Positions 1-64,000 of a stretch of DNA of 64,000 nucleotides are shown one piece after another (positions within the stretch are counted from its first letter, which is position 1; each line of letters begins with the position of its first letter). This DNA is from Cyanidioschyzon merolae (lineage: Eukaryota). The notes beneath the pieces were generated by a model that was not told the DNA's origin, made no database searches, and was given only the letters and a program-made list of their open reading frames with translations. Where the stretch lies: NCBI GenBank assembly GCA_000091205.1, contig AP006483.2. One strand, 5' to 3'. The position numbers and the translations under genes are program-made.

Positions 1-45
1 TTGTTGTTGTTGTCGTAGCAGCAGCAGCAGCAGCGCCGCTCGCCT
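1..45. repeat. Compound trinucleotide microsatellite (TTG)n followed by (CAG)n at the window edge
   Basis: Direct reading: ttgttgttgttgtcgtagcagcagcagcagcagc. Confidence 0.8.
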
Positions 46-663
46 AGTCCACGTATTCCGATAAAGTCAACGCTTCGCAACTCTACCCTGCGCCCGTGCG
101 TAACCGGGTTGCTGCAGCAACAGCGGCAGCAACAACTGGCAATGCCACGCGCTCGAACGTGGCGAGGCAGTTCTGTTCCCGATGAAACGTATGAGCGACA
201 CACACTGCTATACTGGAAAGTTGCGTTTATGTCGCAGCCGTGCGTTGGTCCTCGGAATGCCGTCGTAGGCGACGCCCTCAGACAACACTCGGGACGATGT
301 CGTACGAACCAGTGAACAGCACTGCTCGATGCTGAGACAACGACTGATTCGGAACAGTACGTCTATCGCATGCGCTGTGTGGAACGGGTAACTGGAATCT
401 CCAGTTGGAGTGCGCTTCTCTGTGTGTCATCGCTTTGGAAGTTTTGGGAACAAGGCTCTATGCATGCCTCTCCCTGGACATTTTTTCGACGCACAGGTGC
501 TTTCGATACCCGACACACTACTGTGGAGCACGTTAGTCGCATCCTCAGGGCTCGGGGCCGCACATGTGAACGTGCCCAGGTCGCTTGCCACTCCTACGGG
601 TTGCATCGTTCCTCTGCTTGCCAGTCAGAAGAAGTAGCCTTCGCTCGGCTGGGTCAACTTGAA

Positions 664-3360
664 TCACCAGTGCGTACCGCTCTGCGCTGACTTGTCGACT
701 GCCCCAGGCATCGACGTGGCTGACGAGTGCGTCTGGAGCAGTTTGAGCGCTTGACGTGGCTTCTCCTCAGGTGCACCCCGGTTACATTCGAACGTCTCGG
801 AACGCAGCGCATGCGTCGGCAGAGAGTCCGACACTGGTTGCACCCGACGGTAGAGGAGCAGCTCGTGCAGCGGAGCCTCCTCGGTTATGACGCACGGGCC
901 GAGCCAAACGGTGTCTCGGTTGTTGATGTCGACGTTGTCAGGGGATAACGAGCTTTTCAAAGTCGAGCACGCCGAGTCGATTCGCCAACGACACCAGTAA
1001 CCGGTCGGTAAGTAGACGCTTCGTCGACGCTGACCATAGGCGAGGACGGGTGCCACCAGCAGGTCTGTACCGATGAGGTATTCGTCGTCAACGCGGCTCG
1101 CGACTCCACTTAGCGGATGATCCGCGGTAAGGCGCTCATCCCAGCAGACAGGACGCACGATAGGCTCATCGTTCTGGAGTAGCGTGAGCAGGAGCGGAAC
1201 GATGGACGTTTCGCGAAAACGCAGGTATCTCCGAACGAGGTCGACGACGGTTTCAGAGAGTTCCGGATGAGGTGGTAGCAAGCGATCGAATAGTTGCGGC
1301 TGCAGAGAGAACTGCACACAAGGCATGGCGATGCTGGCTTGCAACCATCGAATATAGAGCTCTCGCAGCTGAGCGGGATCAGTCTCCAGAGCGACCTCAT
1401 CTGCATTACCATAAGCGTTTCCACCAATCATGTCGGGCATCACGACTTGGACGCCCAGTACGCTGACGGTCAAGGCGCCTGTGACGACACTCTTCAGGCC
1501 GTTATCGGTGCCCCATTTAGAGGATTTGTCGAAAAGGCGAACCACGACGGGCGCGAAGAGGCTATCAAACCAGGAGGTACGCACCTCCGCAATAGGGAAA
1601 CTTGAAGCCATGGCAACGTACTGACGCGTGTACTCGTTCTGCTGGAGTACTGCATCTGCGTCCAAGGCATCGCAGCGGAGAAGAGCGCTTGGGACAAAGG
1701 CACCTTCGCCGGCGTCGAACTTGAAGCCGTCGATTCCAGTTTCGTGTTGGAGTTGGCGGAGCTTGGACTGCCACCAATCCCGCGCTTCCGGTTTAAAGAC
1801 ATTGAGTAAATGACCCTGGCCTTGCCACCATTCTACTGGCCGTTTACCGTGGCCGAGAAGGAAGCCGCGGTCTCGAGCTTCGGCAAAGTTGGTACTCTCC
1901 TCGGTGATAAATGGCGGGATCCAGAGCGTTACGAGAAAGCCGCGGGCATGCAGGGCATCGACCAGTTGTCGCGGTTCCGGGAACTTGTTCGGATCGAAGC
2001 TTGTATCGCCGTAGTTTCGCTGCCACTTATCGTCTATCTCAATGATACCGCCCTGCAGGTCGAGCGAACGTAAGTTATCCGCCATAAGCATGACCTTGGT
2101 CGCGGTGACGTCGGCTTTCATTTCGGCCCAGGTAGACCAGATCACGCGCTCGATGAGGGCAGTGCTCTTCCAGGAGCGCTGCGGTGCGCCAAACCAGCGA
2201 CGCAAATGAGAAAACGTCTGGTCCAGTCTTGGTTCTGCTGCAATGAGCAGCTCAAGTTCTAGACGCTTTGCTCGCGCGGACCAAGCACAGAGCCGCTGGT
2301 CACCGCGAGTCGTGCCAGGCTGCTGCACGGGCGGGCACTGACGATGCGGTCGCTGGCGGCTGCGTCTCGTCTCGGCGTCCAGTACGGATGAATAGATCGG
2401 TATATAGACGTCCGTGGTGAACTTTTCATGGGGTATCGCCGGCTCCACCTGGGCATTCGACGAGACGTGTAAATCAAATGGAGGGTGCGGCATCACAACC
2501 GCTACCCCGGTTGAGGACAGGAGCACGGGAGAGAGCACCGAACCGACTCCACTGGGTGCATTGTCCCAGGTCACAAATGGGGTCGGCGGTAGCATTGCGT
2601 CCGACAGAGGCCACGTCTGATTTAGGAACTCACCTAGGCCGTACACCACCTTACCCTTAGGCTCGTTGAGCACATACGACCAACCGAGCAGTGACAATGG
2701 TTTCCCAGCACCTGCAGCCTGTTTTCCTGGTTCAGTACGCTCGGCTGTGAGACAAACGCGACAATCTTGACGGTCGCAATGCACTGCAATGGTAACCTCA
2801 ACAACGTCATCGGGGTCGGCTGCGTCGTGGTAGCGCAGACGAACACCAGCAGCTCTCGTTCTTTCGTTACATACGACCTCATTGCCGCCCTCGAACGCCA
2901 GTATTTTACGCTCAAATCTAGAGTTTCCGTCCTCCAAGCCCCAGAGCAACGAGCCGGTAGCGCAGAGCGCACCGTCTCGATATATATGGTACGTTGCAAG
3001 CGCCACCGTCACGCGTACAAGCAACTCGCGCGGCTCGTGCCGCAAAATGTACCACTCACCCGCACGCTCGGTAACTTTGAAATAGTTGCCTTCATATACC
3101 TCTTCTTTGACTTGAGTTTGCAGTACATTGGACTGTACCGCACGCGACAGCAGTGCGGCAGCGCCCACAGCGGAACTCAGTGTCCGGGCAAGCACGGTGC
3201 CGCCTGCAAACGCAGCTGCAACGTTCGCAGCTAACACGTCCGAGTTTCTCGGCAGCGACCCGCAATGCTCTAGTTTCTGAGCGTCGCCCTCCTGAAGTTT
3301 TTGGAAATCCTTGCTCAAAGCGTGCGCAAACACTGGTATCGAACGTGATACACCTTTCAT
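664..3360 (-). CDS. Glycoside hydrolase family 31 protein (alpha-glucosidase / MYORG-like), 898 aa
   Basis: Long ATG-initiated ORF. GH31-type catalytic region 'GIDGFKFDAGE', and 'IEIDDKWQ' and 'WIPPF' segments typical of GH31 barrels. Stop is TGA. Confidence 0.7.
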   Translation of the reverse strand: MKGVSRSIPVFAHALSKDFQKLQEGDAQKLEHCGSLPRNSDVLAANVAAAFAGGTVLARTLSSAVGAAALLSRAVQSNVLQTQVKEEVYEGNYFKVTERAGEWYILRHEPRELLVRVTVALATYHIYRDGALCATGSLLWGLEDGNSRFERKILAFEGGNEVVCNERTRAAGVRLRYHDAADPDDVVEVTIAVHCDRQDCRVCLTAERTEPGKQAAGAGKPLSLLGWSYVLNEPKGKVVYGLGEFLNQTWPLSDAMLPPTPFVTWDNAPSGVGSVLSPVLLSSTGVAVVMPHPPFDLHVSSNAQVEPAIPHEKFTTDVYIPIYSSVLDAETRRSRQRPHRQCPPVQQPGTTRGDQRLCAWSARAKRLELELLIAAEPRLDQTFSHLRRWFGAPQRSWKSTALIERVIWSTWAEMKADVTATKVMLMADNLRSLDLQGGIIEIDDKWQRNYGDTSFDPNKFPEPRQLVDALHARGFLVTLWIPPFITEESTNFAEARDRGFLLGHGKRPVEWWQGQGHLLNVFKPEARDWWQSKLRQLQHETGIDGFKFDAGEGAFVPSALLRCDALDADAVLQQNEYTRQYVAMASSFPIAEVRTSWFDSLFAPVVVRLFDKSSKWGTDNGLKSVVTGALTVSVLGVQVVMPDMIGGNAYGNADEVALETDPAQLRELYIRWLQASIAMPCVQFSLQPQLFDRLLPPHPELSETVVDLVRRYLRFRETSIVPLLLTLLQNDEPIVRPVCWDERLTADHPLSGVASRVDDEYLIGTDLLVAPVLAYGQRRRSVYLPTGYWCRWRIDSACSTLKSSLSPDNVDINNRDTVWLGPCVITEEAPLHELLLYRRVQPVSDSLPTHALRSETFECNRGAPEEKPRQALKLLQTHSSATSMPGAVDKSAQSGTHW

Positions 3361-3718
3361 ATTGGGAAAGCGTCAAGCGTACGAATGCTGGAATGCCACT
3401 GCATGCTCCGGAAACGTGAGGCGCAGCGAGCGCACGCGATGCCGGAATTTCGAATCGCCTCGGAAGGCGTCCGGCGGCGTCCATCGCAGCAGACACCCAA
3501 AACGGTACCATTCTGTACATATATACACACAAGTGGATCAATGACATCGAGCGATGGCCAAGTCGAATGCAGCTGCGATGCGCTGGCTGCATCGTAGGCG
3601 AGCATCATGGAGGGCGGTTTTCCGGCGAATGACGAACGTCCTCTGCACAGGCAGGTGCATGTATCCTAACGAGCGATGTGCACGTGGTAATGCTGCTGCA
3701 CCTGAATAATCCAAGTAG

Positions 3719-3757
3719 TTGCTGGTGCTGAATCGTTGTTGTTGTCGTTGTTGTTGT
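3719..3757. repeat. (GTT/GTC)n microsatellite
   Basis: gttgttgttgtcgttgttgttgttgtcgtcgtcgg; this produces the spurious poly-Thr/poly-Cys ORFs in the track. Confidence 0.8.
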
Positions 3758-3917
3758 TGTCGTCGTCGGAGTGGTATATCCGTGTATGGGTATCGCGAGG
3801 CAAGCGGTGCTCGAGTCCGGCGCGAAGATGCAGCTCAATCGCCAGCTGTTGGTGTATCCTGTCATGAATCGTTTGCACGACAATCGAGTCAGTGTAGAAC
3901 GGCAAGGGTCTGCTCAT

Positions 3918-5224
3918 TCGGGAGTACACACGAACGATTGGGATTCGTTCCGCTCGGGTGCCAACAGTGGCCTTTAAGGGGCCTTTATTCCACAAATGCT
4001 GTGTTCTCCTCTGTCTTGTATTTGGCTTTGCATACGCTGGTCTGCGACGCTCCTTCAGCTTCGTTATCAGCAGTCGATGGGTGTCGAAAGCGGCGTTCAA
4101 CGACCAATGTCGGTGCTTCCGCCTGTTGTCGACGCATTGCATGCAGGTGCACCAGTTACGATGCACACTTTGCTTGGCATTCTCGTCTCGTTTGAGCACG
4201 GCATCTGTGCACGCTTCGCACTGGTGGCACTCGACCGTCATTGGAGCTCCTCGAATGCTCACGAAACCTCCTTCTTCGAAGACGACCTCCAGGTGCGACG
4301 GGACTCGCTCCACCGCTCCTTAGGTGGCCCCGACGGGTATCGGGGGCTTCACGCGATAGACGTCTCCGTTTCCGCTGCTGAGGGATCCCGTCGACGATGT
4401 CGTTGTCCGCTGGACACTTGAGCGCGCGCTATTCCATTCGACAGAGTAATTGTGGAGCGCGATGCTTCATACGATGAAACAGGTGTCGAAGAGAATATCC
4501 AGGCAGCAGAGCAAATCCAGAGACTCAGATCCTTGTACGCTCCCTCTGTAGCGAGCGGTGACACACACTCCACTGACACCGGGCTCGCTGCGTAGACTCA
4601 GGTCCGAGTCCAGGGCCCTGTCCCCGTGAAAGCGGAACAGACGGGAGCCCCTGGAGACGTCTCTCATGCGTGGTACCATGCTGTTGTCGAATGCAGTTTC
4701 ATCGACAGCGGAGAAACCGAGCGTGATTTGATATTCGACCATGATCACTTACTCTAGGTGACATGTTCAGTGAATGTTCGACGTAGCGTCCTGAGGGAGC
4801 TTTCCAGAGTCGACGTCGAGCTTCTTTCCCTGGGAATCGAGCGACACGAATCGCAGCGCCCGCAAGTGCCCTTGAACCAGAGAGATCGGAAACTGTCAGC
4901 ATGCGTCATTGGCGCCTGCTCCACACGGGCAAAGGAAAAACCTGGAGGCCTCTGCATACGAACCGGATAATCATAGCGATTGGTGTACGAGCCCTGGTTC
5001 GAGTGCTTTGCGAATCACCTTGAGTCTGGTATCGTCACGAATGCCAGCGGTGAGCAGTCGATGCAGCCAGCTCGTGAGAACGACCGTGACACCTTTGACC
5101 ATTTACCAAACTCGTAAACTCTTATTACTGGACTTTGAATCTCGAGCCGGTGCACGTTGAGTTTGGAAACATCTAGAGTCAGGAACAAGCGAGCAGTTCA
5201 GGGCTCCGTATCTAGTCTGCTACA
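3918..5224. repeat. Inverted repeat copy A (~1307 bp); partner at ~11385-12691
   Basis: Six short ORF pairs in the track are near-identical in opposite orientation (e.g. 4909-5160(+) vs 11449-11700(-), 3996-4421(+) vs 12188-12613(-)). I read the boundaries directly: the outer edge diverges after '...gtatctagtctgctaca', the inner edge after 'gtgtgtactcccga'. Confidence 0.85.
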
Positions 5225-5576
5225 TGTCAGCGCAGCATCCTTCTCAGGTGGGTGCAAGTGCCGGCTGCAGGCATACGGCGTATGCGTTACAGCTTCCGTG
5301 CCGTGCGCTCTATTCTTGAAGCGAATGGTATGCGCTATCTCTGTTCAGTGTCGTCTCTGATCTGGGCAGCTGCTGGATTCTAGTGCGGACGCCACAGAGC
5401 CTTGCACCGTACCCAGGCTGTTTCGCACTGGCGGAACTGCCGCTAGAGGAGGTGCTTGTTGGAGCGCGCGGCACTTGGGCCTCGCTTGCTGAACCTGCTG
5501 CAGCTGGAGTGCACTCGGTGACTCCGCAGCAGCAGCAACGTCAACAGCTGCAGATAGGCAACTACATCAGAAGGAA

Positions 5577-7451
5577 ATGAGCAGTTCCGTGCGCTATGGG
5601 GCACTGCGGACGCTCCAGGGCGTAGCGGCACGTGGTGCGCACACTGCTGCTTTTCGCCAACAGTGCGGCGACCGAGGATCGCTTCTACGTGCCCTGGGGA
5701 AGCGCGCTGAGGCACCCGTCGCACAAGGCTGTAAGCAAACACGCAACGATGCAGAGTCTTGGCCTCGAGGTCTCGCTCGTGGCCCCGGCCGGGCGTTCTT
5801 TAGCAACCACACCGGCTACCAGGACGCGTACCGACAGCAGCGTGCTTCCGAGGTCGCCGCCGCAGAGGAAAAGGAGATGCTGCTGCTGAGGAAGCTCAGA
5901 CTAAAACTTACGAGGCCGGTCTCGCAGGCAACCGGTCATACGCATCCACATCTCCTGGACATAGACCAGGTTACACCTGGTATTCCACTCGCGGAGTATC
6001 GAGCGCGACGACAAGCACTGGCAGCGCTCATGCCGCCACATTCGCTGCTCATTTTACCCGCTGCTCCAGAGCAGTTTTACTCAATGGACGTTCCACATCG
6101 CTACCGTCAACACACGGACTTTCTGTACTTTACGGGGTGTCTGGAACCGCAGGCTGCACTCGTGGTCTACAAACCGCGCTCTGCTGCCGTTGACGCCTCG
6201 GCCATCGAGCCGGGCCCTCAACCGGATGCACTGCAAGCTGAGTTTCTCCTCTTCGTCCGCGCGAGAGACGCATCCCGGGAGCTCTGGGATGGCCCCATGA
6301 TTGGCATTGAAGACGCTCCGGCAATGTTCGGCATTCCCAATGTGTACCCAGTGGAGCGCCTGGGCGCTCTCGTTGCCGAGATTATGCATGGTGGCGAGCC
6401 GACTCCGCCGTCACTCTTCTTTGACGCAAATGTGAATTCCGAGTTCACGAAACGTGTGGGTACCGCTCTGGCACCCGACAAGTCCATGGAATCCGCCGCC
6501 GGCGCCGCCTGGCAGTCTTTTGCGTCGCGTCTGTGTTCACCGGTGCCTCTGACGCAACCGCTGCGGTTGTTCAAGTCACCGAACGAGCTCGCATTGATGC
6601 GTCGTGCCGCTGCAGTTACAGCGGATGCATTTATCGACGCGATGCAGCGCACTAGCGCCGGACTTGGTGAATGGCAAATCGCTGCGCGCATGGCCTATAC
6701 CATGGGGTTTCGTGGCGGCCCCAGCGCTCGCCTTGCGTTCCCCATGGTGGTGGCATCGGGTCCACGAGCCTGCACGCTCCATTATACGGAGAACGCAGCG
6801 CTACTGCAAAAACACCACATGCTCATGGTCGACGCCGGCGTTGAACTGCATGGCTATTGCAGCGATATCTCTCGTTCGTGGCCTGTCGATGGCCGGTTCC
6901 GAGGAGCTGCCAAGACCCTCTACGATATGCTGCTGAGCATTCACGAGGCTTGCTTGAAGCTCGCGCGGGAGCAAACGCACCCATCGCATACCGCTGGTGA
7001 TGTCGCCGGTGAATGCCGAGCGCCAGCGGCCAGCCTGGAGCACCTTCACCGAGTCTGCGTTCGGATGATTGCGGAGAATCTGTATGAACTAGGGTTTTTC
7101 GGCCGACGACACCGGGTAGATGAGATCATCGAGCGCGGTCTCTACGGACGGTACTTTCCGCATGCGCTCGGGCACTATCTGGGCATGGATACACACGACA
7201 CTCATCAGTTGAGCAAGGCGATTCCGTTTCGAGCTGGCATGGTGATCACTGTGGAGCCCGGCGTATACGTCCCGGTGGCAGATGGTGATGCACCAGCAGC
7301 CTTTCGAGGTCTAGGCATGCGCATCGAGGACGACGTGGTGATTCGCCCGGGCGGAGCCGCCCCGGAAATCCTCTCCGCGGGGATTCCTCTGCAAGCGCGA
7401 GATATCGAGGCGGTTATGCGTGAGATAGCCACGACAAGCGCGCACTATTGA
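5577..7451 (+). CDS. Xaa-Pro aminopeptidase, M24B family (mitochondrial XPNPEP3 / Icp55-like), 624 aa
   Basis: M24 'pita-bread' metal-binding motifs: 'HYTENAALLQKHHMLMVDAGVELHGYCSDISRSWPVDGRF', 'HYLGMDTHD', 'GMVITVEPGVY', 'GMRIEDDVVI'. The Arg-rich N-terminal extension is consistent with a mitochondrial presequence. ATG at 5577, TGA stop. Confidence 0.85.
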   Translation: MSSSVRYGALRTLQGVAARGAHTAAFRQQCGDRGSLLRALGKRAEAPVAQGCKQTRNDAESWPRGLARGPGRAFFSNHTGYQDAYRQQRASEVAAAEEKEMLLLRKLRLKLTRPVSQATGHTHPHLLDIDQVTPGIPLAEYRARRQALAALMPPHSLLILPAAPEQFYSMDVPHRYRQHTDFLYFTGCLEPQAALVVYKPRSAAVDASAIEPGPQPDALQAEFLLFVRARDASRELWDGPMIGIEDAPAMFGIPNVYPVERLGALVAEIMHGGEPTPPSLFFDANVNSEFTKRVGTALAPDKSMESAAGAAWQSFASRLCSPVPLTQPLRLFKSPNELALMRRAAAVTADAFIDAMQRTSAGLGEWQIAARMAYTMGFRGGPSARLAFPMVVASGPRACTLHYTENAALLQKHHMLMVDAGVELHGYCSDISRSWPVDGRFRGAAKTLYDMLLSIHEACLKLAREQTHPSHTAGDVAGECRAPAASLEHLHRVCVRMIAENLYELGFFGRRHRVDEIIERGLYGRYFPHALGHYLGMDTHDTHQLSKAIPFRAGMVITVEPGVYVPVADGDAPAAFRGLGMRIEDDVVIRPGGAAPEILSAGIPLQARDIEAVMREIATTSAHY

Positions 7452-10400
7452 AGCTAGTTTGGATCGCTCGGTAGACGCTCTTCTATCGAATGATGGAATA
7501 CTCCATGATTTTGGGCCAGTTGCTCAGGAAACGCCTAGTCGGTGTATGGATGCGGCGCTGGAGCCTTTCTTGTACGCTGAAACGTACCATACCGAGGCAT
7601 TGCCTGTGGCAAGCGTTCGATTCCACCTCTGCTGGCCGCTGCTATTTTTCCAACGGGATTCTGAGGTCACGTAGCACATTGCCCGCCCAGAGTACGAAGC
7701 GACGGTCTCGAAAGTTTGCTCTACAAAACGCTGCTCGACGCCCCGAATCCATGAGATACTTTTGAATGATGATCGAAGCGTTCAAGTCGGGGTGCAGAGC
7801 ATGCCAGCGCGCATCGTTGCTGGTGGAATCATACCGCACAGAGCCTCTGAACTTCGATTGTCTCGCCAACTGACGTTTGTTCCGTCGACCGTAAACTGTC
7901 TCGTGGACCCGTCTCTGTTTCATTGTTGTCTTCTCTGTGTGCCCCAGCATACATCCCGTGCTCGTGATACCTGTAGGTTATCCAGGACGCATCCAGGGGA
8001 ATCGTGCACAACCGATTCTTGCTATCGTTGGTCGCTCTCAGCCAGCAAGCAGGAGTGCACTTGCTGCGTGGACCAGGATGTATAGCGCAACGCGCGACTA
8101 GAAACCGACGTGACTTTTCGGCCAGTTGCTTTTTTTTAACGTACTGAATAAGTTGGTAGAGGCGCGCTTCCCGCCTCCGTTCATCCGAAATCGTTGGCGA
8201 TCGAAAGCGTGGTCTCGTGGATGCCTGCCAGGGATCCAGTGCATGAGCCATTGACAGGCTCATGGACTCTATTTGAGAAAAGTGTACAGTGCAGCTCGCT
8301 CTGCTCCGTATGTCGCTCAGAGCGTCGATACGGGTCCAGACGTCTTCACTAGACTTTTTGGTATGCCATCTGGTGTCTGTCGGGCCTGCTGCTCAATTGT
8401 ATCGAGCCCGGGAAGCGTCGAGTGGCCCCAGCTGCTCTCGGTTCACCTCTTTGACGCCGTCGTTTGGATTTGGAGGTACAGCGACGGAGAGGACGTTGTC
8501 CAGCCTGCGATCGAGTCCCATTGCAACGCGCTTATCTTCGATGAATTTGAACGGTTGAAAATGGGTATCGTTACGCGTCTAAGGTTGAGGGTTTCGCGCT
8601 CCTCATGAGGTGTATACTTATTGATATTCTCTCGCTCTTCATATTCCCTGCAAACTGCTTTCCATATTCTCCCTGGGAACAAGAAAATATGAATGTGCTC
8701 CGCCAATGCACTTCCAGAAGTTTAATGAATGCTCCTTGCAGTAAAGCATGATGTGCGGCGATGGAACGGGCCTTGAAAGGATCTCTGGAATAAAATCGAA
8801 GTCAAGCTTGATGAGGATCGGGCGCTCGGACTCGGGAATGCGTCTGCTTTGGCTATGGAGGGCTCTTCTTTAGATCTCTTTGCAATGTACGGCGCAAGGT
8901 GGGCGTCATGTTCCGAGCATCCTTTGGATATGACGCATCTCTCTGTGTGCGAGGCGGGACCGTACACTATGAGCTTGGACGAGGTGAGTCGACTCTCGCT
9001 CTGGTCGCAGCATGTGTTCAGAACTCGCTACCATCCCGAGCGCTTCTGGCACCACCAGCTCGACACTTGCCTCCGTCGACGCACCGCAAGTGCCTTGCAT
9101 CAGAGCCCACATTTTCGGACCAGGATTCTGAGGGTTCGAAGCTCACAGGATGCATCTCGTGAAGCGCTCGAGACTGAACCGCAATTAAGATCGGATGTTG
9201 AGGTTCGTTTGATACGTTTTCACAACGGCGTTGTAGATATACCGATCGACGACGTTTTGTGAAGACGCATCAGGTTTATTTGGGGAAAGCGTGTCCACAA
9301 AAACGCGGATCCTACGACCAAGCGCCTCTGCAGCTCCAGTACTGCGAAGCGGTTGTGTTGCCGCACTAGGGTTGAATCGAAAAATTTCAAAGGAATGTCG
9401 ACAGCGGGCAGCCCGGTTCCCCAAACTGAAAGGAACAGTTGCTTGATGAGGTCCGTCAACGCGACGGAGGCTAGAGAGGACTTGCTCGGGACGGAGGAGG
9501 AAGCGGCTTCGTCGATAGTTGTGTCGTGCATCTCCATTTTCGTGCACATTCTGTCTGTTGGGATGGTTTACTGCGGCGATCTTGGCCAACCTTCCTCACC
9601 GATGTATATCCGCTCTGACAGTTTCCTCTTCTTGGTTCACCTCGTCATGTATTCCGAACGATTTCTGGCTTGATTGTCCGTTTTTTTCTCGTAGTTCTTC
9701 TCTGGCATCTCCTGGACTCGGTGGGATGACATGCATGTGGGCGCGATACCCCATATCCACTTGTTCTTCGGGATTCAGACGTATTGGGTGAATGTTTGGA
9801 ACGCAGCTTGCTTTCTCCGTTGATGCGCGTACGGGTTTTCACCAAAACATTCTCGTCATCTTCAACGTCAAGAATACACCCATAGACCGAAGCATGCATC
9901 TCCGCTCCCTCGCAGGCGCGAGCAAAGAAGCAACAGCATCTTTCAGAGCAGGTGGAGTTCGAGCAAAACCCGCCAAACAACCTCGATGTCTCAAATGCGA
10001 ACGAATTTTCTATGGATCCCTGAGCGTACAACCGGCTTTTGACGATAGAAAAGGCTCGTTGGAATGAAGTCGACCCAGGGCGACAGGCTGATTCGAAGGC
10101 CAGCTCAACGCCAATGCCAGCTGCGAGCTCCTTGAAAGATTTCGAGTCGTGCAGAGAGATGCTGTCGAAGAGCAGGAAGTACGTAAACAGTACTCTGTCA
10201 CGAAGAATGCTTTGATCAAGGATGAGGCGCTGAAAGATGCTGTCTGTTCGGTGGTTCACTGGCGAATACACCACTGAATCGCCATCAGGGCGGTTGGTGT
10301 CGTGATTCTCGCTTGCCGCTTCCTTACGAACAGTTATTTGTTCGAGCTGAGAGCCCACATACAGGTCTAGACCGTTTCCGCCGAATCAGGTCTCATCGAG

Positions 10401-11384
10401 TTGGACGAGCATTCCAAGTCCTGTGATGAGCGTTCGGGTTTTCGGTTTGCAGTCGGATGTGTGCTGGTCAATACGCGATCGTCTTCCACAGAAGCGCGCC
10501 TTTGATATCGTCTATGCAAGCCTCTTTATCATCGTTAAATTCGATGGCAAACAAATTCACATGTTCCACCTTCCTTCCCAGTGCTGTCTGGAGAGCGTTT
10601 GCTTTCGACTCGTTCGACACGAAGAGGATCGTGTGGATCGAGGTTGATACCCCTCTGTTCGGAATGCACCATGTTCAGGGCACGGGCTGTGCGAAAGCTC
10701 TTCATCCATCCGTTGCTCGCAGAATGACGGACTCGTGGAATTGAGATCGATTCCTGCAAGCTAACGGTGATAGCCTACATTCCTCCCGCGACATCTCTTC
10801 AGCCTGCGAGAAAAAAGTCCCATCGCCCAGTACCCGCGACAGAAAAGAAACAAAACAAATGAAGCGAGCTGGTACCGGCATTCTAGGATTTACTGCCCGC
10901 AGATCGAATGAGCATAGCAATCTCTGGGAATAAATGTATCGTTCAGAATGTAATGGAGTATGCTCATACGAAGCAGACTAGCTTGCTTTCGTTGTCTTTT
11001 CTCTGGCACCAGATCGGATGACGTGAACACGTCTGTTCCGCAACGTGCTGGAGCGCGGCCATCGTCTGGACAAGGCATCTAGACATGTCGCTCTGGATCC
11101 AGAGACGGTACGTTTGTACGTTCACGACCGCGTAGGTCGATCCGTTTCGCGGGCGAACGTCCGCAAGCGCATCGCAAAGCCGTTCCATGTCCATGCGATG
11201 CTCACGAACAGGACTGGTACCCGCAGGGTGGTCGCATTCGTCCAGTCATTCTCGCCGCAGGCATCACTGCTCGAGGCGAGCTAGCACCCGGACGGTTCTG
11301 TGGATGAGCAAAAACCTGTTCCTATGCTCGTGAGAAAGTTCATACATCCCGGGGGCTTGCCAGACTCATTGATGCACTCTACTT

Positions 11385-12691
11385 GTAGCAGACTAGATAC
11401 GGAGCCCTGAACTGCTCGCTCTGTTCCTGACTCTAGATGTTTCCAAACTCAACGTGCACCGGCTCGAGATTCAAAGTCCAGTAATAAGAGTTTACGAGTT
11501 TGGTAAATGGTCAAAGGCGTCACGGTCATTCTCACGAGGTGGCTGCATCGACTGTTCGCCGCTGGCATTCGTGACGATACCAGACTCAAGGTGATTCGCA
11601 AAGCACTCGAACCAGGGCTCGTACACCAATCGCTATGATTATCCGGTTCGTATGCAGAGGCCTCCAGGTTTTTCCTTTGCCCGTGTGGAGCAGGCGCCAA
11701 TGACGCATGCTGACAGTTTCCGATCTCTCTAGTTCAAGGGCACTTGTGGGCGCTGCGATTCGTGTCGCTCGATTCCCAGGGAAAGAAGCTCGACGTCGAC
11801 TCTGGAAAGCTCCCTCAGGACGCTACGTCGAACATTCACTGAACATGTCACCTAGAGTAAGTGATCATGGTCGAATATCAAATCACGCTCGGTTTCTCCG
11901 CTGTCGATGAAACTGCATTCGACAACAGCATGGTACCACGCATGAGAGACGTCTCCAGGGGCTCCCGTCTGTTCCGCTTTCACCGGGACAGGGCCATGGA
12001 CTCGGACCTGAGTCTACGCAGCGATCCCGATGTCAGTGGAGTGTGTGTCACCGCTCGCTACAGAGGGAGCGTACAAGGATCCAAGTCTCTGGACTTGCTC
12101 TGCTGCCTGGATATTCTCTTCGACACCTGTTTCATCGTATGAAGCATCGCGCTCCACAATTACTCTGTCGAATGGAATAGCGCGCGCTCAAGTGTCCAGC
12201 GGACAACGACATCGTCGACGGGATCCCTCAGCAGCGGAAACGGAGACGTCTATCGCGTGAAGCCCCCGATACCCGTCGGGGCCACCTAAGGAGCGGTGGA
12301 GCGAGTCCCGTCGCATCTCGAGGTCGTCTTCGAAGAAGGAGGTTTCGTGAGCATTCGAGGAGCTCCAATGACGGTCGAGTGCCACCAGTGCGAAGCGTGC
12401 ACAGATGCCGTGCTCAAACGAGACGAGAATGCCAAGCAAAGTGTGCATCGTAACTGGTGCACCTGCATGCAATGCGTCGACAACAGGCGGAAGCACCGAC
12501 ATTGGTCGTTGAACGCCGCTTTCGACACCCATCGACTGCTGATAACGAAGCTGAAGGAGCGTCGCAGACCAGCGTATGCAAAGCCAAATACAAGACAGAG
12601 GAGAACACAGCATTTGTGGAATAAAGGCCCCTTAAAGGCCACTGTTGGCACCCGAGCGGAACGAATCCCAATCGTTCGTGTGTACTCCCGA
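11385..12691. repeat. Inverted repeat copy B (~1307 bp); partner of 3918-5224
   Basis: Reverse-complement match to copy A along its whole length, with about 1-3% substitutions inferred from amino-acid differences in the paired ORFs. Confidence 0.85.
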
Positions 12692-13864
12692 GTTAACCAG
12701 GTACCCCGCTTCCATTTCCTTCCGACATGGGTTATTGTGACCTCGAGCTGTGACCAAGTGTACGGCACGATCGTGCTGACCATCGCGATACATTCACTTT
12801 CACATCGCTCGGGTATTCGTTTAGGACGACTGCATCCTCTCGCTGCATTGCAAACAGAGAGAATTGTTCTTTTGCTGCACATGTTTGCGCACACTGTTCA
12901 AGCACCCAGAAAGCGACTTCATCAGACGCTTTCCGCTGTTATACCCGGTGAGCAGTGGGAGCGGCTCTGCCGCAACGAAGGCGTCTACCCGGGGACACTA
13001 TCGCGGTACGAGCCTGCTCGCGTGAGTCTAGTTGGTACTCCGCGACCAACGGAACTGCATATCACGCCCAGAGCCGAGGACAGGGACTCTGCTTGGGTTA
13101 TCCTCCGCAAACCCGGCGATCGGGATGCAACGCAGTTCTACTCACGCGCGCTGGATGCGTCTACGCTGGCACAACAGGGCATGGTCTACGCCCAGGACGG
13201 CTCTTTCTGCTCGGGAAGCGTGTTGGTGCGCTCCGGGGAAGGTGGCCTCAGTGCGCTCATCGTTGAACAGAACATAAACCACTGGGAGTCGGGGCGTATC
13301 GCAGCAAGACGACGCGTCGTCGTACATTATAGGGGCCGGGAGCTCTCAGCGCTTTCGCTTTATCGCGAGCTGGACCAGAGTGACTATGTAAGTGAGCGAC
13401 CGAGAGCTAAGGATTTTGTTCGCTTGCTTGAAACAGGAACAGGAGCATGGCAAGGTCGAGCAGCGTACGTCTATGCCCGTGATCAGCGGAAGGATGCCCA
13501 CTTCAACACGGACGCCAGTTTGAGCATCGAGGAGCTTTCAATGGATGGTGTTGATGCTGGTGTTCCAGCGGTTGTTACGCGAGTCGCTGCACCCGGTTTC
13601 GAACGCGTCTCTCGGGGGCGCCTCGATGAGAGCCAGAACAAAATCGTTTTCGATCCTATTCATCCGAATCTGCAGTATCAGATGCGTTTTCTCGGGAGAG
13701 ATTGCACAGTATTAGCACCGCATGCCGTGCCGCTCGGTCAAGCGTTTCTCGTAGAATTCGCGTGGCTTGTTCGACCTGGTCTTCGAAGAAGAATCGTCAG
13801 GCAGTATGACTCCGATGGCATGTACGAGGGATCCGTCTTCATCGAGGAAATAAAGCAACCCTAG
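12296..13864 (+). CDS. Hypothetical protein with a Cys/His-rich N-terminus (CHQCEAC...C-x-C...C) plus a basic stretch; first ATG at ~12368; 522 aa from the GTG start
   Basis: Longest ORF in this region. The first 133 codons lie inside IR copy B and are duplicated (then truncated) in copy A as ORF 3666-4313(-). No recognisable family. The codon-1 'M' is GTG in the ORF track. Confidence 0.4.
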   Translation: MERVPSHLEVVFEEGGFVSIRGAPMTVECHQCEACTDAVLKRDENAKQSVHRNWCTCMQCVDNRRKHRHWSLNAAFDTHRLLITKLKERRRPAYAKPNTRQRRTQHLWNKGPLKATVGTRAERIPIVRVYSRVNQVPRFHFLPTWVIVTSSCDQVYGTIVLTIAIHSLSHRSGIRLGRLHPLAALQTERIVLLLHMFAHTVQAPRKRLHQTLSAVIPGEQWERLCRNEGVYPGTLSRYEPARVSLVGTPRPTELHITPRAEDRDSAWVILRKPGDRDATQFYSRALDASTLAQQGMVYAQDGSFCSGSVLVRSGEGGLSALIVEQNINHWESGRIAARRRVVVHYRGRELSALSLYRELDQSDYVSERPRAKDFVRLLETGTGAWQGRAAYVYARDQRKDAHFNTDASLSIEELSMDGVDAGVPAVVTRVAAPGFERVSRGRLDESQNKIVFDPIHPNLQYQMRFLGRDCTVLAPHAVPLGQAFLVEFAWLVRPGLRRRIVRQYDSDGMYEGSVFIEEIKQP

Positions 13865-15019
13865 TTGAATTCGGCATGGCGCGTTACGCGGGCTTGTAAC
13901 AGCAGACACCAGTCGCGTGCACGAGATGCGCACCAGCTTTTCGGCTGGACGTTTTGACGTACTTGACACGGTTTCAGGTCGTTTTCATCATTCATTTGCT
14001 GACGTGACGAGTGAGGGCTTCTCGGACATTGTAGCGGCTCATGGCTCTGGTGCACGGAGCACACGTACCCCGGAGCTCGGCCATGCTGCGTAACTGTGGC
14101 CGTTCGCGCGCCGACGCTTCGAGAATCAGGGTACTGCTGCCGACGAAGTTTCTCTGGTTCGGTGCGGATTCGACGAGTGGCGACCTCGGGGACGACACTC
14201 GGCCTGCTCAGCTTCATTAGAGACTGTCTTGAACACTTCGCATAGACCTGGAAGTTTTCCACATGGCGAATCACTTTCTACGCAGATACAGAGAAGCTTT
14301 TGCGCTGGATCTGGTGTCTCTGGCATGTTGCGGAAACCTTTTGCCGCACTCCACTGTAATTGATTTGGGCGTCCTTCCAAGATGCGTTTTCCGTGGTACC
14401 ATCATCGGTTCAGGGCCGCAATGCGAACCAGCTGAGAAGCAGGCACGAGAAATCCCTCAATATGCGCGCTGGCATAGCCTGTGTACTGTGCATCGTGCAG
14501 CAGCGGCTTTTGGACACAGTTCCAGGGAGCTCCTGCTCGGAGATGATGCTCCCAAACGCACACACTAGAGCTCGCACGAACGGCGCCATGGACAGCAAGA
14601 CAACCGATCGAATCACGGAGAAATAGGGTTGTTCACGAGGCACACCAACAGTCATTAAAGGGAGTCTTTCATCAAAGGTGGTCGAAACAGATTGTGCGCT
14701 GGTGTCCTGTCCTTGTCGTTCCCGCCCGCGCGATGCGACATTGACACCCCTGAGGCGTCCCGCTAGGTATCTAGTGCTTGTCCGCGCTGTATTTGAGATC
14801 AAGTTCCTCTCCTTGTGCTGTACAGTCTGAAATCGCGTTATCAGAGACAGTTAGAGATGAAAGTGCAGGAATCGAGCAATGCCGGGGGTCCCATAGCGTA
14901 GCTCCGTCCTGGTCATGCCTACGGTTGAGGAGCAGGCATCCAGGCAGCTGCCCTGTTACTTGTCGCATGCTTTATTGGTGTTACGCACGACGGGTGTTGC
15001 TACGCCCTCTTCCAACAAA

Positions 15020-15293
15020 CGACATTGCAAGCGTTTCATCGAGTAGACTCCTTGGATATGTGACGCTCCATGGCTGTGTTTCCATTGAACGACATTGCAA
15101 GCGTTTCATCGAGTAGACTCCTTGGATACGTGACGCTCCATGGCTGTGTTTCCATTGAACGACATTGCAAGCGTTTCATCGAGTAGACTCCTTGGATATG
15201 TGACGCTCCATGGCTGTGTTTCCATTGAACGACATTGCAAGCGTTTCATCGAGTAGACTCCTTGGATACGTGACGCTCCATGGCTGTGTTTCC
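15020..15293. repeat. Minisatellite: 70-bp unit x ~3.9 copies
   Basis: Unit cgacattgcaagcgtttcatcgagtagactccttggata[t/c]gtgacgctccatggctgtgtttccattgaa repeated head-to-tail, alternating T/C at one position. Confidence 0.9.
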
Positions 15294-16087
15294 AAGTGAG
15301 CCCGATCGCTAGAAGACTGCAGCGTGAAATGCCAAGCAGGGAGCCGCTCCTGGAGCGCTGGCTCTGGCTAATGTTCGAAAGCAGCTTTCGTCTACTGTTC
15401 GGAAGACTGCTTCGACGAGTGCTTGCACTCGCACTCCCACGCAATCGCTCTAAGCGAGTCAGCAGCCCAGAGAGGTGCCGGACCAGGGCCTAGAGCCCGC
15501 CTTTACACACGGAAAGAAGCGCTCCTAACAATTTGTTCTAGAAGGTGCTCCATGAGCACGTCGTTCTTCTACACGAAACCCCGGGTTGGCCGCTTTCGCG
15601 TTCATACAGGGCTTGAACGAGACTCGCGCCCTTGTACACGCGTAACGCGTCAGCTTCCGAGGAAACTTCTGCTCGATTCCAAGTCCTCACCTCGAGGCGT
15701 ATGCTAATCACGTGGGTAGTCTCGTTCGATGCGAAGAATCTCAACCGTCTCGTACCGAGAAGCACCGCTACAGAGTCGGTAACACTAGTCCAGTACGGAT
15801 CCATCCTGAACGCTTTTTACGCGTTGCGCCTGTTATTTTTTTGCTTGAGGGTTTTGGCTCGCAACTACTGTGTTTTCGACACGCTGGCCTGGGGAGCGAA
15901 GGTTGTGCTTGGTACCTGCACCCTGCCCGATATACAAGGCGATTGCAGCTGTGCGAGTCCTCGCAGGCGTAGAGTCTCCCGTCCATGCGACGGAAAGCGT
16001 GCCTCTACACCTGACTAGGTACTTGCGGGGAGTTTCGGAACAGCGTCGACGCCCGTGGACCCAGGTTAGGCGTCGTTCTGAAAAACC

Positions 16088-18775
16088 ATGATGCGGTATA
16101 GTGCTCCGCTGCGGTTGCAGCAAAGCTCGAACACATCCAAGCGTAAGAAAAGCGTGCTAGCGGGTCTGATCACGAGTCACCTCGGCAAACGAGGACTGGC
16201 TGTGATGTCGACGCGAAACGTGCTGCTGCTCACCACGGGCTCAGCACTTGCTAACGGATCCGCGGTTCTAGTACAAGCCCTGGACTCAAAAGCAGATACT
16301 GACGCCCTCACAGCGTCCTACTCGGCGTTGACGATAGGCGACGAGGCGAAAGCACCTAGCCAGGAGTTCAGCGCGCAACGATCGGTCTCTGTGTTGCTCT
16401 GGTTCGACGACAACGTCGCTCCGAATGCCCTGGTTGTAGACCCGGAAACCTATCGGCTCTTGAGCGGTCCCTCGACCGAGCGGGACGCTCCATGCCCGCC
16501 GCTAGCACGACTCGCCTACCTGGATGCAGGAGCGAAGCCATCGACATTATCCGTATCGGAACTGGCAGCGATCCCGACCGCTCGAAGCATCTACTGCACG
16601 ATGGAGGAGACAACGGCAGCGCTGCTGCGACAGCGAGTTGATCCTTCGGTCGACATACGCACCGAGCTCGTGCGACACATACGCTGGAGCGCCGCGGGTC
16701 GTCTGCTCTGCCAGGGCGGCTGGCTCGTTGGTGTACCTTTCATGGGCGTTCTCTTGAATATCTGCATTCGGGGCGTGAACATCCGGTTATCCCAGCGAAA
16801 TGCAGCAATGATTGCGGACAGCGACGCAGCAGGTGTCACTGGGGAGACTCGCGATGGTTTCCAGCTCGACGCGCGTACTCGTATCATGCTGCAGACGGAA
16901 CCGTTGCGGACGTGCTCTGTGGAGGGCGCTCCAGCGCTACACACAGAGCACGCTTGCATGGAACGGTCTTTGAACGGTAGCGCAGCGCATTCTCTTCCAG
17001 AAGCTCGCCTTGAAACAAGTACACACATGTTGTGGGACACACTCCCGGGCAACGCTGAGGCACGAGCAATACTCCTCCGCGCCGCTTTGGATCTCTTTCG
17101 TGATGCCGCCCGGGATCACGTATTCCGTATTGAGGGAATACTTTTATGTGGACCCAGCGGGATAGGAAAAACCACCTTAGGACAAGCGCTGGCACGCAAG
17201 TTGCCTGCCCACTTGGAACTGCTTCGTTGCGCAACGCTCGCGGGACTCGGAACGCGTCAGATCCGACACCGCTTCGAGGAGGCCATTGAGTTGGCCATCA
17301 TGGACGCGCCCAGTGTGCTACTTATCGATGACCTTGACGCCCTATTGATGCGTCGAGATGCGTTAGATGCATCCGAAGAGGTCGAACGCACAAACGCGAT
17401 GCTTCTGCGCTTTTTCATGGACCTCCGCTCACACGAAAAGCGTCTGGATATCCGGTTACCTGATGGATCAGGAGCGGTGCTGGTTGTTGCCACCGTTCGT
17501 GAACGCGCCAGTGTGGACCGCGTCCTTGGCTCGAGCGGCTTCTTTGGTCTAGAGGTAGCGCTGCGTATGCCGGATCATTCAGAGAGACTCGAAATCCTCC
17601 AGAACCTGACGAGCGGATCGTGTCCGGATGCCTCTGCCGTTCTTCCAGAGGTAGCTGAGCAGACACGAGGCTTCACAGCAGCCGACTTGACGGCGCTCTG
17701 GAGGCATGCGTCGTTTGCAGCATGGAGCCGACGCTCGGCAACGAATTCCGATGCAGACGCTGTAGATGCGTCGACCGGTGAAGCGCCGCACCCTAGCTCA
17801 GCTGACTGGCGAGAAGCGCTGGTCGTCACTCGACCCAGCTTCGCACCAGACTGGTCGTTGGAACGGCCTGTTACGCGCTGGTCCGATGTTGGTGGCCAAG
17901 CGTATGCCAAGCGCGTGCTGCAGGAGACCTTGGCGCTCCTGCAGGGCAGCGCGAAAGCACTGGAGGCACGCGGATTCCGCCTGCCCCGCGCCATCCTGTT
18001 GTACGGACCTCCGGGCTGCAGCAAAACGCTGCTCGCTCGTGCTGCCGCCGCTGAGAGTCGTCTACCCATGCTGATGGTCCGAGGCCCGGAACTCTTCAAC
18101 AAATACGTGGGCGAGAGCGAAAAGGCAGTGCAACGCGTATTCCAACGTGCTCGTGCCGCCGCTCCATCGTTGCTCTTCTTCGACGAAATTGACGCTCTGG
18201 CCACGAATCGTTCCCGAGCGGCTTCCGACGGATCCACGGGAGCAGAAGAGCGTGTTCTTGCGCAACTCTTAACGGAACTTGACGGTATTGATCCACTCCG
18301 CGATGTTGTGGTGCTCGCGGCAACCAATCGACCGGATCTTTTGGATGAGGCGCTTCTACGACCCGGTCGCTTCGACCGGTTGGTATACGTGGCATTACCG
18401 GAAACGGAGGAACGTGAGCATATCCTCGCGATTCATCTGGGGAAAGTGCCTCTCGCTATGTCAATGCAAACCTGTGGTTCAGATGCTTCGACCGCTGCTC
18501 CCGCAACATCTCGAGAGAGGCTCTGTGCGGAGCTCGCTGCTCGCACCGAAGGCTACAGTGGTGCCGAACTCGCTGCGCTTGTCCGAGAGGCATGCCTGCT
18601 GGCCATGGAGGAGAATCCAGCGAACGCCGACTGCATCCAGCCGTACCATCTGCTGGAGGCGCTGCAGCGTGTTCGCCCGCGAACAGACCCGAACCTGTTG
18701 CGTGTATATGAGCGCTTTCAGGCAACACCACGGGGTCAGCGCTCCTTGTCCAGACTGAAAGCATCCAGCAGATAG
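16088..18775 (+). CDS. Type II AAA+ ATPase, PEX1/PEX6-like (peroxisomal biogenesis factor family), 895 aa
   Basis: Two AAA modules. D1 has Walker A 'LLCGPSGIGKTT' but a degenerate Walker B 'VLLIDDLDAL'. D2 has canonical Walker A 'LLYGPPGCSKTLLA' and Walker B 'LLFFDEIDALA'. A degenerate D1 with a canonical D2 is the PEX1/PEX6 pattern. TAG stop. Confidence 0.65.
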   Translation: MMRYSAPLRLQQSSNTSKRKKSVLAGLITSHLGKRGLAVMSTRNVLLLTTGSALANGSAVLVQALDSKADTDALTASYSALTIGDEAKAPSQEFSAQRSVSVLLWFDDNVAPNALVVDPETYRLLSGPSTERDAPCPPLARLAYLDAGAKPSTLSVSELAAIPTARSIYCTMEETTAALLRQRVDPSVDIRTELVRHIRWSAAGRLLCQGGWLVGVPFMGVLLNICIRGVNIRLSQRNAAMIADSDAAGVTGETRDGFQLDARTRIMLQTEPLRTCSVEGAPALHTEHACMERSLNGSAAHSLPEARLETSTHMLWDTLPGNAEARAILLRAALDLFRDAARDHVFRIEGILLCGPSGIGKTTLGQALARKLPAHLELLRCATLAGLGTRQIRHRFEEAIELAIMDAPSVLLIDDLDALLMRRDALDASEEVERTNAMLLRFFMDLRSHEKRLDIRLPDGSGAVLVVATVRERASVDRVLGSSGFFGLEVALRMPDHSERLEILQNLTSGSCPDASAVLPEVAEQTRGFTAADLTALWRHASFAAWSRRSATNSDADAVDASTGEAPHPSSADWREALVVTRPSFAPDWSLERPVTRWSDVGGQAYAKRVLQETLALLQGSAKALEARGFRLPRAILLYGPPGCSKTLLARAAAAESRLPMLMVRGPELFNKYVGESEKAVQRVFQRARAAAPSLLFFDEIDALATNRSRAASDGSTGAEERVLAQLLTELDGIDPLRDVVVLAATNRPDLLDEALLRPGRFDRLVYVALPETEEREHILAIHLGKVPLAMSMQTCGSDASTAAPATSRERLCAELAARTEGYSGAELAALVREACLLAMEENPANADCIQPYHLLEALQRVRPRTDPNLLRVYERFQATPRGQRSLSRLKASSR

Positions 18776-21079
18776 GCGGAAACGCTCGCGCTGTACACCG
18801 TTGCAATCCTGTACCGCTTGCTGGGTCATGGTGGATCCGGCTTGGCGCCGGTATCATGCGCCAGAGGCAGCAACGCTGTGAATCCTATCCTCATTGGTTG
18901 CTGCTCCTCCGCATCGGGAGCGTCTGTTCAGATCCAAGGCCCCTAGCACCTCATCGATTGGAAATGCACCGTCCATATATTTATGAGCAAGTTTGCTGTA
19001 AGGGCGCTTTCTAGCCTACCGCCGAGAATTCCCGCTAGCCGTCCCTTGGAGCACCGTATCGTAGCGCTCACTACAGACTCGGCAACAGGGAGCAAGGTCA
19101 GTGCTCGTGGTAGCGGTTGAAGACGGCTGCGCTGTAGACGCTCGGCGAGCCTGCAGCGGTGGTTGAAGCATCTGCTGTTTAGGGTCGAGCGTGGACGGCC
19201 CCGAGTGCTGCTTGTCCTTGTGCAAAATCGCTCTGAACGAAGCGCTATTCGATAAAGATGGCGTTCTCTTTCCATGTATTCACTGGACGGCATCCTCGGG
19301 CGTACCATGTACAGATAATCTGGAATGACGCTGGTAGACGGCGTACTGACCTTGTTCCTGCCCGCTCGAATGATGCGCTGCAGACGTGAGCAGGTTTGCG
19401 TATGCTCCATGCGCCGTCACCGGATACGTTGCGTGCCCCGGATGACGCTTCGATACAGAGGATGTGGAGCGGGTAGCTACTCGCACCCGAGTGGAGCAAA
19501 CGTCAAGCAAGCTGGGACGCAAGCTGTTGTCTCTGCGCTTCGCCGTCATGCTTCCGCTACTGGATGCGCTGTGCGCGTGACCTACTGGCATGCGTTGGGC
19601 GGTGGTGTTCACACCAGTGGTGCATGCGTTCAGAGAAGCAGCACCCGCACGAATGCGTTGTCACCAGCGGACCCTATCTGAAAGGTACCACGGAAAAGCG
19701 TACGAGTACGTTGGTGCGATTTCTGTTGCAAGCATGAGGACGCTTCTGGTGCGTTCCGCACAGCGTGATCTGCGACGCTGCGAGCCGCTATTGGTATTAC
19801 CGACATGGAGCGCGCGCGCGCTCTCTTTCATTCACTCTCTGGATAGTCCGTGCCATGCCAGTGAACATCTTCACGATCACGTGAAAGCAAGTTGCACCGG
19901 CATCTGTGCAAGGTCTCCACGGGTGACGAGAATCGCTGACGCGGTTGTCGCTCGCTTGAATGCAGGATGTCTCGCACCAAACGCATATGTATGATGGCTG
20001 CATACAGAGAGCTACCTCTGGACAAGGAGCGCGTTCTCAAGACTGCTCGTCGCTTTCAATGCGCGCAGCCTACAGCGCCAACGACCGTAGATGGATGCCA
20101 TACTCGGATGGTGCTGCAGAGACTTGAACTGTGAGCACACGTCCTCGAGCTGCGTTTTTGTATCGGACACTCGGTAGCGGCTCTAGTGTAGCGTGTTATT
20201 GAATAGCATTTGCTGTCGTGTTCATGCATCAAAGCGAGCTAGTGCACGACCGATCTCGGTACCGTCTGCGCTGGCTTGCAGAAGCAGCGCCACGTGTGCG
20301 GCAGGCCCGCACTGTAGTTGCTCCGTTTCTCGAAAGGATCCCTGTTCATCATGATATTGCTGACGGCGGTATGATGGGTGCACGCGATGACCGGAAAGAG
20401 GGATGTTGGCGCGAACGCCTGAGGCATCGCGAAGACGCTGCGCTTCGTGAGCAGTCCATTGCACTGTGCACGCTCAAAAGATGCATTTCGCAGTGAGCCA
20501 ACGCGGCCCCTAAAACTCTATGGCCGCACTCAGTGGTTGCCACTGGCCTGACGCAAGCAACGACGCTGTTTGTCTGTACCGGTGTCACAGAGCGGAGCAG
20601 TGACGAGAGGCTATCCGCCGCGCCGTCGATGCAAGGGCGTGCGTTCGATGAGCATACATGAGGCAAAAAAGGGTTTTCTGCTCCCTGTCGAATGTGACGG
20701 TGAACGGTGCACCAGCGGTTTCATATTACTGGTGCTACCTTTATCACCGCGAAATGCAGCAAGTCACCTGTAGCATTCAACCGATATAGATTGCATGCAG
20801 AGCAGCGCGGCGAAAGCAGGGTTTCTCGCTGGATCCTGCGGTCGCGATGCACTCCTTGCGTGCCCCAAGTCACAGCCCAAGCATTTGGGATCCGTTTTCA
20901 CCAGGAACGCGCTCTGGTCCCATAGATGCACTCGTTTTTGAAAGTAGATGACCTCATCATCGTCGACACGACGAAACGAAACCGCACACCGGGGTACACG
21001 ACGTCGAAGGCCCTCGGTGGAGCGCGGAAGGCTCGTCCAGTGCGAGCCTCAACGTCACAGAATAGACTACTCATTGCTG

Positions 21080-21112
21080 TATAAAGATATATATTTTTGT
21101 ATTTATCATGCC
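21080..21112 (+). promoter_or_regulatory. AT-rich TATA-like element (ctgtataaagatatatatttttgtatttatc) about 150 bp upstream of the eS24 start codon
   Basis: Isolated AT-rich tract in otherwise GC-rich DNA immediately 5' of a highly expressed ribosomal protein gene. Positional inference only. Confidence 0.2.
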
Positions 21113-21255
21113 TGCGGAGGCGCCGCCGTCGGCGACCCGCGTCGACCGCTCCGCCACCCCGCTGGCATCCTCATTCGCATTCATTCCACACGCGACAAGT
21201 CGACTGTGCACAGGAGCGGTTCCCGCTTGGACAGGCTCTTCATTACTGTACCGTC

Positions 21256-21645
21256 ATGGATAAGGGGGCTGTGATCATACGCACGCGCAAGTTCATGCGC
21301 AACCCGCTCCTCCGTCGGCGGCAGTTTGTTGTGGAAATCCTGCATCCAGGGCGCGCCTGCGTCTCGAAGAACGAGACTGCGGAACGAATAGCCCAGATGT
21401 ATAACTGTGATCCCCAAAACGTTGTGCTGTTCGGGTTTCGGTACGCTTTTGGAGGCGGTAGAACCACTGGATTTGGGTTGATATACGACGACCTGGACTC
21501 GTTGCTCTCCATTGAACCGCGATATCGTCTTGTGCGGAAAGGTCTAGCCAAGGCGCGTGAGGGAAGTCGCAAGCAACGCAAGGAGCGCAAGAACCGAGCG
21601 TTACGTGCTCGCGGCAAGGTAAGAGCGAAAATTCTTTATGGATAA
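21256..21645 (+). CDS. RPS24: 40S ribosomal protein S24 (eS24)
   Basis: '[27 protein letters not shown]...[25 protein letters not shown]...[11 protein letters not shown]...[11 protein letters not shown]' aligns along its length with eukaryotic eS24. ATG at 21256 lies inside the longer track ORF 21097-21645. TAA stop. Confidence 0.9.
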
Positions 21646-21807
21646 GAGCAAAATCAGCAGCAGTAGGTGAGACGCTCACGAGGAACCCTATACGACAGTT
21701 GCCGTTCCGCTGGTGACGAACTCAATTTCAGTACACCTCGATCGACATTGTCCGTCAAGGAACATAGAGAGAACGTGCTACCGCTATCGCCTATTGTTTT
21801 GACACTG

Positions 21808-22143
21808 TCAGAGACGAAACCCTGCGTCGTAAAGCTGCACGATAAACTTGCCAGTCATCCCAGCAGCGGCCACCGCTACAAGACCACTCGGAATAAACTT
21901 TTTGCTCCGCAAGTATCTACTGAGCATGCTAACAGTGAGCAACGCCGAGAGTACTGTTGCTATAACCGGTTTCTCGGGCTGCATGTTCGCGGCAACCGCG
22001 ATGCCGGTGCCAAAGCCCACGCCCGCTACCAGCGACGGTGTCGAGCGCTTCCGTACGTAGCCCGCGACGCCTGCGAGTGCCACCGCTATACCAAAACCTG
22101 TCGCGGGTTTATCGATTGCATCCCAGTCGAAGCGGTTGACCAT
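21808..22143 (-). CDS. TMEM14 family (UPF0136) small membrane protein, 111 aa
   Basis: About 110 aa with three to four Gly/Ala-rich transmembrane helices: 'GFGIAVALAGVAGYVRKRSTPSLVAGVGFGTGIAVAA...KFIPSGLVAVAAAGMTGKF'. This is the pattern of TMEM14A/C. Confidence 0.6.
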   Translation of the reverse strand: MVNRFDWDAIDKPATGFGIAVALAGVAGYVRKRSTPSLVAGVGFGTGIAVAANMQPEKPVIATVLSALLTVSMLSRYLRSKKFIPSGLVAVAAAGMTGKFIVQLYDAGFRL

Positions 22144-22394
22144 CCTGACCCCAGTGAATAGTCTCTGGTTTGTCCCCAGGGAAAGCAGAGCGTGCCGGAA
22201 GCGTTCCCAAGAAGTAACGGCACCTGCGCACCGCTACACTGTCTGTCTGTCTGCAGTAGCGACGCCCTGAGCGCCTGCCGTGGACGCCCGGCACACGACA
22301 GCCGGAACGAGTACGCCGCTCACAGGGCGAGTCCACGCCTTGTGCGTAAATGTTTGGTTACATCTAGATCCACTGCGAGGAAGCGTTTCCAATC

Positions 22395-24518
22395 ATGGGA
22401 AGAAAACGTGTGAAGCGTTCACAGCTTTCTGGCGGTCATGGCGCTGGGTCCGACGATGCGCTGGTACAGCGTCAGCTCCGGGTCGAGGGCACTGCCGGTG
22501 TTCTCAAGTTCCAGAGCAGCGATGCACAGTACGCGCTGGCCTCCTGGTGGCTTACACAGTGGAAACAGGTCACGCGTAGCAAGCTGGACGCAAAAGGAGG
22601 TAACGCGCGAGACTCGATTCTAGAAAAACTGTGCAAACTGGCAAACGCGGAGCACCTGTGGGAGCAGCCACCGCTCGAGACGTCCGTCAGTGCCGCGGAC
22701 TGGGGTTCGCTCTTTTCCCAGATGAAGAACGATCCAAAATACTTTTCCTCAAGCGTGTATACGGCGCTAAGTATGTGGATGCAGCGAGCAATGACGCGAA
22801 CAAAGGCGGCCGATTCGAGCGAGCTTGCGACGCTCGTCGAGACACTGACTTGTTGGGCGACCTGCGACGCACGCGCTCTGGTTCCTCTGCTTGCGTACTT
22901 TGCAGGCACCGCAGTGGATGCTACTGACGACCGGCTCCAGCATGAGCTACGTGAACGCAGTTGGTCGATCCTAACAGCGGACACGTCGAGCATGGCCGAG
23001 CGACTCCTTGCCACCGAGGCCCTGAGCATGCTCGCCATCGCGGATCCCAGTGCCTTGTTGTACAGGGCGTTGGATGCTCTTCATGAACTGGAGGAGCGTG
23101 CCCTGAGTCGGTGCTCTGAAACCCCCGAAGCGCCCAGACATGACACAGATGATGCCGAGGCGGCGTTCACAGTCGCGATCATGCTCAGGGACAGGCATCG
23201 CGCCCTGAGCAGGTTGGTCGCCCAGCTGCTTCGGCACTGGCATCGACTATCCGAGGCACCGTTGCACCTGCCCGCACGGCACCTGTCCTTCAGGGCTATC
23301 AGCGAGGATAGCATCAACGTTTACAATGACGTCAATGGTGCGCTGCCGCTGCCACTGGAGCTATGGCTGCATGTACGCCCAGCATGGCATCAGGATATCC
23401 TCCTGATCTGGGAGGCATCCTTGGAAAGGTTCGGCGTTGCAACGCTTCCCGTGGTAACCAAGTGGCTCACCGACGCGGTGCGCTGTTGCCCAGGGAGCTC
23501 CGCATTGCACCGCCTGCTTTACCAGGCGTGTTGCCGAGTCGGGATCGCTGCAGCACCGTCTGTGGAACGCTACTTGGTGACGTATGTGGCAAAGCGTCTT
23601 ACGAATCTGAATGAGAGCGCAAGCTCCCAGACGAGCTGGTGCAAGCTCATCATCGCCGTTTATCGATCCCCAGCAGCGTGTGCGATGCTATCGTCGGGTA
23701 TCACGCAGGCGTTGGCAGAGGCGCTTCGCGTTCTCCTTTCCCAGAATGACGTCGCTTTTAGGGAGCAGAAGACCTGGGCGGCACGAGCACTTGTCGTGAT
23801 GGCGGGTACAGCGCGGGATGCACACGCGCTGGAATGGGTTGCCCGCCGCATCCAGCGCGATAGAGCGTTGCGGCACGAGGCAGGGGCGCTTTTCGAGGCG
23901 CTCTCGCATCCACGCGGCTTTCCGCTCGAGTCGTTTGCAACACAGTCGATTTTACTCGATGCAAAGCACCAGAACGGGGAGCAAGAGGCTAAGCGGAGAC
24001 CCGCTCACGGGCTGCGTTCCACTCCGGCGCTGCCTGCAAGTCGCGGCGGGGCGCATACCGACGAGCCGGACTGGCGTTTGCAGGTCCCGGGCCAGTCGGA
24101 CTCGGTGCGTACCCGGCCAACCGCGGATGCCGCTCTAGCGTCAGACCAGAGCAGCGACCTGAAGGCGGCGGCATTGCTCGATGCGACTCCGTCGTCCGCA
24201 CAAGGCGAGAATCCTCTGCACCCGGAGACGCTTTTCGCGAGCGTGCGCCAGCCGACCCGAACAGAGGTACCAGCGGTGCAGGTATCATGTGCGGTAGACG
24301 AGAATTTGTATGATCAGGGGAGCATGGCGTTGTGCGGCAGCGAGCCGCTGAGGTCAACGTCGGATACACTGGAGGACCACGATGGTGCGAGCGACAGCGC
24401 TTCGGCGTCGTCGATCGAAGCGCTCGTTCAGCGGGTTGTGGATGCAAGCCCGTCACCCAGCCCTAGCTCAGAGCAATGGAGCAGTGACGACGATTCCGAG
24501 GCATCCTCCTGTTCCTGA
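22395..24518 (+). CDS. Hypothetical protein, 707 aa, helical repeat-like body with an acidic Ser/Asp-rich C-terminus
   Basis: Long ATG-initiated ORF with protein-like composition; no family recognised. Confidence 0.45.
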   Translation: MGRKRVKRSQLSGGHGAGSDDALVQRQLRVEGTAGVLKFQSSDAQYALASWWLTQWKQVTRSKLDAKGGNARDSILEKLCKLANAEHLWEQPPLETSVSAADWGSLFSQMKNDPKYFSSSVYTALSMWMQRAMTRTKAADSSELATLVETLTCWATCDARALVPLLAYFAGTAVDATDDRLQHELRERSWSILTADTSSMAERLLATEALSMLAIADPSALLYRALDALHELEERALSRCSETPEAPRHDTDDAEAAFTVAIMLRDRHRALSRLVAQLLRHWHRLSEAPLHLPARHLSFRAISEDSINVYNDVNGALPLPLELWLHVRPAWHQDILLIWEASLERFGVATLPVVTKWLTDAVRCCPGSSALHRLLYQACCRVGIAAAPSVERYLVTYVAKRLTNLNESASSQTSWCKLIIAVYRSPAACAMLSSGITQALAEALRVLLSQNDVAFREQKTWAARALVVMAGTARDAHALEWVARRIQRDRALRHEAGALFEALSHPRGFPLESFATQSILLDAKHQNGEQEAKRRPAHGLRSTPALPASRGGAHTDEPDWRLQVPGQSDSVRTRPTADAALASDQSSDLKAAALLDATPSSAQGENPLHPETLFASVRQPTRTEVPAVQVSCAVDENLYDQGSMALCGSEPLRSTSDTLEDHDGASDSASASSIEALVQRVVDASPSPSPSSEQWSSDDDSEASSCS

Positions 24519-27500
24519 GGAGGAGCCTGCAACACTACATCCATGAACCGGATCGACAACGCCGTGTGTTTATCAGCAGCACTGCATGCAGCAAGCGGAT
24601 GTGTGCTCCGCATTCAAGGTGCTGCGAGGACGCTTGTTTTCTCACGGAAATGCCGGACGCTCCATGCGTATGGACCCTGATATCGACGCACTTGATCTGT
24701 GGTTAGATGTATCCAGAACTAAGCGTCTCCGGATGTTGCTTCATGTCGCACAGGCAATTGTCCGTTGGTGCATCCAGTCCGGAATCCGTTGATCCCTGTC
24801 GCTGATATGAGAAGAGGCATCGCGGATGTGTTTCGGAATCCGGTACGGTCGTCTGGAATCATCATCAGCTGCAACAGATAGACCCAGAGGTGCATCGTGC
24901 AGGACGGTACCTGGATCGCTTCCAGAGCCTACGACACGCCGTCGACGCGAACTCGTTGCGCTGATATCCGCAAGCGTTTCGAGACCGTTCTCGATGACCT
25001 CAAGTGCGATGGTGACGACGACAGCTCGTACACCCCCCGAAGGAACACCATCCAACGCGCACAAGCTCGACACTGACCGTGATCACTGTGCACCGAGACC
25101 ATATTCAGACACAAGCTCGGCGCGTATCGTATCGACTGCATTGATATGAACCGGACCATGCATCATCGTCGTGATTCGCATCGTGAGGCAGAGGTCCGCT
25201 CCTGAGCGTCCCATCGTCCAGAAGATGGTGCACTAGGCGCTCGACGATGACGCAGGAGTCGCGCATCCGCAGCGGCGACTCCCTGGTCCTCGCTGCATCT
25301 TCATCGTATGTGTGTGTTTGTGTTTGCGTGAGCAGCACAGCTGATGCCAGCGGTGTTCTGTGCGTCCGACGCACTGCCCAGCATCCGACACGTTACGAGA
25401 AGTGGGTACGCTCATCGTGTCATGTCGCCAGTAGGTGTGCCGTTGCTTGGACTCTTTCTCAGACGCCTGGGGAAATGTTTCGTTCATCGTGAAAACGGGA
25501 CAAGATATGGCACTGCTTCGCATGCAGCCAAGGCAGCCGCGGATATGGCCGCAGCAATGCATGAGTCGCTCGTGCCTGTCGGTTGCTTCCGCACAGCGAC
25601 TCGCGAGGTGCTGCTACCACAATGACGTTGACGCTGATGATGACTCGAAGAAAGGCACATGGGAACGATCCCTCGGGCGTTGATCTCATTTCGGTCTGGA
25701 CACGTTCGGGGTGCTCGGAGGATCGTTCGGAAGTGACGCTTTCTGTGGGATACGCGGACGCCAGCGACAACGGCAGCAAGAGTCGCACGCTGGAGGCGGC
25801 CGCCTCTTGATGATAGCATCCCCTGTGCCGTGTCCTTCTAGGAAAACGAAACGCACATGCGATATCACGACCCCGTTACACTCATTGGAAACTCTAGTGG
25901 AACGGATGCACAAATCTCGGTCGTGGACACCAAAGTCTTCTTTTCATTCCATTGTCGTCAAAACGGACGTTTGTAGGCTCTTTCTGTGACATGGTTCGCT
26001 TCCCCTCATGTATCGAAGGCTTTCATCACATATCGATCCCGCATTTGCGTCAAGCGCCGGTGTCAGTAGTCGAAGCAAGTTCACGGCAGCGTCCGAGTCT
26101 CGATGACGCTGCTTTCAGTTGGAGCCGACGCCTTTCATGCACAGGCGGTCGTTACGACCTACGCTTCTCTCGCGCTTCTCATCTTCTTTGCTTGGAGCCT
26201 CTTTGCGCCCGTTGGAGCGTCGATACTCGACAGTGATCAAATGTTTCTGGTTTCCACCAGATAACCTCCAGCGGGTGTCGTGCTGCGGTGCATGAACGCT
26301 TGCGTCAGTGCTCGGCATACGCCTTTGACTGGTACCGGTGGCTACCCTGGTTGTCCTTTTCCGGTCCCGCGTCCGATGGTCTGCCGTACGATTACGGGCT
26401 TCTCCTGGTCGATGCGCTTGTCGCGTACGCTCTCTGCTGTACGAGCAGCTGCAAGATATTCCATCCAATTCGGAATTAGTGGAACGCAGTGTTATCCATG
26501 GTCGAGTGAGCACCGAAATGAAAATCCAGCAAGGAGAACAAGTCGAGAAATATCGATCCTCGTACGCGCCCTTGTTGCAAAGCAGTGACAGACACTCCAC
26601 TAGACGCGATTCCTGCAAGTTCGCAAGTTCGAGTCCAAGATTCTTCTCCCATTCAAGTTCATGGAACGGAATCCTCTGGGAGCATATCTCGTGAGAGGTA
26701 TGATACTGGCGTGGAATCGCACTTCGACGATTGCGAAAAACGCGAGCAGGATATGTACCCCAAACAGCATTGATGTTTGTTCCATGTGTCCAATGAAGCG
26801 ATCATTCGGCAGCTGCTCTTGAAAACGTCGTCGATGGACGACGTTGCGAATTTTCCATCTTTAATCCAGGAACGTGAACCAGTAAGCCCAAGCGTTTCTT
26901 GGAAACGCCAGTATCGAAAGTTTTGAAGCAGGCACAACACAGGCATGCCGCACGTCAACGACGGAGACCATTGGCGGCTTATGTGTCATATTTTAGACAA
27001 CCATATGCGTTCTTTTACGGACTCCTGATGGAAAACGTCACGAAACATCTTGGTTCCGGTGACGTCAAGAACACCAGCAGCAAAGCGTCGAAGGTGCCAC
27101 TCCAGAAAAACAAAGCCACCGAGAATCCAAAACCAACATACGCATCCGAAAGCCCTCTGTTGCGGTACTTCAGTTCACGGCGCTGTTCATCTAAGGAGCT
27201 GTGCGGAAACGCAATGGAATAACAGGAAAAGAGCGCGCAGTTCAGTGCTCCACTTTAAACTGAAAAGTTTTCAAGCACGTTACCTGCCCGACATACATAC
27301 ACACATACATAAACATACAGCTTCGTCTCTGAAGCGTCTTGATAGCCACGACGACAGCGTCTCCTCGAAGTGCGGCATGCAACCCGGATGTATCGCCTCG
27401 CAGGGCGTCTGAGTGATCCAACGACAAAGCGATGCCGAATGGCTTCACGAGACGCTGGCTCGTACAGTGTTCAATAGCTTCTCGAACAGGTGCACTGAAC

Positions 27501-27787
27501 GCTGCCCTGGCTGTTGACAACACTTGAACGCATCCGAAGGCGTCTGGTGAAGTGCACTGAGCGGAACCGGTACGGAACGCTCCGCAGGGGCCCTGACCTG
27601 AGCCCTGCCCTCGAGTTACCTGTTCTTGTGAGGAGCACCCAAGGACGCGAACGTCTGCCTCGAAGCTACCGAGGCGCTGTACTCTGGAACGTACGCTAGA
27701 AGGAGCCGGGACACCAGATTCACAAGTTTTTGGTTCGGTTTCCCAGGACGGTACACCGCTACGACTAGCCGGCTCTCTGGCTGTGCT

Positions 27788-29135
27788 GTGATGCTGGGGT
27801 TTTGCGCCGGTTGGGCACGTCCCCGAAGCACACATCGACGACGCTCTTTACCTTCGGACGCATGGGCGCTGACCCCTGACCCGTTGGCTCGACAACAGCA
27901 ACGCACTTCATATGCGGAAAGGAGCGCCGCCAAGCGTGGATGCACCCGGTGGTTGCGAGCGGCGCAAGCTGGGGATCCTGCAGCCTGCCCGGCGACGTCG
28001 ACCTCGTTGCAGGCAAGTACGAAGCTGATCCACACCGCTGGGGTAGAGCGAGTGTACCTCGTCCGCTGCAGCCGCGTTTGGGTCCCGCCAGCGTGCCGGA
28101 CGCGTGCTGCTGGGCTGCATCTTGCTATGCAGCCGGTGGCAGCGTCGCCTCCCTCTGGACAAGTAACAGGGGTGACTCGCTGGGAGCCGAACGTGCTCCT
28201 CTCAGCGGTCTTCCTGGGAGCACTCGTCATGAATATGGGTCTTTGGGTATGGAAGAGGCTTTCTTTGAGGCCTACCCGCACTGATGACGTCGTATCTGGC
28301 CAGGATACTGAACCGGCATTGGATCCCGACTACGCAGACCAGCAGCGTGCAGGTACGCGGCCAGCAGGCCTCAAGACCAGAGTCCGACAACCAGCTGAAC
28401 TGGACCAGGTCTCTGGGCCAGCGGCAAGTACAGACACGCCCAGTGCAGACGACAGCGAGCGTGTCGGGCTCGGTGAGACGCTGCGTCAGCTCAACAAACG
28501 TTTACGAGAGCTCGAAACGCGGCTTGCAGAGCAACAAAAGAGCAACCAAGCGCTCGAGCGCCAGAGTCGAGAGCTCGAGCAGCGGTATCGTGCAGAGAAA
28601 GCACGAAGGCAAGCTCTACGGAAAGAGCTTGCACAAATCGAAACAGCCTATCAACAATTGGAGAAAAGACATGAGGAGCAGATGGCTGCCCTGCGATCCA
28701 AAGCAGAGGCACAACTACAGGGTCTGAGGCGTACAGCCGAGAAGCGTTTGACGACGCTGCAGACGCAGCTTGAGGAGAGCATGGTGCAGGCAAAGAAATG
28801 GCAGAATCGGGCACAGGTGCTTTCGGCTCAGCTGGCATCACTTTCGGCGGATATGGAGTCGTTATCGGAACGCGAACAGGAGCTTCGGGGCCAGCATTCG
28901 GAAAAGTCACAGCGATACGCTGCGCTTCTGCGTGCATGGAAGCAGCTGCGTACAGACTACGAGGAGCTTCAGTCCAAACTGGACGCACGAACAGGGATGC
29001 TAGACGCCGAGTCCGAGGAGCGCGCCCGACTCGAACGACAGAATGCGCAGCTTCGCCAGCAGATCCAGGCGTGGATAGAGCATCACCGGGCATCCATTCC
29101 GTTCCCGGATGGTGCACCGAATGACGCTGGATCAT

Positions 29136-29179
<44 letters not shown>

Positions 29180-29629
29180 CCTGCGACAAGTGCTACGAAA
29201 CCGGAGAAGGGGCCCTCGGAGTCGGTAGCGTCCGAGACGCCACCTGCCAGCCCCGATGCGTCGTCGAGGATCCCGAGGCATCCGGGATTCTCTGGGCCTG
29301 CAACGAGCCGCAAAAGGCGAATCCGCGTCGATGCAGTCGATCACGTGCTCGAAGTGGGTTTCTTTCGGCAGGAGTTTAACGCTCCTGATACGACATCGTC
29401 AGCCGTCCATCCAGACAAGGCGCATTCGAATGAAGGCGTATCTGAGACCACACCACAAACGATGGCAACGAGGCCCGCCGAGCCCCATCCACCTACCAGT
29501 TCGATGCGAGCAAGTGTTTCCGTCAGCGCAGCAGCAGAAGAAGCAGCAGAAGAGACACGGGATGCGCGACCGCTCGAGGATACGGCTAGCGAGCAAGCGA
29601 GTGGCGTCGAGAAGCAGGCCGCCGATTGA
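27788..29629 (+). CDS. Transmembrane plus long coiled-coil protein (golgin/TANGO1-like architecture) with a poly-Ala tract; the true start may be an internal ATG (~27791 or ~28124)
   Basis: Hydrophobic helix 'VLLSAVFLGALVMNMGLWVW' followed by ~300 aa of heptad-like charged repeats ('LRELETRLAEQQKSNQALERQSRELEQRYRAEKARRQALRKELAQIE...'), then (A)17 encoded by (GCA)n, then a Ser/Pro-rich tail. The first codon in the track is GTG. Confidence 0.5.
29135..29178. repeat. (CAG/GCA)n microsatellite encoding a poly-Ala tract in the coiled-coil protein
   Basis: cagcagcagcagcagcagcagcagcagcagcagcagcagcc. Confidence 0.9.
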
Positions 29630-30036
29630 ATGGACCCTGACGACCTGTGATGCCGGGCAATGGCACCATCACCGATTTGCTGGATGAAGCGTACTACGAG
29701 CGGCAACAGATCACGCGCTTGCTCACAACCCCGTTAAACAGCGTACCTGGAGACCGCAACGATGGTGCCGAGAGCGTCACCAAAGTGGCTTGGTGCAACC
29801 GCCGGTCCATCTGGGCCACATGCCTAGAACCCGAGCATTGCAACACTGGCCTGGCGCTTGCAACAGACGGACACTCAGGCAAGGAGGCGGGTTCACGGCA
29901 CTAGAGAAAAACCGGGAGCAGACATGACGCTCTCGGACGATCGATGTGATTCACGAGCGAATTGATTCGCAGTTGCGTCGTGCCTGGGATACGCAAAAGG
30001 CGGCGGACACAACAATGTACAGGTGCTCAATACTGC

Positions 30037-31569
30037 TTATCCCATTTGATCGAGAGCGAGCGCTTCGATCAAATGCGACTGTCCCCGGCTACTGGCATCC
30101 AAATGGCTGCTATCCGGCATCAACGTTCGCCATGCGCGGGTCCGTAATACGTGTCGGCGGCTGGGCGTTGCTTTCGCGGATCGTCGTGGTGTCAGGTCGT
30201 CACGCTCGCGCTCTTCCATGTCGCGCGTTCGTGATCTGGGCAGTCGTAACAATCGACGCAGGGATGTCGAGTCAACAAGATCCACAAAAACGTCTGCACA
30301 TCGATTTCCAAATACCAGACCGTCTAGAATGTAGTCCCATTCGGTAGGGCGGAGCGCGCGCTGAAGTGCCCCCTGCATCTGCGACCATTGCAATGCATTA
30401 TCGAGCAATATGGTATTCGGGACGCTGTGTCCTACCAGGTCTGCGGGTTGCAAAGCTCGTTGCGGAGCCTCATGCCCAGGTTCGCTATCGACAGGTGTGC
30501 TCGTTGCCGCGAACCACAGCGCGTCGGAAGCATCGTTTGCACAAACCGATCCTGGTTGCAGCTGGATATCTGTGGAGGTTGCTGGATATGCTTCTTCTTC
30601 TTCTTCTGCTCCTTCTTCTTCAGCCGCTGCTGCTGGAATTGTTGTTGTTGTTGTTATTGTTCGCGGTGGTAGTGGTGTTCGTTCCAGCGCAGCCTGCGCA
30701 TCCTGTTGCCCTCGAGAGCGCCCTGGCTGGTCAAACGGAGCTGATGCTGATGATGTGGCGATCAGGGCTGCTGCCCCTGGGCCCGGGACTGTACTGCTAG
30801 CAGAAGCACCAGGCATTCTGGGTTCGGTCGCAGTCGCGCTAGAGGAGGGCGATCCTTCGACAACAGCAGTCGTGGCGGCAGCAGCAGTCGTCGCACAAGT
30901 GATCATGCTGCTGGCATTCCACGACGACGTGTCCCCGGGTGTCGGTACACGGGACGGTCCTGGACCGGGCCGCGAACTCGCCACGCGAGCAGTGCCGTTC
31001 ATCGATGCTGCGTCTATGTACCGTAGACGTAAATAGGGATGTCGGGTGATACGTCGACCGCCCCAAAGCCAGTACGGCAGCTCTGAGGGCAGGGTGATCT
31101 CGGCTTTAAAGCTCTCGACGTACTGGGACTCACTGAGCCGGATCTCGCTGCCCTTCACGTATCGACAAAACTCTGAAAATATGACAGAGAGGTTCCAGTT
31201 CTGTAGTCTTCGCAAACACATAATAACGAGACCGGTATTATGCCCTCCGTCACGACAATGGATAAAAAGCGGTTGGTTTCTCTGATCCAGCAGACAGAAG
31301 AGAATCGACGCTATCGTGCTTGGCGCAAGCGTTGGCACATCCTCGAACTTGTCCGCGTGCCAGTGCCACAGGCGAATTTTTTCGTTTTGGCAAAACTCGC
31401 GCAGGTCTTTCGTCGGTGCGTCGGCTGAGAGCGTTACGATCGACCGAAGTTGCAGACGGCGCAAGAAACGCCAGTTCTTCAGCGTGGGGTACGCGCCACG
31501 GTAGAGGCCGTCCTCCACGCACCCGAACCGGAACGGTGTGACCAGGGCGGGAAGCTCCCACTCCTGCAT
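30037..31569 (-). CDS. PFA-DSP (Siw14/Oca-like, Y_phosphatase2 family) phosphatase domain with a long low-complexity C-terminal tail, 510 aa. The active-site loop is atypical.
   Basis: The N-terminal ~170 aa match the plant/fungi atypical dual-specificity phosphatase fold: 'FRFGCVEDGLYRGAYPTLKNWRFLRRLQLRSIVTL...PLFIHCRDGGHNTGLVIMCLRRLQNWNLSVIFSEF'. The P-loop reads HC-RDGGH-N, not HC-xxGKH-R. Confidence 0.6.
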   Translation of the reverse strand: MQEWELPALVTPFRFGCVEDGLYRGAYPTLKNWRFLRRLQLRSIVTLSADAPTKDLREFCQNEKIRLWHWHADKFEDVPTLAPSTIASILFCLLDQRNQPLFIHCRDGGHNTGLVIMCLRRLQNWNLSVIFSEFCRYVKGSEIRLSESQYVESFKAEITLPSELPYWLWGGRRITRHPYLRLRYIDAASMNGTARVASSRPGPGPSRVPTPGDTSSWNASSMITCATTAAAATTAVVEGSPSSSATATEPRMPGASASSTVPGPGAAALIATSSASAPFDQPGRSRGQQDAQAALERTPLPPRTITTTTTIPAAAAEEEGAEEEEEAYPATSTDIQLQPGSVCANDASDALWFAATSTPVDSEPGHEAPQRALQPADLVGHSVPNTILLDNALQWSQMQGALQRALRPTEWDYILDGLVFGNRCADVFVDLVDSTSLRRLLRLPRSRTRDMEERERDDLTPRRSAKATPSRRHVLRTRAWRTLMPDSSHLDASSRGQSHLIEALALDQMG

Positions 31570-33204
31570 TAGTGAGGTTGTGTACGAAGCGAACCGCTGG
31601 AGTACGCAGTTACGCCCAAACTTGACCGGAGCCTCTGGCCCGCTTGCCCTGCTCTTATCCCGGTTCGCAGAAGCGTTCTCGCGTGCACAGCGTTGCCACC
31701 ACGTGGAGAATAGGAAACCGGAACGCTGAACAACTGGCTATGCGCTGCCTCGGGATTTGTTTTGCGAACTTGTTTTCCATGCAGAGTTTTGATATTCACA
31801 GTGAAGCTATAAGCGTTGACAGACTCATGCGTGGTTTGTGGATTCTCGGACGTCTTTTCGGAGTGGTTCATTCGACGGTTTGCTGTTGGAACGTGTGATG
31901 TCAACGGAATCAAGATGACTCGGTACGCTCTCGAGCACGGGTGCATGAGATAAGTGATTTGATTAAGCTGTTCATACTTGCAAGCCTCTATGATTCTCAT
32001 TTCCCTCCGTATACCATGCTCAAATGCCGCATGCTTCAATTGTTTGGAACAGTTCGTTTTGAGGCTGCTCGTAGGGCAGCTATCTGTGCGGACGCACTGA
32101 CGAGAAAAACTTCAGCGTCGTCATATGCGGAATCCTCCACAAGTTCAAGGAAAACGTTCTTCGAGACGAGCACGTCAAATCATCGATCTCGTTCGGAAAG
32201 ACAAACCTTCATCTCTTTGCGGCCATCAATGAGATGGACATCGACACCCGGCTGATTCCCCTCATGGGATATGCGTCAAGACGCCCCCGTCGCTTCTTTT
32301 TTGCACGGCAGAGCGCCTTGAACTCCGAATGCAGTCACCACAGCCATCGCTTCCGATGTCGAGTTCGGTACCGTGTTGCACGAAGCGAGCATGCGAGGAT
32401 CGAAAATGCTCCGCATGATTTCCGATGTTGATTCTTATTCGGTTACTCGTTTCATCATGGACGACATCGTGTTCTAGAAATCCTGTATCGAATGGACCAG
32501 CGTTCGCTACCCTCTGCAGCAGATAGAACAGGCTCAAAAGGGATCGCCCAGAAGAAAGCACGCGATCGAGGGATATCGTAAGGGGTACGGCATTGGGGAG
32601 GCGCTTCGAGGAGAGGCCCCACGGACGTGTTTCAAGAGCATGCATCAAGCGATGATATGAGTCTTCATGCGCCACAGGGCAGCGCCCGACGGTGGAGCTG
32701 TTGTTGAGCTTTCGGAAATACTGTCTATAGCAAAGTGTAACCGCTGCGGGGAGTGCACTGCAGAAGTAGGCAAAGGCGTAGAAAACGGCAAGCAAAGCGT
32801 AGCTCGCGACGAACTTCGGTACCTGAAAAATGTCGACAACAGCTGGAAGCTGCAAAATCGCGATGTTTCTGCTTCCATCAATACCTTTTGACTCCAAGCA
32901 ATAGAGCTGAAGGGAAAGAAGAGCCCGGCGTGTTTCATGCCAAAGCTCAACGGGAGAGGAAAACAATGCAGTTGAAGAAAAATCCGCCAGAAGCTAGTGT
33001 CGATGACAGTGGACAGTGATACAAACTTCAGCATGGACGCCCGAGTTGGCTGCGTGCGCCTTGCCCATTTCATTCGAACATGAGTATAACGCATCCGGCA
33101 TTCTACAGCAGCGATGACACCACATGGACAGGGACGAAGGATCTGGGCCCTAGACGATCCGCAGCGTTGCACGACGTGCGCACCTTGCGTATCCAGCCCG
33201 CTTC

Positions 33205-33370
33205 CCCGGATGCCTCCATGAAAACCATCATCGGGTATGTACCATGCATGGCGATGATGCGTTATTCAGTGAGAGGGAAATGCAAGCCTGCACGCCTTGC
33301 CCGAACGCCTCTATGAAAACCATCATCGGGTATGTACCATGCATGGCAACGATGCGTTTATCAAAGAACC
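33205..33370. repeat. Two direct copies of a ~60-bp segment with ~83 bp periodicity
   Basis: 'cctc[c/t]atgaaaaccatcatcgggtatgtaccatgcatggc[g/a]a[t/c]gatgcgtt' appears twice (~33215 and ~33298). Confidence 0.7.
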
Positions 33371-34447
33371 CGGGCTCGCGTGCTGCCTCGCAGCTGGTAC
33401 GCCATTTGCGTCGGACGCGCTCCAGTGCGTGGATCCGACTCGAGCGTGCGACAGTCAAGTTGCTTCATGGAGGCAGCTGTGGTGTCTGTTTAGGTAACCA
33501 GCGATCATCATCATTTTGCGCATTGGATTCTTTGGGATTCGCGTGAGCAAACCTATCACGGACGCATTAGAGAAGCAGAGGAAACACCTGATCTCTCGAA
33601 AGCGGACACCTGCCAGGGTACACGACAGAGCCCTTCTGTACTGATTCAACAGCCAGGGCTGCGCATTCAGCGCGATAGCTAACCCATGCACTCGACTCGA
33701 AATCGTCAAGTTTCCAGCAAGTACGGCGTTTCTCTATTGACACTGCATGCATCCTATTCTAGATGTTGTTGAACGCGACGGCTTCGTAACATCTACTGCG
33801 CTTTCATCCCTACCAACAAGTACAAGTGCCAGATCCACAGCCGGATCGCCAGAAGTATCGATCTCGTCCCGGAAAAAAGGACTTGGAGCCCGCATTGCCA
33901 GTCGCCCGCATCTCTAGGGCCGTTTGATGCACGCCGCAGCGGCACTGCGTCCATTGCTGGTGCAGCGCCAGCGCGGTACCCTCGGCGATGTCCGCTTTGT
34001 CCAGACCTAGGATCGATTTCGAGAGCGTGCCTCGCCTGCGTTCGACGCGAGGGCGTACACGTGTCCCATTTTCTCCTCCGACGGTTCCACGTTGTAGGCC
34101 TACCCGCGATCGCCGGCCATTCTTTTCTTTGCAGATTGGTGCACTTACCCAAATAAGGCAGTTCGGAGCGGGCATAGTTCTCCGCTCTATCTCTACTGCC
34201 AAGTCCGACACTTTTGGGGTTATCGGTGCAACAAGGCAGGTCTCGGTGTGAAACAAAACTGGCTTGGGCGCTAGCTGCCGGAACAAACCGCCTCGTACAG
34301 CATACCGTGCCTCAGGGCGAATACCCCTGGGAGCGGTGCTGAACATCGTAAAGTGCGTTCCAGATAACAAAGACTGTTCAGGGGGGTTTTGGTATCTGAT
34401 TGAACTTATTGCGAAAGCCTTTGACTCCATTGTTTTATTGGTTTGAC

Positions 34448-35645
34448 ATGTACGGATCAGGTGCTGGAGCCTTTGCGGGGCAGGAGCAGTTCGCCGCGCA
34501 CGCAAGTCGACGGACCTCGTTGGAGATGCCGTTGCAGGAGCGGGCCACGCACGCGGCCCCTCGAGGTGAACTCGAAGCTGTCGGTCAGAGCGCTGCATCG
34601 CAGGCGAGTCCGAGCGACGCTGCGTCGCCCGCGGAGCGTCCCAAGCCCGCTTCCTCTGCGAGTGCTTGCTCACACGCGAGCGTGCCGCTCTGGGAGAAGC
34701 GGTCGTTACCTGGATTCCGCATCGACACGACACCCGTGGTCCATACGAACGGAAAGGATTCGGGTTTTGGAATTCGCTCGGGCAGTACGCTGTCGTTAGC
34801 TTCGCGCTCAGATGCGCCTGGCGACGCGGTGCATATACCTTCTCGCAGGGGTACCCTGAGTAACCTGAGCAGAGCGAACCTAAGCGAGCAGCCCTTTGCT
34901 ATCTCGCCGACGAAGAAAGAGCTGAGATCGCCCGGTGCGCTCGAGCCGAATATCGGACGCGGCTGCAGCAGCTGCCGACCCGCACACACAGGAAACCGGA
35001 CTCCCGGCTGGGGCGCGCAGTCGCGCACATCTACGCACGAGACACGTCCAGAAGCGCACCCATGGACAACACCAACAGCAGCAGCAACAGCAGCAGCAGC
35101 AGCACATCCACCACGGACGCCTGCAAGTGCACCGCCCATTGGCGCCCACGCAGTCAACGACCTGTACAAAACAGAACTGTGTCGGTCGTGGATAGAGACT
35201 GGCGCCTGTCGCTACGGGAGCAAGTGTCAGTTTGCGCACGGACAGGAGGAATTGCGCCCGCTACCCCGCCATCCGAAATACAAGACCAAAGTGTGCAAAA
35301 ACTTTGCGGAAAATGGAAGTTGTCCCTACGGGAGCAGGTGCCGCTTTATTCACGAACGTACCCGAACGGGAAGCTTTGAGGGTCTCGAGCCCGAGCTCCT
35401 AGCTGTCGTGACGGCTGGCTCCAGCGCGACACCACGCAAACTGCCCATCTTCGAGCAGCTCCACCACAGCATCGAAATCGATACCGCCCGCCCGCTTGGC
35501 GCCAGACCTGCGACACCCAGTCGCGAGTGTGTCTCGCCGGAGCGCCAGCGAGACCGCTTTTTCGGAACATTCGTTGCTGAGCCGCCTTCGCCTCCGTCGC
35601 CTGTGCTGTCGTCGCCTGTGCTGTCGTCGTCGCTGCCGCCTAACT

Positions 35646-35678
<33 letters not shown>

Positions 35679-36391
35679 CAGCCGCCGTAAGTGCACAGAC
35701 GACAAACGCCCTCGCGAACTCGTGGCCCGAAAATCCTTTGCTGCCGTCGCCAGGTTCGGGCGCCTGCCTGTCGCTGCCTCCGTCGGCACCGGAAGCGACG
35801 GGAAAGCGGTCTGAGCCCAGCGATCGATCACAGCTGTCGCCAGCGCGAAGCGTGGAAACACCGAATTCGAGGCCGCTGGATGCAACCGCAATATCGTATT
35901 GGAATTGGTGGAGTGCGGAGCACTCGCCAGTGAGCAGGCACGCACTCGAAGCCGCCAAGGTGCTTCCCATGGACGCATTACCGCTATCCGTGAAGCAAGA
36001 GCGCGTCATGACCTGGCACAGTATGGAGGAGAGTCTCAGCCCAATAACGCCGGCAAATATCGTCGCGGGTGCTGCCGCTGAGGAGCTCCCCAAATCCGTG
36101 TCCACCACCTGGGGTAGTGCTCGGAGTCTGTGGACGGCATTCAGTGCGGCCTCGATGCCGCTTTCCGCGACGCCATCGACCCCGTCGCCATCTTCCTCCT
36201 CTTCGTCTGCGTGTCTTTCGGCATTGTCTTCGACAGCGACGCTGAGCCTGAAAGCGGAAAGCGGCGGCGTTGCCGACTCGAAAGAGCGGTGCACGGCGGG
36301 GAGCCAGGACCAGGGCCAGGGCCAGGCCTTGACGCCTGTCGCCGGTCAGAATACCTGTCACGGAAAAGACGCCTTTACATGGATTCATTGA
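34448..36391 (+). CDS. Tandem CCCH zinc-finger protein (TIS11/tristetraprolin-like TZF RNA-binding domain), ~647 aa from the first ATG
   Basis: '[32 protein letters not shown]...[30 protein letters not shown]' is two C-x8-C-x5-C-x3-H fingers with the TIS11 spacing and lead-in motifs (YKTELC / KYKTKVC). The track ORF starts at 34400 with TTG; the first ATG is 34448. Confidence 0.8.
35640..35676. repeat. (CAG)n microsatellite (poly-Ser/Gln tract inside the CCCH gene); a second CAG/CAA run at ~35075-35105
   Basis: ctgcagcagcagcagcagcagcagcagcagcagcaagg. Confidence 0.85.
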
Positions 36392-36405
36392 CGGTTCGCG
36401 CTATG

Positions 36406-37008
36406 TCAGACGTCTGGAAACTCAAACACAACATCCTTGCCCGTAAGCTTCTTGTAAACGATGGCATACGTGTCGATACGATGCTCGACCTGGTTGCGCT
36501 CGTTGGGGTCCAGGTGCACCCGCAACAGGCGCGTCTGGTCCGTACGGTACAGAATCCGTTTCCCGACAATATCCGTGGGGTACACGACGTCTTCGAGGTA
36601 TGCCTCATGGACAGCTGTGAGCGTGCGTGAGTGTGGACGTTTCTGTTTCAAGAGCCGGCGCCCGTTCCGCTCCCTAGGCAGAATGCGTCGTTTCCCGATG
36701 ATCACGACCTGCTTCCCACTGAACTTTTTCTCTAGTTCTCGTACAAGTCTCGTGTGCACTCGGTGGTACTTGGACAGGAGACGGTACGGAACAACAAGCA
36801 AAATGGCGCGACGTCCACCACCACCTACATCGATTTCCACGGCGCTATGAAACACGAGCTCGCGCAGGTCCGCGCGCCACTCCGCCGACCCCGACTCGAG
36901 ATCGTACATCGCTTGTGCCACTTGCTCCTCAATCGGGCTTATGCGCTCTTTCGTTTGTTTCACAATCCTTCTCATGATAACGCCCGAGTCGCTGGGAACG
37001 GTCTCCAT
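36406..37008 (-). CDS. RPS7: 40S ribosomal protein S7 (eS7), 200 aa, single exon
   Basis: 'LRELVFHSAVEIDVGGGGRRAILLVVPYRLL...VRELEKKFSGKQVVIIGKRRILP...RTLTAVHEAYLEDVVYPTDIVGKRI...YKKLTGKDVVFEFP' is collinear with eukaryotic eS7. ATG at 37008. Convergent with the CCCH gene, ~14 bp between the stop codons. Confidence 0.9.
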   Translation of the reverse strand: METVPSDSGVIMRRIVKQTKERISPIEEQVAQAMYDLESGSAEWRADLRELVFHSAVEIDVGGGGRRAILLVVPYRLLSKYHRVHTRLVRELEKKFSGKQVVIIGKRRILPRERNGRRLLKQKRPHSRTLTAVHEAYLEDVVYPTDIVGKRILYRTDQTRLLRVHLDPNERNQVEHRIDTYAIVYKKLTGKDVVFEFPDV

Positions 37009-38738
37009 CGTTTCGGAGAGTACTGGTCAGCGTCTGCACGCGTATGTTTCCGCAAAAGCGCAGCCCAGTGCTCGCCAGGGGTCGCAGCGGCAGGGACGGG
37101 CCGGGCGCGGCGGCGACGGCGGCGATCGCGGCGATCGCCACCACATCATTACGCTTTATATATCAATTTACGAGAGCAAATCCCAAGACGTACGGGACCC
37201 AAGGATCGAAACCTCGTCTCGCTAGGAGCGGATGCGGCCTTCGGCGGCGGCGGCGGCGGCAACGATACACCACCGTCAGAGGCAGGCACCGTCTCAAAAG
37301 CGAGATGGCGCAGCGGAAGCGTGATGGGCTCATAACCCATAGGTCCGACCGAACGCTCTTTTGCCACTCGCCTCGCTCCAGAATACATCGCTTCCCCATA
37401 TCTGCCCTAGCGTCGACGCATCTCGGGGGCGTTTCCCATGTACAGGACCATGGGCACCGTCCAGGCGAGATCGACTGCAGCACCACACCAGGCAGGAGAC
37501 GTCGTGCGACGTTCCCCGAGATGCCGCGCACCAAGCACCGCTTCGGGATTCAGGCGCAGCAAGCCTGGGCGTGCATCGACCACACCGATCGATGCTGCCG
37601 GAGACCGTCGGGCATCCCCGATAAGCACTCGAACCCGGCGCACGAAACGGACAATCAGTGAAGCTATGCGCGTTCATCCGCAACTGCGCACCGATGACGG
37701 TGTTCACGAAGCGTCGCACAGCGGGTGCCAGCGCCATATATTCCCATTGCTGCCGCCGAGCAGCGCATCATCCACGGCCGGTATCTGCGTACCAGACGGC
37801 ATCGTCGGGAGCGCCCGCGGCTTCAGCGCTTTTGGGCGACGGCAGCACACATGCGCACAGCGACACAGTACGCATCCCATGCGTCTACCTGGATGTGATC
37901 GGATGCACCTGTGCCGCTGATGCCCAGCGAAGCGATCTCACGTGCTCTACATGCATGGGAACGTTGGGCTAGTTTCTGCTCTGCATTTCCCAGATGCGAA
38001 TGAGGCTTGAAGAATCGAGCGGGTCTGCAGGTGCCGAGCCTCACATGAGCGGTCACTGCAACGCATGCCATGTCGCCACAGTCGCGCAACAGAGACAGGC
38101 CGAGCGCACCGCACACCCCTGCATGGGCATGGGTTCAAAGCGCGTCTGCTGAGGGGCACGCTGTTGCGGCTGCTGGGGCTTCTCTACCTCGCCCGGCAAC
38201 CGGGGCATGCCAAGTGCGCGCCCTGACGACACACCCGGTCCGAAGTACCCGCGATAGCGATGCAAGCGCACGCTGATTCTCGAGAACAAATACGCATCAT
38301 CGTTCGGCGTTGATGGGCGCGAAAACCTCCACCATTCCGCTGGCTGCCGCAGCGGCAGACTGTAAGCGCGGATTCGTAACCAGCACCCGGGCCTTGTCAT
38401 TGCCGTGGTCGATCTAGACACGCGAGGAGCACAACCCGACCAGGAGCGAGTACGGAGCAGGCAGTGCTGTTGCGTTTATCGCTCGCGAAACGAGTATTGC
38501 TGTGGAAGACGCAAATGCGCTCGAAGCGCGCCGCTGTTGCAAACACCTACACATCAATACACAAATATGCTGAAGGAAGCTTCGCAGGAAAGCTGCTTTT
38601 TAACGACGCGCACCACGCGGTATGCATATCTCGTCGAAAAAAAGCGCCCGATATGAATGTACCAATCCGCTCATCAGGCCTGAATAACCATGAACTTTAC
38701 ACGGGGATACGGCTGCACCGATTCATCGTCCTAAACCG

Positions 38739-38847
38739 CTACTCCCGTTTCGTCGAGAACGCACCCAGTGCTGGTCGGCTCGCTGGTGTCGCCAGTGTCA
38801 CCGGTGACGTCCGCTGATGTCCATCCGCAGTATGATCATAGTCAGCA

Positions 38848-38884
<37 letters not shown>

Positions 38885-40709
38885 CAGTAGTAGTAGTCGA
38901 ATGTTGCAGCGACGCGTAAAACACGCGCAGTTCCTCAAAACGAGCAGCGCATGCGGCTGCGCTTCGTGTCGGAACGAGGGAGGCGATAAGCTGCCACCGG
39001 GCTGCACCTTTGGAAGCACCAAAACGTCGCAGCGCCTCCTCCAGTTGCCGCTGCTCACTGACCGTCCAGGAAGCAACATTCGGTGGCGTCAGGCTGGCAA
39101 TGCGTTGACCAACGCTCTGTGGCGCCCGCATGAGCGCCTGCGCTTGAGCCCGTATCTCAGCCGGCGTATACCGGTGCTGCAACGCTTCCGCGATGCGCGT
39201 CCAGCGGTCTCGCGTACCAGCGGGATACTTTTTCAGTGCACGCGAGAGAAGCGCCAGCTCCTGCGCACTCCATGCATCCGCATTTGCAGCGCGCTGCGTA
39301 GACGCGGCATCAGGAGCAATCGTCGCTGCCCCATTTCGGCAACCGCCCACACCGCATGACGTTTCGTGCGATCCCTCTGCGTCTCCGCTGAGCGATGACA
39401 ACCGCGACGACGAGTTAGAGCCGGCAGTCGTCGCGAGTGCAGCTGCATCGCCACCCGCATCCATGGTGGTGCTTCCAGCGTCTGCGAACTCGCCGCGATG
39501 CCTCTGATGCCTTTCGAGCGCATCAGCGCGCCCGGCACGTCCGGTACCCTCATGAACACCAGGCGGTTGTACCAGTGTCTGGCACTGTGCCCCAGGCGTC
39601 ACTCGATGATCCGTGGACGCATGCGACGCCACTGCGTCTACTTCCACAGACGCAGTGCGCAACGCAGGGCGCACAGCTTCTCCATAGACGGCTGCATTCT
39701 GAGATAATGACGTTTCCGCGGGATGCTGCGCCTGCGCAGGCGCTCCATCCGCTGCCTCCAGCCACTGCTCCCGAAAGCGTCGCCGTGCTGCCCGCTCAGC
39801 CGCTTTGCGCTGGCGCTCAGCTTCGCGTATCCTGCGCATACGCGGATCCAACCGATAACTCCGCTCGACAAGCTGCCGAATACGTGCGCGCTCCAGCTGC
39901 TTCCGTCGCAGGCGCGCTTTGCGCTCCTGGCGTTCATGAAAGCGACGTTCCTCGCGAGTCATACTCTGATCCTCCCACAGCTGATCCGCATCTTCCGAAG
40001 GGAACTCGCGCCACGACTCAAACGCTTGCCAGAACGCGTAAAACGCTAGCACTTCATCGTCTGGTGTCGAGGCATCGCCGAGAAGCGGCACCGGCTGCCG
40101 GCAACTCCAGCGTGCATTGCGGCGAAACGTTGCCCCGAAGACTGCGTAGAACGCAGCTTCATCGTGCGCATCCTCTTCATCCGGGACACTATCGTCAAAG
40201 TTTCCGTCCTTCGAGTCATAAATCAGGCGACGTTGCGGGTGTAGGAGCACCCGCAGCGCCTGCTGGAGTCCCTGGAATACCTCATGCGCCTGCTGACGTG
40301 CGTTCGGAGACAGACGCACCACTCGATCCGGGTGCACAGCAAGGGATACCCGCTTATACGCTTGTCGAATATCGTCTGTGCTGGCCAGGTATCGAATGTT
40401 TTCCAGTCCCAAAAGCCGGTACCAGTCGCCTTGGCGAACAGCGATCAACAATGCGTCCAGCTTTGCCGGTTGTGGTGCGTTATCCGACACGCTCGGGTCG
40501 TCGTGCGTGCCGGTGGAGTCGGCTTCAGGCAACGCATCGCGAAGGCTGGACTCAAAGCACTCGAAGAAGGTACGCCCAGCGCACTCGAGGCGCCTCGGGC
40601 GACAGCGCGCTGCGGACGCGAACACCGCACTAGCCGCTGATGTCGTGCTAGCGTACGGAAGCGCCCGCCTGGGTCCCGTCTGTGACCGGGATCGGCTCTC
40701 GTGCTCCAT
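38739..40709 (-). CDS. DnaJ homolog subfamily C member 2 / zuotin-like (J domain plus two SANT/Myb domains), 656 aa
   Basis: J domain 'DWYRLLGLENIRYLASTDDIRQAYKRVSLAVHPDR'; a charged zuotin-homology region rich in R/E/K ('ERKARLRRKQLERARIRQL...'); two SANT-like repeats 'WSAQELALLSRALKKYPAGTRDRWTRIAEAL' and 'WTVSEQRQLEEALRRFG...RWQLIASLVP'. Internal poly-Ala from (GCT)n. ATG at 40709. Confidence 0.75.
38849..38893. repeat. (AGC/AGT)n microsatellite (codes the poly-Ala run in the zuotin-like gene on the minus strand)
   Basis: agcagcagcagcagcagcagcagcagcagcagtagcagtagtagtagt. Confidence 0.85.
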
Positions 40710-40727
40710 GCATGGAAGAGGAGTCTT

Positions 40728-43700
40728 TTACCAAGGCACAAAGTCTGCAGGGATGTTCTCGAAAACCCCAATGGTGCCGTCGTGTGCTGCAACGACGACC
40801 ACCAGGCCGTCAGAAGTGGACGTTGCGCGCAGCAGTGCCGCCGTACCAGTTGCAGACGACGACAAGGGCGTTGCTGCTGCTGCTGCTGCTGCTGTTACTG
40901 GTGCTGGTGCTATTTTCGCACGTGTTGGGTAGATGGAAGTGGACGGGCTTCGCTCGATGACGTCCAGTCGATTGGTGCTGCGCTGGGGTGCAAACACCGC
41001 AGCTGTAACGTGCGCTTCACCGAACGGCATGAAGGCCTCGAAACGGTCGTTACGGTAACGACGAATACGAGGCAGTTGACTCGAACTGGTACCGTCGCGG
41101 CTTGTGCCTGCTGCTGCGCTGCTGGACGGATTCGAGGTCAATGCGGATGCGGATGCCCGTTCCGACAGCATACGGTCTGGATAGTACTGCTGCTCGGTAC
41201 GGGCCGCATTCGTCGTGCTACTCGGGTTGTTGGTGTTGGTAATGGGCCCTGAGTGCCGCGTCTGCGGGTTACTCGCAAGTGCCGCTGACGCTTCGGGTGC
41301 CATTTCATGAGCTGCAGCAGCGGTGCCGCCACCTGCGTCACGCAACCGGGGCGTGCCTTTCGACCACTGGCTTAGGTGCAAGGCACAACCGGGTGCGCTG
41401 TGGTGTCCGGCTTGCTCGTACAGCACCGTATTCCAGATGTAGACGAGCCGATCCTCACTAGCCGTGATCACGTACCGAAAATCGTCACTGAAACTTGCCC
41501 GGATATGGTTCCAAGTACAGGAGTGTCCGACGAACTTGCTTACAATGCGCAAGTCCTGAACCCGATACAACCGTATACGACTGTCGTTGGTGCTGATCAA
41601 TACTTCGTAGTGCTGAGAGCTGTTGCTGCTGCTGCTGCTGCTGCCGGTGTTGCTGCTGCTGTGTGCACTCGGTGCCATGGTCGCTGCAAACTCGTTGCCG
41701 GCGTTCTGTCCAGGTACGAAAACGTTGGAGGTCGTCGACACCGCTGGAGCGGTACTGCCGCTGCCGCTGTTGGTGCCTCGACCAGGGCCTCGATCCGGTG
41801 TTGGCATCATGGCGAAACTGGTGATTTTGCTGCCCTTGCTATTGCGTCCGCGACGACTGTGCACCTCCAGGGTCGTGATGTACTGGAGAGCCCGTTCGCC
41901 CTCCTCGAAACGGACAACGTTGTAGACTTTGCACTCACCGCGATACGTGCCAACGAGCGCCTGCTCGCCGTTGGGTGTAAACCCACAAGCGGTTACGAGG
42001 CCCCGCACTTCTGCATAGTCTGAAACGTGCCGCGAGCTAATGTTCCAGAGACGAATACGCTCGTCCAAAGAGCCACTGAGGAAGAAATTCTCGTTCCGCG
42101 GATGAAAGGCGACACAGGTTACAAAATCGGCATGCAGGAACTTGCGCAACACCTGGTTGTAGTCTACGTGCCAAAGACGCACAGTTTTGTCCATAGAGCT
42201 GGATAAAAGGAAATTATTGGCAGACCACGCGACACAGAGAACGTCACCCCCGTGTCCGCGAAACACTCGATGAGGCTCTCGGACCTCGAATAGACAGCGT
42301 GCGTACAGACGCTCGGGTCCGTCGTCCACGGTGACCGCTGCTCCGTCGCTGCTTTCCGGAGGCGGGGTCAGCAGCCTTTGAAACGCTCGCGCGCCTGCCG
42401 TAGCCGGTGAGCGCAACCAGCTGGCAATCTCCAACAAGTCCGCATTCGAATAATTCAGCGTGTGCGGCTCGTTCTGCACTTTCCAAACCATGATCACGGC
42501 GTCTTGACCGCCAGTCGCCAGATATCGACCATCGGCAGAGAATTCCATACTCCAGACAGGTCCTGTGTGCGGCCTGAAGCACTGTACCAGACACATGTTG
42601 GCGGTGGTGTTAGCTCCTCGCGACTTGTTCGGAGCATGGACGCGCACAAAGCGCTGTGCAACACGGAATTCCCGAAGCAGCCGTTGGTACTCGCGCTTGT
42701 TCAAAGCGCTACCCTTTTCAGGGAACTTGAATAGAAAGCGCGGCCTACCGAGTACGGTCGTGTCCTCAGTGATAGCGCGTTGCGTCGCTGTACTGGCAGT
42801 AGCTGGTGCGGCGGCTTTTGTAAGCAGGCCCCGGTCGAGGCTGCCCGCGGGTGACCGAAAATCCTCGACTGTGTCGTCGACTACGGAGCCGAACGCTTTT
42901 CCATCGCCAGCGAGCGGCGTCTCTGCGGCCGCACCGGCGGTTGATGTCAGCGATGTGAGCGAGTCTGCACCGGCTTGCACTCGCTGTGTATTGAGCATTG
43001 CACCGTCTTGCCTGGTGCGGGTCGCTGCCGACTTGCTGTGCTGCAAAGCCGCGGCTTGTGTCGAGGATATCGAGGGCGACGCATGCGTCGGTGCTGTTTT
43101 CGCGCGCGGTAATAATGAAAATGCTCGAATTCGCCCCAGTGGCGTCGAGGAAAAGGTACGTGAACGGCGACTTTTCGTACCGGAGCTTGCGCCCGTCGGA
43201 TCGTCCTGGTGGGGGTCACGACGCTGCATGACGGAACGTTGTCGCCGCATCAGTTGCTGCACTGTATCCGCGGAAGTCATCTGGGCAACTTCCTGCTCAG
43301 TGAGATACCGTTCTTCACCGGTATCCAAGTTCTTAATAAGAAATTCTACACCCTGCTGCGGCTTCCTCGAATCACCCGCGGATCGCTCTCTCATCCGAGT
43401 GATCACTTGAAACCCAGCTTGATCCACTTCAGCAGTACCGAACTCTAGAAGCAGATCTCGTCGACTCGAATCCGGAGACGGTTTGCGCAGTGGCTGGGTT
43501 AGCCTGTGCAGCAAACTGCGTCCCGACTCTGGGGCAGTGCTGAGGCGGCCCCTCAGGTCCGTGTCACCACCTGCACTGGTGCCGATTGGTGCAGCTAAAC
43601 TGCCGCTTCCGCTCCTTTCGAAAGCCGGCGGGTACGTGGCGTCATCGACACTGCGGCTGCGATGCCGCTGACCGGTGCTGGAACCCGAGCGCTGATGCTC

Positions 43701-44168
43701 CGGGTGCCTTGCACGCGTCTCCGAAACTATACTGGTCCGTTTGGGAAGGTTTTTCCCGACGAAGCCTCGAACGGAAGAGAGGAAGCCGCGGAAGCTCAAC
43801 CACGAGGAGTCCGAAGCAGGTACATCGGAGCTGGAGCCCACCTCACCGAGTGAATGTCGGGCAGCAGCTGGTCCAGCGATGTCACTAGTTGATACAACGG
43901 CACCGCCAGTGCCTCTTTCGATTTCCGATACCAACGACTTGCAGTCAAGGGGTGCGGGATCCACTTCTGTGGTCTCTTGCGGAGTGGCAGCCAGGTCGAG
44001 TGCGCTACCGTAGGAGCGCAGTGACGAATAACTCATTTCAGGAAGCGCAGAGCCCCGGGAGATACGCTCAGGGCTCGAGTCAAAGCTCTCTGTTCCCGTA
44101 CGCGATCTTGAATCACTCGCGTCACTGCCGATACGTACATAACGCCCAGAGAGCGTCTTTTGATTCAT
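40728..44168 (-). CDS. WD40-repeat protein, WDR44 / Rab11-binding-protein-like, 1146 aa
   Basis: C-proximal WD repeats 'HTGPVWSMEFSADGRYLATGGQDAVIMVWKV', 'FRGHGGDVLCVAWSANNFLLSSSMDKTVRLWHV', 'FLHADFVTCVAFHPRNENFFLSGSLDERIRLWNI' have the order and spacing of the WDR44 family. Long Ser/Thr/Ala-rich N-terminal half. TAA stop at 40728 lies only ~18 nt from the downstream ATG of the J-protein gene. Confidence 0.65.
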   Translation of the reverse strand: MNQKTLSGRYVRIGSDASDSRSRTGTESFDSSPERISRGSALPEMSYSSLRSYGSALDLAATPQETTEVDPAPLDCKSLVSEIERGTGGAVVSTSDIAGPAAARHSLGEVGSSSDVPASDSSWLSFRGFLSSVRGFVGKNLPKRTSIVSETRARHPEHQRSGSSTGQRHRSRSVDDATYPPAFERSGSGSLAAPIGTSAGGDTDLRGRLSTAPESGRSLLHRLTQPLRKPSPDSSRRDLLLEFGTAEVDQAGFQVITRMRERSAGDSRKPQQGVEFLIKNLDTGEERYLTEQEVAQMTSADTVQQLMRRQRSVMQRRDPHQDDPTGASSGTKSRRSRTFSSTPLGRIRAFSLLPRAKTAPTHASPSISSTQAAALQHSKSAATRTRQDGAMLNTQRVQAGADSLTSLTSTAGAAAETPLAGDGKAFGSVVDDTVEDFRSPAGSLDRGLLTKAAAPATASTATQRAITEDTTVLGRPRFLFKFPEKGSALNKREYQRLLREFRVAQRFVRVHAPNKSRGANTTANMCLVQCFRPHTGPVWSMEFSADGRYLATGGQDAVIMVWKVQNEPHTLNYSNADLLEIASWLRSPATAGARAFQRLLTPPPESSDGAAVTVDDGPERLYARCLFEVREPHRVFRGHGGDVLCVAWSANNFLLSSSMDKTVRLWHVDYNQVLRKFLHADFVTCVAFHPRNENFFLSGSLDERIRLWNISSRHVSDYAEVRGLVTACGFTPNGEQALVGTYRGECKVYNVVRFEEGERALQYITTLEVHSRRGRNSKGSKITSFAMMPTPDRGPGRGTNSGSGSTAPAVSTTSNVFVPGQNAGNEFAATMAPSAHSSSNTGSSSSSSNSSQHYEVLISTNDSRIRLYRVQDLRIVSKFVGHSCTWNHIRASFSDDFRYVITASEDRLVYIWNTVLYEQAGHHSAPGCALHLSQWSKGTPRLRDAGGGTAAAAHEMAPEASAALASNPQTRHSGPITNTNNPSSTTNAARTEQQYYPDRMLSERASASALTSNPSSSAAAGTSRDGTSSSQLPRIRRYRNDRFEAFMPFGEAHVTAAVFAPQRSTNRLDVIERSPSTSIYPTRAKIAPAPVTAAAAAAATPLSSSATGTAALLRATSTSDGLVVVVAAHDGTIGVFENIPADFVPW

Positions 44169-44266
44169 AACCTGCTCGGCAGCGTTGCCGCTCAGCGTGT
44201 TCCGCTCTGTTCCGCGTTATTTCCGGAACCTTACGCAAGGTCTTGAGTGCTGGGTTCCACGGAGAC

Positions 44267-44281
44267 ACACACACACACACA
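44267..44281. repeat. (CA)7 dinucleotide microsatellite
   Basis: cacacacacacacac. Confidence 0.8.
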
Positions 44282-44852
44282 CCGGTTCGCAAGCCTTGCA
44301 CGCTCCACTGAAAGCAACCTTGTCCGCGCCACGACAAGCTCACCCGCTTTTCCACCTGCAATAAGTGCACTGGAGCTCCTCAGGAAGCTCAGGTTCCTGG
44401 AATTTTACTCGTACAAACGAGTTTCTTACGATCCGCGTTGACTCGTTCCGTTGGCGTCGCACGAGCACTAGTGCCAGCTCGCAAAGCAAAACACCCCTGA
44501 CCGGAATGACGACACTCGGGCGCCACTGGCCTGTCTCCAGCAAGCTTCGCAAGAAGCCACTGACCACAGACTGATAAAGTGCGTTAACGAAAACTTACCT
44601 CGACGGAAGCAGGCACCGCTAAGGGAGTAAAGAGCGCGTTCCTCCGAGCTACAAAGGCAGCTCACTGGTGTCGACGTCGAAACCCGTACAAAAACTCCAG
44701 TATCTAACCAGTAGGTTCTGCAACTGCTTCCCTGCGCACAAGTCGGCGCGATAGAGCACGCCACACCGATCGCCTGCTTATCGATGCACCGACGTGCACA
44801 AGTCTCCCAGTCTTTTTGACCGGCTCCCTGTTACCGGTTTCAACTTGTTCTT

Positions 44853-45509
44853 CTACGTTTCTACCTTGAGAGGCTGACCGACAAAGTTGTCTCTCGTCAG
44901 TTCCAGGAGTCTCTTCTCCAGCACGGCATAGCTCTTTATATTGATAGAAGCACTAAAGTCTCGGTTCACGCACTCCAGGCGTTTCTCGTCGCCGCTTGTA
45001 CTCACCAGTGCAGGGAGTCCTCGAACCTGTGCCCTGCTTTCCATTTCCTGCCCTTCCGTCACCGCTCCGTACTTTTGGATATCCCCAGGGCTCCTTTGGC
45101 ACTTTTCCATCTCAACCCTCTGAAGTGTACACCCTAGCTCGTGATGAATGGATGACGTTCCGAACGCATTTATCAGTATCGAAACGAAAAGGTGTGCGCA
45201 GTCCTTGTACGCTCGTGTCGACGGAGCTGGTATACAACCTTTTGTGGACGCCCAGCGTCCTGATCCGTATGCTAATACGAGCATTTTACGCTTGTCCTCC
45301 TTGAGGGCCCTCAACTCATTGAAGAACTTGTCAAATGCACGCTGCTTTCCTCTGTGCAGACGCATATGCAGACGAGCCCATCTGGTCTTGGTGTACTGTT
45401 GCCACAGCGCCTCCCAATGAGCAGTACAAACTTTCATGAATTCCAGAAAAGCCTCAAAGTCCGCTCCTCGGCTAGTCACCTCGCTCAAAGCTTCCAGGTG
45501 CTCTTTCAC
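44853..45509 (-). CDS. C-terminal exon/fragment of the TnpB/Fanzor-like nuclease (RuvC-III 'NRDFSASINI', Cys-rich zinc-finger-like region)
   Basis: See the mobile_element entry. The frame is closed 3 codons upstream by a TAG that I read as the AG end of a candidate intron. Confidence 0.45.
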   Translation of the reverse strand: MKEHLEALSEVTSRGADFEAFLEFMKVCTAHWEALWQQYTKTRWARLHMRLHRGKQRAFDKFFNELRALKEDKRKMLVLAYGSGRWASTKGCIPAPSTRAYKDCAHLFVSILINAFGTSSIHHELGCTLQRVEMEKCQRSPGDIQKYGAVTEGQEMESRAQVRGLPALVSTSGDEKRLECVNRDFSASINIKSYAVLEKRLLELTRDNFVGQPLKVET

Positions 45510-45585
45510 TCCTCGATTCTATTCCTTAATTTTTTCCTCGCGTTCATTTTTCCGGATTCTCGATCGTATCTTGCTCTCGAGAAAT

Positions 45586-46056
45586 TTAAAAGACACATGT
45601 CTTCTGACGTAAGCTGCCGTCAGTGCCATCTTCCGCACGCTTGGGTGCTGCGATGGTCATGATATTCGTGTCCCCAGGGTCCGCGCCAACGACATTGTCG
45701 TTCTCCTGGACCTCCTGCATCACAGGATCCGCCTCGTATATATGTTCATGTTTCGTCGCGGGCGAAGCCGGGGACGGAACTGGACGATCTACCTTCAAGC
45801 ACTTATAATCTACAAATATGGCTACTCCATCACTTTTGATCATCCCAGGGAATAACTTTTGCTTGCTCACTTTGAGGCGTTCGAAATCGAACATATTCTT
45901 CCAGTACGTCTCCCGGTTTTCACCGGAGAACTCGAAATTCCTTACATCGAACTCTGGACTGATCTCCTTCATGATGCCATGAAGGACGCTCGAGTCGATT
46001 GCCACAATATCTGACTTGACGGTGCACAACGGAGCGACATGGAAGCGCTTACCCAT
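45586..46056 (-). CDS. Central exon/fragment of the TnpB/Fanzor-like nuclease carrying the RuvC-I motif (GADPGDTN)
   Basis: See the mobile_element entry. Its reading frame is also open for >40 codons upstream of the listed start, overlapping ORF 46056-46286 in another frame. Confidence 0.45.
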
Positions 46057-47042
46057 TAGGGCAGCCTCCCGTCTCTCCGACTCTTCATTTTTTCCCCACT
46101 CAGCTTCATCTCTGCCTTGCGTTCGAGTTCTCGGTCCAAAAACACAAAATACCGTAGAATGAGGCGATAGTATCTTTCCGTATCCTTTTTCAACTCTGAT
46201 ATCTTTTCTACTGGATTCGCTAGCCCCAGTACCGCACGACGCTCTTGAATAGACGCACGGATTCCAGAAGCTTCATTCCTTCTCATGTGTGATGTCTTCT
46301 TGTCTACGGATTCGATCCTCTGTTCATTCTCCCTATCGTTCGTGATGCCATCGATGGTGACCCATCTCGCCCTGTGAGGCAGGGCCGCCTATAATGCAAA
46401 CGCGGTGCGTATCATGAAACGTTCGAGGTTCATAGTCATATCGCTCATCAGGTACGTGGGGTACTTCATCGCTCCGTAGGTGCGAATTCGCCAGTCTCCC
46501 CTCTATCGAGTACCGTTGAGGCGGTATTCGGCGTACTTTTTGTGCAGTATACACACTCGCGCATTTTTCGTCGACATATCCCAGGTGCTTACCATCCGGT
46601 AGCGTATAACGGTCTCGTTGAAAAATTCCTCCGGAACCTCGACTTTTTTGGTGTCCGTCACGTTGTTGTATATCTCTTTTACCAAATGCACTAGTACTGG
46701 AAAAGCCTTTACAATACTCAAGGAGTACGACTCGACACGGTTTCCGATGGCCTCTCGCAACTTCTGCTTGTACGGATCCTTGATACATCCAAGAAAACGA
46801 GCTTTCACTACCATCTCGTCGTACTGTCGTCTTTGATGCAGGCATAGACGTCTGGGATCCTGTCTCAGCTTCTTGGACGTGTCTTGTTCCTCTTTGCTCG
46901 GCACTGTTCTCCGTTTTCTTCCGGCAGCCGGTGACACCAGGCCTCCAGGATCCTCTACTTCCTTCTCCACAACTTGCCTTTTTTCTATAATTTTAGATTG
47001 AATGCTCTTTGAACGCCTCTGCTGTAAACAGTGTAAAATCAC
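46056..47042 (-). pseudogene. N-terminal region of the TnpB/Fanzor-like gene: one reading frame running 47042 to ~46056, interrupted by two in-frame TAG codons (~46503 and ~46400), then a +/-1 frame change into the RuvC-I exon
   Basis: Hand translation shows ORFs 46503-47042 and 46056-46286 share a frame. The sequence between them ('RGDWRIRTYGAMKYPTYLMSDMTMNLERFMIRTAFAL*AALPHRARWVTIDGITNDRENEQRIESVDKKTSH') is protein-like apart from the two TAGs. These could be unspliced introns or decay. Confidence 0.35.
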
Positions 47043-48020
47043 TTGAATTCACTAACTTGAGGGTCGAAGCATAAGTGAACTGAAAACTATACTTTGTTAT
47101 GACTTGAATGTAAATACAAGTTGTGCGTTAGACACCAAGTCAACGAATGATCAGGATCGCATATCCCTTCAATGCCGAGATGCTCGTCGCGTCTGATGCC
47201 TCCAAGATGCGGAAATGCGCTAACCGACCGGACTATATAGAGCAAAGAACAGAAACGAACCATTAAATAGCAACGAGATGGCAATTTCTTTCCCCTCTAC
47301 GGTAAACGTTAGAAAATGGCAAACGCTTTCCGTATAATCGAATGTCTACAGGTGGCATGTCCCGCGTGCCGGACGAGTCTGCAGGGCTAATGCTTCGTGC
47401 TCGCCCCAGTGGCAGATGCTTTATTGAGACCTGCGCAACTCGTCCGAAACGCTGCTTATTCTGGGACTAGGAGCGGCTAGCTTGCATCTGGGCATCGCGC
47501 TTGTCTCAGCGGACTCCTCGTGTATTCCTTCGCGCTGCCGCATGCAGTAGATCTGTCTGAACAGATTCCAAGCCCCCAGAATAATAATGAATCGCGACCC
47601 GGTATCGCGCTAGCCACGCCTCGAGCCAACGTCATCACTCGCATGGTAAAAACGATCTATCTCCGTGATGCTTGTGCTCCAGCGGCATAGGCGCTCCTGC
47701 AGGTACAGCACGACAGGCACTCGGCGCTCGATCGAACGCACAAAACGAATTGTATATCCGAAAAGAAGTATAGGTCATGCAACTTGGAGAAAGGATGCAG
47801 CAGCACGATGTACGCCTCCTCGAAAGCCAATATCCATCCAATCCGCAACCTGAAATCCAAGGTCAACGGACACTTTTCAGCCATCGACAGAATTCCCGCT
47901 GCGCTACGCCGCGCGTACCCGCAGGCTGCGCGCAGGCGCCCCGTTTCCAATCGATTCGAGCGTTTTCAAACGCAGTGCTCCGTATAGGCACGAGTTCCAG
48001 CGCCAAAAGTGCGTGATAGA

Positions 48021-48320
48021 ATGCCGGCTCAGCAGATACAGTACTCGGAAAAATATTATGATGATACATACGAGTACCGTCACGTTATTCTGCCCCCAGA
48101 TATTGCGCGTCTTTTGCCGAAGAACAAACTTCTCAGCGAGGCAGAGTGGCGGAGCCTTGGCGTGCAGCAGTCACGGGGCTGGGTTCACTACGCTATCCAT
48201 CGACCAGAGCCCCATATTCTCCTATTTAGACGCCCGTTGAACTACTCGCAGGGTGCTACTACTGCGACGACGGGGCTATCGCAGAACCCTTCTGAATCTG
48301 CCTCACACGCCGTTCCGTGA
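48021..48320 (+). CDS. CKS1: Cyclin-dependent kinase regulatory subunit (CKS1/Suc1) with a C-terminal extension
   Basis: '[69 protein letters not shown]' is almost collinear with human CKS1B/CKS2. The track ORF starts at 48009 with GTG; the first ATG is 48021. Confidence 0.9.
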
Positions 48321-49230
48321 ACAGCAGAGGATGCGGGGAATCGCTCACCGGCCGCGTCGTTCGGGTGACAGCGGTAGCATTCCCCAGCAAAAAACGTCTT
48401 GATGCAAGCGGTACTAGATGCTTGTATTCGGTTGCGTTGAAGTTACTGCATTCGTTCTTCTGAAACTGTCGCGGAATGAGACCGGGTGTGGTACGACTGG
48501 TCAGGGGTGCTTTGCAGCAAGCCCAGGCCTCGTTTGACGGGAGTATGCGAGCTAGCGCCCCAGCGCGCTCGCCACCTCAGGTACACGCTTTCAGTTCAAT
48601 GCCTCTGGTTGTCTGATTGGCATGGTCCGCTTCGGATTCGGTCTCAAGAGTTGTGACGCTGCGTGCGCCGCCTTGCCCTACTTTCCGCAGCAGCAATGCT
48701 GCGGGCCTGCTCGGCAACCGTGAGAGTTGACGTTGTCTGGGGTTCGCTGAAGACGCACAGGCAACTGATTCCCCTGAAAAGGTTCGAAGTAGCGGTGATT
48801 GCGCTCCAATGTCCAGAGATGCTACGCAAATAGCGTTATAGCGGATCTTTTGGACCAACAGGGACGAAAGCATGGATTGCGCTTACCCGACAGCACCTGG
48901 ACGATGCTTACAACCTGACGAGTGAGGGCCCCGTGTGCTCGTAATGAAAATTTGCACAGTTTAATGTGAACGCAATTTCGTAAAATCGAATGCTCACATC
49001 TAGCATCTGCACCTGAAGCGGTCGAGGAGGCAGCGTCTCTGTCGCGGCGCATCAGACATGGACGCCAATGCAGCAGCCCTGTTACAGGAACGGATTGCAC
49101 ACAGCGGGTGTACGTAAGCTGTTCAAGCAAGTGCCCGTCCCCCGCCTGCAACGCACAGGGCGGGATCGCCTGCTCAATAGTGCGGTATCCGTGCGCCCCA
49201 GCACGATGCTAGCCGCTCTAGAGATGGGTG

Positions 49231-49842
49231 TTACCTGGCGCTTTCCGCCGCTTCATCCGCCTGCTCCGCGAGCTCAACACAGTGTCGAACTCCAGGCTGC
49301 GGCGGGTTCAACGCAGGCTCTGACGACTTCGAGAACGACCAGTCCAGGAACGCCCCAAAAGCACCGAGCACCGCGCAGATACCGACCCCAGTGCCGAGCG
49401 AGCCAGCGCGAACCCCAAACGCGCTGCCCGCGAGACAGCCGCCTATCGCGCTATTCCAGGGGTCTTGTTTGTCACCACGAAGCGCTCGTGCTGAGTATTC
49501 GCCCACGACGAACAGACCGCCAATGCTGGACAGGAAACCAGCGTGCGCAGCTACGGTGCGCCACGGTGACTGCAGAGCCGGGTGCACAGGCGCACCGCCT
49601 TGTGCGCTCGTCGCGGATGTGAAGTCTACAGGCCTGACGCTCCTCGAGAGACCCTGGAAGCTAAACGGGGCACGACGTGGACGCTCGCCCGGTTTCGTGG
49701 CTTGGAACTGCGCGAGCGGGTTCTGCTCGTAGCTGTGCCAGTAGACGATGGAAGCACCCATTGCAGTTCCTAGCAGAGCACCTGTTACCATGCTCTGTAC
49801 CAGCGTAGGCAAGAAGCCTGCATCATCCTGATCCGAGGCCAT
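49231..49842 (-). CDS. Tim17/Tim22/Tim23 family (PRAT) mitochondrial inner-membrane translocase subunit, ~203 aa
   Basis: 'RGDKQDPWNSAIGGCLAGSAFGVRAGSLGTGVGICAVLGAFGAFLDW' closely matches the Tim17 core 'R.KEDPWNSiiSGalTGA.LA.R.G...' with GxxxG packing motifs. ATG at ~49842 lies inside the longer track ORF 49231-50190. Confidence 0.6.
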   Translation of the reverse strand: MASDQDDAGFLPTLVQSMVTGALLGTAMGASIVYWHSYEQNPLAQFQATKPGERPRRAPFSFQGLSRSVRPVDFTSATSAQGGAPVHPALQSPWRTVAAHAGFLSSIGGLFVVGEYSARALRGDKQDPWNSAIGGCLAGSAFGVRAGSLGTGVGICAVLGAFGAFLDWSFSKSSEPALNPPQPGVRHCVELAEQADEAAESAR

Positions 49843-50862
49843 GAACCGATCCCTCGTCTCGGTGGTAAGCGCCGCGGTGCTGCTGCCGCACAACTGCAGC
49901 TGTGCGCGATCTGCTGCCGTCGAATGCCGTCGACGACGCGCTGTGCCTGCGGGAACGCGCAATGCCCTGCAGACGTCATTCGTTTGGGCGTCGTTGCTCC
50001 GGAAATGGGCGTCAAAGGGTACGCTCCTTGCGACGAGCTTGCTTGTTTTGGTCCCTGATACTGTGCTTAGCGTTTCGCGGAACCCGCTTCCGCATACATT
50101 CCCAGAATGGCGACGACGGCGCAGGAACACGGACGAGGTCCGAGCGTCCGAGAATGCCAACAAGCGGTAAGCGTTTCTCCAGCGCTTCAAGTCTCATTGT
50201 TGTACCGCGACGCGACCAAACATACCACGTACTAGAAAAGAGTACGAACGCGCCCTGAGCTGCATATCGTGACCGGAACACCCATGGCGCTGCAGCACCA
50301 CGTTCGCTAGGGGCTTCAGTTTTCCGATCGTATATAGAGATGTTCTCGGGGATGCGTCCAGTTGTCATATCTACGGAGGATCGTGCCAGGCACATATTCA
50401 TCGCTCCGAGCACGCATAATCTGCCTATGCTTCGCTTTATCCGTATGTGACAGCATGCCGATCAAGTGCCCCGTACCCATAAAGCCAATCCCCATCGAAG
50501 CCGTATTTTCATAGCACTCGCATTCGGAACGCTCCCAGGATAGACGCACACTCCAGGTAGGACGTGTACGCTGTACACACGAGTCTATGCATGCACGATT
50601 CACTGATTTCTTCGAGCAAATGTTCATGCATGCATGCATGCACTGCGATGGACACGTCACCCGCAGCCTCGACGAGTGCACGCATCGTGCGCACGCATCG
50701 TCGGGCAACGGCTGTGCGTACAGCGCTCGCTGCGCGCACACGCTCCCTCCGCACTCATTGATTCATTCTCTTTCGTGTTTTTCACGCGACAACGTGCGTG
50801 CGCTACTGTACAGGAACGTGCGCAAGAGCGTTCCGGTACACCCCGGAGCACTTGGTGCACCC

Positions 50863-51702
50863 ATGGGTAACCGACCCTCCACGGAGCGACGGCTGGCGGG
50901 TGATGCAACTCGGCAACCGCCACCGCCGCCACCGCCTGGCAGGTCTGTGAATGCACGCAACGGGCCGACTTCATCGACGTCGACCACGTCAGTACCGTGG
51001 ATGCCGCAACAAGCTCCAGGCCCTGCATCTGAGTCTCCGCCAACCTTTACAATGGCGGCAGGCACGCGACACATATACGCACCGAGTCTGCCGATACGGC
51101 CGCTGACCGAAGTACCCTACTATCCGTACCTGCGGTATCGGGTTGTTGTCGAAGACGAGTACGGTTCGTTGCTCGTAGTGACACGGGAGGGTCTTCGTCG
51201 TCAACGGGATGCCATTCGAGTTGCTTGTGAAACGGAAGCAGATCCTTACGCACTCATCGCGCTGGCCACGTGGCAGCAACGCAAAGCACGCGTGAGTCCA
51301 GTGGAGCTCGACCAGGTTTGTCCGCCGCAGCGCTTCGCATCGCTGGAGGCCAACGACGCCCACACTGTCGAGACTACAGCTGCGCAGACTTGATCTATCT
51401 GTCTGGAGAACTTCGCACCGGAGTCTGCTGTTCGAAAACTGCCCCGATGTGGTCATGTTTTCCATGACGATTGCATTCGCGGTTGGGCATGCCACAAGCG
51501 TGCACAGTGCCCGGTGTGCCGAACCTGGGTTCTTGACGACGCTGACATGTTGCGACGTTCCATGGCCGAGGCAGCGATCAGGGCTGAGCTGCAACATGCA
51601 GCCCTTGTCGAAGAACGAATACGGGAGTACTTGCGTCGTCAGGTTGCTTTATCCAGAGCATGCGGTTGCCGAACCGATACACAGGTTCCGAACGGAACCT
51701 GA
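50863..51702 (+). CDS. RING-H2 finger protein (probable E3 ubiquitin ligase) with an N-terminal MGxxxS myristoylation-type motif. The reading frame contains an in-frame TGA at ~51391-51393, exactly where the first RING cysteine is expected.
   Basis: Track ORF 50587-51393 and the downstream ORF are in the same frame (both positions congruent to 1 mod 3). Across the TGA the translation reads '...VETTAAQT*SICLENFAPESAVRKLPRCGHVFHDDCIRGWACHKRAQCPVCRTWVLDD'. Reading TGA as Cys gives the canonical 'C-x2-C...C-x-H-x2-H-x2-C...C-x2-C' with the typical CxICLExF and LPxCxHxFHxxCIxxW context. Confidence 0.55.
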
Positions 51703-51713
51703 ACAGTCTCGGG

Positions 51714-53703
51714 TCAGAATTTGTTTTCTGAACTGAACACACACTCTCGAAGACGCGCTTTCAGATGCTCGAAGGATTCCCTTTCATCGCGAACCTGTCT
51801 TACGAGTCGGTACCAGCGACTCGGAGCGGAGTCGGGTGATTCCATGGACGCTTGTGATTGCGGATCATTCGGGGACTGGCGATTTTCCGCTGGTAACGCC
51901 CCAGCAAAGCCCCACGAGGCAGCACAGCGCGTTTGCTGCGGCCAAAGCGTTGCAGGAACGAGCATATCCGCTGCCCCAAGCTCCGTTAAATGACGCACAA
52001 CCCAGCCCGCCAGCTGCGTTTGCAAATAGAACGATTCATGCTGCTGGTTTGCGTCTGTCATGGTAGCTTGCAGGGTCGTTACGCACTGCTCTGTGATCGT
52101 TGCGATTTGATAACATGTCTCCGCGTGGCGCGAGTTCGTTCGGACATCGGCCCAGCGTCGAAGCGCACTGGCCCAGCTCGCCCAGCGTGAGGCAATACCC
52201 GCAACGCCACTTGCGGTGAAGCTGGTGTCTGTGGGCGCGTCACGAGTCGATTCCGCAGCCACCGTTGGCACATCCGTCTCACTCAGCTTGAGAAGCACAA
52301 TCGAGAGCGGTAGCATCGGCATTGGCTCAGAAATACAGGGGAATGAGATGCACTGGGTTTGGAACCAGTCCCACAGAATGTCGAAAGAAACGTTTTGTGT
52401 ATGGCGGACAGCAAAACATGCAAAGGCAGATTTGCGGTTCTCGTACACGAGCACTGTATCGTGCAAATGTTTTGTGCACGAAATACCCTCAGGCGTTGCT
52501 CTCTTTGTCGTCATTGCTGACGTTGGTGTTGGTGTTGTCGTCGCCAGTGGCGATAGCATCATGAGCACCACCAGCGGGAATCGTCGTTGGCGCGCAAAAT
52601 CCGTGGACATCTCGGTCGCTTTCGATCGAATCACTTGTTTGAGCGGAGACGCGCACACTGATGGTGCGTCACCGCGCACCACGGCCAGCAGACCAGCCAG
52701 GTTATCGGGACACATGTTCCCTGGCAAAACAAGCTGCAGCTGTTGCCGCTGATGCTGCGCATACGACTCGGAATCATCTTGCTCGTTGCATCGGATACAG
52801 AGGTCCTGACAGAGTCCTTGGACGAGGTCTTTGCACACAATGTCGTGCGGGGGCCACCAGACACCAATCCGCAGGTCTCCTGCTAGGGATGATGCCAGAC
52901 GCAGTACCGCGAAGGTCTCAGGTGGCGGCGCAGTTTGCTGCACGCGCGGGCTTGTTGATGGATGCTCGGGCGCTGCAGCGGCCGCGACCGGCGGTAACGG
53001 CAGCGACACTAAACGAGTCAGCGGACTGGGGCGAAGTACCAGCTCTTGTACGAGGCGATCACGAAGCAGGCGTTGTGTCTGTGCGATGGTGGCTTCTTCA
53101 CGGAGCTTGGAAGCCGCCTGGACCGCACGCTCAACAGCGCTTTGATACGCAGCGATTTGGCGGAGTAGGCGGTTGATTCGTGGGCCAACCTCTGAAGCCG
53201 GTCGACTAGCTGCGCTCAGTTGCGCAGCAGTCTGTTTGAGCTGACCCAAAACATGATGTGTTTGCTCTAGACGTGATTCGAGCTCGGTCAATTGCTCCCA
53301 GAAAGATGATGGTAGTGCGCCACCACGCTCACGCAGATTTTGCGCAAGATATCGTTCTAGCATGAGACCAGCGAGCACCAAGTACTCGATGGCATAGGCG
53401 GGCTCGTGGCGCGCCAGGAGCCACTGCGCATCCAATTGTTCCAGGGCTGCTTCGACTTGCTCATCGTGTGCTGCTTCCATTCGCACCAGAGCAGCGCCCG
53501 TGGGCGGTATGGGCGGCGGCATTGCCGTCACCGGGCGCTCGCGTGGCACGTCACTTGGTGCGAGGGTTTTGTCATCGACAGCCACCGAGGAGTGCTCCAG
53601 CCCAGACTCGCGCCCTGTTGGCGTTGCTCGCGTCTGGTGTGGTGTCATCAGTGCTGGGATCGCTTCAATAGGCGCTCTCTGGACGGCATCCGAGGCCATT
53701 TCT

Positions 53704-53742
<39 letters not shown>

Positions 53743-56516
53743 TCTGTAGCCTGCCTTTGAGCCTTGTTGTCGAACTGAAAAGACGCGGGCGCTGGCTTCG
53801 TAGGCGGCACGATTCCTGTCTGCCCTGTTGACGACCATGGCGAGCGTGCAACCGCACGCTCCGATACCTCCTCCGGCCGTATGGTGCGTTGCGAGGTCGG
53901 TCCCATCACCGCTGCGGCAGCTTGTACTGGAGCGTTCACAGCTGCCGTAGCAACTGCGTTCCATTCGCGCCGCCGGCTGCCTTCAGCTGCAGCTGGCTGT
54001 TGCGCATCCGCGGCATAGGCGTCTGCGGCAGAAACTTTGCCTCCTCCACTGATAGACGCCGTCGGGGTGTTGGTCCCAGTTTGGAGCAGCAGCGGCCGCG
54101 CATCCTGCAACCTCTGCGCTCGTTCCGAGTCGTGCACGTCTCGGTCAACACCAGCAGTACATTCATGCATCTGGGGCGTTCCGACTTGTGAGCCAAATGC
54201 TACCGGCTCTTTTGTTGCTGCTTCCGGAGATGGACGCGGTTCGAGAAGCGATTGCGCGTTGCGGACACATGCAGTTGGCAAGTCCACCGAGATGCCGTTG
54301 CCACTGCCGCTGCCGCTGCTGCTGCTCGCCATCTCGTTACGAGGGCATGCGTCCGACCACTTTTCGCCACCAGCAGCGCCAGGCACGCCGCTTCTCAACT
54401 CCACGCTCATCTGATGCGAATCGCTTCTATCCTGAGAAAACGGCGCCGAGTTCGCCGTTGCAGGCACGGCCACGTGCGGGTCTTTGGAAGCCACTTGTCG
54501 TTCGGAACGCTGTCTGGCGAGCTCAGCAGCTATACGCTCCCGCAAACACTGCTCCCGGGATGCGGGCGGCACCTTGCCTTGGATAATTTCACTGGGTTTG
54601 AGGCCCAGCGCCTTGCGTTCGACACAACGCTGGCCTACGAACCAGTAGAGCGGTCGCAAGGTCGCCTGTGTGGCGTCGGCTGTCTTTGCACGCAGTCTGG
54701 ACACGTGTGGCTCCAGTGTCGCAAGCGCGACGCTGTCACCGTCGACGGTAACGTGCAAGTCGCAGCTCCGCAGGAATGCTGCTGCATCGTCATCATCATC
54801 AAAGGCAAGCAACGACACCAGCGCGCTGAGAGGCCATACTTCCTGACGTGCTGCGGCACGAGCCAACTGCTCCAGCGCCCACAGCCGCATCATACCAAAG
54901 TGCCGATGCATCATACACGCTTGGAGGAAGGAGACTTGCGCGAGCAATCGACCGAAAAACGCCTGAAAATCGCCAGCTTGACGAGCCCGAATCACTTGCA
55001 GTGCAAGCTGAACTTGCTCACTGTGCAGTGTCTCCGGATCGAGTTCGCGCAGGATCTGGATGACGGCGTCGTTGCGGTTCTGGAGTAATAGATAGTACGC
55101 CTCAAACTCGCTTCGATGGGCACTTACAGAACGACCCTGTCGAGCGGCTTCTCGATAGAGGTGACAAAGCGCTAATAAACATTTGTCAAGCTGCTCCATA
55201 TTCTGTTTTGAGGAGAAGACCTCTGGTCCAGTGACGGCCAATCGATACTCGGCGAGGATGTGAAAGCGTACGCACTGCTCATGCACCCAGGCACAGTTGG
55301 TGTCATAGATACCCTGGTACGTGAAATCCTGTCGAATACTGCGTGTTCGATCCCGTAAGAACGCGTAGACTTCGTGAAATGGAACATCTTCACGATCCAC
55401 AATATGCTGCAACAGGTATTCCATTGTCTGACGCAACACGTGCGGTGGGCGCACTTGTTCCGGACGCACGGCTTCTGCACCGGCAGCCGGTCGCGCAAAC
55501 TTTTTCACCATGAGTTGTGGGTTCGGCTCGAGGGTGCGCTCCGGGTTCAAACTCATTTCGAGAACATGCACGTCACGTTGCATCCGACGTTGGTGTTGCT
55601 CCTCCAGGGGACACATCATCAGGCAGGTACCCAGGAGCGCAGGTTGCGCATCCAGCGGCAACGGCAGCGCAGTGGATGCGCTGCTCCCAGCCTGTTGCTG
55701 AGAGTCTCCGTGCTCCCCAGAAGCGAACACGGGCTCCCGATGCTTCGTCCAGGGATCGGTTGTGGAACGAGCGTTTGGTGGCAGGGCGTCGCTTCGGAGG
55801 GTCTCGTCGTGCTGAGCATTCAGGTCTTCATGATGGGCGTCACTGTGTGCAGTGGTTGTTGCGGGCATCGATGCTTGAAAAACACTGATACGCTGCTCTG
55901 GAAACGTACCGACAGTGGAAGCTGTTCGTGATGCGGTTTCCCAAGTCTCGTTCAACGTCCCGGGTAGTGCTTGATATCCACTGGTCTGGGTCGGCGGCGG
56001 GAAAGCGGCAGCTTCTGTGGTCGAACGAGTTATCGACTGCAGGGATGATTTGGCGGCGTTGACAGATGCTCCTGCTGACGTTCCCGTACGCTCTTCGGGA
56101 ATCATCGCTGGTCCGAATGCGTTCTGAGGAGGATACGCAGCTTGCCAGCGCTGCAGGGACGCTCGTGCTGCAGGCGGGATATAGTAACGAAGGCGAAAGT
56201 TCGGTCGGTTTCCCAGCGCAGAGGTGGTCGTGTTGGGAGCCTTACGAAGCGCTGCAGCTGCAGCTCTTTGCGTCTGAAACTCTATGAGCGCGCTCCGTTT
56301 CTGCGGACGCACCTGCACGCGGGTCACTTGTTTGGGTACCACCTGTTCGAAGTATGTGCGAAGGCGCTCTTCATCGCAGTACGCTTCAGGGCACTGGAGC
56401 AGCAGCAGTGTCCGGCCACGGTACCGCACCTGTCCGGTTGGCGAGAGGTAGATCTGACCTTCATCGGGTAGCGCTTCGAGTACTTTGCTTCTTTCGTGGA
56501 ACTCAGCGGTGTCCAT
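51714..56516 (-). CDS. SAC3/GANP-domain protein (TREX-2 mRNA export complex scaffold, GANP/Sac3-like), 1600 aa
   Basis: SAC3/GANP/Thp3 homology block 'GTCLMMCPLEEQHQRRMQRDVHVLE...MVKKFARPAAG...RPPHVLRQTMEYLLQHIV...FHEVYAFLRDRTRSIRQDFTYQGIYDTNCAWVHEQCVRFHILAEYRL' preceded by an N-terminal RRM-like segment. ATG at 56516. Stop is 11 bp from the convergent RING gene stop. Confidence 0.75.
53701..53740. repeat. (GCA)n microsatellite inside the SAC3/GANP gene (poly-Ala on the minus strand)
   Basis: gcagcagcagcagcagcagcagcagcagcagcagcagg. Confidence 0.85.
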
Positions 56517-59413
56517 AGGCTTGCTGCCGGCAAGTCCTCTCCCGGTACGAACAGCCGCGCTTCAAGCGCAGTGCTCGCTCGTGAGTTGAGAAGCTTCCTC
56601 CTGGATTCAGCTGTAAACCTCAGCGTCGCAGACACGGAAGCAGCAGTATGCTGCAAGTGCGCAAGGCAGTCCAGAGAAGTTGGATGTTCCTCGGTGTCCT
56701 ACGCGGGGCCGTGTGGAGCTGCCCTGGCACTCGACCATTCGCCTCGGGGACCCGGAGCGTCCGACCTACAACTTCCCGTCTTCTAAACTAAACCAGTACG
56801 GTGCGGTACGAAGTGAACGCGTAGCACCAGACGCTCAAAGCACGAACCAGTGGTGGCACGTGGAAGAACGCTTCTTCATGACCGTAACAACGGCAAACGC
56901 AAGTCTGCGTTGCTGGATGCGCTAGCGGTGTTGGTTTCTGGACTTGTCGCCGGTAACGCGCGGTTGCACTAGTGACAACGTCTCTTGAGCGAAATGGCCT
57001 GCTCTGGGACAAGCCAGCTTTGATGCCTGATAGCTAGAAGCTTGCTTCAGCTGTGAGCGTTCCGGGAACGGGCGTCCCAGCTCCGGCTTCTGACCAGCTG
57101 GCCGAGAACTTGCTTCGAAGCGAGCAGGACTCGTCGTCGGCGTTGCATTCGTTATGATCGAAATCAGTCGAGCGAAACAGAATCTACACGAAGGAACCGC
57201 CTTGTATGATACTATCACTCGCGACGTGTTGCTATGGAGCAGACGCTGGTGCACGCTCTAACGAGGCGCTCGTTCGTTTGTTGCGTCTCGAACCAGGGGA
57301 AACGAGAACATTGACTCGTAGACTCGCTAGTCTCCGATAGGGACACCTCACTTCCTGCCAAGTTGCAACATATCGCGCAGCGTATTCTAGCGGCTGCTCG
57401 TGAGCGAGCTCCTTGGCTACTTGTTGCGAACGCACTGAGTGGAAGCGCGTCGAGCCTCGGCGTGTACCTCGTCAAGAACGTTGTTTTGTGATGTTGCTGA
57501 CAAGCTTCACCGGTTTATGAACCGAATTCGCTGCGTGGCACCTGCCCATTGTTGCAACGCCAAAGAGGGAGCACGGGCTGGGGACAACCTTCGAGGAGCA
57601 CGTCCCGCTGCGGGAGTGTTCAGCGTATCTGCTCACCGCCAGGTGCAGATACAGCTGCAGTCGCTTCCTGTTGTCGGTCGCAAGTGACAGAATTTACACC
57701 TGAATGATATCGCGCAGATGATCGCATGATCCTTTTTCTGCCAATACGGTGACATGGGTACTCCACTAGCGTTCTGTAGCATTCCTAGACCCGAGCGTAT
57801 TCCATTCGCGTTCACTGCTTCGATGGTATGGAGCGACTCGTATACGACACATATACGTCACCTATACACATGCTGTGTCGCTACATGTCATCCACACAGT
57901 ACCGCAGAGCGCCCACTGCAGCCGCATTCGGATACGTGTAGGCTGTGGGTGTCGGGCGTTGCCTGGAGGGCGTGAGTTCGCCAGATCGCTCTTGAGCTAG
58001 TCGACTTTGGTATTGGGCATCATCGGATGCTGGAATGGAGCCTTCTGTGGTGACCAGTTCGTTTCTCCTACGTGACCCAAGAAGGCGCTCATCGTTTCGA
58101 ACGGTAAGCGGTCAGAGGAGAAGGCAAAAACTGATACCGATGCACACTCGGGCACCTTGCTCTACGAACTGCGTGGCGGCCTCGATCCATCGAGCAGCTC
58201 AGCGGTGCATCGATCTGCAGCAAGTGCAGCGGATGATACCGGTGCTGCGTATCGAGACCAACGCCTCTAGAGCAGTTCGATAACGGAATCGGGTCGAAAG
58301 CAATCTTTCCAGGAGGCCAGCGCTCAGCTAGTGTGCACGCTCATACTGGAAGCTGTTGGAGTGCTTTTTGGATTCGTCGCGGGCGATAAGCGTTTGCGAA
58401 GCGTGTGCGTCAGAGCAGCAAACAGACCCAGCCGGATAGCGGCAAATACAAGCGATATCTAATGAATGGAGTGCCTTAGGTGCCGGTGCGGTGCGAGAGC
58501 ATTCGCGAGTCTCGTGGAAACAACAGAGGAAGAGCGCAGCTGCAACTTTCGTGGCAACTGCTGCACAGACGGCTGCTTCCGATTCCATGACCCATAACCA
58601 CTGCGATAGGTGATGCATATGAGTTGCTGCAGCCGCCTCAGCGTAAAAGAGTGCCACCTGGTTGCAGCGCGCTTGCGGTGCATGCATCAGTCGTGCTCAA
58701 CGCTGCGCTTCTAGTCCGAGCATCGCGCGTCATCTACAGGCCTGTTCGTTGGACTAGCATCCGCCCCTACCCGCGGGGTATCGATACAGATGGTGCATTG
58801 AACTTTCGTCGTGATCATTCGAACGACGGATCTGATTTCCCTCAATTTCTTCGTGGATGACAAGGCTGCTTTCTATCCGCCGCATTCGCAAGCGCGTCTT
58901 CCTCCCAAACTCTTGACGCAGCGAGTTCGCATTAGCCTTGATCCGCCATTGCAACGCTCGAATATCCGATCCAGAAAGCGGTGTTTTGAATACTCGAGCC
59001 GTGTGTGCTTCCCGAACATTCGAGCTGTTTTCGTCAAGAGCAGCGATCCGGAGAGGTAGCATGGCCCTGGTCAGGACTCCACGGCCCACATCGCGCACGT
59101 GACGTACAACTTTGGTGCACTGACCAGCGCTGTCGTCTTGCGCAAAGCATTCGACGCACCATGCACATCGTCTGCAACTCGCCGCGGCTTGCAGCGAATA
59201 AGAAAGGCACGGTTGCGTCAACCTTACCGACGATGCAGGCATCTACCCAGCGAAGATCGTGCAGCGCATGGTCGCTGCGTGATTGGCTCCCAGGAATGCT
59301 ATGATGGAAGCGTACCAAACTTTTGCGATGCCAGGAGCGCACTGATACCAACGTTGTGACGGATCTCGCCAAATGCAAACTCAACGTTTGCAGCTCCGAC
59401 GTTCGCCTCTGCT

Positions 59414-60052
59414 CTAGGGAATGGTCTCGAACGGAGCAGTGTCGCGATAACATGGTTCAAATGCACGTTCTACGGCGTCTCGAGCTTCTGCTTCACTACA
59501 GTTGCGGTTCATTTTGACGCTCATTTCGGCTCTGCGCTTGATGCAACGACGGAACTGCCCGCCGATGCGAAAATGGCTACGAGCGACTTCACGGAGCCAG
59601 TCGCAATCACCGCTGAGTGCAGCGGCTCGAATCTCACTGCAGGCATGGTGGACGCAGTTGCTCCAGTCCAAATATGCCCTACACTGATCGTAGGCGTGAA
59701 TAAGTTCGTGGACTAGCGTCGTCGATGTCATTGACTGCGACTGCAAATGATTGGCACACAGGATGACGGTGCCATCGTCCTGGAAGCCACCGCCAACAGC
59801 GGCCTCACAGTGGCGACAGCAGATCCGAGAAGACAACTTCTCCGCGGCACCGGGCTCCAAGGACTGCACCCCGGGCGAAGGCGGCGTTCCCGTCTGTTCA
59901 ACGAACACTGGGCACCCGGCCTCGCGGAGCGCTCTCACCATGAACTGCACAGTCGGGTTCGAATGAACTGCTCGTTGCACGAACTTTTCGCATCGCTCGA
60001 GATCGGCCGTATTTCCAACTCCTTGGTCCTCGATTTGCGCTTCAACAACCAT
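59414..60052 (-). CDS. ATP23: Mitochondrial inner membrane protease ATP23 (peptidase M76), ~212 aa from the first ATG
   Basis: 'NPTVQFMVRALREAGCP...CCRHCEAAVGGGFQDDGTVILCANHLQSQSMTSTTLVHELIHAYDQCRAYLDWSNCVHHACSEIRAAALSGDC' is collinear with ATP23/XRCC6BP1, including the HExxH zinc site and the CSEIRAA block. The track ORF starts at 60232 with GTG; the first ATG is ~60052. Confidence 0.8.
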   Translation of the reverse strand: MVVEAQIEDQGVGNTADLERCEKFVQRAVHSNPTVQFMVRALREAGCPVFVEQTGTPPSPGVQSLEPGAAEKLSSRICCRHCEAAVGGGFQDDGTVILCANHLQSQSMTSTTLVHELIHAYDQCRAYLDWSNCVHHACSEIRAAALSGDCDWLREVARSHFRIGGQFRRCIKRRAEMSVKMNRNCSEAEARDAVERAFEPCYRDTAPFETIP

Positions 60053-60877
60053 GATCAGGGAGACAAAAAGCTTGTGACAGATTGCTCTGCCAGTGCGCTT
60101 CCTGTTTGGGTCTATGGCACTGCGATTCGCTGCCTGGTCGCAAAAAAGTAAGCAGCGACAACGTCCTTGTTTGAACGTTCTAAGCGGCACTGCACAGTCT
60201 TCCAAGCACCTTGAATAGTCGGCACCGAACACAGCGTCCTGGTAAAGACCTGTTCTGTTTTACGTGCCCTTCTACCGCTAGTCAGAGCCCGTCGACGTGT
60301 CTTCGCAGTGAGCCGGAGTTCAGTTAAAGCTGTTTTCTAGAGCGTATTCCTTGACCTGGGACTCAGACTTGTCCAATATAGTGTAGCAAGCCCTCTTCGC
60401 CGTGCACTTTTTCCGACGACTCGAAAAGCGAATGCCACCGCAACAGCTGCTGCAGTTCGGCGTCGACGACGCTCCCGAGGCGCCCGGCTCGAGTTTCACA
60501 GTGCAGCGTACGCCCTTTGAATAACGACACACTTTCGTGCACCCAGTCTCCACTTGATCGAGCGGGAAGTCGCCCACTCGGCGAAGACTAGACGACAAGC
60601 GCTGCCCGTACAAGTCGCTTCGTGCGCCCAGGTCAATGGAGCGATGCGGTGCGGAGACAGGTTGCAAGAAACTACAACAAATAGGACATAAATGTATTAA
60701 AATGCCCTGTCGTTTGGAAAGACTCGCTGTCCATCGTCGAGGCTCGTTGAAGCGATTTGCGGACGTACTACAGCACTGTAGACAAGTTGCTTTCAGGAGA
60801 CACTCGGTTCGAGAGTTGAAAGCAATCGCCGCGTGCGAGATATGGTGTGAGTCTAGACGAGGCTGCGGACTCTGCTG

Positions 60878-61672
60878 ATGCTGTCCACAAACAATGATCC
60901 GTTTTATCGTTTCAAAGCTAGCGTGGAGCAGCAGTTGACTGCGCTCGAGACAAGCTTACGACAGACGAGTCCCAACGGCTTTGGGCTTGAACTCGCTTCT
61001 CATGATGGCTCGCTATCAGTCGACGGATCTTCCAACTTTGAGGCTAGCAAGGCGAAACTGAAAGAGAATCTGCGAGAGCTTTCCGAAACCGTTCGTGTTG
61101 TTCGAGGCAACCGCGAACGTTTCCCTATAACGGACGCGGAGCTTGCCGAACGAGAGCACGCCATTCATGAACTCTGGCAGCGACTCGACGCTTTGGAGTT
61201 GTCAGGAAAACAACCTGCTGTAGTGGACTCTCTTTTCTCCGCGCGACCTGGGTCGCGCTCGCGTCAGCGAGACACGGAGCCGTTTGCGAGCACCGCGTCG
61301 ACCGGACGACCCCTGGACTACGCAGCACAAAAGGCAGCGCACCGAATTGAGCGCGAAAATGAGGTATTTTTGGATCAAGAGCAAAAAGAGCAGCGAGTTT
61401 TGATCGAACAACAGGATCAGGACTTGGAAGATATGTTGTCTGTCGTGAAGAGGCTCGGCGATATGGGTCTGGCGATCCGAAGTGAGGCTTTGCGGCACGT
61501 TGAACGCATCGATGCAGTCGATTCGAGCATGAGCGCAGTCCAGTCTCGCTTCAGGCAAGTACAGTCCCGCTTGGAGTCGCTTATTCAGGAGACGGGACGG
61601 GAACGTTTATGTTCCTTGCTGGGACTGTTTGCGGTATTCGTTGTTCTGCTATTGTTGGTACTCTATACCTAG
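60878..61672 (+). CDS. Qc-SNARE, syntaxin-6 / Tlg1-like (syntaxin-6 N-terminal domain plus t-SNARE coiled coil plus C-terminal tail anchor), 264 aa
   Basis: N-terminus 'DPFYRFKASVEQQLTALE' resembles the Syntaxin-6_N start. The SNARE heptad region 'QDQDLEDMLSVVKRLGDMGLAIRSEALRHVERIDAVDSSMSAVQSRFRQVQSRLESL' has a central Gln. It ends in the hydrophobic anchor 'LLGLFAVFVVLLLLVLYT'. Confidence 0.7.
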   Translation: MLSTNNDPFYRFKASVEQQLTALETSLRQTSPNGFGLELASHDGSLSVDGSSNFEASKAKLKENLRELSETVRVVRGNRERFPITDAELAEREHAIHELWQRLDALELSGKQPAVVDSLFSARPGSRSRQRDTEPFASTASTGRPLDYAAQKAAHRIERENEVFLDQEQKEQRVLIEQQDQDLEDMLSVVKRLGDMGLAIRSEALRHVERIDAVDSSMSAVQSRFRQVQSRLESLIQETGRERLCSLLGLFAVFVVLLLLVLYT

Positions 61673-61796
61673 CAATTGGCAACTGACAAGTTAGGACAAT
61701 GGAAATTGCGTCATGTCCACGATCTTTGGTTCGAAACTTGTCTGGAAGCCTAAGGTCTCGCATAGCGGAAGCGATCGAGACGGCGGCTGGGTGCTC

Positions 61797-62150
61797 TCAG
61801 GGTATTCGGCACGTCGTAGCATAGGACATGAGCACCATGTTATGCGAGGCGTGAACCACGAGTGCATCAACTGCTGACGTCGGGTTACCGTTGGCCTCGC
61901 AGGACCCCAGCGTTAGCTGCTTTGAGCGATCGCATACGAACCATTCCCAATGGATATCAGGATACATGACTGGAGAGAAGCCATCTGGACACCGAGGAAC
62001 GCTCGTTACCCTCGGTGTCATTAGTAGTTGCCGGCTTGGTGAATAATGCACATGTGTGGGTCCAAAGTCTCCTGGCGCTCTCAGCGAAGTCAGCAAGACT
62101 CCCGCGAACAATAGCACTATGCTTACAATCATGACACGAAAACGCTGCAC
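61797..62150 (-). CDS. Hypothetical small protein with an N-terminal signal-peptide-like hydrophobic segment, 117 aa
   Basis: 'MQRFRVMIVSIVLLFAGVLLTSLRA' followed by a Cys-containing hydrophilic domain. No homology recognised; could be spurious. Confidence 0.2.
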   Translation of the reverse strand: MQRFRVMIVSIVLLFAGVLLTSLRAPGDFGPTHVHYSPSRQLLMTPRVTSVPRCPDGFSPVMYPDIHWEWFVCDRSKQLTLGSCEANGNPTSAVDALVVHASHNMVLMSYATTCRIP

Positions 62151-62271
62151 GGTCAGTCCGTCGACAGCATTTCACAGCACCAGCGTCGAGTGCCAGCTCG
62201 TGCGCCCATGCGTCCAACAGGGCAGCGACAGGGCGAGGCGCTTACTGCGCCAGCCGTCGTCTCCGACGCCA

Positions 62272-62520
62272 CCACTAGTATTCGTAATATTTGCGACACC
62301 AAGCTAGCGCCATAGAGACAACTTCGCAGTGTAATGCGTTGGTCAGGTGCAGCGGTTTCGCACGCCCACTGAAGGCATCGCTGCAGCGGGTTGCAACAAC
62401 TAGTATTTGTAATATTAGCGACACCAAGCTAGCGCCATAGAGACAACTTCACAGTGTAATGCGTTGGTCAGGTGCAGCGGTTGCGCATGCCCACTGAAGG
62501 CATCGCTGCAGCGGGTTGCA
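62272..62520. repeat. Tandem duplication of a ~125-bp unit, 2 copies
   Basis: 'actagtattcgtaatatttgcgacaccaagctagcgccatagagacaacttcgcagtgtaatgcgttggtcaggtgcagcggtttcgcacgcccactgaaggcatcgctgcagcgggttgcaaca' is repeated immediately downstream with ~6 substitutions. Confidence 0.85.
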
Positions 62521-64000
62521 GCACGCGCGCGCTAGGATCATGTAAAGTTACCAGCGCTCGATGCAGGTGCCATGTGTTACTTTTTTGAGAGCCCTGGTGT
62601 CCGAGTGCACATACAGATTGTAGAGCGCACATCTGGAACCCTGGTTGACGAACCAGGTTTGCTCCCAGACATGGCCACACCAGCGACCCAGGGAAAACGT
62701 GCATGCGACGCATGCGGACGGCCCGGCAAGAGCAGGTGTCAGCGCAGTTGTAGCTGTACGTCGCGGTACCGAACCGACTTGGTATTTCCATGGTGTCCTG
62801 GACGAGGCATCGACACTTGCGTATCAAACGCTCGAATTCATCATTACAACGATCCTCTGTCATGATTCGATCGTTCTGGGTTCAGGTTGTGAGCAGTGTT
62901 CGCACTTACCAGCCCACGCATCGAGAGCGTCTTGCGAAGACCTCTGCATATATGGAGTGATTCATGGCACAGGCTGCGCCCGTGTCAGATGAGCATGGCG
63001 TACCGAAACGCTCGTTCCGATCATGCCTTGTAATTTCCTACCCAATGTGTCGTTCACATCGATAAACTCGACATTCATGTTGGAGCAAGAACGGTTCATC
63101 GAGTCCAATGGTTTTACAGATTTTTTGGACAGAGCTTCTCGACGCCTTGCCACTACAGTTCCTTATGTTACCGTCATCATGATGATCGGCGACGTCCGTG
63201 AGACACAGTTCGTAAAGTAACCAATAGCTTCGTGTGATTCACGCGTACAAGCCTCCACGCTGCTCTCAGTCTCAAACGTAGCATGTTCGAATCAGGTATT
63301 CTCCATGTTTTCTATTTTTATGTTTCAAAACGACTTGGAGGCGCTGCAATGCGCTGCACTCCATGGATGACAATCAGTGACTCGAAGCTGTCCATTGACA
63401 CCTGCATCATAAGCATCATGGCGAAATGCCACAATGCTACTGAAATCAAATAATCGGTTCCGTTCCAGAGACAGATACTCTTTTCTTGGTGTCCGTGGAC
63501 AAAACGGGAATCGACAGCAGCATGATACCCCTCACGAGAAATATGCTCCAAAGCTCCGCTCTCTTCGGTTTGGACGGAACGACGTCTTGCACTCGGACAC
63601 AAGTCACTGCTGCGATTGCCTCCAATGGTGCGTGCGTCACGGCCTGGCAAGACCAGAGCGTAGATGGATTGAAATCGCCCGACTTCAACTCCAGCTTGGA
63701 TATCTCTTCCAGTCCGCGTGTTTATCATGGACAGCATCGCGTTCCATAAACCTCTACTGAATGGCACAGGGCGTGATTGCACATGCAACCGACAGCGTAC
63801 GCACCGAGGGAATCGTCCAAGAAAATTCCGTTTTCGCTAGGGACGGCAGCGGGCGCGATAACGAAGGAACACGTATCCGGGAGCGCCTCCTGTACCCGTC
63901 GGTGGCATGTATCGAACGAGGAAGCGAGCGTTCACACGCCATTTGGGGCACTCCTCAAAGAACCAGGAGGTGCTGCAGACGTAGCGGAAACACCGCATCA

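Follow-up and report, generated by a model that had tools for sequence, protein, structure and literature searches.

The locus described here, on chromosome 1 of the red alga Cyanidioschyzon merolae 10D, is probably an inverted segmental duplication that is specific to this locus, bounds a micro-inversion, and has two arms that recombine with each other. We analysed a window of 64,000 nucleotides (the 64-kb window), in which the GH31, aminopeptidase, BFA1-like, and Cdc48-like AAA genes correspond to BAM78804-78807. A repeat search of the window found only one inverted repeat of at least 60 nt (3918-5187 / 11422-12691; 1270 nt, 99% identity), which extends through 5188-5227 / 11381-11420, and it found no third copy within the window. 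The homology limits of the arms were set by MAFFT alignment together with a comparison of 15 copies (Table 1), and the coordinates of the initial annotation turned out to be essentially exact.

Table 1. Features of the inverted duplication and its surroundings (window coordinates)
Feature	Position	Strand	Remarks
GH31 alpha-glucosidase-like gene (BAM78804.1)	664-3360	-	left outer neighbour; upstream region adjoins outer end of arm A
Truncated twin ORF	3666-4313	-	not a gene; duplicated upstream DNA running into unrelated sequence
Arm A	3918-5224		outer end toward GH31 gene, inner end toward aminopeptidase gene; inner junction, with aminopeptidase upstream DNA, native; outer junction (3917/3918) a novel join
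Enclosed segment	5225-11383		6159 nt; probably inverted in 10D relative to the ancestral head-to-head order of aminopeptidase and BFA1-like genes
Aminopeptidase P gene (M24, XPNPEP3/ICP55-like)	5577-7451	+	Pfam PF05195 (AMP_N) and PF00557; exact match to BAM78805.1
Gene-free, lower-GC part of enclosed segment	7452-11383		no annotated protein gene
Arm B	11384-12691		reverse complement of arm A; outer end runs on into BFA1-like upstream region; inner end joins distal interior (novel join)
BFA1/DUF3598-like gene	12881-13864	+	homology-supported start; annotated as 12368-13864 (498 aa, BAM78806.1)

The two arms (A, 1307 nt; B, 1308 nt) are reverse complements with 16 substitutions and a single indel of 1 nt between them (~98.7% identity), and a match of this size cannot be due to chance. 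Both arm boundaries are sharp and fall exactly at the two ends of the enclosed segment. The first base past the homology (repeat position 1308) is T beside the aminopeptidase flank and A beside the distal interior in every contig. The twin short ORFs reported in the initial annotation are real, for example a 141-aa pair at 3996-4421 (plus strand) and 12188-12613 (minus strand) with 2 differences. Independent assemblies share the structure, with both arms and the interior on a single 8.8-kb contig (L010), so the repeat does not stem from an assembly artefact in the 10D record. With differences at 17 positions, the arms are a diverged local pair and not an assembly collapse, as had been proposed, and the reading as an inverted segmental duplication is supported by two inverted copies that bound the enclosed segment.

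Arm A has its inner end 353 nt before the start codon of the aminopeptidase gene. The 3.9 kb after this gene has a GC content of 48-55% and gave no Pfam match, no Rfam match, and no tRNA. The genes on its two sides have consecutive accessions, and its longest ORF (9645-10358, 237 aa) occurs in 237-, 204-, and 51-aa versions in the population. A hidden gene in this gap was rejected, since it has no domains, relatives have truncated versions of the longest ORF, and similar-sized gaps are common in the window. Thus, the ORF-poor 4 kb of the initial annotation is indeed gene-free, but it is not unusual, since gene-free gaps of 2-5 kb occur across the whole window. No structured RNA was detected in the window at the Rfam gathering threshold, in 3300-13000 at Rfam E<=1, or with ARAGORN.

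The start of the BFA1-like gene at 12881 is 190 nt outside arm B. The annotated 498-aa product is 100% identical to BAM78806.1, and Pfam PF12204 and PF21053 are confined to its C-terminal ~300 aa. The orthologues are 324-332 aa long, and homology to them begins at about window position 12881-12893 (12881 for L014 and 12893 for L012). The ~171 N-terminal residues of the annotated protein are probably spurious and read from the repeat. On the other side of the locus, the ORF at 3666-4313 (minus strand) has its first 131 aa in common with a 522-aa ORF at 12296-13864 and diverges from it at the repeat boundary. This ORF has no Pfam match, and its 10D version is missing from the protein collection.

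Gene order in relatives suggests which arrangement is ancestral. In a relative whose aminopeptidase is 70% identical (L012), the BFA1-like gene (minus strand) and the aminopeptidase gene (plus strand) are separated by 725 nt. In another relative (L014), the BFA1-like gene (plus strand) is followed by the AAA gene. Both orders agree with the flipped order and not with that of 10D, in which the aminopeptidase gene is directed away from the BFA1-like gene and lies 5.4 kb from it. Since both genes are head-to-head neighbours in the sister species, the enclosed segment is likely to be inverted in 10D relative to the ancestral order, which is read from one short contig per relative (3.7 kb for L012). 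In a more distant relative (L011), the aminopeptidase gene has different neighbours, and too many other rearrangements have occurred to polarise the inversion.

Each arm runs on into native DNA upstream of one member of the ancestral gene pair. The 1.3-kb repeat (R) would then have been ordinary unique DNA, the central part of the ancestral spacer between the head-to-head aminopeptidase P and BFA1-like genes. In the 10D arrangement, the segment that comprises the aminopeptidase gene plus 3.9 kb of DNA without genes would have been turned round; one copy of R would have travelled with the aminopeptidase gene and now adjoin the GH31 gene, while the other would have stayed with the BFA1-like gene. 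The simplest origin would be a single inversion in which staggered breaks flanked R and duplicated the breakpoint sequence in inverted orientation. Alternatively, a duplicative insertion of R may have been followed by homologous recombination between the copies. Since no nucleotide homology of the repeat to the 725-nt spacer of L012 was detected, R may have been either an ancestral single-copy spacer or a later insertion into the spacer.

Inversion-coupled inverted duplications of unique breakpoint DNA, from 46 bp to ~1.9 kb long, have been described in Drosophila (Ranz et al. 2007, PMC1885836). As in the breakpoint duplications of the Drosophila melanogaster group, which are explained by a staggered-break model, ancestrally unique DNA is found inverted at both ends of the segment, and the 1.3-kb arms are inside the reported size range. 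One copy retains a native junction with each original neighbour in both cases, and a single event would explain the duplication and the inversion together. Unlike the Drosophila duplications, which have a mean identity of ~88% (PMC1885836), the C. merolae arms are 98.7% identical and show concerted evolution. The inversion is also very small (6.2 kb) and occurs in a red alga with efficient homologous recombination, and the break mechanism here is a putative one.

Comparison of the copies demonstrates gene conversion between the arms at the level of sequence. In 10D, none of the 17 differences between the arms is in the outer 372 nt, yet 17 columns in this part vary among the environmental copies; we calculated that a difference-free outer 372 nt has a probability of ~0.003 under uniform spread. 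At position 272, both 10D arms have C, while 13 out of 13 other copies have T. Some contigs have the aminopeptidase flank, and others the distal flank, beside identical inner-end haplotypes. Mosaic SNP patterns may partly reflect collapsed arms; the 10D comparison and the SNPs within ~200 nt of the unique flanks are robust to this. In the 15-copy comparison, there was no orthology signal between the arms of different strains, and paralogous arms were as close as positional counterparts. This fits concerted evolution, with metagenome arms that may be collapsed consensus sequences. Within the region, divergence from relatives is highest in the two arms, where the bins wholly within an arm show 2-2.9%. 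The aminopeptidase and BFA1-like genes show 0.1-0.7% and most bins of the interior 0.4-1.2%, with 2.4% in the bin at 9501-10000. The recombination between arms that had been predicted in the initial annotation is borne out by the outer 372 nt, identical in 10D and polymorphic in the wild, and by the haplotypes common to both inner flanks. In C. merolae, DNA is integrated through homologous recombination (PMC12874030). The arms act as substrates for such recombination, and crossovers between them may flip the 6.16-kb segment, as environmental contigs suggest.

All four possible junctions occur among environmental contigs with ~99% identity to 10D. The 10D-type junctions are GH31-R-aminopeptidase, in five contigs that span the whole repeat (L002, L017, L018, L019, and L021), and distal-R-BFA1, in one (L023). 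The flipped-type junctions are BFA1-R-aminopeptidase (two contigs, L001 and L003) and GH31-R-distal (two contigs, L009 and L022). Ten contigs stop at or inside the repeat (L004-8, L010, L015, L016, L020, and L024). These junctions suggest that orientation is polymorphic in natural populations. However, the contigs appear to be short-read assemblies, which cannot phase a 1.3-kb repeat, and since either orientation gives the same assembly graph and many contigs break off at the repeat, the flipped junctions could be assembler choices. Thus, the idea that the locus exists in two orientations in a population is suggested by junctions of both types and stops short of proof.

The flipped junctions might instead be assembly chimeras inside the repeat, in which case the locus would be a static inverted duplication with occasional gene conversion and one fixed orientation in all C. 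merolae. We give this account appreciable but limited credence. A 1.3-kb repeat with 98-99% identity is beyond what the graphs of apparent short-read assemblies can phase, contigs terminate at or in the repeat ten times, and the 10D-type junctions are in the majority (6 versus 4). Moreover, the repeats of L002 (10D-type) and L003 (flipped) are identical over the inner ~900 nt save one site and differ in the outer ~400 nt, exactly as a graph switch would produce. On the other hand, both complementary flipped junction types were found, in four different samples from separate projects and years. One haplotype group was assembled alike in 4 out of 4 samples (L017, L018, L019, and L021), so the traversal was not simply random, and the flipped-type adjacency is present in the sister species, so that order existed in the lineage.

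Long inverted termini around cargo look like those of foldback or composite elements, and the interior is partly lower in GC. The arms might therefore be the TIRs of a transposon of the composite or foldback type, or a pair of dispersed repeats, that imported the aminopeptidase gene and the gene-free DNA. We consider this very improbable. The 10-nt outer flanks (GTCTGCTCAT and GTTAACCAGG) are unrelated, and hence there is no target-site duplication. Pfam searches of 12 ORFs of the arms and interior found no transposase, reverse transcriptase, integrase, or other transposable-element domain, nor any Pfam domain in the arms or interior aside from those of the aminopeptidase gene, and the repeat has no Rfam match. 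Of 241 million metagenome records, 4 matched a 32-mer from the repeat, and each of these came from this locus; this uniqueness covers all the records searched, which include long contigs of the same alga, and the 64-kb window out of the 16.5-Mb C. merolae genome. The protein clusters for the repeat ORFs were no bigger than those of the single-copy neighbours. The dispersed multi-copy family that the initial annotation had named as contrary evidence was looked for with a negative result, and its suggestion of a foldback or TIR-bounded unit was not upheld. At its outer end, arm B runs straight on into native DNA upstream of the BFA1-like gene, and arm A does so at its inner end into that upstream of the aminopeptidase gene; the two genes are neighbours in a relative. 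Only 34 transposable elements in total, and no LTR elements, have been reported in C. merolae (PMC1955436). An LTR retrotransposon or LTR pair was rejected, since the copies are inverted and there is no reverse transcriptase or integrase. Foldback and long-TIR DNA transposons share with this locus the long terminal inverted repeats that enclose other DNA; unlike them, the locus has no target-site duplication, transposase, or other copies, and its arms are native upstream DNA.

Both orientations may coexist in nature, and the arms hold upstream, presumably promoter-bearing, DNA of two genes. The segment might thus be a programmed invertible switch, in which inversion alters the expression of the aminopeptidase, BFA1-like, or GH31 gene in the manner of bacterial phase variation or the 2-micron FLP system, but this is extremely unlikely. 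There is no recombinase gene in or near the unit: the only enclosed gene encodes an M24 aminopeptidase, and the neighbours are the GH31, BFA1-like, and Cdc48-like AAA genes. Nothing at the locus points to a dedicated recombinase or a regulatory purpose. The arms are long generic homology and not short recombination sites. In either orientation, the aminopeptidase gene would keep 353 nt and the inner arm end, the BFA1-like gene 190 nt and the outer arm end, and the GH31 gene 557 nt and the outer arm end. Since the three genes retain the same proximal upstream DNA, no expression change is predicted from the coordinates, and a flip is probably neutral. A recurrently flipping nuclear segment with regulatory consequence would be a recombinase-independent expression switch, driven by homologous recombination, in a near-minimal eukaryotic genome. 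This is very doubtful; if it were true, orientation would determine what is driven by the duplicated BFA1/aminopeptidase promoter region, for example GH31 or a non-coding transcript of the gene-free interior. The fragility of inverted repeats depends on spacer length, and on this general ground hairpin or cruciform formation by arms 6.16 kb apart is unlikely.

Repeats are classic sites of assembly error, but a mis-assembled reference, with only one copy in existence or a wrong orientation in the 10D record, is almost certainly not the explanation, since the arms differ at 17 positions, L010 has both arms around the interior, the 10D orientation recurs in unrelated samples across arm B (L023) and across arm A (L002, L017, L018, L019, and L021), and 10D has a finished telomere-to-telomere sequence (PMC1955436).

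The inverted duplication is a structure of a known kind and is not new, and the mechanism is already well described in other eukaryotes. At the human Xq28 FLNA-EMD locus, inverted segmental duplications with arms of ~10 kb or more mediate a recurrent, polymorphic inversion by non-allelic homologous recombination. Both loci have high-identity inverted arms around a short gene-bearing segment, homogenised by gene conversion, and in both cases populations would be expected to contain the two orientations, which would have little if any effect on phenotype. The C. merolae arms are much shorter (1.3 kb), and the polymorphism suggested here is read from apparent short-read contigs. Flip-flop isomers also arise through inverted-repeat recombination in plastid genomes and in the yeast 2-micron plasmid, which are multicopy and extrachromosomal; the 2-micron plasmid has a dedicated recombinase. 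Recombination between the C. merolae arms would likewise yield two orientations of the enclosed unique region, but this is a single-copy nuclear locus that lacks a recombinase, and nothing indicates equimolar isomers.

We found no description of this repeat in the literature searched, which included the 2007 C. merolae genome paper, in which the word 'inverted' is absent, and a 2026 Plant Cell paper. The accessible text of the latter mentions one inversion that distinguishes MS1 Ha3 from 10D and gives no coordinates for it. C. merolae is valued as a model since its nuclear genome is nearly without redundancy and recombines by homology, and for these reasons a 1.3-kb inverted duplicate that encloses a gene is a rare natural substrate in this alga. 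The duplication calls for caution in gene targeting and mapping at the GH31, aminopeptidase P, and BFA1-like genes of chromosome 1. The locus could serve to measure the rates of intrachromosomal recombination, gene conversion, and inversion, and it may be a structural marker that separates natural lineages, such as those from Italy and the metagenome populations.

Only one large inverted repeat was detected by a repeat finder across the 64-kb window, and similarity drops abruptly at either end of the arms when the flanks are included in the pairwise alignment. Comparison of 15 copies of the 1.3-kb repeated unit, R, from the window and related contigs fixed the homology limits listed in the table. 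The base after the inner limit is T if the aminopeptidase flank follows and A if the distal interior (the gene-free end adjoining arm B) follows, in every case. Within these limits, 16 substitutions and one indel separate the 10D arms (98.7% identity). The pair described in the initial annotation is thus correct almost to the base, and the twin ORFs across its arms are real.

Features of the window (positions in nt)
Feature	Position	Orientation	Accession or remark
Arm A, homology limits	3918-5224		outer end faces GH31
Arm B, homology limits	11384-12691	inverted	outer end faces BFA1-like gene
Arms by repeat finder	3918-5187 / 11422-12691	inverted
Same, past 1-nt indel	5188-5227 / 11381-11420	inverted
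GH31	664-3360	minus	BAM78804.1
Aminopeptidase P	5577-7451	plus	BAM78805.1
BFA1/DUF3598-like ORF	12368-13864	plus	BAM78806.1
AAA ATPase	16088-18775	plus	BAM78807.1
Longest ORF, gene-free interior	9645-10358	minus	237 aa, no domain
GTT/GTC-rich microsatellite-like run	about 3735-3770		spacer between GH31 and arm A
70-nt tandem repeat	15018-15294		4 copies, 98% matches; spacer between BFA1-like and AAA genes
68-nt direct repeat pair	33201-33363		95 nt apart, 88%; intergenic
125-nt tandem duplication	62274-62520		2 copies, 95%; intergenic
Borderline Rfam tRNA match	37299-37366	plus	29.6 bits (gathering score 29)

The large ORFs of the window are intronless, typical eukaryotic nuclear genes (zuotin, SAC3/GANP, Tim17, Cdc48-like AAA ATPase, CCCH zinc-finger protein). 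Exact-sequence look-ups identified four consecutive genes of Cyanidioschyzon merolae strain 10D around the repeat, on a record of 422,616 bp; their accessions are consecutive, and therefore neither arm nor the 3.9-kb rest of the interior has an annotated protein gene. No Pfam domain was found in any ORF of the arms or this interior DNA, nor any Rfam family or tRNA. The longest interior ORF is called as 237, 204 or 51 aa depending on the environmental contig. Contigs L015 and L024 each have about two copies of the 70-nt repeat; L016 has about 10, and gene callers produced a run of 47-aa ORFs there. C. merolae tRNA genes are unusual, including permuted and intron-rich ones. The tRNA-like match has the anticodon loop CUCAUAA (anticodon CAU) and a weak acceptor stem, and ARAGORN made no tRNA call there.

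The annotated BFA1-like product (498 aa) begins within arm B. Its Pfam domains are confined to the last ~300 residues, and its orthologues have 324-332 aa, with homology from about 12881-12893. The N-terminal ~171 residues (12368-12880), encoded by arm B and adjoining spacer, are without counterpart in orthologues. Translation probably begins instead at the ATG in position 12881, which is 190 nt beyond arm B, and the reference annotation looks over-extended at the N-terminus. Between the aminopeptidase ATG and the inner end of arm A there are 353 nt. Given these two distances, R lies mid-spacer: were the two genes head to head, it would form the central 1.3 kb of a hypothetical 1.85-kb spacer.

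Contigs from relatives bear on the ancestral gene order. In one relative (L012, aminopeptidase 70% identical), the BFA1-like and aminopeptidase genes are head-to-head neighbours 725 nt apart, and in another (L014) the BFA1-like gene is followed by the AAA gene, like in C. merolae. Jointly they fit the order aminopeptidase (minus), BFA1-like (plus), AAA (plus). 10D differs, as its aminopeptidase points toward the BFA1-like gene across 5.4 kb and each gene has one R copy upstream. Judged by these gene orders, the 10D orientation is derived relative to the sister species. The R-aminopeptidase junction of arm A and the R-BFA1 junction of arm B are native; R meets GH31 and the distal interior at new joins. 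A more distant intron-poor relative (L011, ENA ERZ1300892, a 91-kb contig of 65% GC, 53% identity) has the block RPS24e / Tmemb_14 / two unknown ORFs / Y_phosphatase2 in common with 21.2-31.6 kb of the window. Its aminopeptidase is directly upstream of RPS24e, with neighbours differing from 10D, so several rearrangements part the lineages and its gene order around the aminopeptidase does not help to polarise the inversion.

Two routes could have produced the pair. A single inversion with staggered breaks either side of R would duplicate the breakpoint DNA in inverted orientation, and the 10D arrangement is exactly the product expected. Drosophila provides known cases of such duplication, involving unique sequences as long as about 1.9 kb (PMC1885836), and these breakpoint duplications resemble the locus most closely. 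Alternatively, R may have been inserted duplicatively beside GH31, followed by a crossover between the copies. Both routes are equally compatible with the sequence, and choosing between them is a matter of inference.

A TIR or foldback transposon failed our tests. The initial annotation had likened the structure to a foldback or TIR-bounded unit, but the 10 bases outside arm A and those outside arm B are unrelated, and therefore there is no target-site duplication; the arms and this gene-free interior carry no Pfam domain. A 32-mer from an invariant part of R matched four contigs among 241 million metagenome records, all from this locus, and protein clusters of R ORFs are of the same size order as those of single-copy flanking genes. 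Within the window and these metagenome records, R is therefore a local pair; the dispersed multi-copy family that would have told against such a pair was not found there. An LTR pair also failed our tests. In the finished, telomere-to-telomere 10D sequence, transposable elements make up about 0.7% and LTR elements are absent (PMC1955436).

The distribution of variants shows that the arms exchange sequence. None of the 17 inter-arm differences lies in the outer 372 nt of the 10D arms (calculated probability about 0.003 under even spread), where 17 alignment columns vary among 13 environmental copies; the pattern suggests recent conversion along a tract, or a recent crossover. At R position 272, either 10D arm has C and all other copies have T. 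The same inner-end haplotypes (SNPs <200 nt from the inner boundary) occur beside the aminopeptidase or the distal flank, depending on the contig, and these SNPs are trustworthy even if the assemblies are short-read ones because they are near unique DNA. The two arms show the highest divergence from 10D (2-2.9%, bins wholly inside an arm), as expected if paralogous variants shuffle between arms. The aminopeptidase and BFA1-like genes diverge by 0.1-0.7% and most interior bins by 0.4-1.2%, with 2.4% in 9501-10000, the 500 nt around the longest interior ORF and the interior's most divergent stretch. At 2.9%, the GH31-arm A spacer (3501-3917) is as diverged as the arms, measured in a bin (3501-4000) that also takes in 83 nt at the start of arm A.

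Arm-arm crossovers would invert the 6159-nt segment; under the two-step origin this has already happened one or more times, and it may recur. Several samples from JGI, ENA and Logan contain contigs about 99% identical to 10D, and their divergence resembles the 0.71% stated between 10D and Yellowstone strain MS1 (PMC13353863). Counting only contigs that cross the whole repeat with unique DNA either side, the 10D type was found as GH31-R-aminopeptidase in five (L002, L017, L018, L019, L021) and distal-R-BFA1 in one (L023). The flipped type was found as BFA1-R-aminopeptidase in two (L001, L003) and GH31-R-distal in two (L009, L022). Each of the four junctions that the two isomers can form is thus represented, across different samples, and from shared cluster records we infer one more BFA1-R-aminopeptidase contig (7492 nt). 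The assembly graph, however, is identical for either orientation. Another ten contigs break off within the repeat or at its edge; one of them, L010, consists of precisely arm, interior and arm. Between L002 and L003, nearly all differences in the repeat copy fall in the outer 400 nt, which is what a graph switch would yield. L022 (JGI 3300053659, 1364 nt) connects the distal interior with the GH31 side by way of an R copy without about 335 nt (~412-747), either an arm deletion variant or a mis-join. The proposal of two orientations in populations stands in so far as junctions of both are seen; the polymorphism itself is unproven, though somewhat likely on these contigs.

Cruciform extrusion is improbable at a 6.16-kb spacer. 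A site-specific switch failed our tests, and a programmed one is unlikely because no recombinase is present. The locus works like inversions between inverted segmental duplications. The proximal upstream DNA (GH31 557 nt, aminopeptidase 353 nt, BFA1-like 190 nt), with the same arm end, is kept in either orientation, so that a flip is not predicted to alter expression. GH31 now has upstream of it, oriented the same way, a copy of the end of R that faces BFA1, and a copy of the aminopeptidase-facing end is directed into the gene-free interior; either copy might act as a promoter. The literature searched on C. merolae contained no earlier description of the inverted repeat. The structure belongs to a known kind and adds a new case of it, in a genome noted for low redundancy. 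Unsurprising in principle, it should be of use to C. merolae geneticists and could serve as a natural recombination reporter.

Follow-up and report, generated by a model that had tools for sequence, protein, structure and literature searches.

A segment of Cyanidioschyzon merolae DNA that combines a drop in GC content with a series of broken ORFs bearing nuclease-like motifs raises the question of what was inserted there and whether it can still encode a protein. The window that we analysed, a stretch of 64,000 nucleotides, is from chromosome 1 of C. merolae 10D, and nine of its ORFs match proteins of this strain exactly (BAM78804–BAM78822). An initial annotation had reported an AT-rich island at 44800–47350 that holds a TnpB/Fanzor-like nuclease element. 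The drop in composition is real: the GC content at 44788–47886 is 0.496 as compared with 0.566 in the whole window and 0.58 in both flanks, and this segment is the lowest among 610 sliding 3.1-kb windows. By contrast, the right edge had been set too early. The element ends at 47886, and the consensus alignment showed that ~530 bp of non-coding sequence in its 5′ module had been missed.

To identify the insertion, we compared the window with the consensus DNA of CMe-1A (Bao and Jurka, 2013, supplementary file 2). This element has a published consensus of 3169 bp encoding a 734-aa protein, with ~150 copies, no TIRs, and an undetermined target-site duplication (TSD), and it was left unclassified (Bao and Jurka, 2013, Mob DNA 4:12). 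Using blastn, window 47877–44788 on the minus strand matched consensus 9–3092 with 81.5% identity over 3106 columns. A global alignment reached consensus position 1 at window 47886 and was collinear over consensus 1–3092 of 3169. Under the usual TE family rule, which sets a minimum of 80% both for nucleotide identity and for the share of the consensus length that is covered, this near full-length decayed copy (44788..47886, minus strand) belongs to CMe-1A, with 81.5% identity over 97% of that length. The module order of the published element is also kept. All on the minus strand, the copy consists of a 5′ non-coding module equivalent to TE-N2_CMe (47245..47886, consensus 1–635, 80.3% identity), a 5′ leader from this module to the Fanzor start codon (46971..47244, consensus 636–905, 79.9% identity), and a pseudogene of the single-exon Fanzor1 ORF, CMe-1 (44788..46970, consensus ORF 906–3092), with 70% amino-acid identity codon by codon. 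In the consensus, the 5′ 635 bp are 95% identical to TE-N2_CMe, which has ~70 copies (Bao and Jurka, 2013). We found no TIRs and no TSD at 44788–47886 and no transposase ORF within the element or next to it, as the initial annotation had also noted and in agreement with the published description of CMe-1A.

The low GC content of the copy arises because the CMe-1A consensus is already GC-poorer than the host (0.52 versus 0.57) and decay has been biased from GC to AT. Between consensus and copy, G>A plus C>T changes number 176 versus 120 for A>G plus T>C. A composition so sharply unlike the flanks might also be expected of a unique, recent horizontal transfer such as a viral fragment, and Fanzors do occur in large DNA viruses (Bao and Jurka, 2013). 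However, CMe-1A is a ~150-copy family in the C. merolae genome, we confirmed 345 stretches of the family by tblastn in hot-spring metagenome contigs, the copy is heavily mutated and 18.5% diverged from the consensus, and no viral genes adjoin the element in the window. The match of 81.5% to the consensus and the 345 family stretches refute a unique transfer for the window copy, and we consider this explanation exceedingly unlikely. Together, these data indicate that window 44788–47886 (minus strand) is almost certainly an old, fixed, and inactivated insertion of CMe-1A, a member of the Fanzor1 family. The CMe-1A element, its consensus, and its Fanzor1 protein have been known since 2013 (Bao and Jurka, 2013).

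We tested membership in Fanzor1 at the levels of sequence profile and fold. A profile built from the CMe-1 family plus relatives (alignment A2, 45 sequences) was searched against PDB sequences and matched the Fanzor1 proteins of Parasitella (PpFz, E = 1e-19), Spizellomyces (SpuFz, E = 7.3e-12), and Guillardia (GtFz, E = 8e-6). The fold test, which asked for the WED/REC/RuvC architecture of SpuFz1, was conducted on P0386, a near-intact relative, and not on the broken window copy. The AlphaFold2 model of P0386 has a pLDDT of 82.6 and a pTM of 0.79, and a Foldseek search against the PDB with this model ranked seven Fanzor1 chains first (E = 6.6e-16 to 3.8e-13, target TM up to 0.73); the match to SpuFz extends over the full length (E = 6.6e-16, TM 0.71–0.73). 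The next matches were Cas12 variants and Fanzor2 with E values of about 1e-2. Bao and Jurka (2013), who defined Fanzor1, also list CMe-1 as Fanzor1. CMe-1 is a member of the Fanzor1 clade of the TnpB/Cas12 superfamily. The earlier reading of the island as a TnpB/Fanzor-like nuclease element is supported by the 81.5% identity to CMe-1A, by profile matches between E = 1e-19 and 8e-6, and by Foldseek matches at E about 1e-15.

The family profile matches solved Fanzor1 proteins, but no TnpB model of Pfam gave a significant match. In the local Pfam library there was no significant match, including to OrfB_IS605 and OrfB_Zn_ribbon, for the window ORFs or their close relatives; PF07282 gave sub-threshold matches (E about 1e-3) in two distant relatives. 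The narrow CMe-1 family profile alone matched no PDB sequence. Both of these results would be consistent with a chance motif match, where GxDPGxxN comes from a different fold, for example that of an Hsp70/actin-type ATPase, an alternative that the initial annotation had named. By contrast, the broader profile matches three solved Fanzor1 proteins, the structural match to SpuFz spans the full length with TM 0.71–0.73, and the DNA is 81.5% identical to a published Fanzor1 element. We rejected the ATPase reading on these three grounds. The Pfam search also gave no Hsp70, actin, or sugar-kinase family at any threshold (E ≤ 1), and the Foldseek matches contained no such structure. The probability that a chance match accounts for the motifs is vanishingly small.

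If the insertion is CMe-1A, its defects can be read directly against intact members of the family, which encode CMe-1 as one single-exon protein of 734 aa. We called lesions codon by codon against this consensus protein. The start codon is lost through a change of the consensus ATG to GTG (46968..46970; this and the following positions are on the minus strand). There are four premature stops, at consensus Tyr156 (46503..46505, which is also the end of ORF 46503–47042), consensus Tyr194 (46389..46391), consensus aa 485 (45519..45521), and consensus aa 707 (44853..44855), the last of these 28 codons ahead of the consensus stop. There are also four 1-bp deletions. Those at consensus nt 1780 (46096..46097), nt 2274 (45603..45604), and nt 2345 (45533..45534) are frameshifts seen both in the alignment and as tblastn frame changes, and the fourth, at consensus nt 3061 (44818..44819), was located by alignment to the consensus. 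The last ~77 nt of CMe-1A, which can form the terminal hairpins in other copies, were not detectable in the window copy. The family HMM nevertheless matches every fragment of the pseudogene in collinear order. Divergence from the consensus is 16.9, 13.4, and 20.1% at codon positions 1, 2, and 3, respectively, versus ~20% in the non-coding parts.

The signatures of RuvC-I and of RuvC-III that first drew attention to the locus are both present. The RuvC-I segment quoted at that time maps to 45649–45693 and includes the motif GADPGD (45670..45687, minus strand) with its catalytic Asp retained; the Asp of DPG is invariant in the 45 family members and relatives. The RuvC-III motif VNRDFSASINI (44937..44969, minus strand) also retains its catalytic Asp, with an R and a D that hardly vary in A2. 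The spacing between the two motifs is 237 codons in the family consensus. At the canonical RuvC-II position, the copy reads LVLAYGSG (45258..45281, minus strand) with Gly for Glu, as in Fanzors generally, where the correspondence is taken from sequence alignment and not from structural superposition. This Gly is invariant in A2, and the family consensus reads VVAYG. Replacement of the RuvC-II Glu by Pro or Gly is known from other Fanzors, and an alternative Glu was found to be essential by the E467A change in ApmFNuc (Jiang et al., 2023). In the CMe-1 family consensus, the alternative site is VDEFRTS, and A2 shows no variation at the DEFRT Glu. The family consensus therefore has the rearranged RuvC-II with the alternative Glu, whereas the window copy reads INAFGTS at this site (45153..45173, minus strand) and has Ala in place of Glu. 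Judging from these residues, the window copy is a Fanzor1 member by descent that is catalytically dead.

As compared with intact CMe-1A, the copy has no start codon, four stops, four frameshifts, and a relocated Glu changed to Ala, and its last ~77 nt are unrecognisable; because of these defects it cannot make a nuclease. The four minus-strand ORFs reported in the initial annotation (46503–47042, 46056–46286, 45586–46056, and 44853–45509) are present exactly as described, but the breaks between them, for which a correction for introns and frameshifts had been proposed, are, when set against the consensus, nonsense changes and deletions of 1 bp and not introns. Of the two fates suggested for the gene, decay agrees with the stops, deletions, and lost Glu, and domestication does not. 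A live or domesticated Fanzor gene, with breaks that are introns, programmed frameshifts, or sequencing errors, would be in line with the retained Asp motifs of RuvC-I and RuvC-III, with the observation that, old as the family is, the ORF has stayed intact in some single CMe-1A copies (Bao and Jurka, 2013), and with fixation of the insertion in the sampled populations (nine of 10 orthologous contigs). However, the copy differs from a single-exon consensus by single-base deletions and nonsense changes with no intron-like insert, its start codon and invariant catalytic Glu are gone, and its divergence is nearly equal across codon positions. Independent metagenome assemblies show these same lesions, which are therefore not assembly errors. 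In addition, the homologues included no C. merolae protein annotated in NCBI or UniRef. It is thus highly unlikely that this gene is live.

The initial annotation could not find a canonical CxxC...CxxC zinc finger, and this holds for both the copy and the intact CMe-1 consensus. In the copy, the segment at the zinc-ribbon (TNB) position is HHELGCTLQRVEMEKCQ (45096..45146, minus strand; codon comparison), which is without CxxC...CxxC. Between [TS][TS] and RD, a Cys4 zinc ribbon is absent from copy and consensus, with only 2 Cys and 2 His there. Among 22 clade members that have both flanking motifs by pattern, the first CxxC occurs in one and the second pair in two. This segment of the family is nevertheless present and can be aligned with the zinc ribbon of SpuFz and PpFz, which have Cys4. 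A C4 zinc finger belongs to the defining Fanzor motif of Bao and Jurka (2013). Given the homology and the assignment by these original authors, we treat the missing Cys4 as a variant trait of a Fanzor1 clade and not as grounds for exclusion. Intact CMe-1A copies could differ in function given that the Cys4 zinc ribbon is absent.

The copy sits between a WD40 gene and CKS1 (BAM78817), which agrees with the WDR44-like and CKS1 genes named previously. It makes up 3.1 kb of a 3.85-kb divergent intergenic region and lies upstream of both genes, its 5′ end 135 bp from the start codon of CKS1 and its 3′ end ~620 bp from the WD40 gene. Nine of 10 orthologous environmental contigs, at ~99% identity to the window, carry the same insertion with the same ORF fragments, and this supports its fixation among environmental populations of C. 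merolae. Samples with family stretches include ones that hold this orthologous locus at ~99% identity. The position of the element within the intergenic region and its retention in nine of 10 contigs would be consistent with co-option of the dead element as promoter or insulator DNA for the divergent CKS1/WD40 pair, which is compatible with a decayed CMe-1A insertion. However, identity across these contigs is 99.0–99.4% in the TE ORF part and so not above the 99.0–99.7% in the flanking intergenic DNA. At ~99% identity the environmental relatives are too close to separate neutral decay from constraint on the copy, and retention among such genomes is uninformative about selection. We consider co-option unlikely. 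Elsewhere in the window, a second, older Fanzor1-like relic is present at 7645–9567.

In a survey of 80 further copies, many were without the TE-N2 module and started near consensus 640–690, inside the leader ("short-form" copies). Conserved T-rich sequence lies just outside both published CMe-1A ends in these copies, and most full copies have a T-run ahead of consensus position 1. Other copies can form a 3′-terminal hairpin in two sequence versions, with a mean MFE of –6.8 versus –2.45 kcal/mol for shuffled sequences. Hairpins proposed after the stop codon had no significant covariation, a 5′ hairpin of CMe-1A was no better than shuffled sequence, and ATIRs were not established for CMe-1A. 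In the CMe-1 protein, a disordered linker ahead of RuvC-I contains a variable acidic tandem repeat of 25 aa.

As a comparison, SpuFz1 (PDB 8GKH, 9CEU–9CEZ) is a structurally and biochemically characterised Fanzor1 that shares its fold with the whole CMe-1-type protein, and the GxDPG, DE[FY][RK]TS, and NRDxxxxN motifs of the two align. The CMe-1-type model has only about 15% identity to SpuFz1, and CMe-1 differs in having the acidic repeat and in lacking the CxxC...CxxxxC zinc ribbon of SpuFz1. Unlike CMe-1A, the SPu-1 element carries TIRs of 33 bp together with TA TSDs. Prokaryotic TnpB (IS200/IS605, IS607; for example, ISDra2 TnpB) shares a superfamily with Fanzors; it is a RuvC nuclease with D...E...D as its triad, and its omega RNA derives from the element's 3′ end. 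The tie of CMe-1 to this superfamily also rests on the Foldseek matches to Cas12f and Fanzor2 (E about 1e-2). By contrast with TnpB, the CMe-1 family has, as in Fanzors, another residue in place of the canonical RuvC-II Glu and a relocated catalytic Glu, and CMe-1 is without Cys4 and without a TnpA partner, is about twice as long, and is not significantly matched by the Pfam TnpB models. CRe-1, CRe-2, and CRe-3 of Chlamydomonas reinhardtii are non-autonomous Helitron2 elements (Bao and Jurka, 2013) that, like CMe-1A, are Fanzor1-only and have no TIRs, a 3′ hairpin, and heterogeneous 5′ regions. The related elements Helitron-1N1_CRe and Helitron-1N2_CRe insert after TTTT, and full CMe-1A copies likewise follow a T-run and end in a hairpin, but the ATIRs and 5′ hairpin of the CRe-type Helitron2 elements are not demonstrable in CMe-1A. 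This resemblance is a lead and not a classification.

On the basis of homology to SpuFz1 and other characterised Fanzors, intact CMe-1 is predicted to bind a non-coding omega RNA that is transcribed at the element's 3′ end, and to recognise DNA beside a short TAM through the 3′ guide portion of this RNA. Cleavage would be by a single RuvC site in which the GxDPG Asp, the relocated DEFRTS Glu, and the NRDxNAAxNI Asp come together. This predicted mechanism draws on work on Fanzor RNA guidance, the 3′-end guide RNA, and the relocated Glu (Jiang et al., 2023) and on the structure of SpuFz with omega RNA and DNA (8GKH). Cleavage by the Chlamydomonas Fanzor1 CrFNuc-1 was not detected by Jiang et al. 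(2023). We tentatively propose, as a possibility that is more doubtful than probable, that CMe-1 and its relatives are a distinct Fanzor1 sub-type without Cys4, with the variable acidic repeat as a further trait of CMe-1 itself, and that the element is perhaps bounded by hairpins and inserts beside T-runs in a Helitron2- or IS200/605-like manner. The members are from a thermoacidophilic red alga and from metagenome sources, and the proposal concerns the family and not the dead window copy.

From raw sequence, the initial annotation correctly picked out a eukaryotic TnpB-like nuclease at this locus by means of two short motifs. As a discovery this carries little weight, given that the element was published in 2013 and the window copy is an inactive relic. 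Minor additions to the record are the precise limits of this copy and its lesions, evidence for its fixation in environmental C. merolae, and a CMe-1 clade that lacks the canonical zinc ribbon and has modular 5′ ends and a 3′-terminal hairpin. These traits could guide the choice of an intact CMe-1 as a candidate nuclease from a thermoacidophile. If intact copies are active, they would provide a eukaryotic RNA-guided nuclease without a zinc ribbon.

The base composition of the window changes sharply at a minus-strand island, where the GC content falls from 0.58–0.62 in the flanks to 0.45–0.51. At 0.496, the interval 44788–47886 has the lowest GC content among 610 sliding 3.1-kb windows across the 64 kb. 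A 1146-aa ORF with WD40 repeats lies to the left of the island and CKS1 (BAM78817, a cyclin-dependent kinase subunit) lies directly to its right. The 3.85 kb that separates these divergent genes is largely taken up by the 3.1-kb island. Nine ORFs in the window, CKS1 among them, exactly match annotated proteins of C. merolae strain 10D (BAM78804–BAM78822) on a 422,616-bp contig, whereas the WD40 ORF had no match in an exact look-up. With these matches, the trypanosomatid and oomycete hosts that base composition and the intron-poor ORFs had brought into consideration were set aside. The initial annotation placed a TnpB/Fanzor-like nuclease element at 44800–47350. The AT-rich island is real, but its true extent is ~530 bp further right because a non-coding TE-N2-like module had been missed. 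The four minus-strand ORFs (46503–47042, 46056–46286, 45586–46056, and 44853–45509) are present at exactly these coordinates, as are the 15-residue RuvC-I-like motif at 45649–45693 and the VNRDFSASINI motif at 44937–44969. Rfam at a permissive threshold gave a single chance-level sRNA match across the element. Elsewhere in the window, an Rfam tRNA match at 37299–37366 on the plus strand (29.6 bits against a gathering threshold of 29; E=0.042) was not confirmed by ARAGORN.

The paper defining Fanzor proteins gives a single Fanzor1 family, CMe-1A, for C. merolae (Bao and Jurka, 2013; PMC3627910). The CMe-1A consensus is 3169 bp, with ~150 copies each ~80% identical to it, and its product is a 734-aa protein (CMe-1) encoded by a single exon. 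The 5' 635 bp of the consensus share 95% identity with TE-N2_CMe, itself a distinct repeat. These authors reported no terminal inverted repeats (TIRs), could not determine a target-site duplication (TSD), and left the class unassigned. We aligned the consensus, taken from their supplementary file, with the window. Positions 47877–44788 (minus strand) correspond to consensus 9–3092 with 81.5% identity over 3106 columns, and consensus position 1 falls at 47886 in a global alignment. By this alignment, the island is one ordinary copy of the published element CMe-1A. The feature is already known, with both the element and its Fanzor1 protein published in 2013. As in the initial annotation, no TIRs or TSDs were located at the element ends, the only matches being short and away from these ends. 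Within the TE-N2-like 5' module there is a 15-nt inverted repeat (47364–47452; 87% complementary, 59-nt spacer), and inspection by eye shows its arms to be complementary in the CMe-1A consensus too.

Protein-level searches gave a similar assignment. The joined conceptual protein from the window retrieved 159 close relatives, all from metagenomes. All homologues listed in the two protein searches were metagenome-derived (JGI, ENA, MetaClust, Logan), with none from NCBI or UniRef; therefore, the island is evidently unannotated in the reference genome. Pfam returned nothing significant for the window ORFs, the close relatives, or the intact relatives, and this includes the OrfB_IS605-type profiles against which the initial annotation proposed to check the protein. 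Some relatives carry a precomputed PF26935/DUF8286 annotation, of which we found no mention in the literature. A narrow profile of close relatives alone (A1) matched no Fanzor, and indeed no PDB sequence. An exhaustive HMMER search with the close-relatives profile recovered 1465 relatives (E≤1e-3), many of them 600–700 aa long. A broader profile (A2) built from the family and 41 of these relatives matched three solved Fanzor1 proteins, from Parasitella parasitica (PDB 9CF0; E=1e-19), Spizellomyces punctatus (PDB 8GKH; E=7.3e-12), and Guillardia theta (PDB 9CER; E=8e-6). For a structural comparison we used P0386, a near-intact family member of 752 aa, whose AlphaFold2 model has a mean pLDDT of 82.6 and a pTM of 0.79. 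The top seven PDB chains found by Foldseek were all Fanzor1 (E=6.6e-16 to 3.8e-13; target-normalised TM up to 0.73), and Cas12 variants, Fanzor2, and Cas12f ranked below them at E ~1e-2. The possibility that the RuvC-I-like segment belongs to an Hsp70/actin-fold protein is unsupported, with both the profile and the Foldseek results pointing to Fanzor1. Together, the CMe-1A identity, the A2 profile, and the structural match support the proposed TnpB/Fanzor-like nuclease element.

An alignment of 45 members and relatives shows no variation at the DPG Asp, the VVAYG Gly, or the DEFRT Glu, and almost none at the RD of NRDxNAA. In Fanzors, the canonical RuvC-II Glu is replaced by Gly or Pro and an alternative Glu lies downstream; this alternative Glu is essential in ApmFNuc (Jiang et al., 2023). 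The residue pattern of the family fits this description, and alignment, rather than superposition, leads us to infer that the DEFRT Glu is the alternative Glu. The CxxC...CxxC zinc finger that the first reading of the sequence could not locate is indeed absent, and it is also absent from the intact consensus, where the stretch reads DEFRTSYTHHELGCTLQRVEMEKCQ...RGLLALV...FVNRD. CMe-1 has HH...C...C at the expected position, and both Cys pairs are mostly missing from the clade recovered around it (alignments A2 and A3 of the family and relatives). By contrast, SpuFz and PpFz carry both pairs, as their alignment with the A2 profile shows. As a comparison, Bao and Jurka (PMC3627910) counted the CxxC...CxxC zinc ribbon in the Fanzor/TnpB signature. 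Immediately before the RuvC-I motif there is a 75-bp tandem repeat encoding an acidic 25-aa unit (KHE[DE]xKEAxPxxQEVQDNDxVV), which varies from one to ~5 units among copies (seen at 7146–7449 of metagenome contig L002 and in A1 columns ~290–450). It lies in model residues 388–469, the sole long stretch with pLDDT<50, and the window copy has one unit.

Three-frame translation of the window copy gave one protein-like reading that is broken across frames, and tblastn with relatives placed frame switches at ~46090, 45605, and 45530. Codon-wise comparison with the consensus, on the minus strand, revealed a start codon changed to GTG (46968–46970), premature stops at 46503, 46389, 45519, and 44853, and single-base deletions at 46097/6, 45604/3, 45534/3, and 44819/8. 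Codon by codon, amino-acid identity to the consensus protein is 70%. The invariant Glu is lost where VDEFRTS has become INAFGTS (45153–45173). Differences are almost even across codon positions 1, 2, and 3 (16.9, 13.4, and 20.1%), the non-coding parts differ by ~20%, and there is an excess of G>A and C>T changes. At the level of sequence, this even divergence and base-change excess are the signature of neutral decay, which explains why the GC content of the window copy (0.496) is below that of the consensus (0.523) and the host (0.566). No intron-like inserted sequence was seen relative to the consensus. Neither alignment nor a motif search detected the terminal ~77 nt of the consensus in the window copy, and a local alignment of the 3' terminus scored no better than 211 of 300 shuffles. 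Of the two fates suggested earlier, domesticated or decaying, the lesions, lost Glu, and even divergence bear out decay. These data show that the window copy is unable to act as an RNA-guided nuclease.

The identical CKS1 protein occurs on ten contigs from hot-spring metagenomes. Nine of these are 99.0–99.7% identical to the window from the WD40 gene to a Tim17-like gene and contain the insertion with identical broken ORF fragments. Therefore, the insertion is fixed and the lesions are not assembly errors. These contigs are too close to the window for a selection test, and none of the ten has an empty pre-insertion site. In the remaining contig (L091), similarity to the window breaks down within the element (73.5% identity over the ORF part, ~50% further left), probably because the assembly jumped from one repeat copy to another.

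The window also contains a second, much older Fanzor1-like relic at 7645–9567 (minus strand). Its three collinear fragments match Fanzor1 profile positions 63–104 (9223–9567; E=7e-8), 296–348 (8574–8801; E=5e-9), and 542–612 (7645–7977; E=3.5e-7); these E-values take no account of how many fragments were searched. Tblastn with P0007, a homologous protein, gave E=3.5e-11 at 7955–8542. The relic shares ~23–25% protein identity with CMe-1 and has no blastn match from the CMe-1A consensus, which represents the sole Fanzor family given for C. merolae by Bao and Jurka.

We fetched 80 further family copies from metagenome contigs, including samples Ga0078972 and Ga0080006, both of which also hold the orthologous WD40–CKS1 locus. 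About one-third are long copies that start at consensus 1–6 and include the TE-N2 module. The others start at ~640–690 and follow one of at least three distinct upstream sequences, among them an inverted TE-N2 5' end, so it appears that the TE-N2 module can be separated from the Fanzor core. Accordingly, the 3169-bp consensus as published seems to combine two such units. Sequence immediately outside the published ends is also conserved: a T-run (GATTTTTTC) precedes position 1 in long copies and TTTGTTG follows position 3169 in full copies. The terminal 3' hairpin has two sequence versions (GUUUUUC-UUUU-GAAAGGC or GUUCGA-CUU-UCGAAC), with a mean MFE of –6.8 versus –2.45 kcal/mol in shuffles and z < –1.5 in 44 of 68 copies. 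RNAalifold predicted no consensus structure for the 68 3' ends. Two segments 3' of the stop codon can pair, and hand-specified hairpins there are 80% pairable with covariation no greater than in shuffles. A 5' hairpin motif can be made out where the Fanzor core starts; it is no more stable than shuffled sequence. The T-run and 3' hairpin are reminiscent of the Chlamydomonas Fanzor1 elements carried by Helitron2, whose insertions follow TTTT and whose termini form a hairpin (Bao and Jurka, 2013), a resemblance that offers a lead to the class of CMe-1A rather than an assignment.

Intact CMe-1A would encode a Fanzor1 nuclease. Homology with SpuFz1 and the Fanzors of Jiang et al. suggests that this nuclease may be guided by RNA from the 3' end of the element and that one RuvC site may cleave TAM-flanked DNA. 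On the same basis, its role would probably be in maintenance or spread of the element, not in catalysis of transposition.

Follow-up and report, generated by a model that had tools for sequence, protein, structure and literature searches.

The gene recorded as CMA129C in Cyanidioschyzon merolae strain 10D bears an in-frame TGA where its relatives encode the first zinc-ligand cysteine of a RING-H2 finger, and we infer, with a probability of roughly 0.6, that this TGA is a real, recent nonsense mutation private to 10D. A change of one base from C to A in the 10D lineage, turning TGC into TGA, would have produced an ordinary stop codon in an otherwise conserved gene under purifying selection. The intact gene encodes a protein of approximately 279 amino acids, comprised of an MGNRPS start, a conserved N-terminal domain of unknown fold, the RING-H2 finger and, at its C-terminus, a helix. 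Translation in 10D would halt after residue 176, and the truncated product would lack the E2-binding RING domain; the 10D allele would thus represent a recent loss of function and a nascent pseudogene, relieved by trace near-cognate readthrough at most.

The TGA codon and the RING-H2 finger

The stretch of DNA analysed here (the window; 64,000 nucleotides) contains the in-frame TGA at plus-strand positions 51391-51393, flanked as gcg cag act TGA tct atc tgt ctg gag. An ORF at 50587-51393 and a RING-coding stretch that closes with its own stop codon, TGA at 51700-51702, lie in the same frame and are split by this one codon alone, as the first-pass annotation had read from the sequence. Counted from the MGNRPS start, the TGA is the 177th codon. 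Among the sequences compared, only the window has A at 51393; all sister strains carry C here, giving TGC, and Cyanidiococcus carries T, giving TGT. The 176 codons that precede the TGA (50863-51390, plus strand) are the sole translated part if it terminates, while the plus-strand stretch that follows (51394-51702) encodes zinc ligands 2-8 of the RING, followed by the conserved helix of the C-terminus. This latter stretch is intact and carries no window-private change, and its RING is left unannotated in the 10D reference.

When codon 177 is read as Cys, the translation matches the Pfam family zf-RING_2 (PF13639) at residues 176-220, covering model positions 2-44 of 44 with 46.8 bits and E = 3.4e-12, above the gathering cut-off of 27.3 bits; the precomputed Pfam annotation of the orthologues P0001-P0003 lists the same hits. 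The solved RING-H2 domains of RLIM (6w7z), RNF126, rice EL5, AMFR and RNF165 were matched with E = 2.5e-8 to 1e-7, and in each the first zinc-ligand Cys aligns on the TGA codon, bearing out the earlier proposal that the stop occupies the position of this ligand. The further proposal of a canonical RING-H2 finger, should the TGA stand for Cys, also held, with one small correction upon re-reading of the ligand spacing: with Cys177 it is C-x2-C-x15-C-x1-H-x2-H-x2-C-x11-C-x2-C, which lies within the RING-H2 consensus used here (C-x2-C-x(9-39)-C-x(1-3)-H-x(2-3)-H-x2-C-x(4-48)-C-x2-C). As written, the 10D allele has a stop at ligand 1, encodes 7 of the 8 ligands and translates none of them, the predicted product ending before any ligand is reached, and so departs from a pattern that is complete once codon 177 is Cys, the residue found in every relative. 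The family to which the gene belongs is thus of the RING-H2 type, but the sequenced 10D allele is not a functional member of it.

The finger resembles those of RLIM/RNF12, RNF126, Arkadia/RNF165 and the plant ATL/EL5 proteins in its C3H2C3 ligands, in the T-C-S-I-C-L-E-x-F motif at ligands 1-2 and in the conserved Trp residue that follows ligand 6. Unlike the ATLs, the CMA129C protein is without a transmembrane segment, and unlike the RLIM, RNF126 and ATL-type ligases in general, the 10D RING is kept from translation by the TGA. RNF11 and ZNRF1/2 are examples of RING-H2 ligases with N-myristoylation, and serve here as a lead only. These proteins share with CMA129C an MG-x-x-x-S/T start, a Pro-rich linker and a C-terminal RING-H2 finger, while no similarity was detected outside the RING in a comparison made through Pfam and PDB searches. 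The protein is predicted to be a RING-H2 E3 ubiquitin ligase, and it is confined to the red algae of the Cyanidiophyceae, its putative ligase activity following from homology to solved, active domains.

Gene structure, relatives and neighbours

By exact look-up, the 268-amino-acid translation of the ORF at 50587-51393 is BAM78819.1/XP_005535105.1, which the 422,616-bp record of strain 10D chromosome 1 lists as CYME_CMA129C, a hypothetical protein; no mention of CMA129C was found in the literature searched. The 5' part of this ORF (50587-50862, plus strand) is a spurious, non-coding extension. It holds, a short way before the RING gene, an (ATGC)n repeat (50621-50645) that varies in length and shifts the frame among strains, with a length difference of 8 nucleotides in 19 of 33 sister contigs, and these changes account for the unrelated predicted "N-termini" of P0001, P0012 and P0015. 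In the Cyanidiococcus locus (L006) and in an 81%-identical relative (L005), the protein starts with MGNRVT, and the reading frame is closed by a stop 6 codons before this start in L006 and 17 codons before it in L005. Since the repeat shifts the upstream frame and the relatives have stops just before MGNR, the comparison places the true start at the MGNRPS of 50863 and not at 50587. Thus, the 268-codon ORF of the first-pass annotation stands as coding sequence over 50863-51393, and its portion at 50587-50862 does not. Measured from 50863, the protein has approximately 279 residues in relatives.

The M-G-x-x-x-S/T motif of N-myristoylation is present at the true start in both forms, MGNRPS in the window and MGNRVT in L005 and L006, and the protein is probably N-myristoylated; the MGNR start itself is conserved only inside the Cyanidioschyzon/Cyanidiococcus clade. 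The earlier suggestion of an N-myristoylated RING-H2 ligase starting at 50863 thereby gains from the conserved MGNR-x-S/T start and the stops upstream of it, the modification being a prediction from the motif. The start is followed within 50863-51390 by a poly-Pro and low-complexity linker and by a conserved domain (VPYYPYLRYRVVVEDEYGSLLVVTREGLRRQRD...). The poly-Pro tract at 50917-50937 (codons 19-25) is itself variable, consisting of seven Pro residues in 10D and ten in P0018 and P0019, while some strains differ at site 50927 and read PPPLPPP. The conserved N-terminal domain, YPxLRYRxxVxDxYGxLLVxTRDGLRRQR, found no Pfam or PDB match, and protein and profile searches returned no match outside Cyanidiophyceae for either this domain or the C-terminal helix. 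An AlphaFold model built on a three-sequence alignment (mean pLDDT 50.6, pTM 0.27) was too poor for a fold search. The Cyanidiococcus yangmingshanensis gene model F1559_002244 (L006 at approximately 3700-3780, VWRR01000020.1) ends in ...EERIREVRLPD; the genomic ORF of L006 runs on ...EERIREYLRRQVVLSRGCGCRTEAQA, like that of the orthologues, so the model is probably in error at its 3' end.

Every relative examined encodes Cys at codon 177, which answers the call of the first-pass annotation for an alignment of orthologues at this site. TGC or TGT in orthologues was also the refuting observation named there, and with it in hand the more exotic of its readings, selenocysteine and readthrough, fall. 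All 46 fetched sister-strain loci that span 51393 have C at that base and hence TGC, these loci deriving from approximately 30 JGI, Logan and ENA samples with some contigs fetched more than once. Their identity to the window is mostly 99.2-99.6%, with two distinct contigs at 95.5%. The codon is likewise TGC in the 81%-identical relative L005, and it is TGT in Cyanidiococcus (L006). At the protein level, P0001, which is 100% identical over the read-through query, the 81%-identical P0002 and P0003 (C. yangmingshanensis F1559_002244) all read ...QTCS(I/V)C..., and in the 11-member 90%-identity cluster only the reference protein of 10D ends in ...AAQT. Two remote orthologues, P0042 and P0044 (41-48% identity), came from a profile search over 1.84 billion representatives, and both have Cys177 along with the N-terminal domain, the RING-H2 finger and the C-terminal helix. 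All eight zinc ligands are invariant across five orthologous lineages. Comparison of these sequences indicates that Cys177 is ancestral and universal among the genomes examined.

Eight distinct CDS haplotypes occur among the first 43 sister loci. Apart from 51393, their polymorphisms amount to synonymous changes at four sites (50952, 51447, 51570 and 51588) and a single nonsynonymous one (P22L, in the poly-Pro tract). Such silent-biased CDS polymorphism, together with an architecture kept down to 41% identity, marks a gene that functions in the species and is held under purifying selection. The synteny is also kept in all relatives, with the Tim17-family gene CMA128C (49231-49842, minus strand) upstream, the RING gene, and a convergent SAC3/GANP gene (51714-56516, minus strand). 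The RING stop (51700-51702) and the SAC3/GANP stop (51714-51716) are 11 nucleotides apart, so the 3'UTRs of the two genes each overlap the other coding sequence in antisense, in agreement with the earlier remark on the convergent SAC3 3' end. Within the minus-strand SAC3 coding sequence, in-frame (GCA/GCT)n length polymorphisms occur among sister strains at 53703-53704 and 54295-54308, and the predicted SAC3 products are 1,596-1,611 amino acids long.

The genes of the window are eukaryotic, compact and apparently intronless, with a GC content of approximately 57%. A syntaxin-6 homologue lies at 60878-61672, and the names given in JGI metagenomes to proteins identical or nearly identical to it ("ABC-type phosphate transport system auxiliary subunit" and "outer membrane protein TolC") are artefacts of prokaryote-style annotation applied to eukaryotic contigs. 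The ORF at 12290-13864 is BFA1-like (BFA1_C and DUF3598_N), a biogenesis/assembly factor of the plastid ATP synthase, which points to a photosynthetic eukaryote. An example of extreme intergenic compaction is seen on the minus strand at 40709-40730, where the stop of a WD40 gene of 1,146 amino acids (TAA, 40728-40730) and the ATG at 40709 of a zuotin/ZRF1-like gene (DnaJ, ZHD and two Myb domains) are 18 nucleotides apart in the same frame. The two would merge into a 1,867-codon ORF if the TAA were sense, and this TAA was rejected as a second in-frame stop of the kind found in CMA129C, these being two genes that are called separately on sister contigs. Long ORFs with no or marginal Pfam match at 22368-24518, 27632-29629 and 44853-46845 are called consistently on sister contigs, with products of 215/218, 156, 76 and 170 amino acids conserved, and may be lineage-specific genes.

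Private variation in strain 10D and the accuracy of the reference

The first-pass annotation had listed a sequencing error and a very recent nonsense mutation among its options, and the TGC or TGT of the orthologues supports both without separating them here. Their relative merits can be approached through the variation that surrounds the TGA, in the region shared with at least five sister contigs (40626-61702). In these 21 kb, 22 substitutions are private to the window, or approximately 1e-3 per bp, of which the A at 51393 is one; at a further 273 polymorphic sites the window shares an allele. By class, 10 of these private changes fall between genes, 5 are synonymous, 6 are nonsynonymous and 1, the TGA itself, is nonsense. 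No window-private indel occurs in the 21 kb, the indels found in coding sequence being in-frame repeat-length variants. With no private indels and with substitutions biased towards silent sites, the local reference sequence looks clean, and the pattern looks like the real divergence of a genuinely distinct 10D haplotype.

The truncated 268-amino-acid product is recorded on the reference contig only. Exact look-ups in Logan, ENA and JGI assemblies returned neither the hypothetical 371-amino-acid TGC product nor the 10D-specific alleles of small flanking ORFs, and a look-up of orf162 likewise led to no assembly derived from 10D. Contigs reached via CMA128C, via the syntaxin gene and via the cluster members P0017 and P0018 have the non-10D allele at every private site that they cover. 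A 25-mer bearing the TGA gave 0 metagenome hits, a weak result given that a control with N at the variable base matched just two contigs.

The main rival to a real mutation is faulty base calling or assembly in the 2004/2007 Sanger reference, whereby the true 10D codon would be TGC, the gene would be intact and CMA129C would be mis-annotated at both ends, cut short at its 3' end and drawn too long at its 5' end. This is a serious competitor, albeit the less probable of the two. All other genomes examined encode Cys, and the RING part past the TGA is undamaged, an observation that a very recent mutation would fit equally well. Errors also escape selection and are hence over-represented among apparent nonsense changes in conserved genes. 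The published sequence does differ from that of 10D descendants: two re-sequenced derivatives (approximately 190x) share 288 SNPs and 81 indels relative to the published nuclear genome, among them a known one-base indel by which the reference disrupts a conserved gene, CMO228C/Tic236 (Sato et al. 2020; PMC7291098). The Tic236 artefact resembles the present case as a single-base difference in the published 10D sequence that truncates a conserved gene, but it is an indel, whereas the change in CMA129C is a substitution. The original 10D culture is gone (PMC7291098).

Set against an error are the clean appearance of the surrounding 21 kb and the rates themselves. The 288 shared SNPs over 16.4 Mb amount to approximately 1.8e-5 per bp (PMC7291098), a candidate rate of reference error that is some 50-fold below the private divergence of 10D of 1e-3 per bp. 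If nonsense changes are assumed to be depleted 5- to 50-fold by selection, a rough weighting of these two rates would favour a real nonsense mutation over an error by roughly 1- to 10-fold. A real, strain-private nonsense mutation accordingly remains the preferred reading, on the strength of this weighting.

Possible recoding of the UGA codon

Programmed stop-codon readthrough, or another form of recoding, would allow 10D to make a functional full-length ligase in spite of the stop codon. Near-cognate decoding of UGA can insert Cys, Trp or Arg at low frequency, and the frame past the TGA is intact. The context, however, is UGA-U without a CUAG-type motif, and the relatives simply encode Cys, such that no recoding signal has been selected. 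Basal near-cognate decoding could yield traces of full-length protein, with nothing pointing to programming. The readthrough option of the first-pass annotation therefore lacks both a promoting context and a counterpart among relatives, and programmed recoding is most improbable. A genome-wide reassignment of TGA is excluded by the other genes of the window, whose ORFs reach 1,616 codons under the standard code without an in-frame TGA, and treating TGA as sense merges no other Pfam-supported genes in the window. Excision of the codon with an intron was also rejected, as relatives at 99.5% identity have an unbroken ORF that lines up with this one from end to end.

The least probable of the explanations, with hardly any weight left to it, is that UGA encodes selenocysteine and that CMA129C is the missing selenoprotein of C. 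merolae. A UGA aligned to the Cys of homologues is the classic signature of eukaryotic selenoprotein genes, and the host has partial selenocysteine machinery: C. merolae is reported to keep SBP2, EFsec, SecS, SPS2 and tRNA-Sec, most of the machinery, with no selenoprotein found as its client (Lobanov 2007; PMC2375036). The check on machinery proposed in the first-pass annotation was answered from the literature, with these five components reported present and PSTK reported missing (PMC6627142). A later survey again listed no C. merolae selenoprotein genes (PMC7539508), making two surveys, one with a Sec/Cys-pair search of this genome, that found zero selenoproteins (PMC2375036; PMC7539508).

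The search for a downstream SECIS element that had been proposed alongside returned nothing: Rfam covariance models gave no SECIS over 50400-53400 at E <= 10, and a scan for the SECIS core and helix over 51394-53000 gave 0 candidates against a shuffle mean of 0.065. No tRNA gene was found in the window. Between 51394 and 53000, the sequence differs from that of the TGC strains at just two window-private bases, 51874 and 52301, so the TGA did not arise together with a novel RNA element. The position is that of a structural zinc ligand and not of a redox-active site. Moreover, the UGA occurs in the 10D reference only, with Cys in the 46 loci and four further lineages, and is neither conserved nor seen to alternate with Cys over evolutionary time; a TGA private to one strain cannot account for machinery retained across the lineage. 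CMA129C thus differs from eukaryotic selenoprotein genes in the lack of a SECIS, in the one-strain allele, in the zinc-ligand position and in the reported absence of PSTK from the host, and the selenocysteine option found no support. It is similarly very doubtful that UGA177 is decoded in 10D at all to give a functional RING ligase, be it as selenocysteine or as Cys by efficient near-cognate readthrough. Were selenocysteine nonetheless the true reading, CMA129C would encode the first C. merolae selenoprotein and the first case of selenocysteine as a RING zinc ligand, and even then a TGA found in one strain would not explain why the lineage keeps its machinery. As an explanation of that retention, the tempting lead offered by the TGA of CMA129C is closed off.

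A recent nonsense mutation in an otherwise conserved ligase gene is an ordinary finding, and its significance is mostly practical, as either a knockout in a laboratory strain or an error in a reference. The reference entry for CMA129C describes a 268-amino-acid hypothetical protein with a false N-terminus of 92 residues and no RING, and its correction is warranted either way. Should the TGA prove erroneous, a single base of the reference has to be corrected. If it is real, the standard laboratory strain of this widely used model alga would be a natural knockout of a RING ligase, which would matter for work on ubiquitination in C. merolae 10D and for its comparison with wild Cyanidioschyzon.
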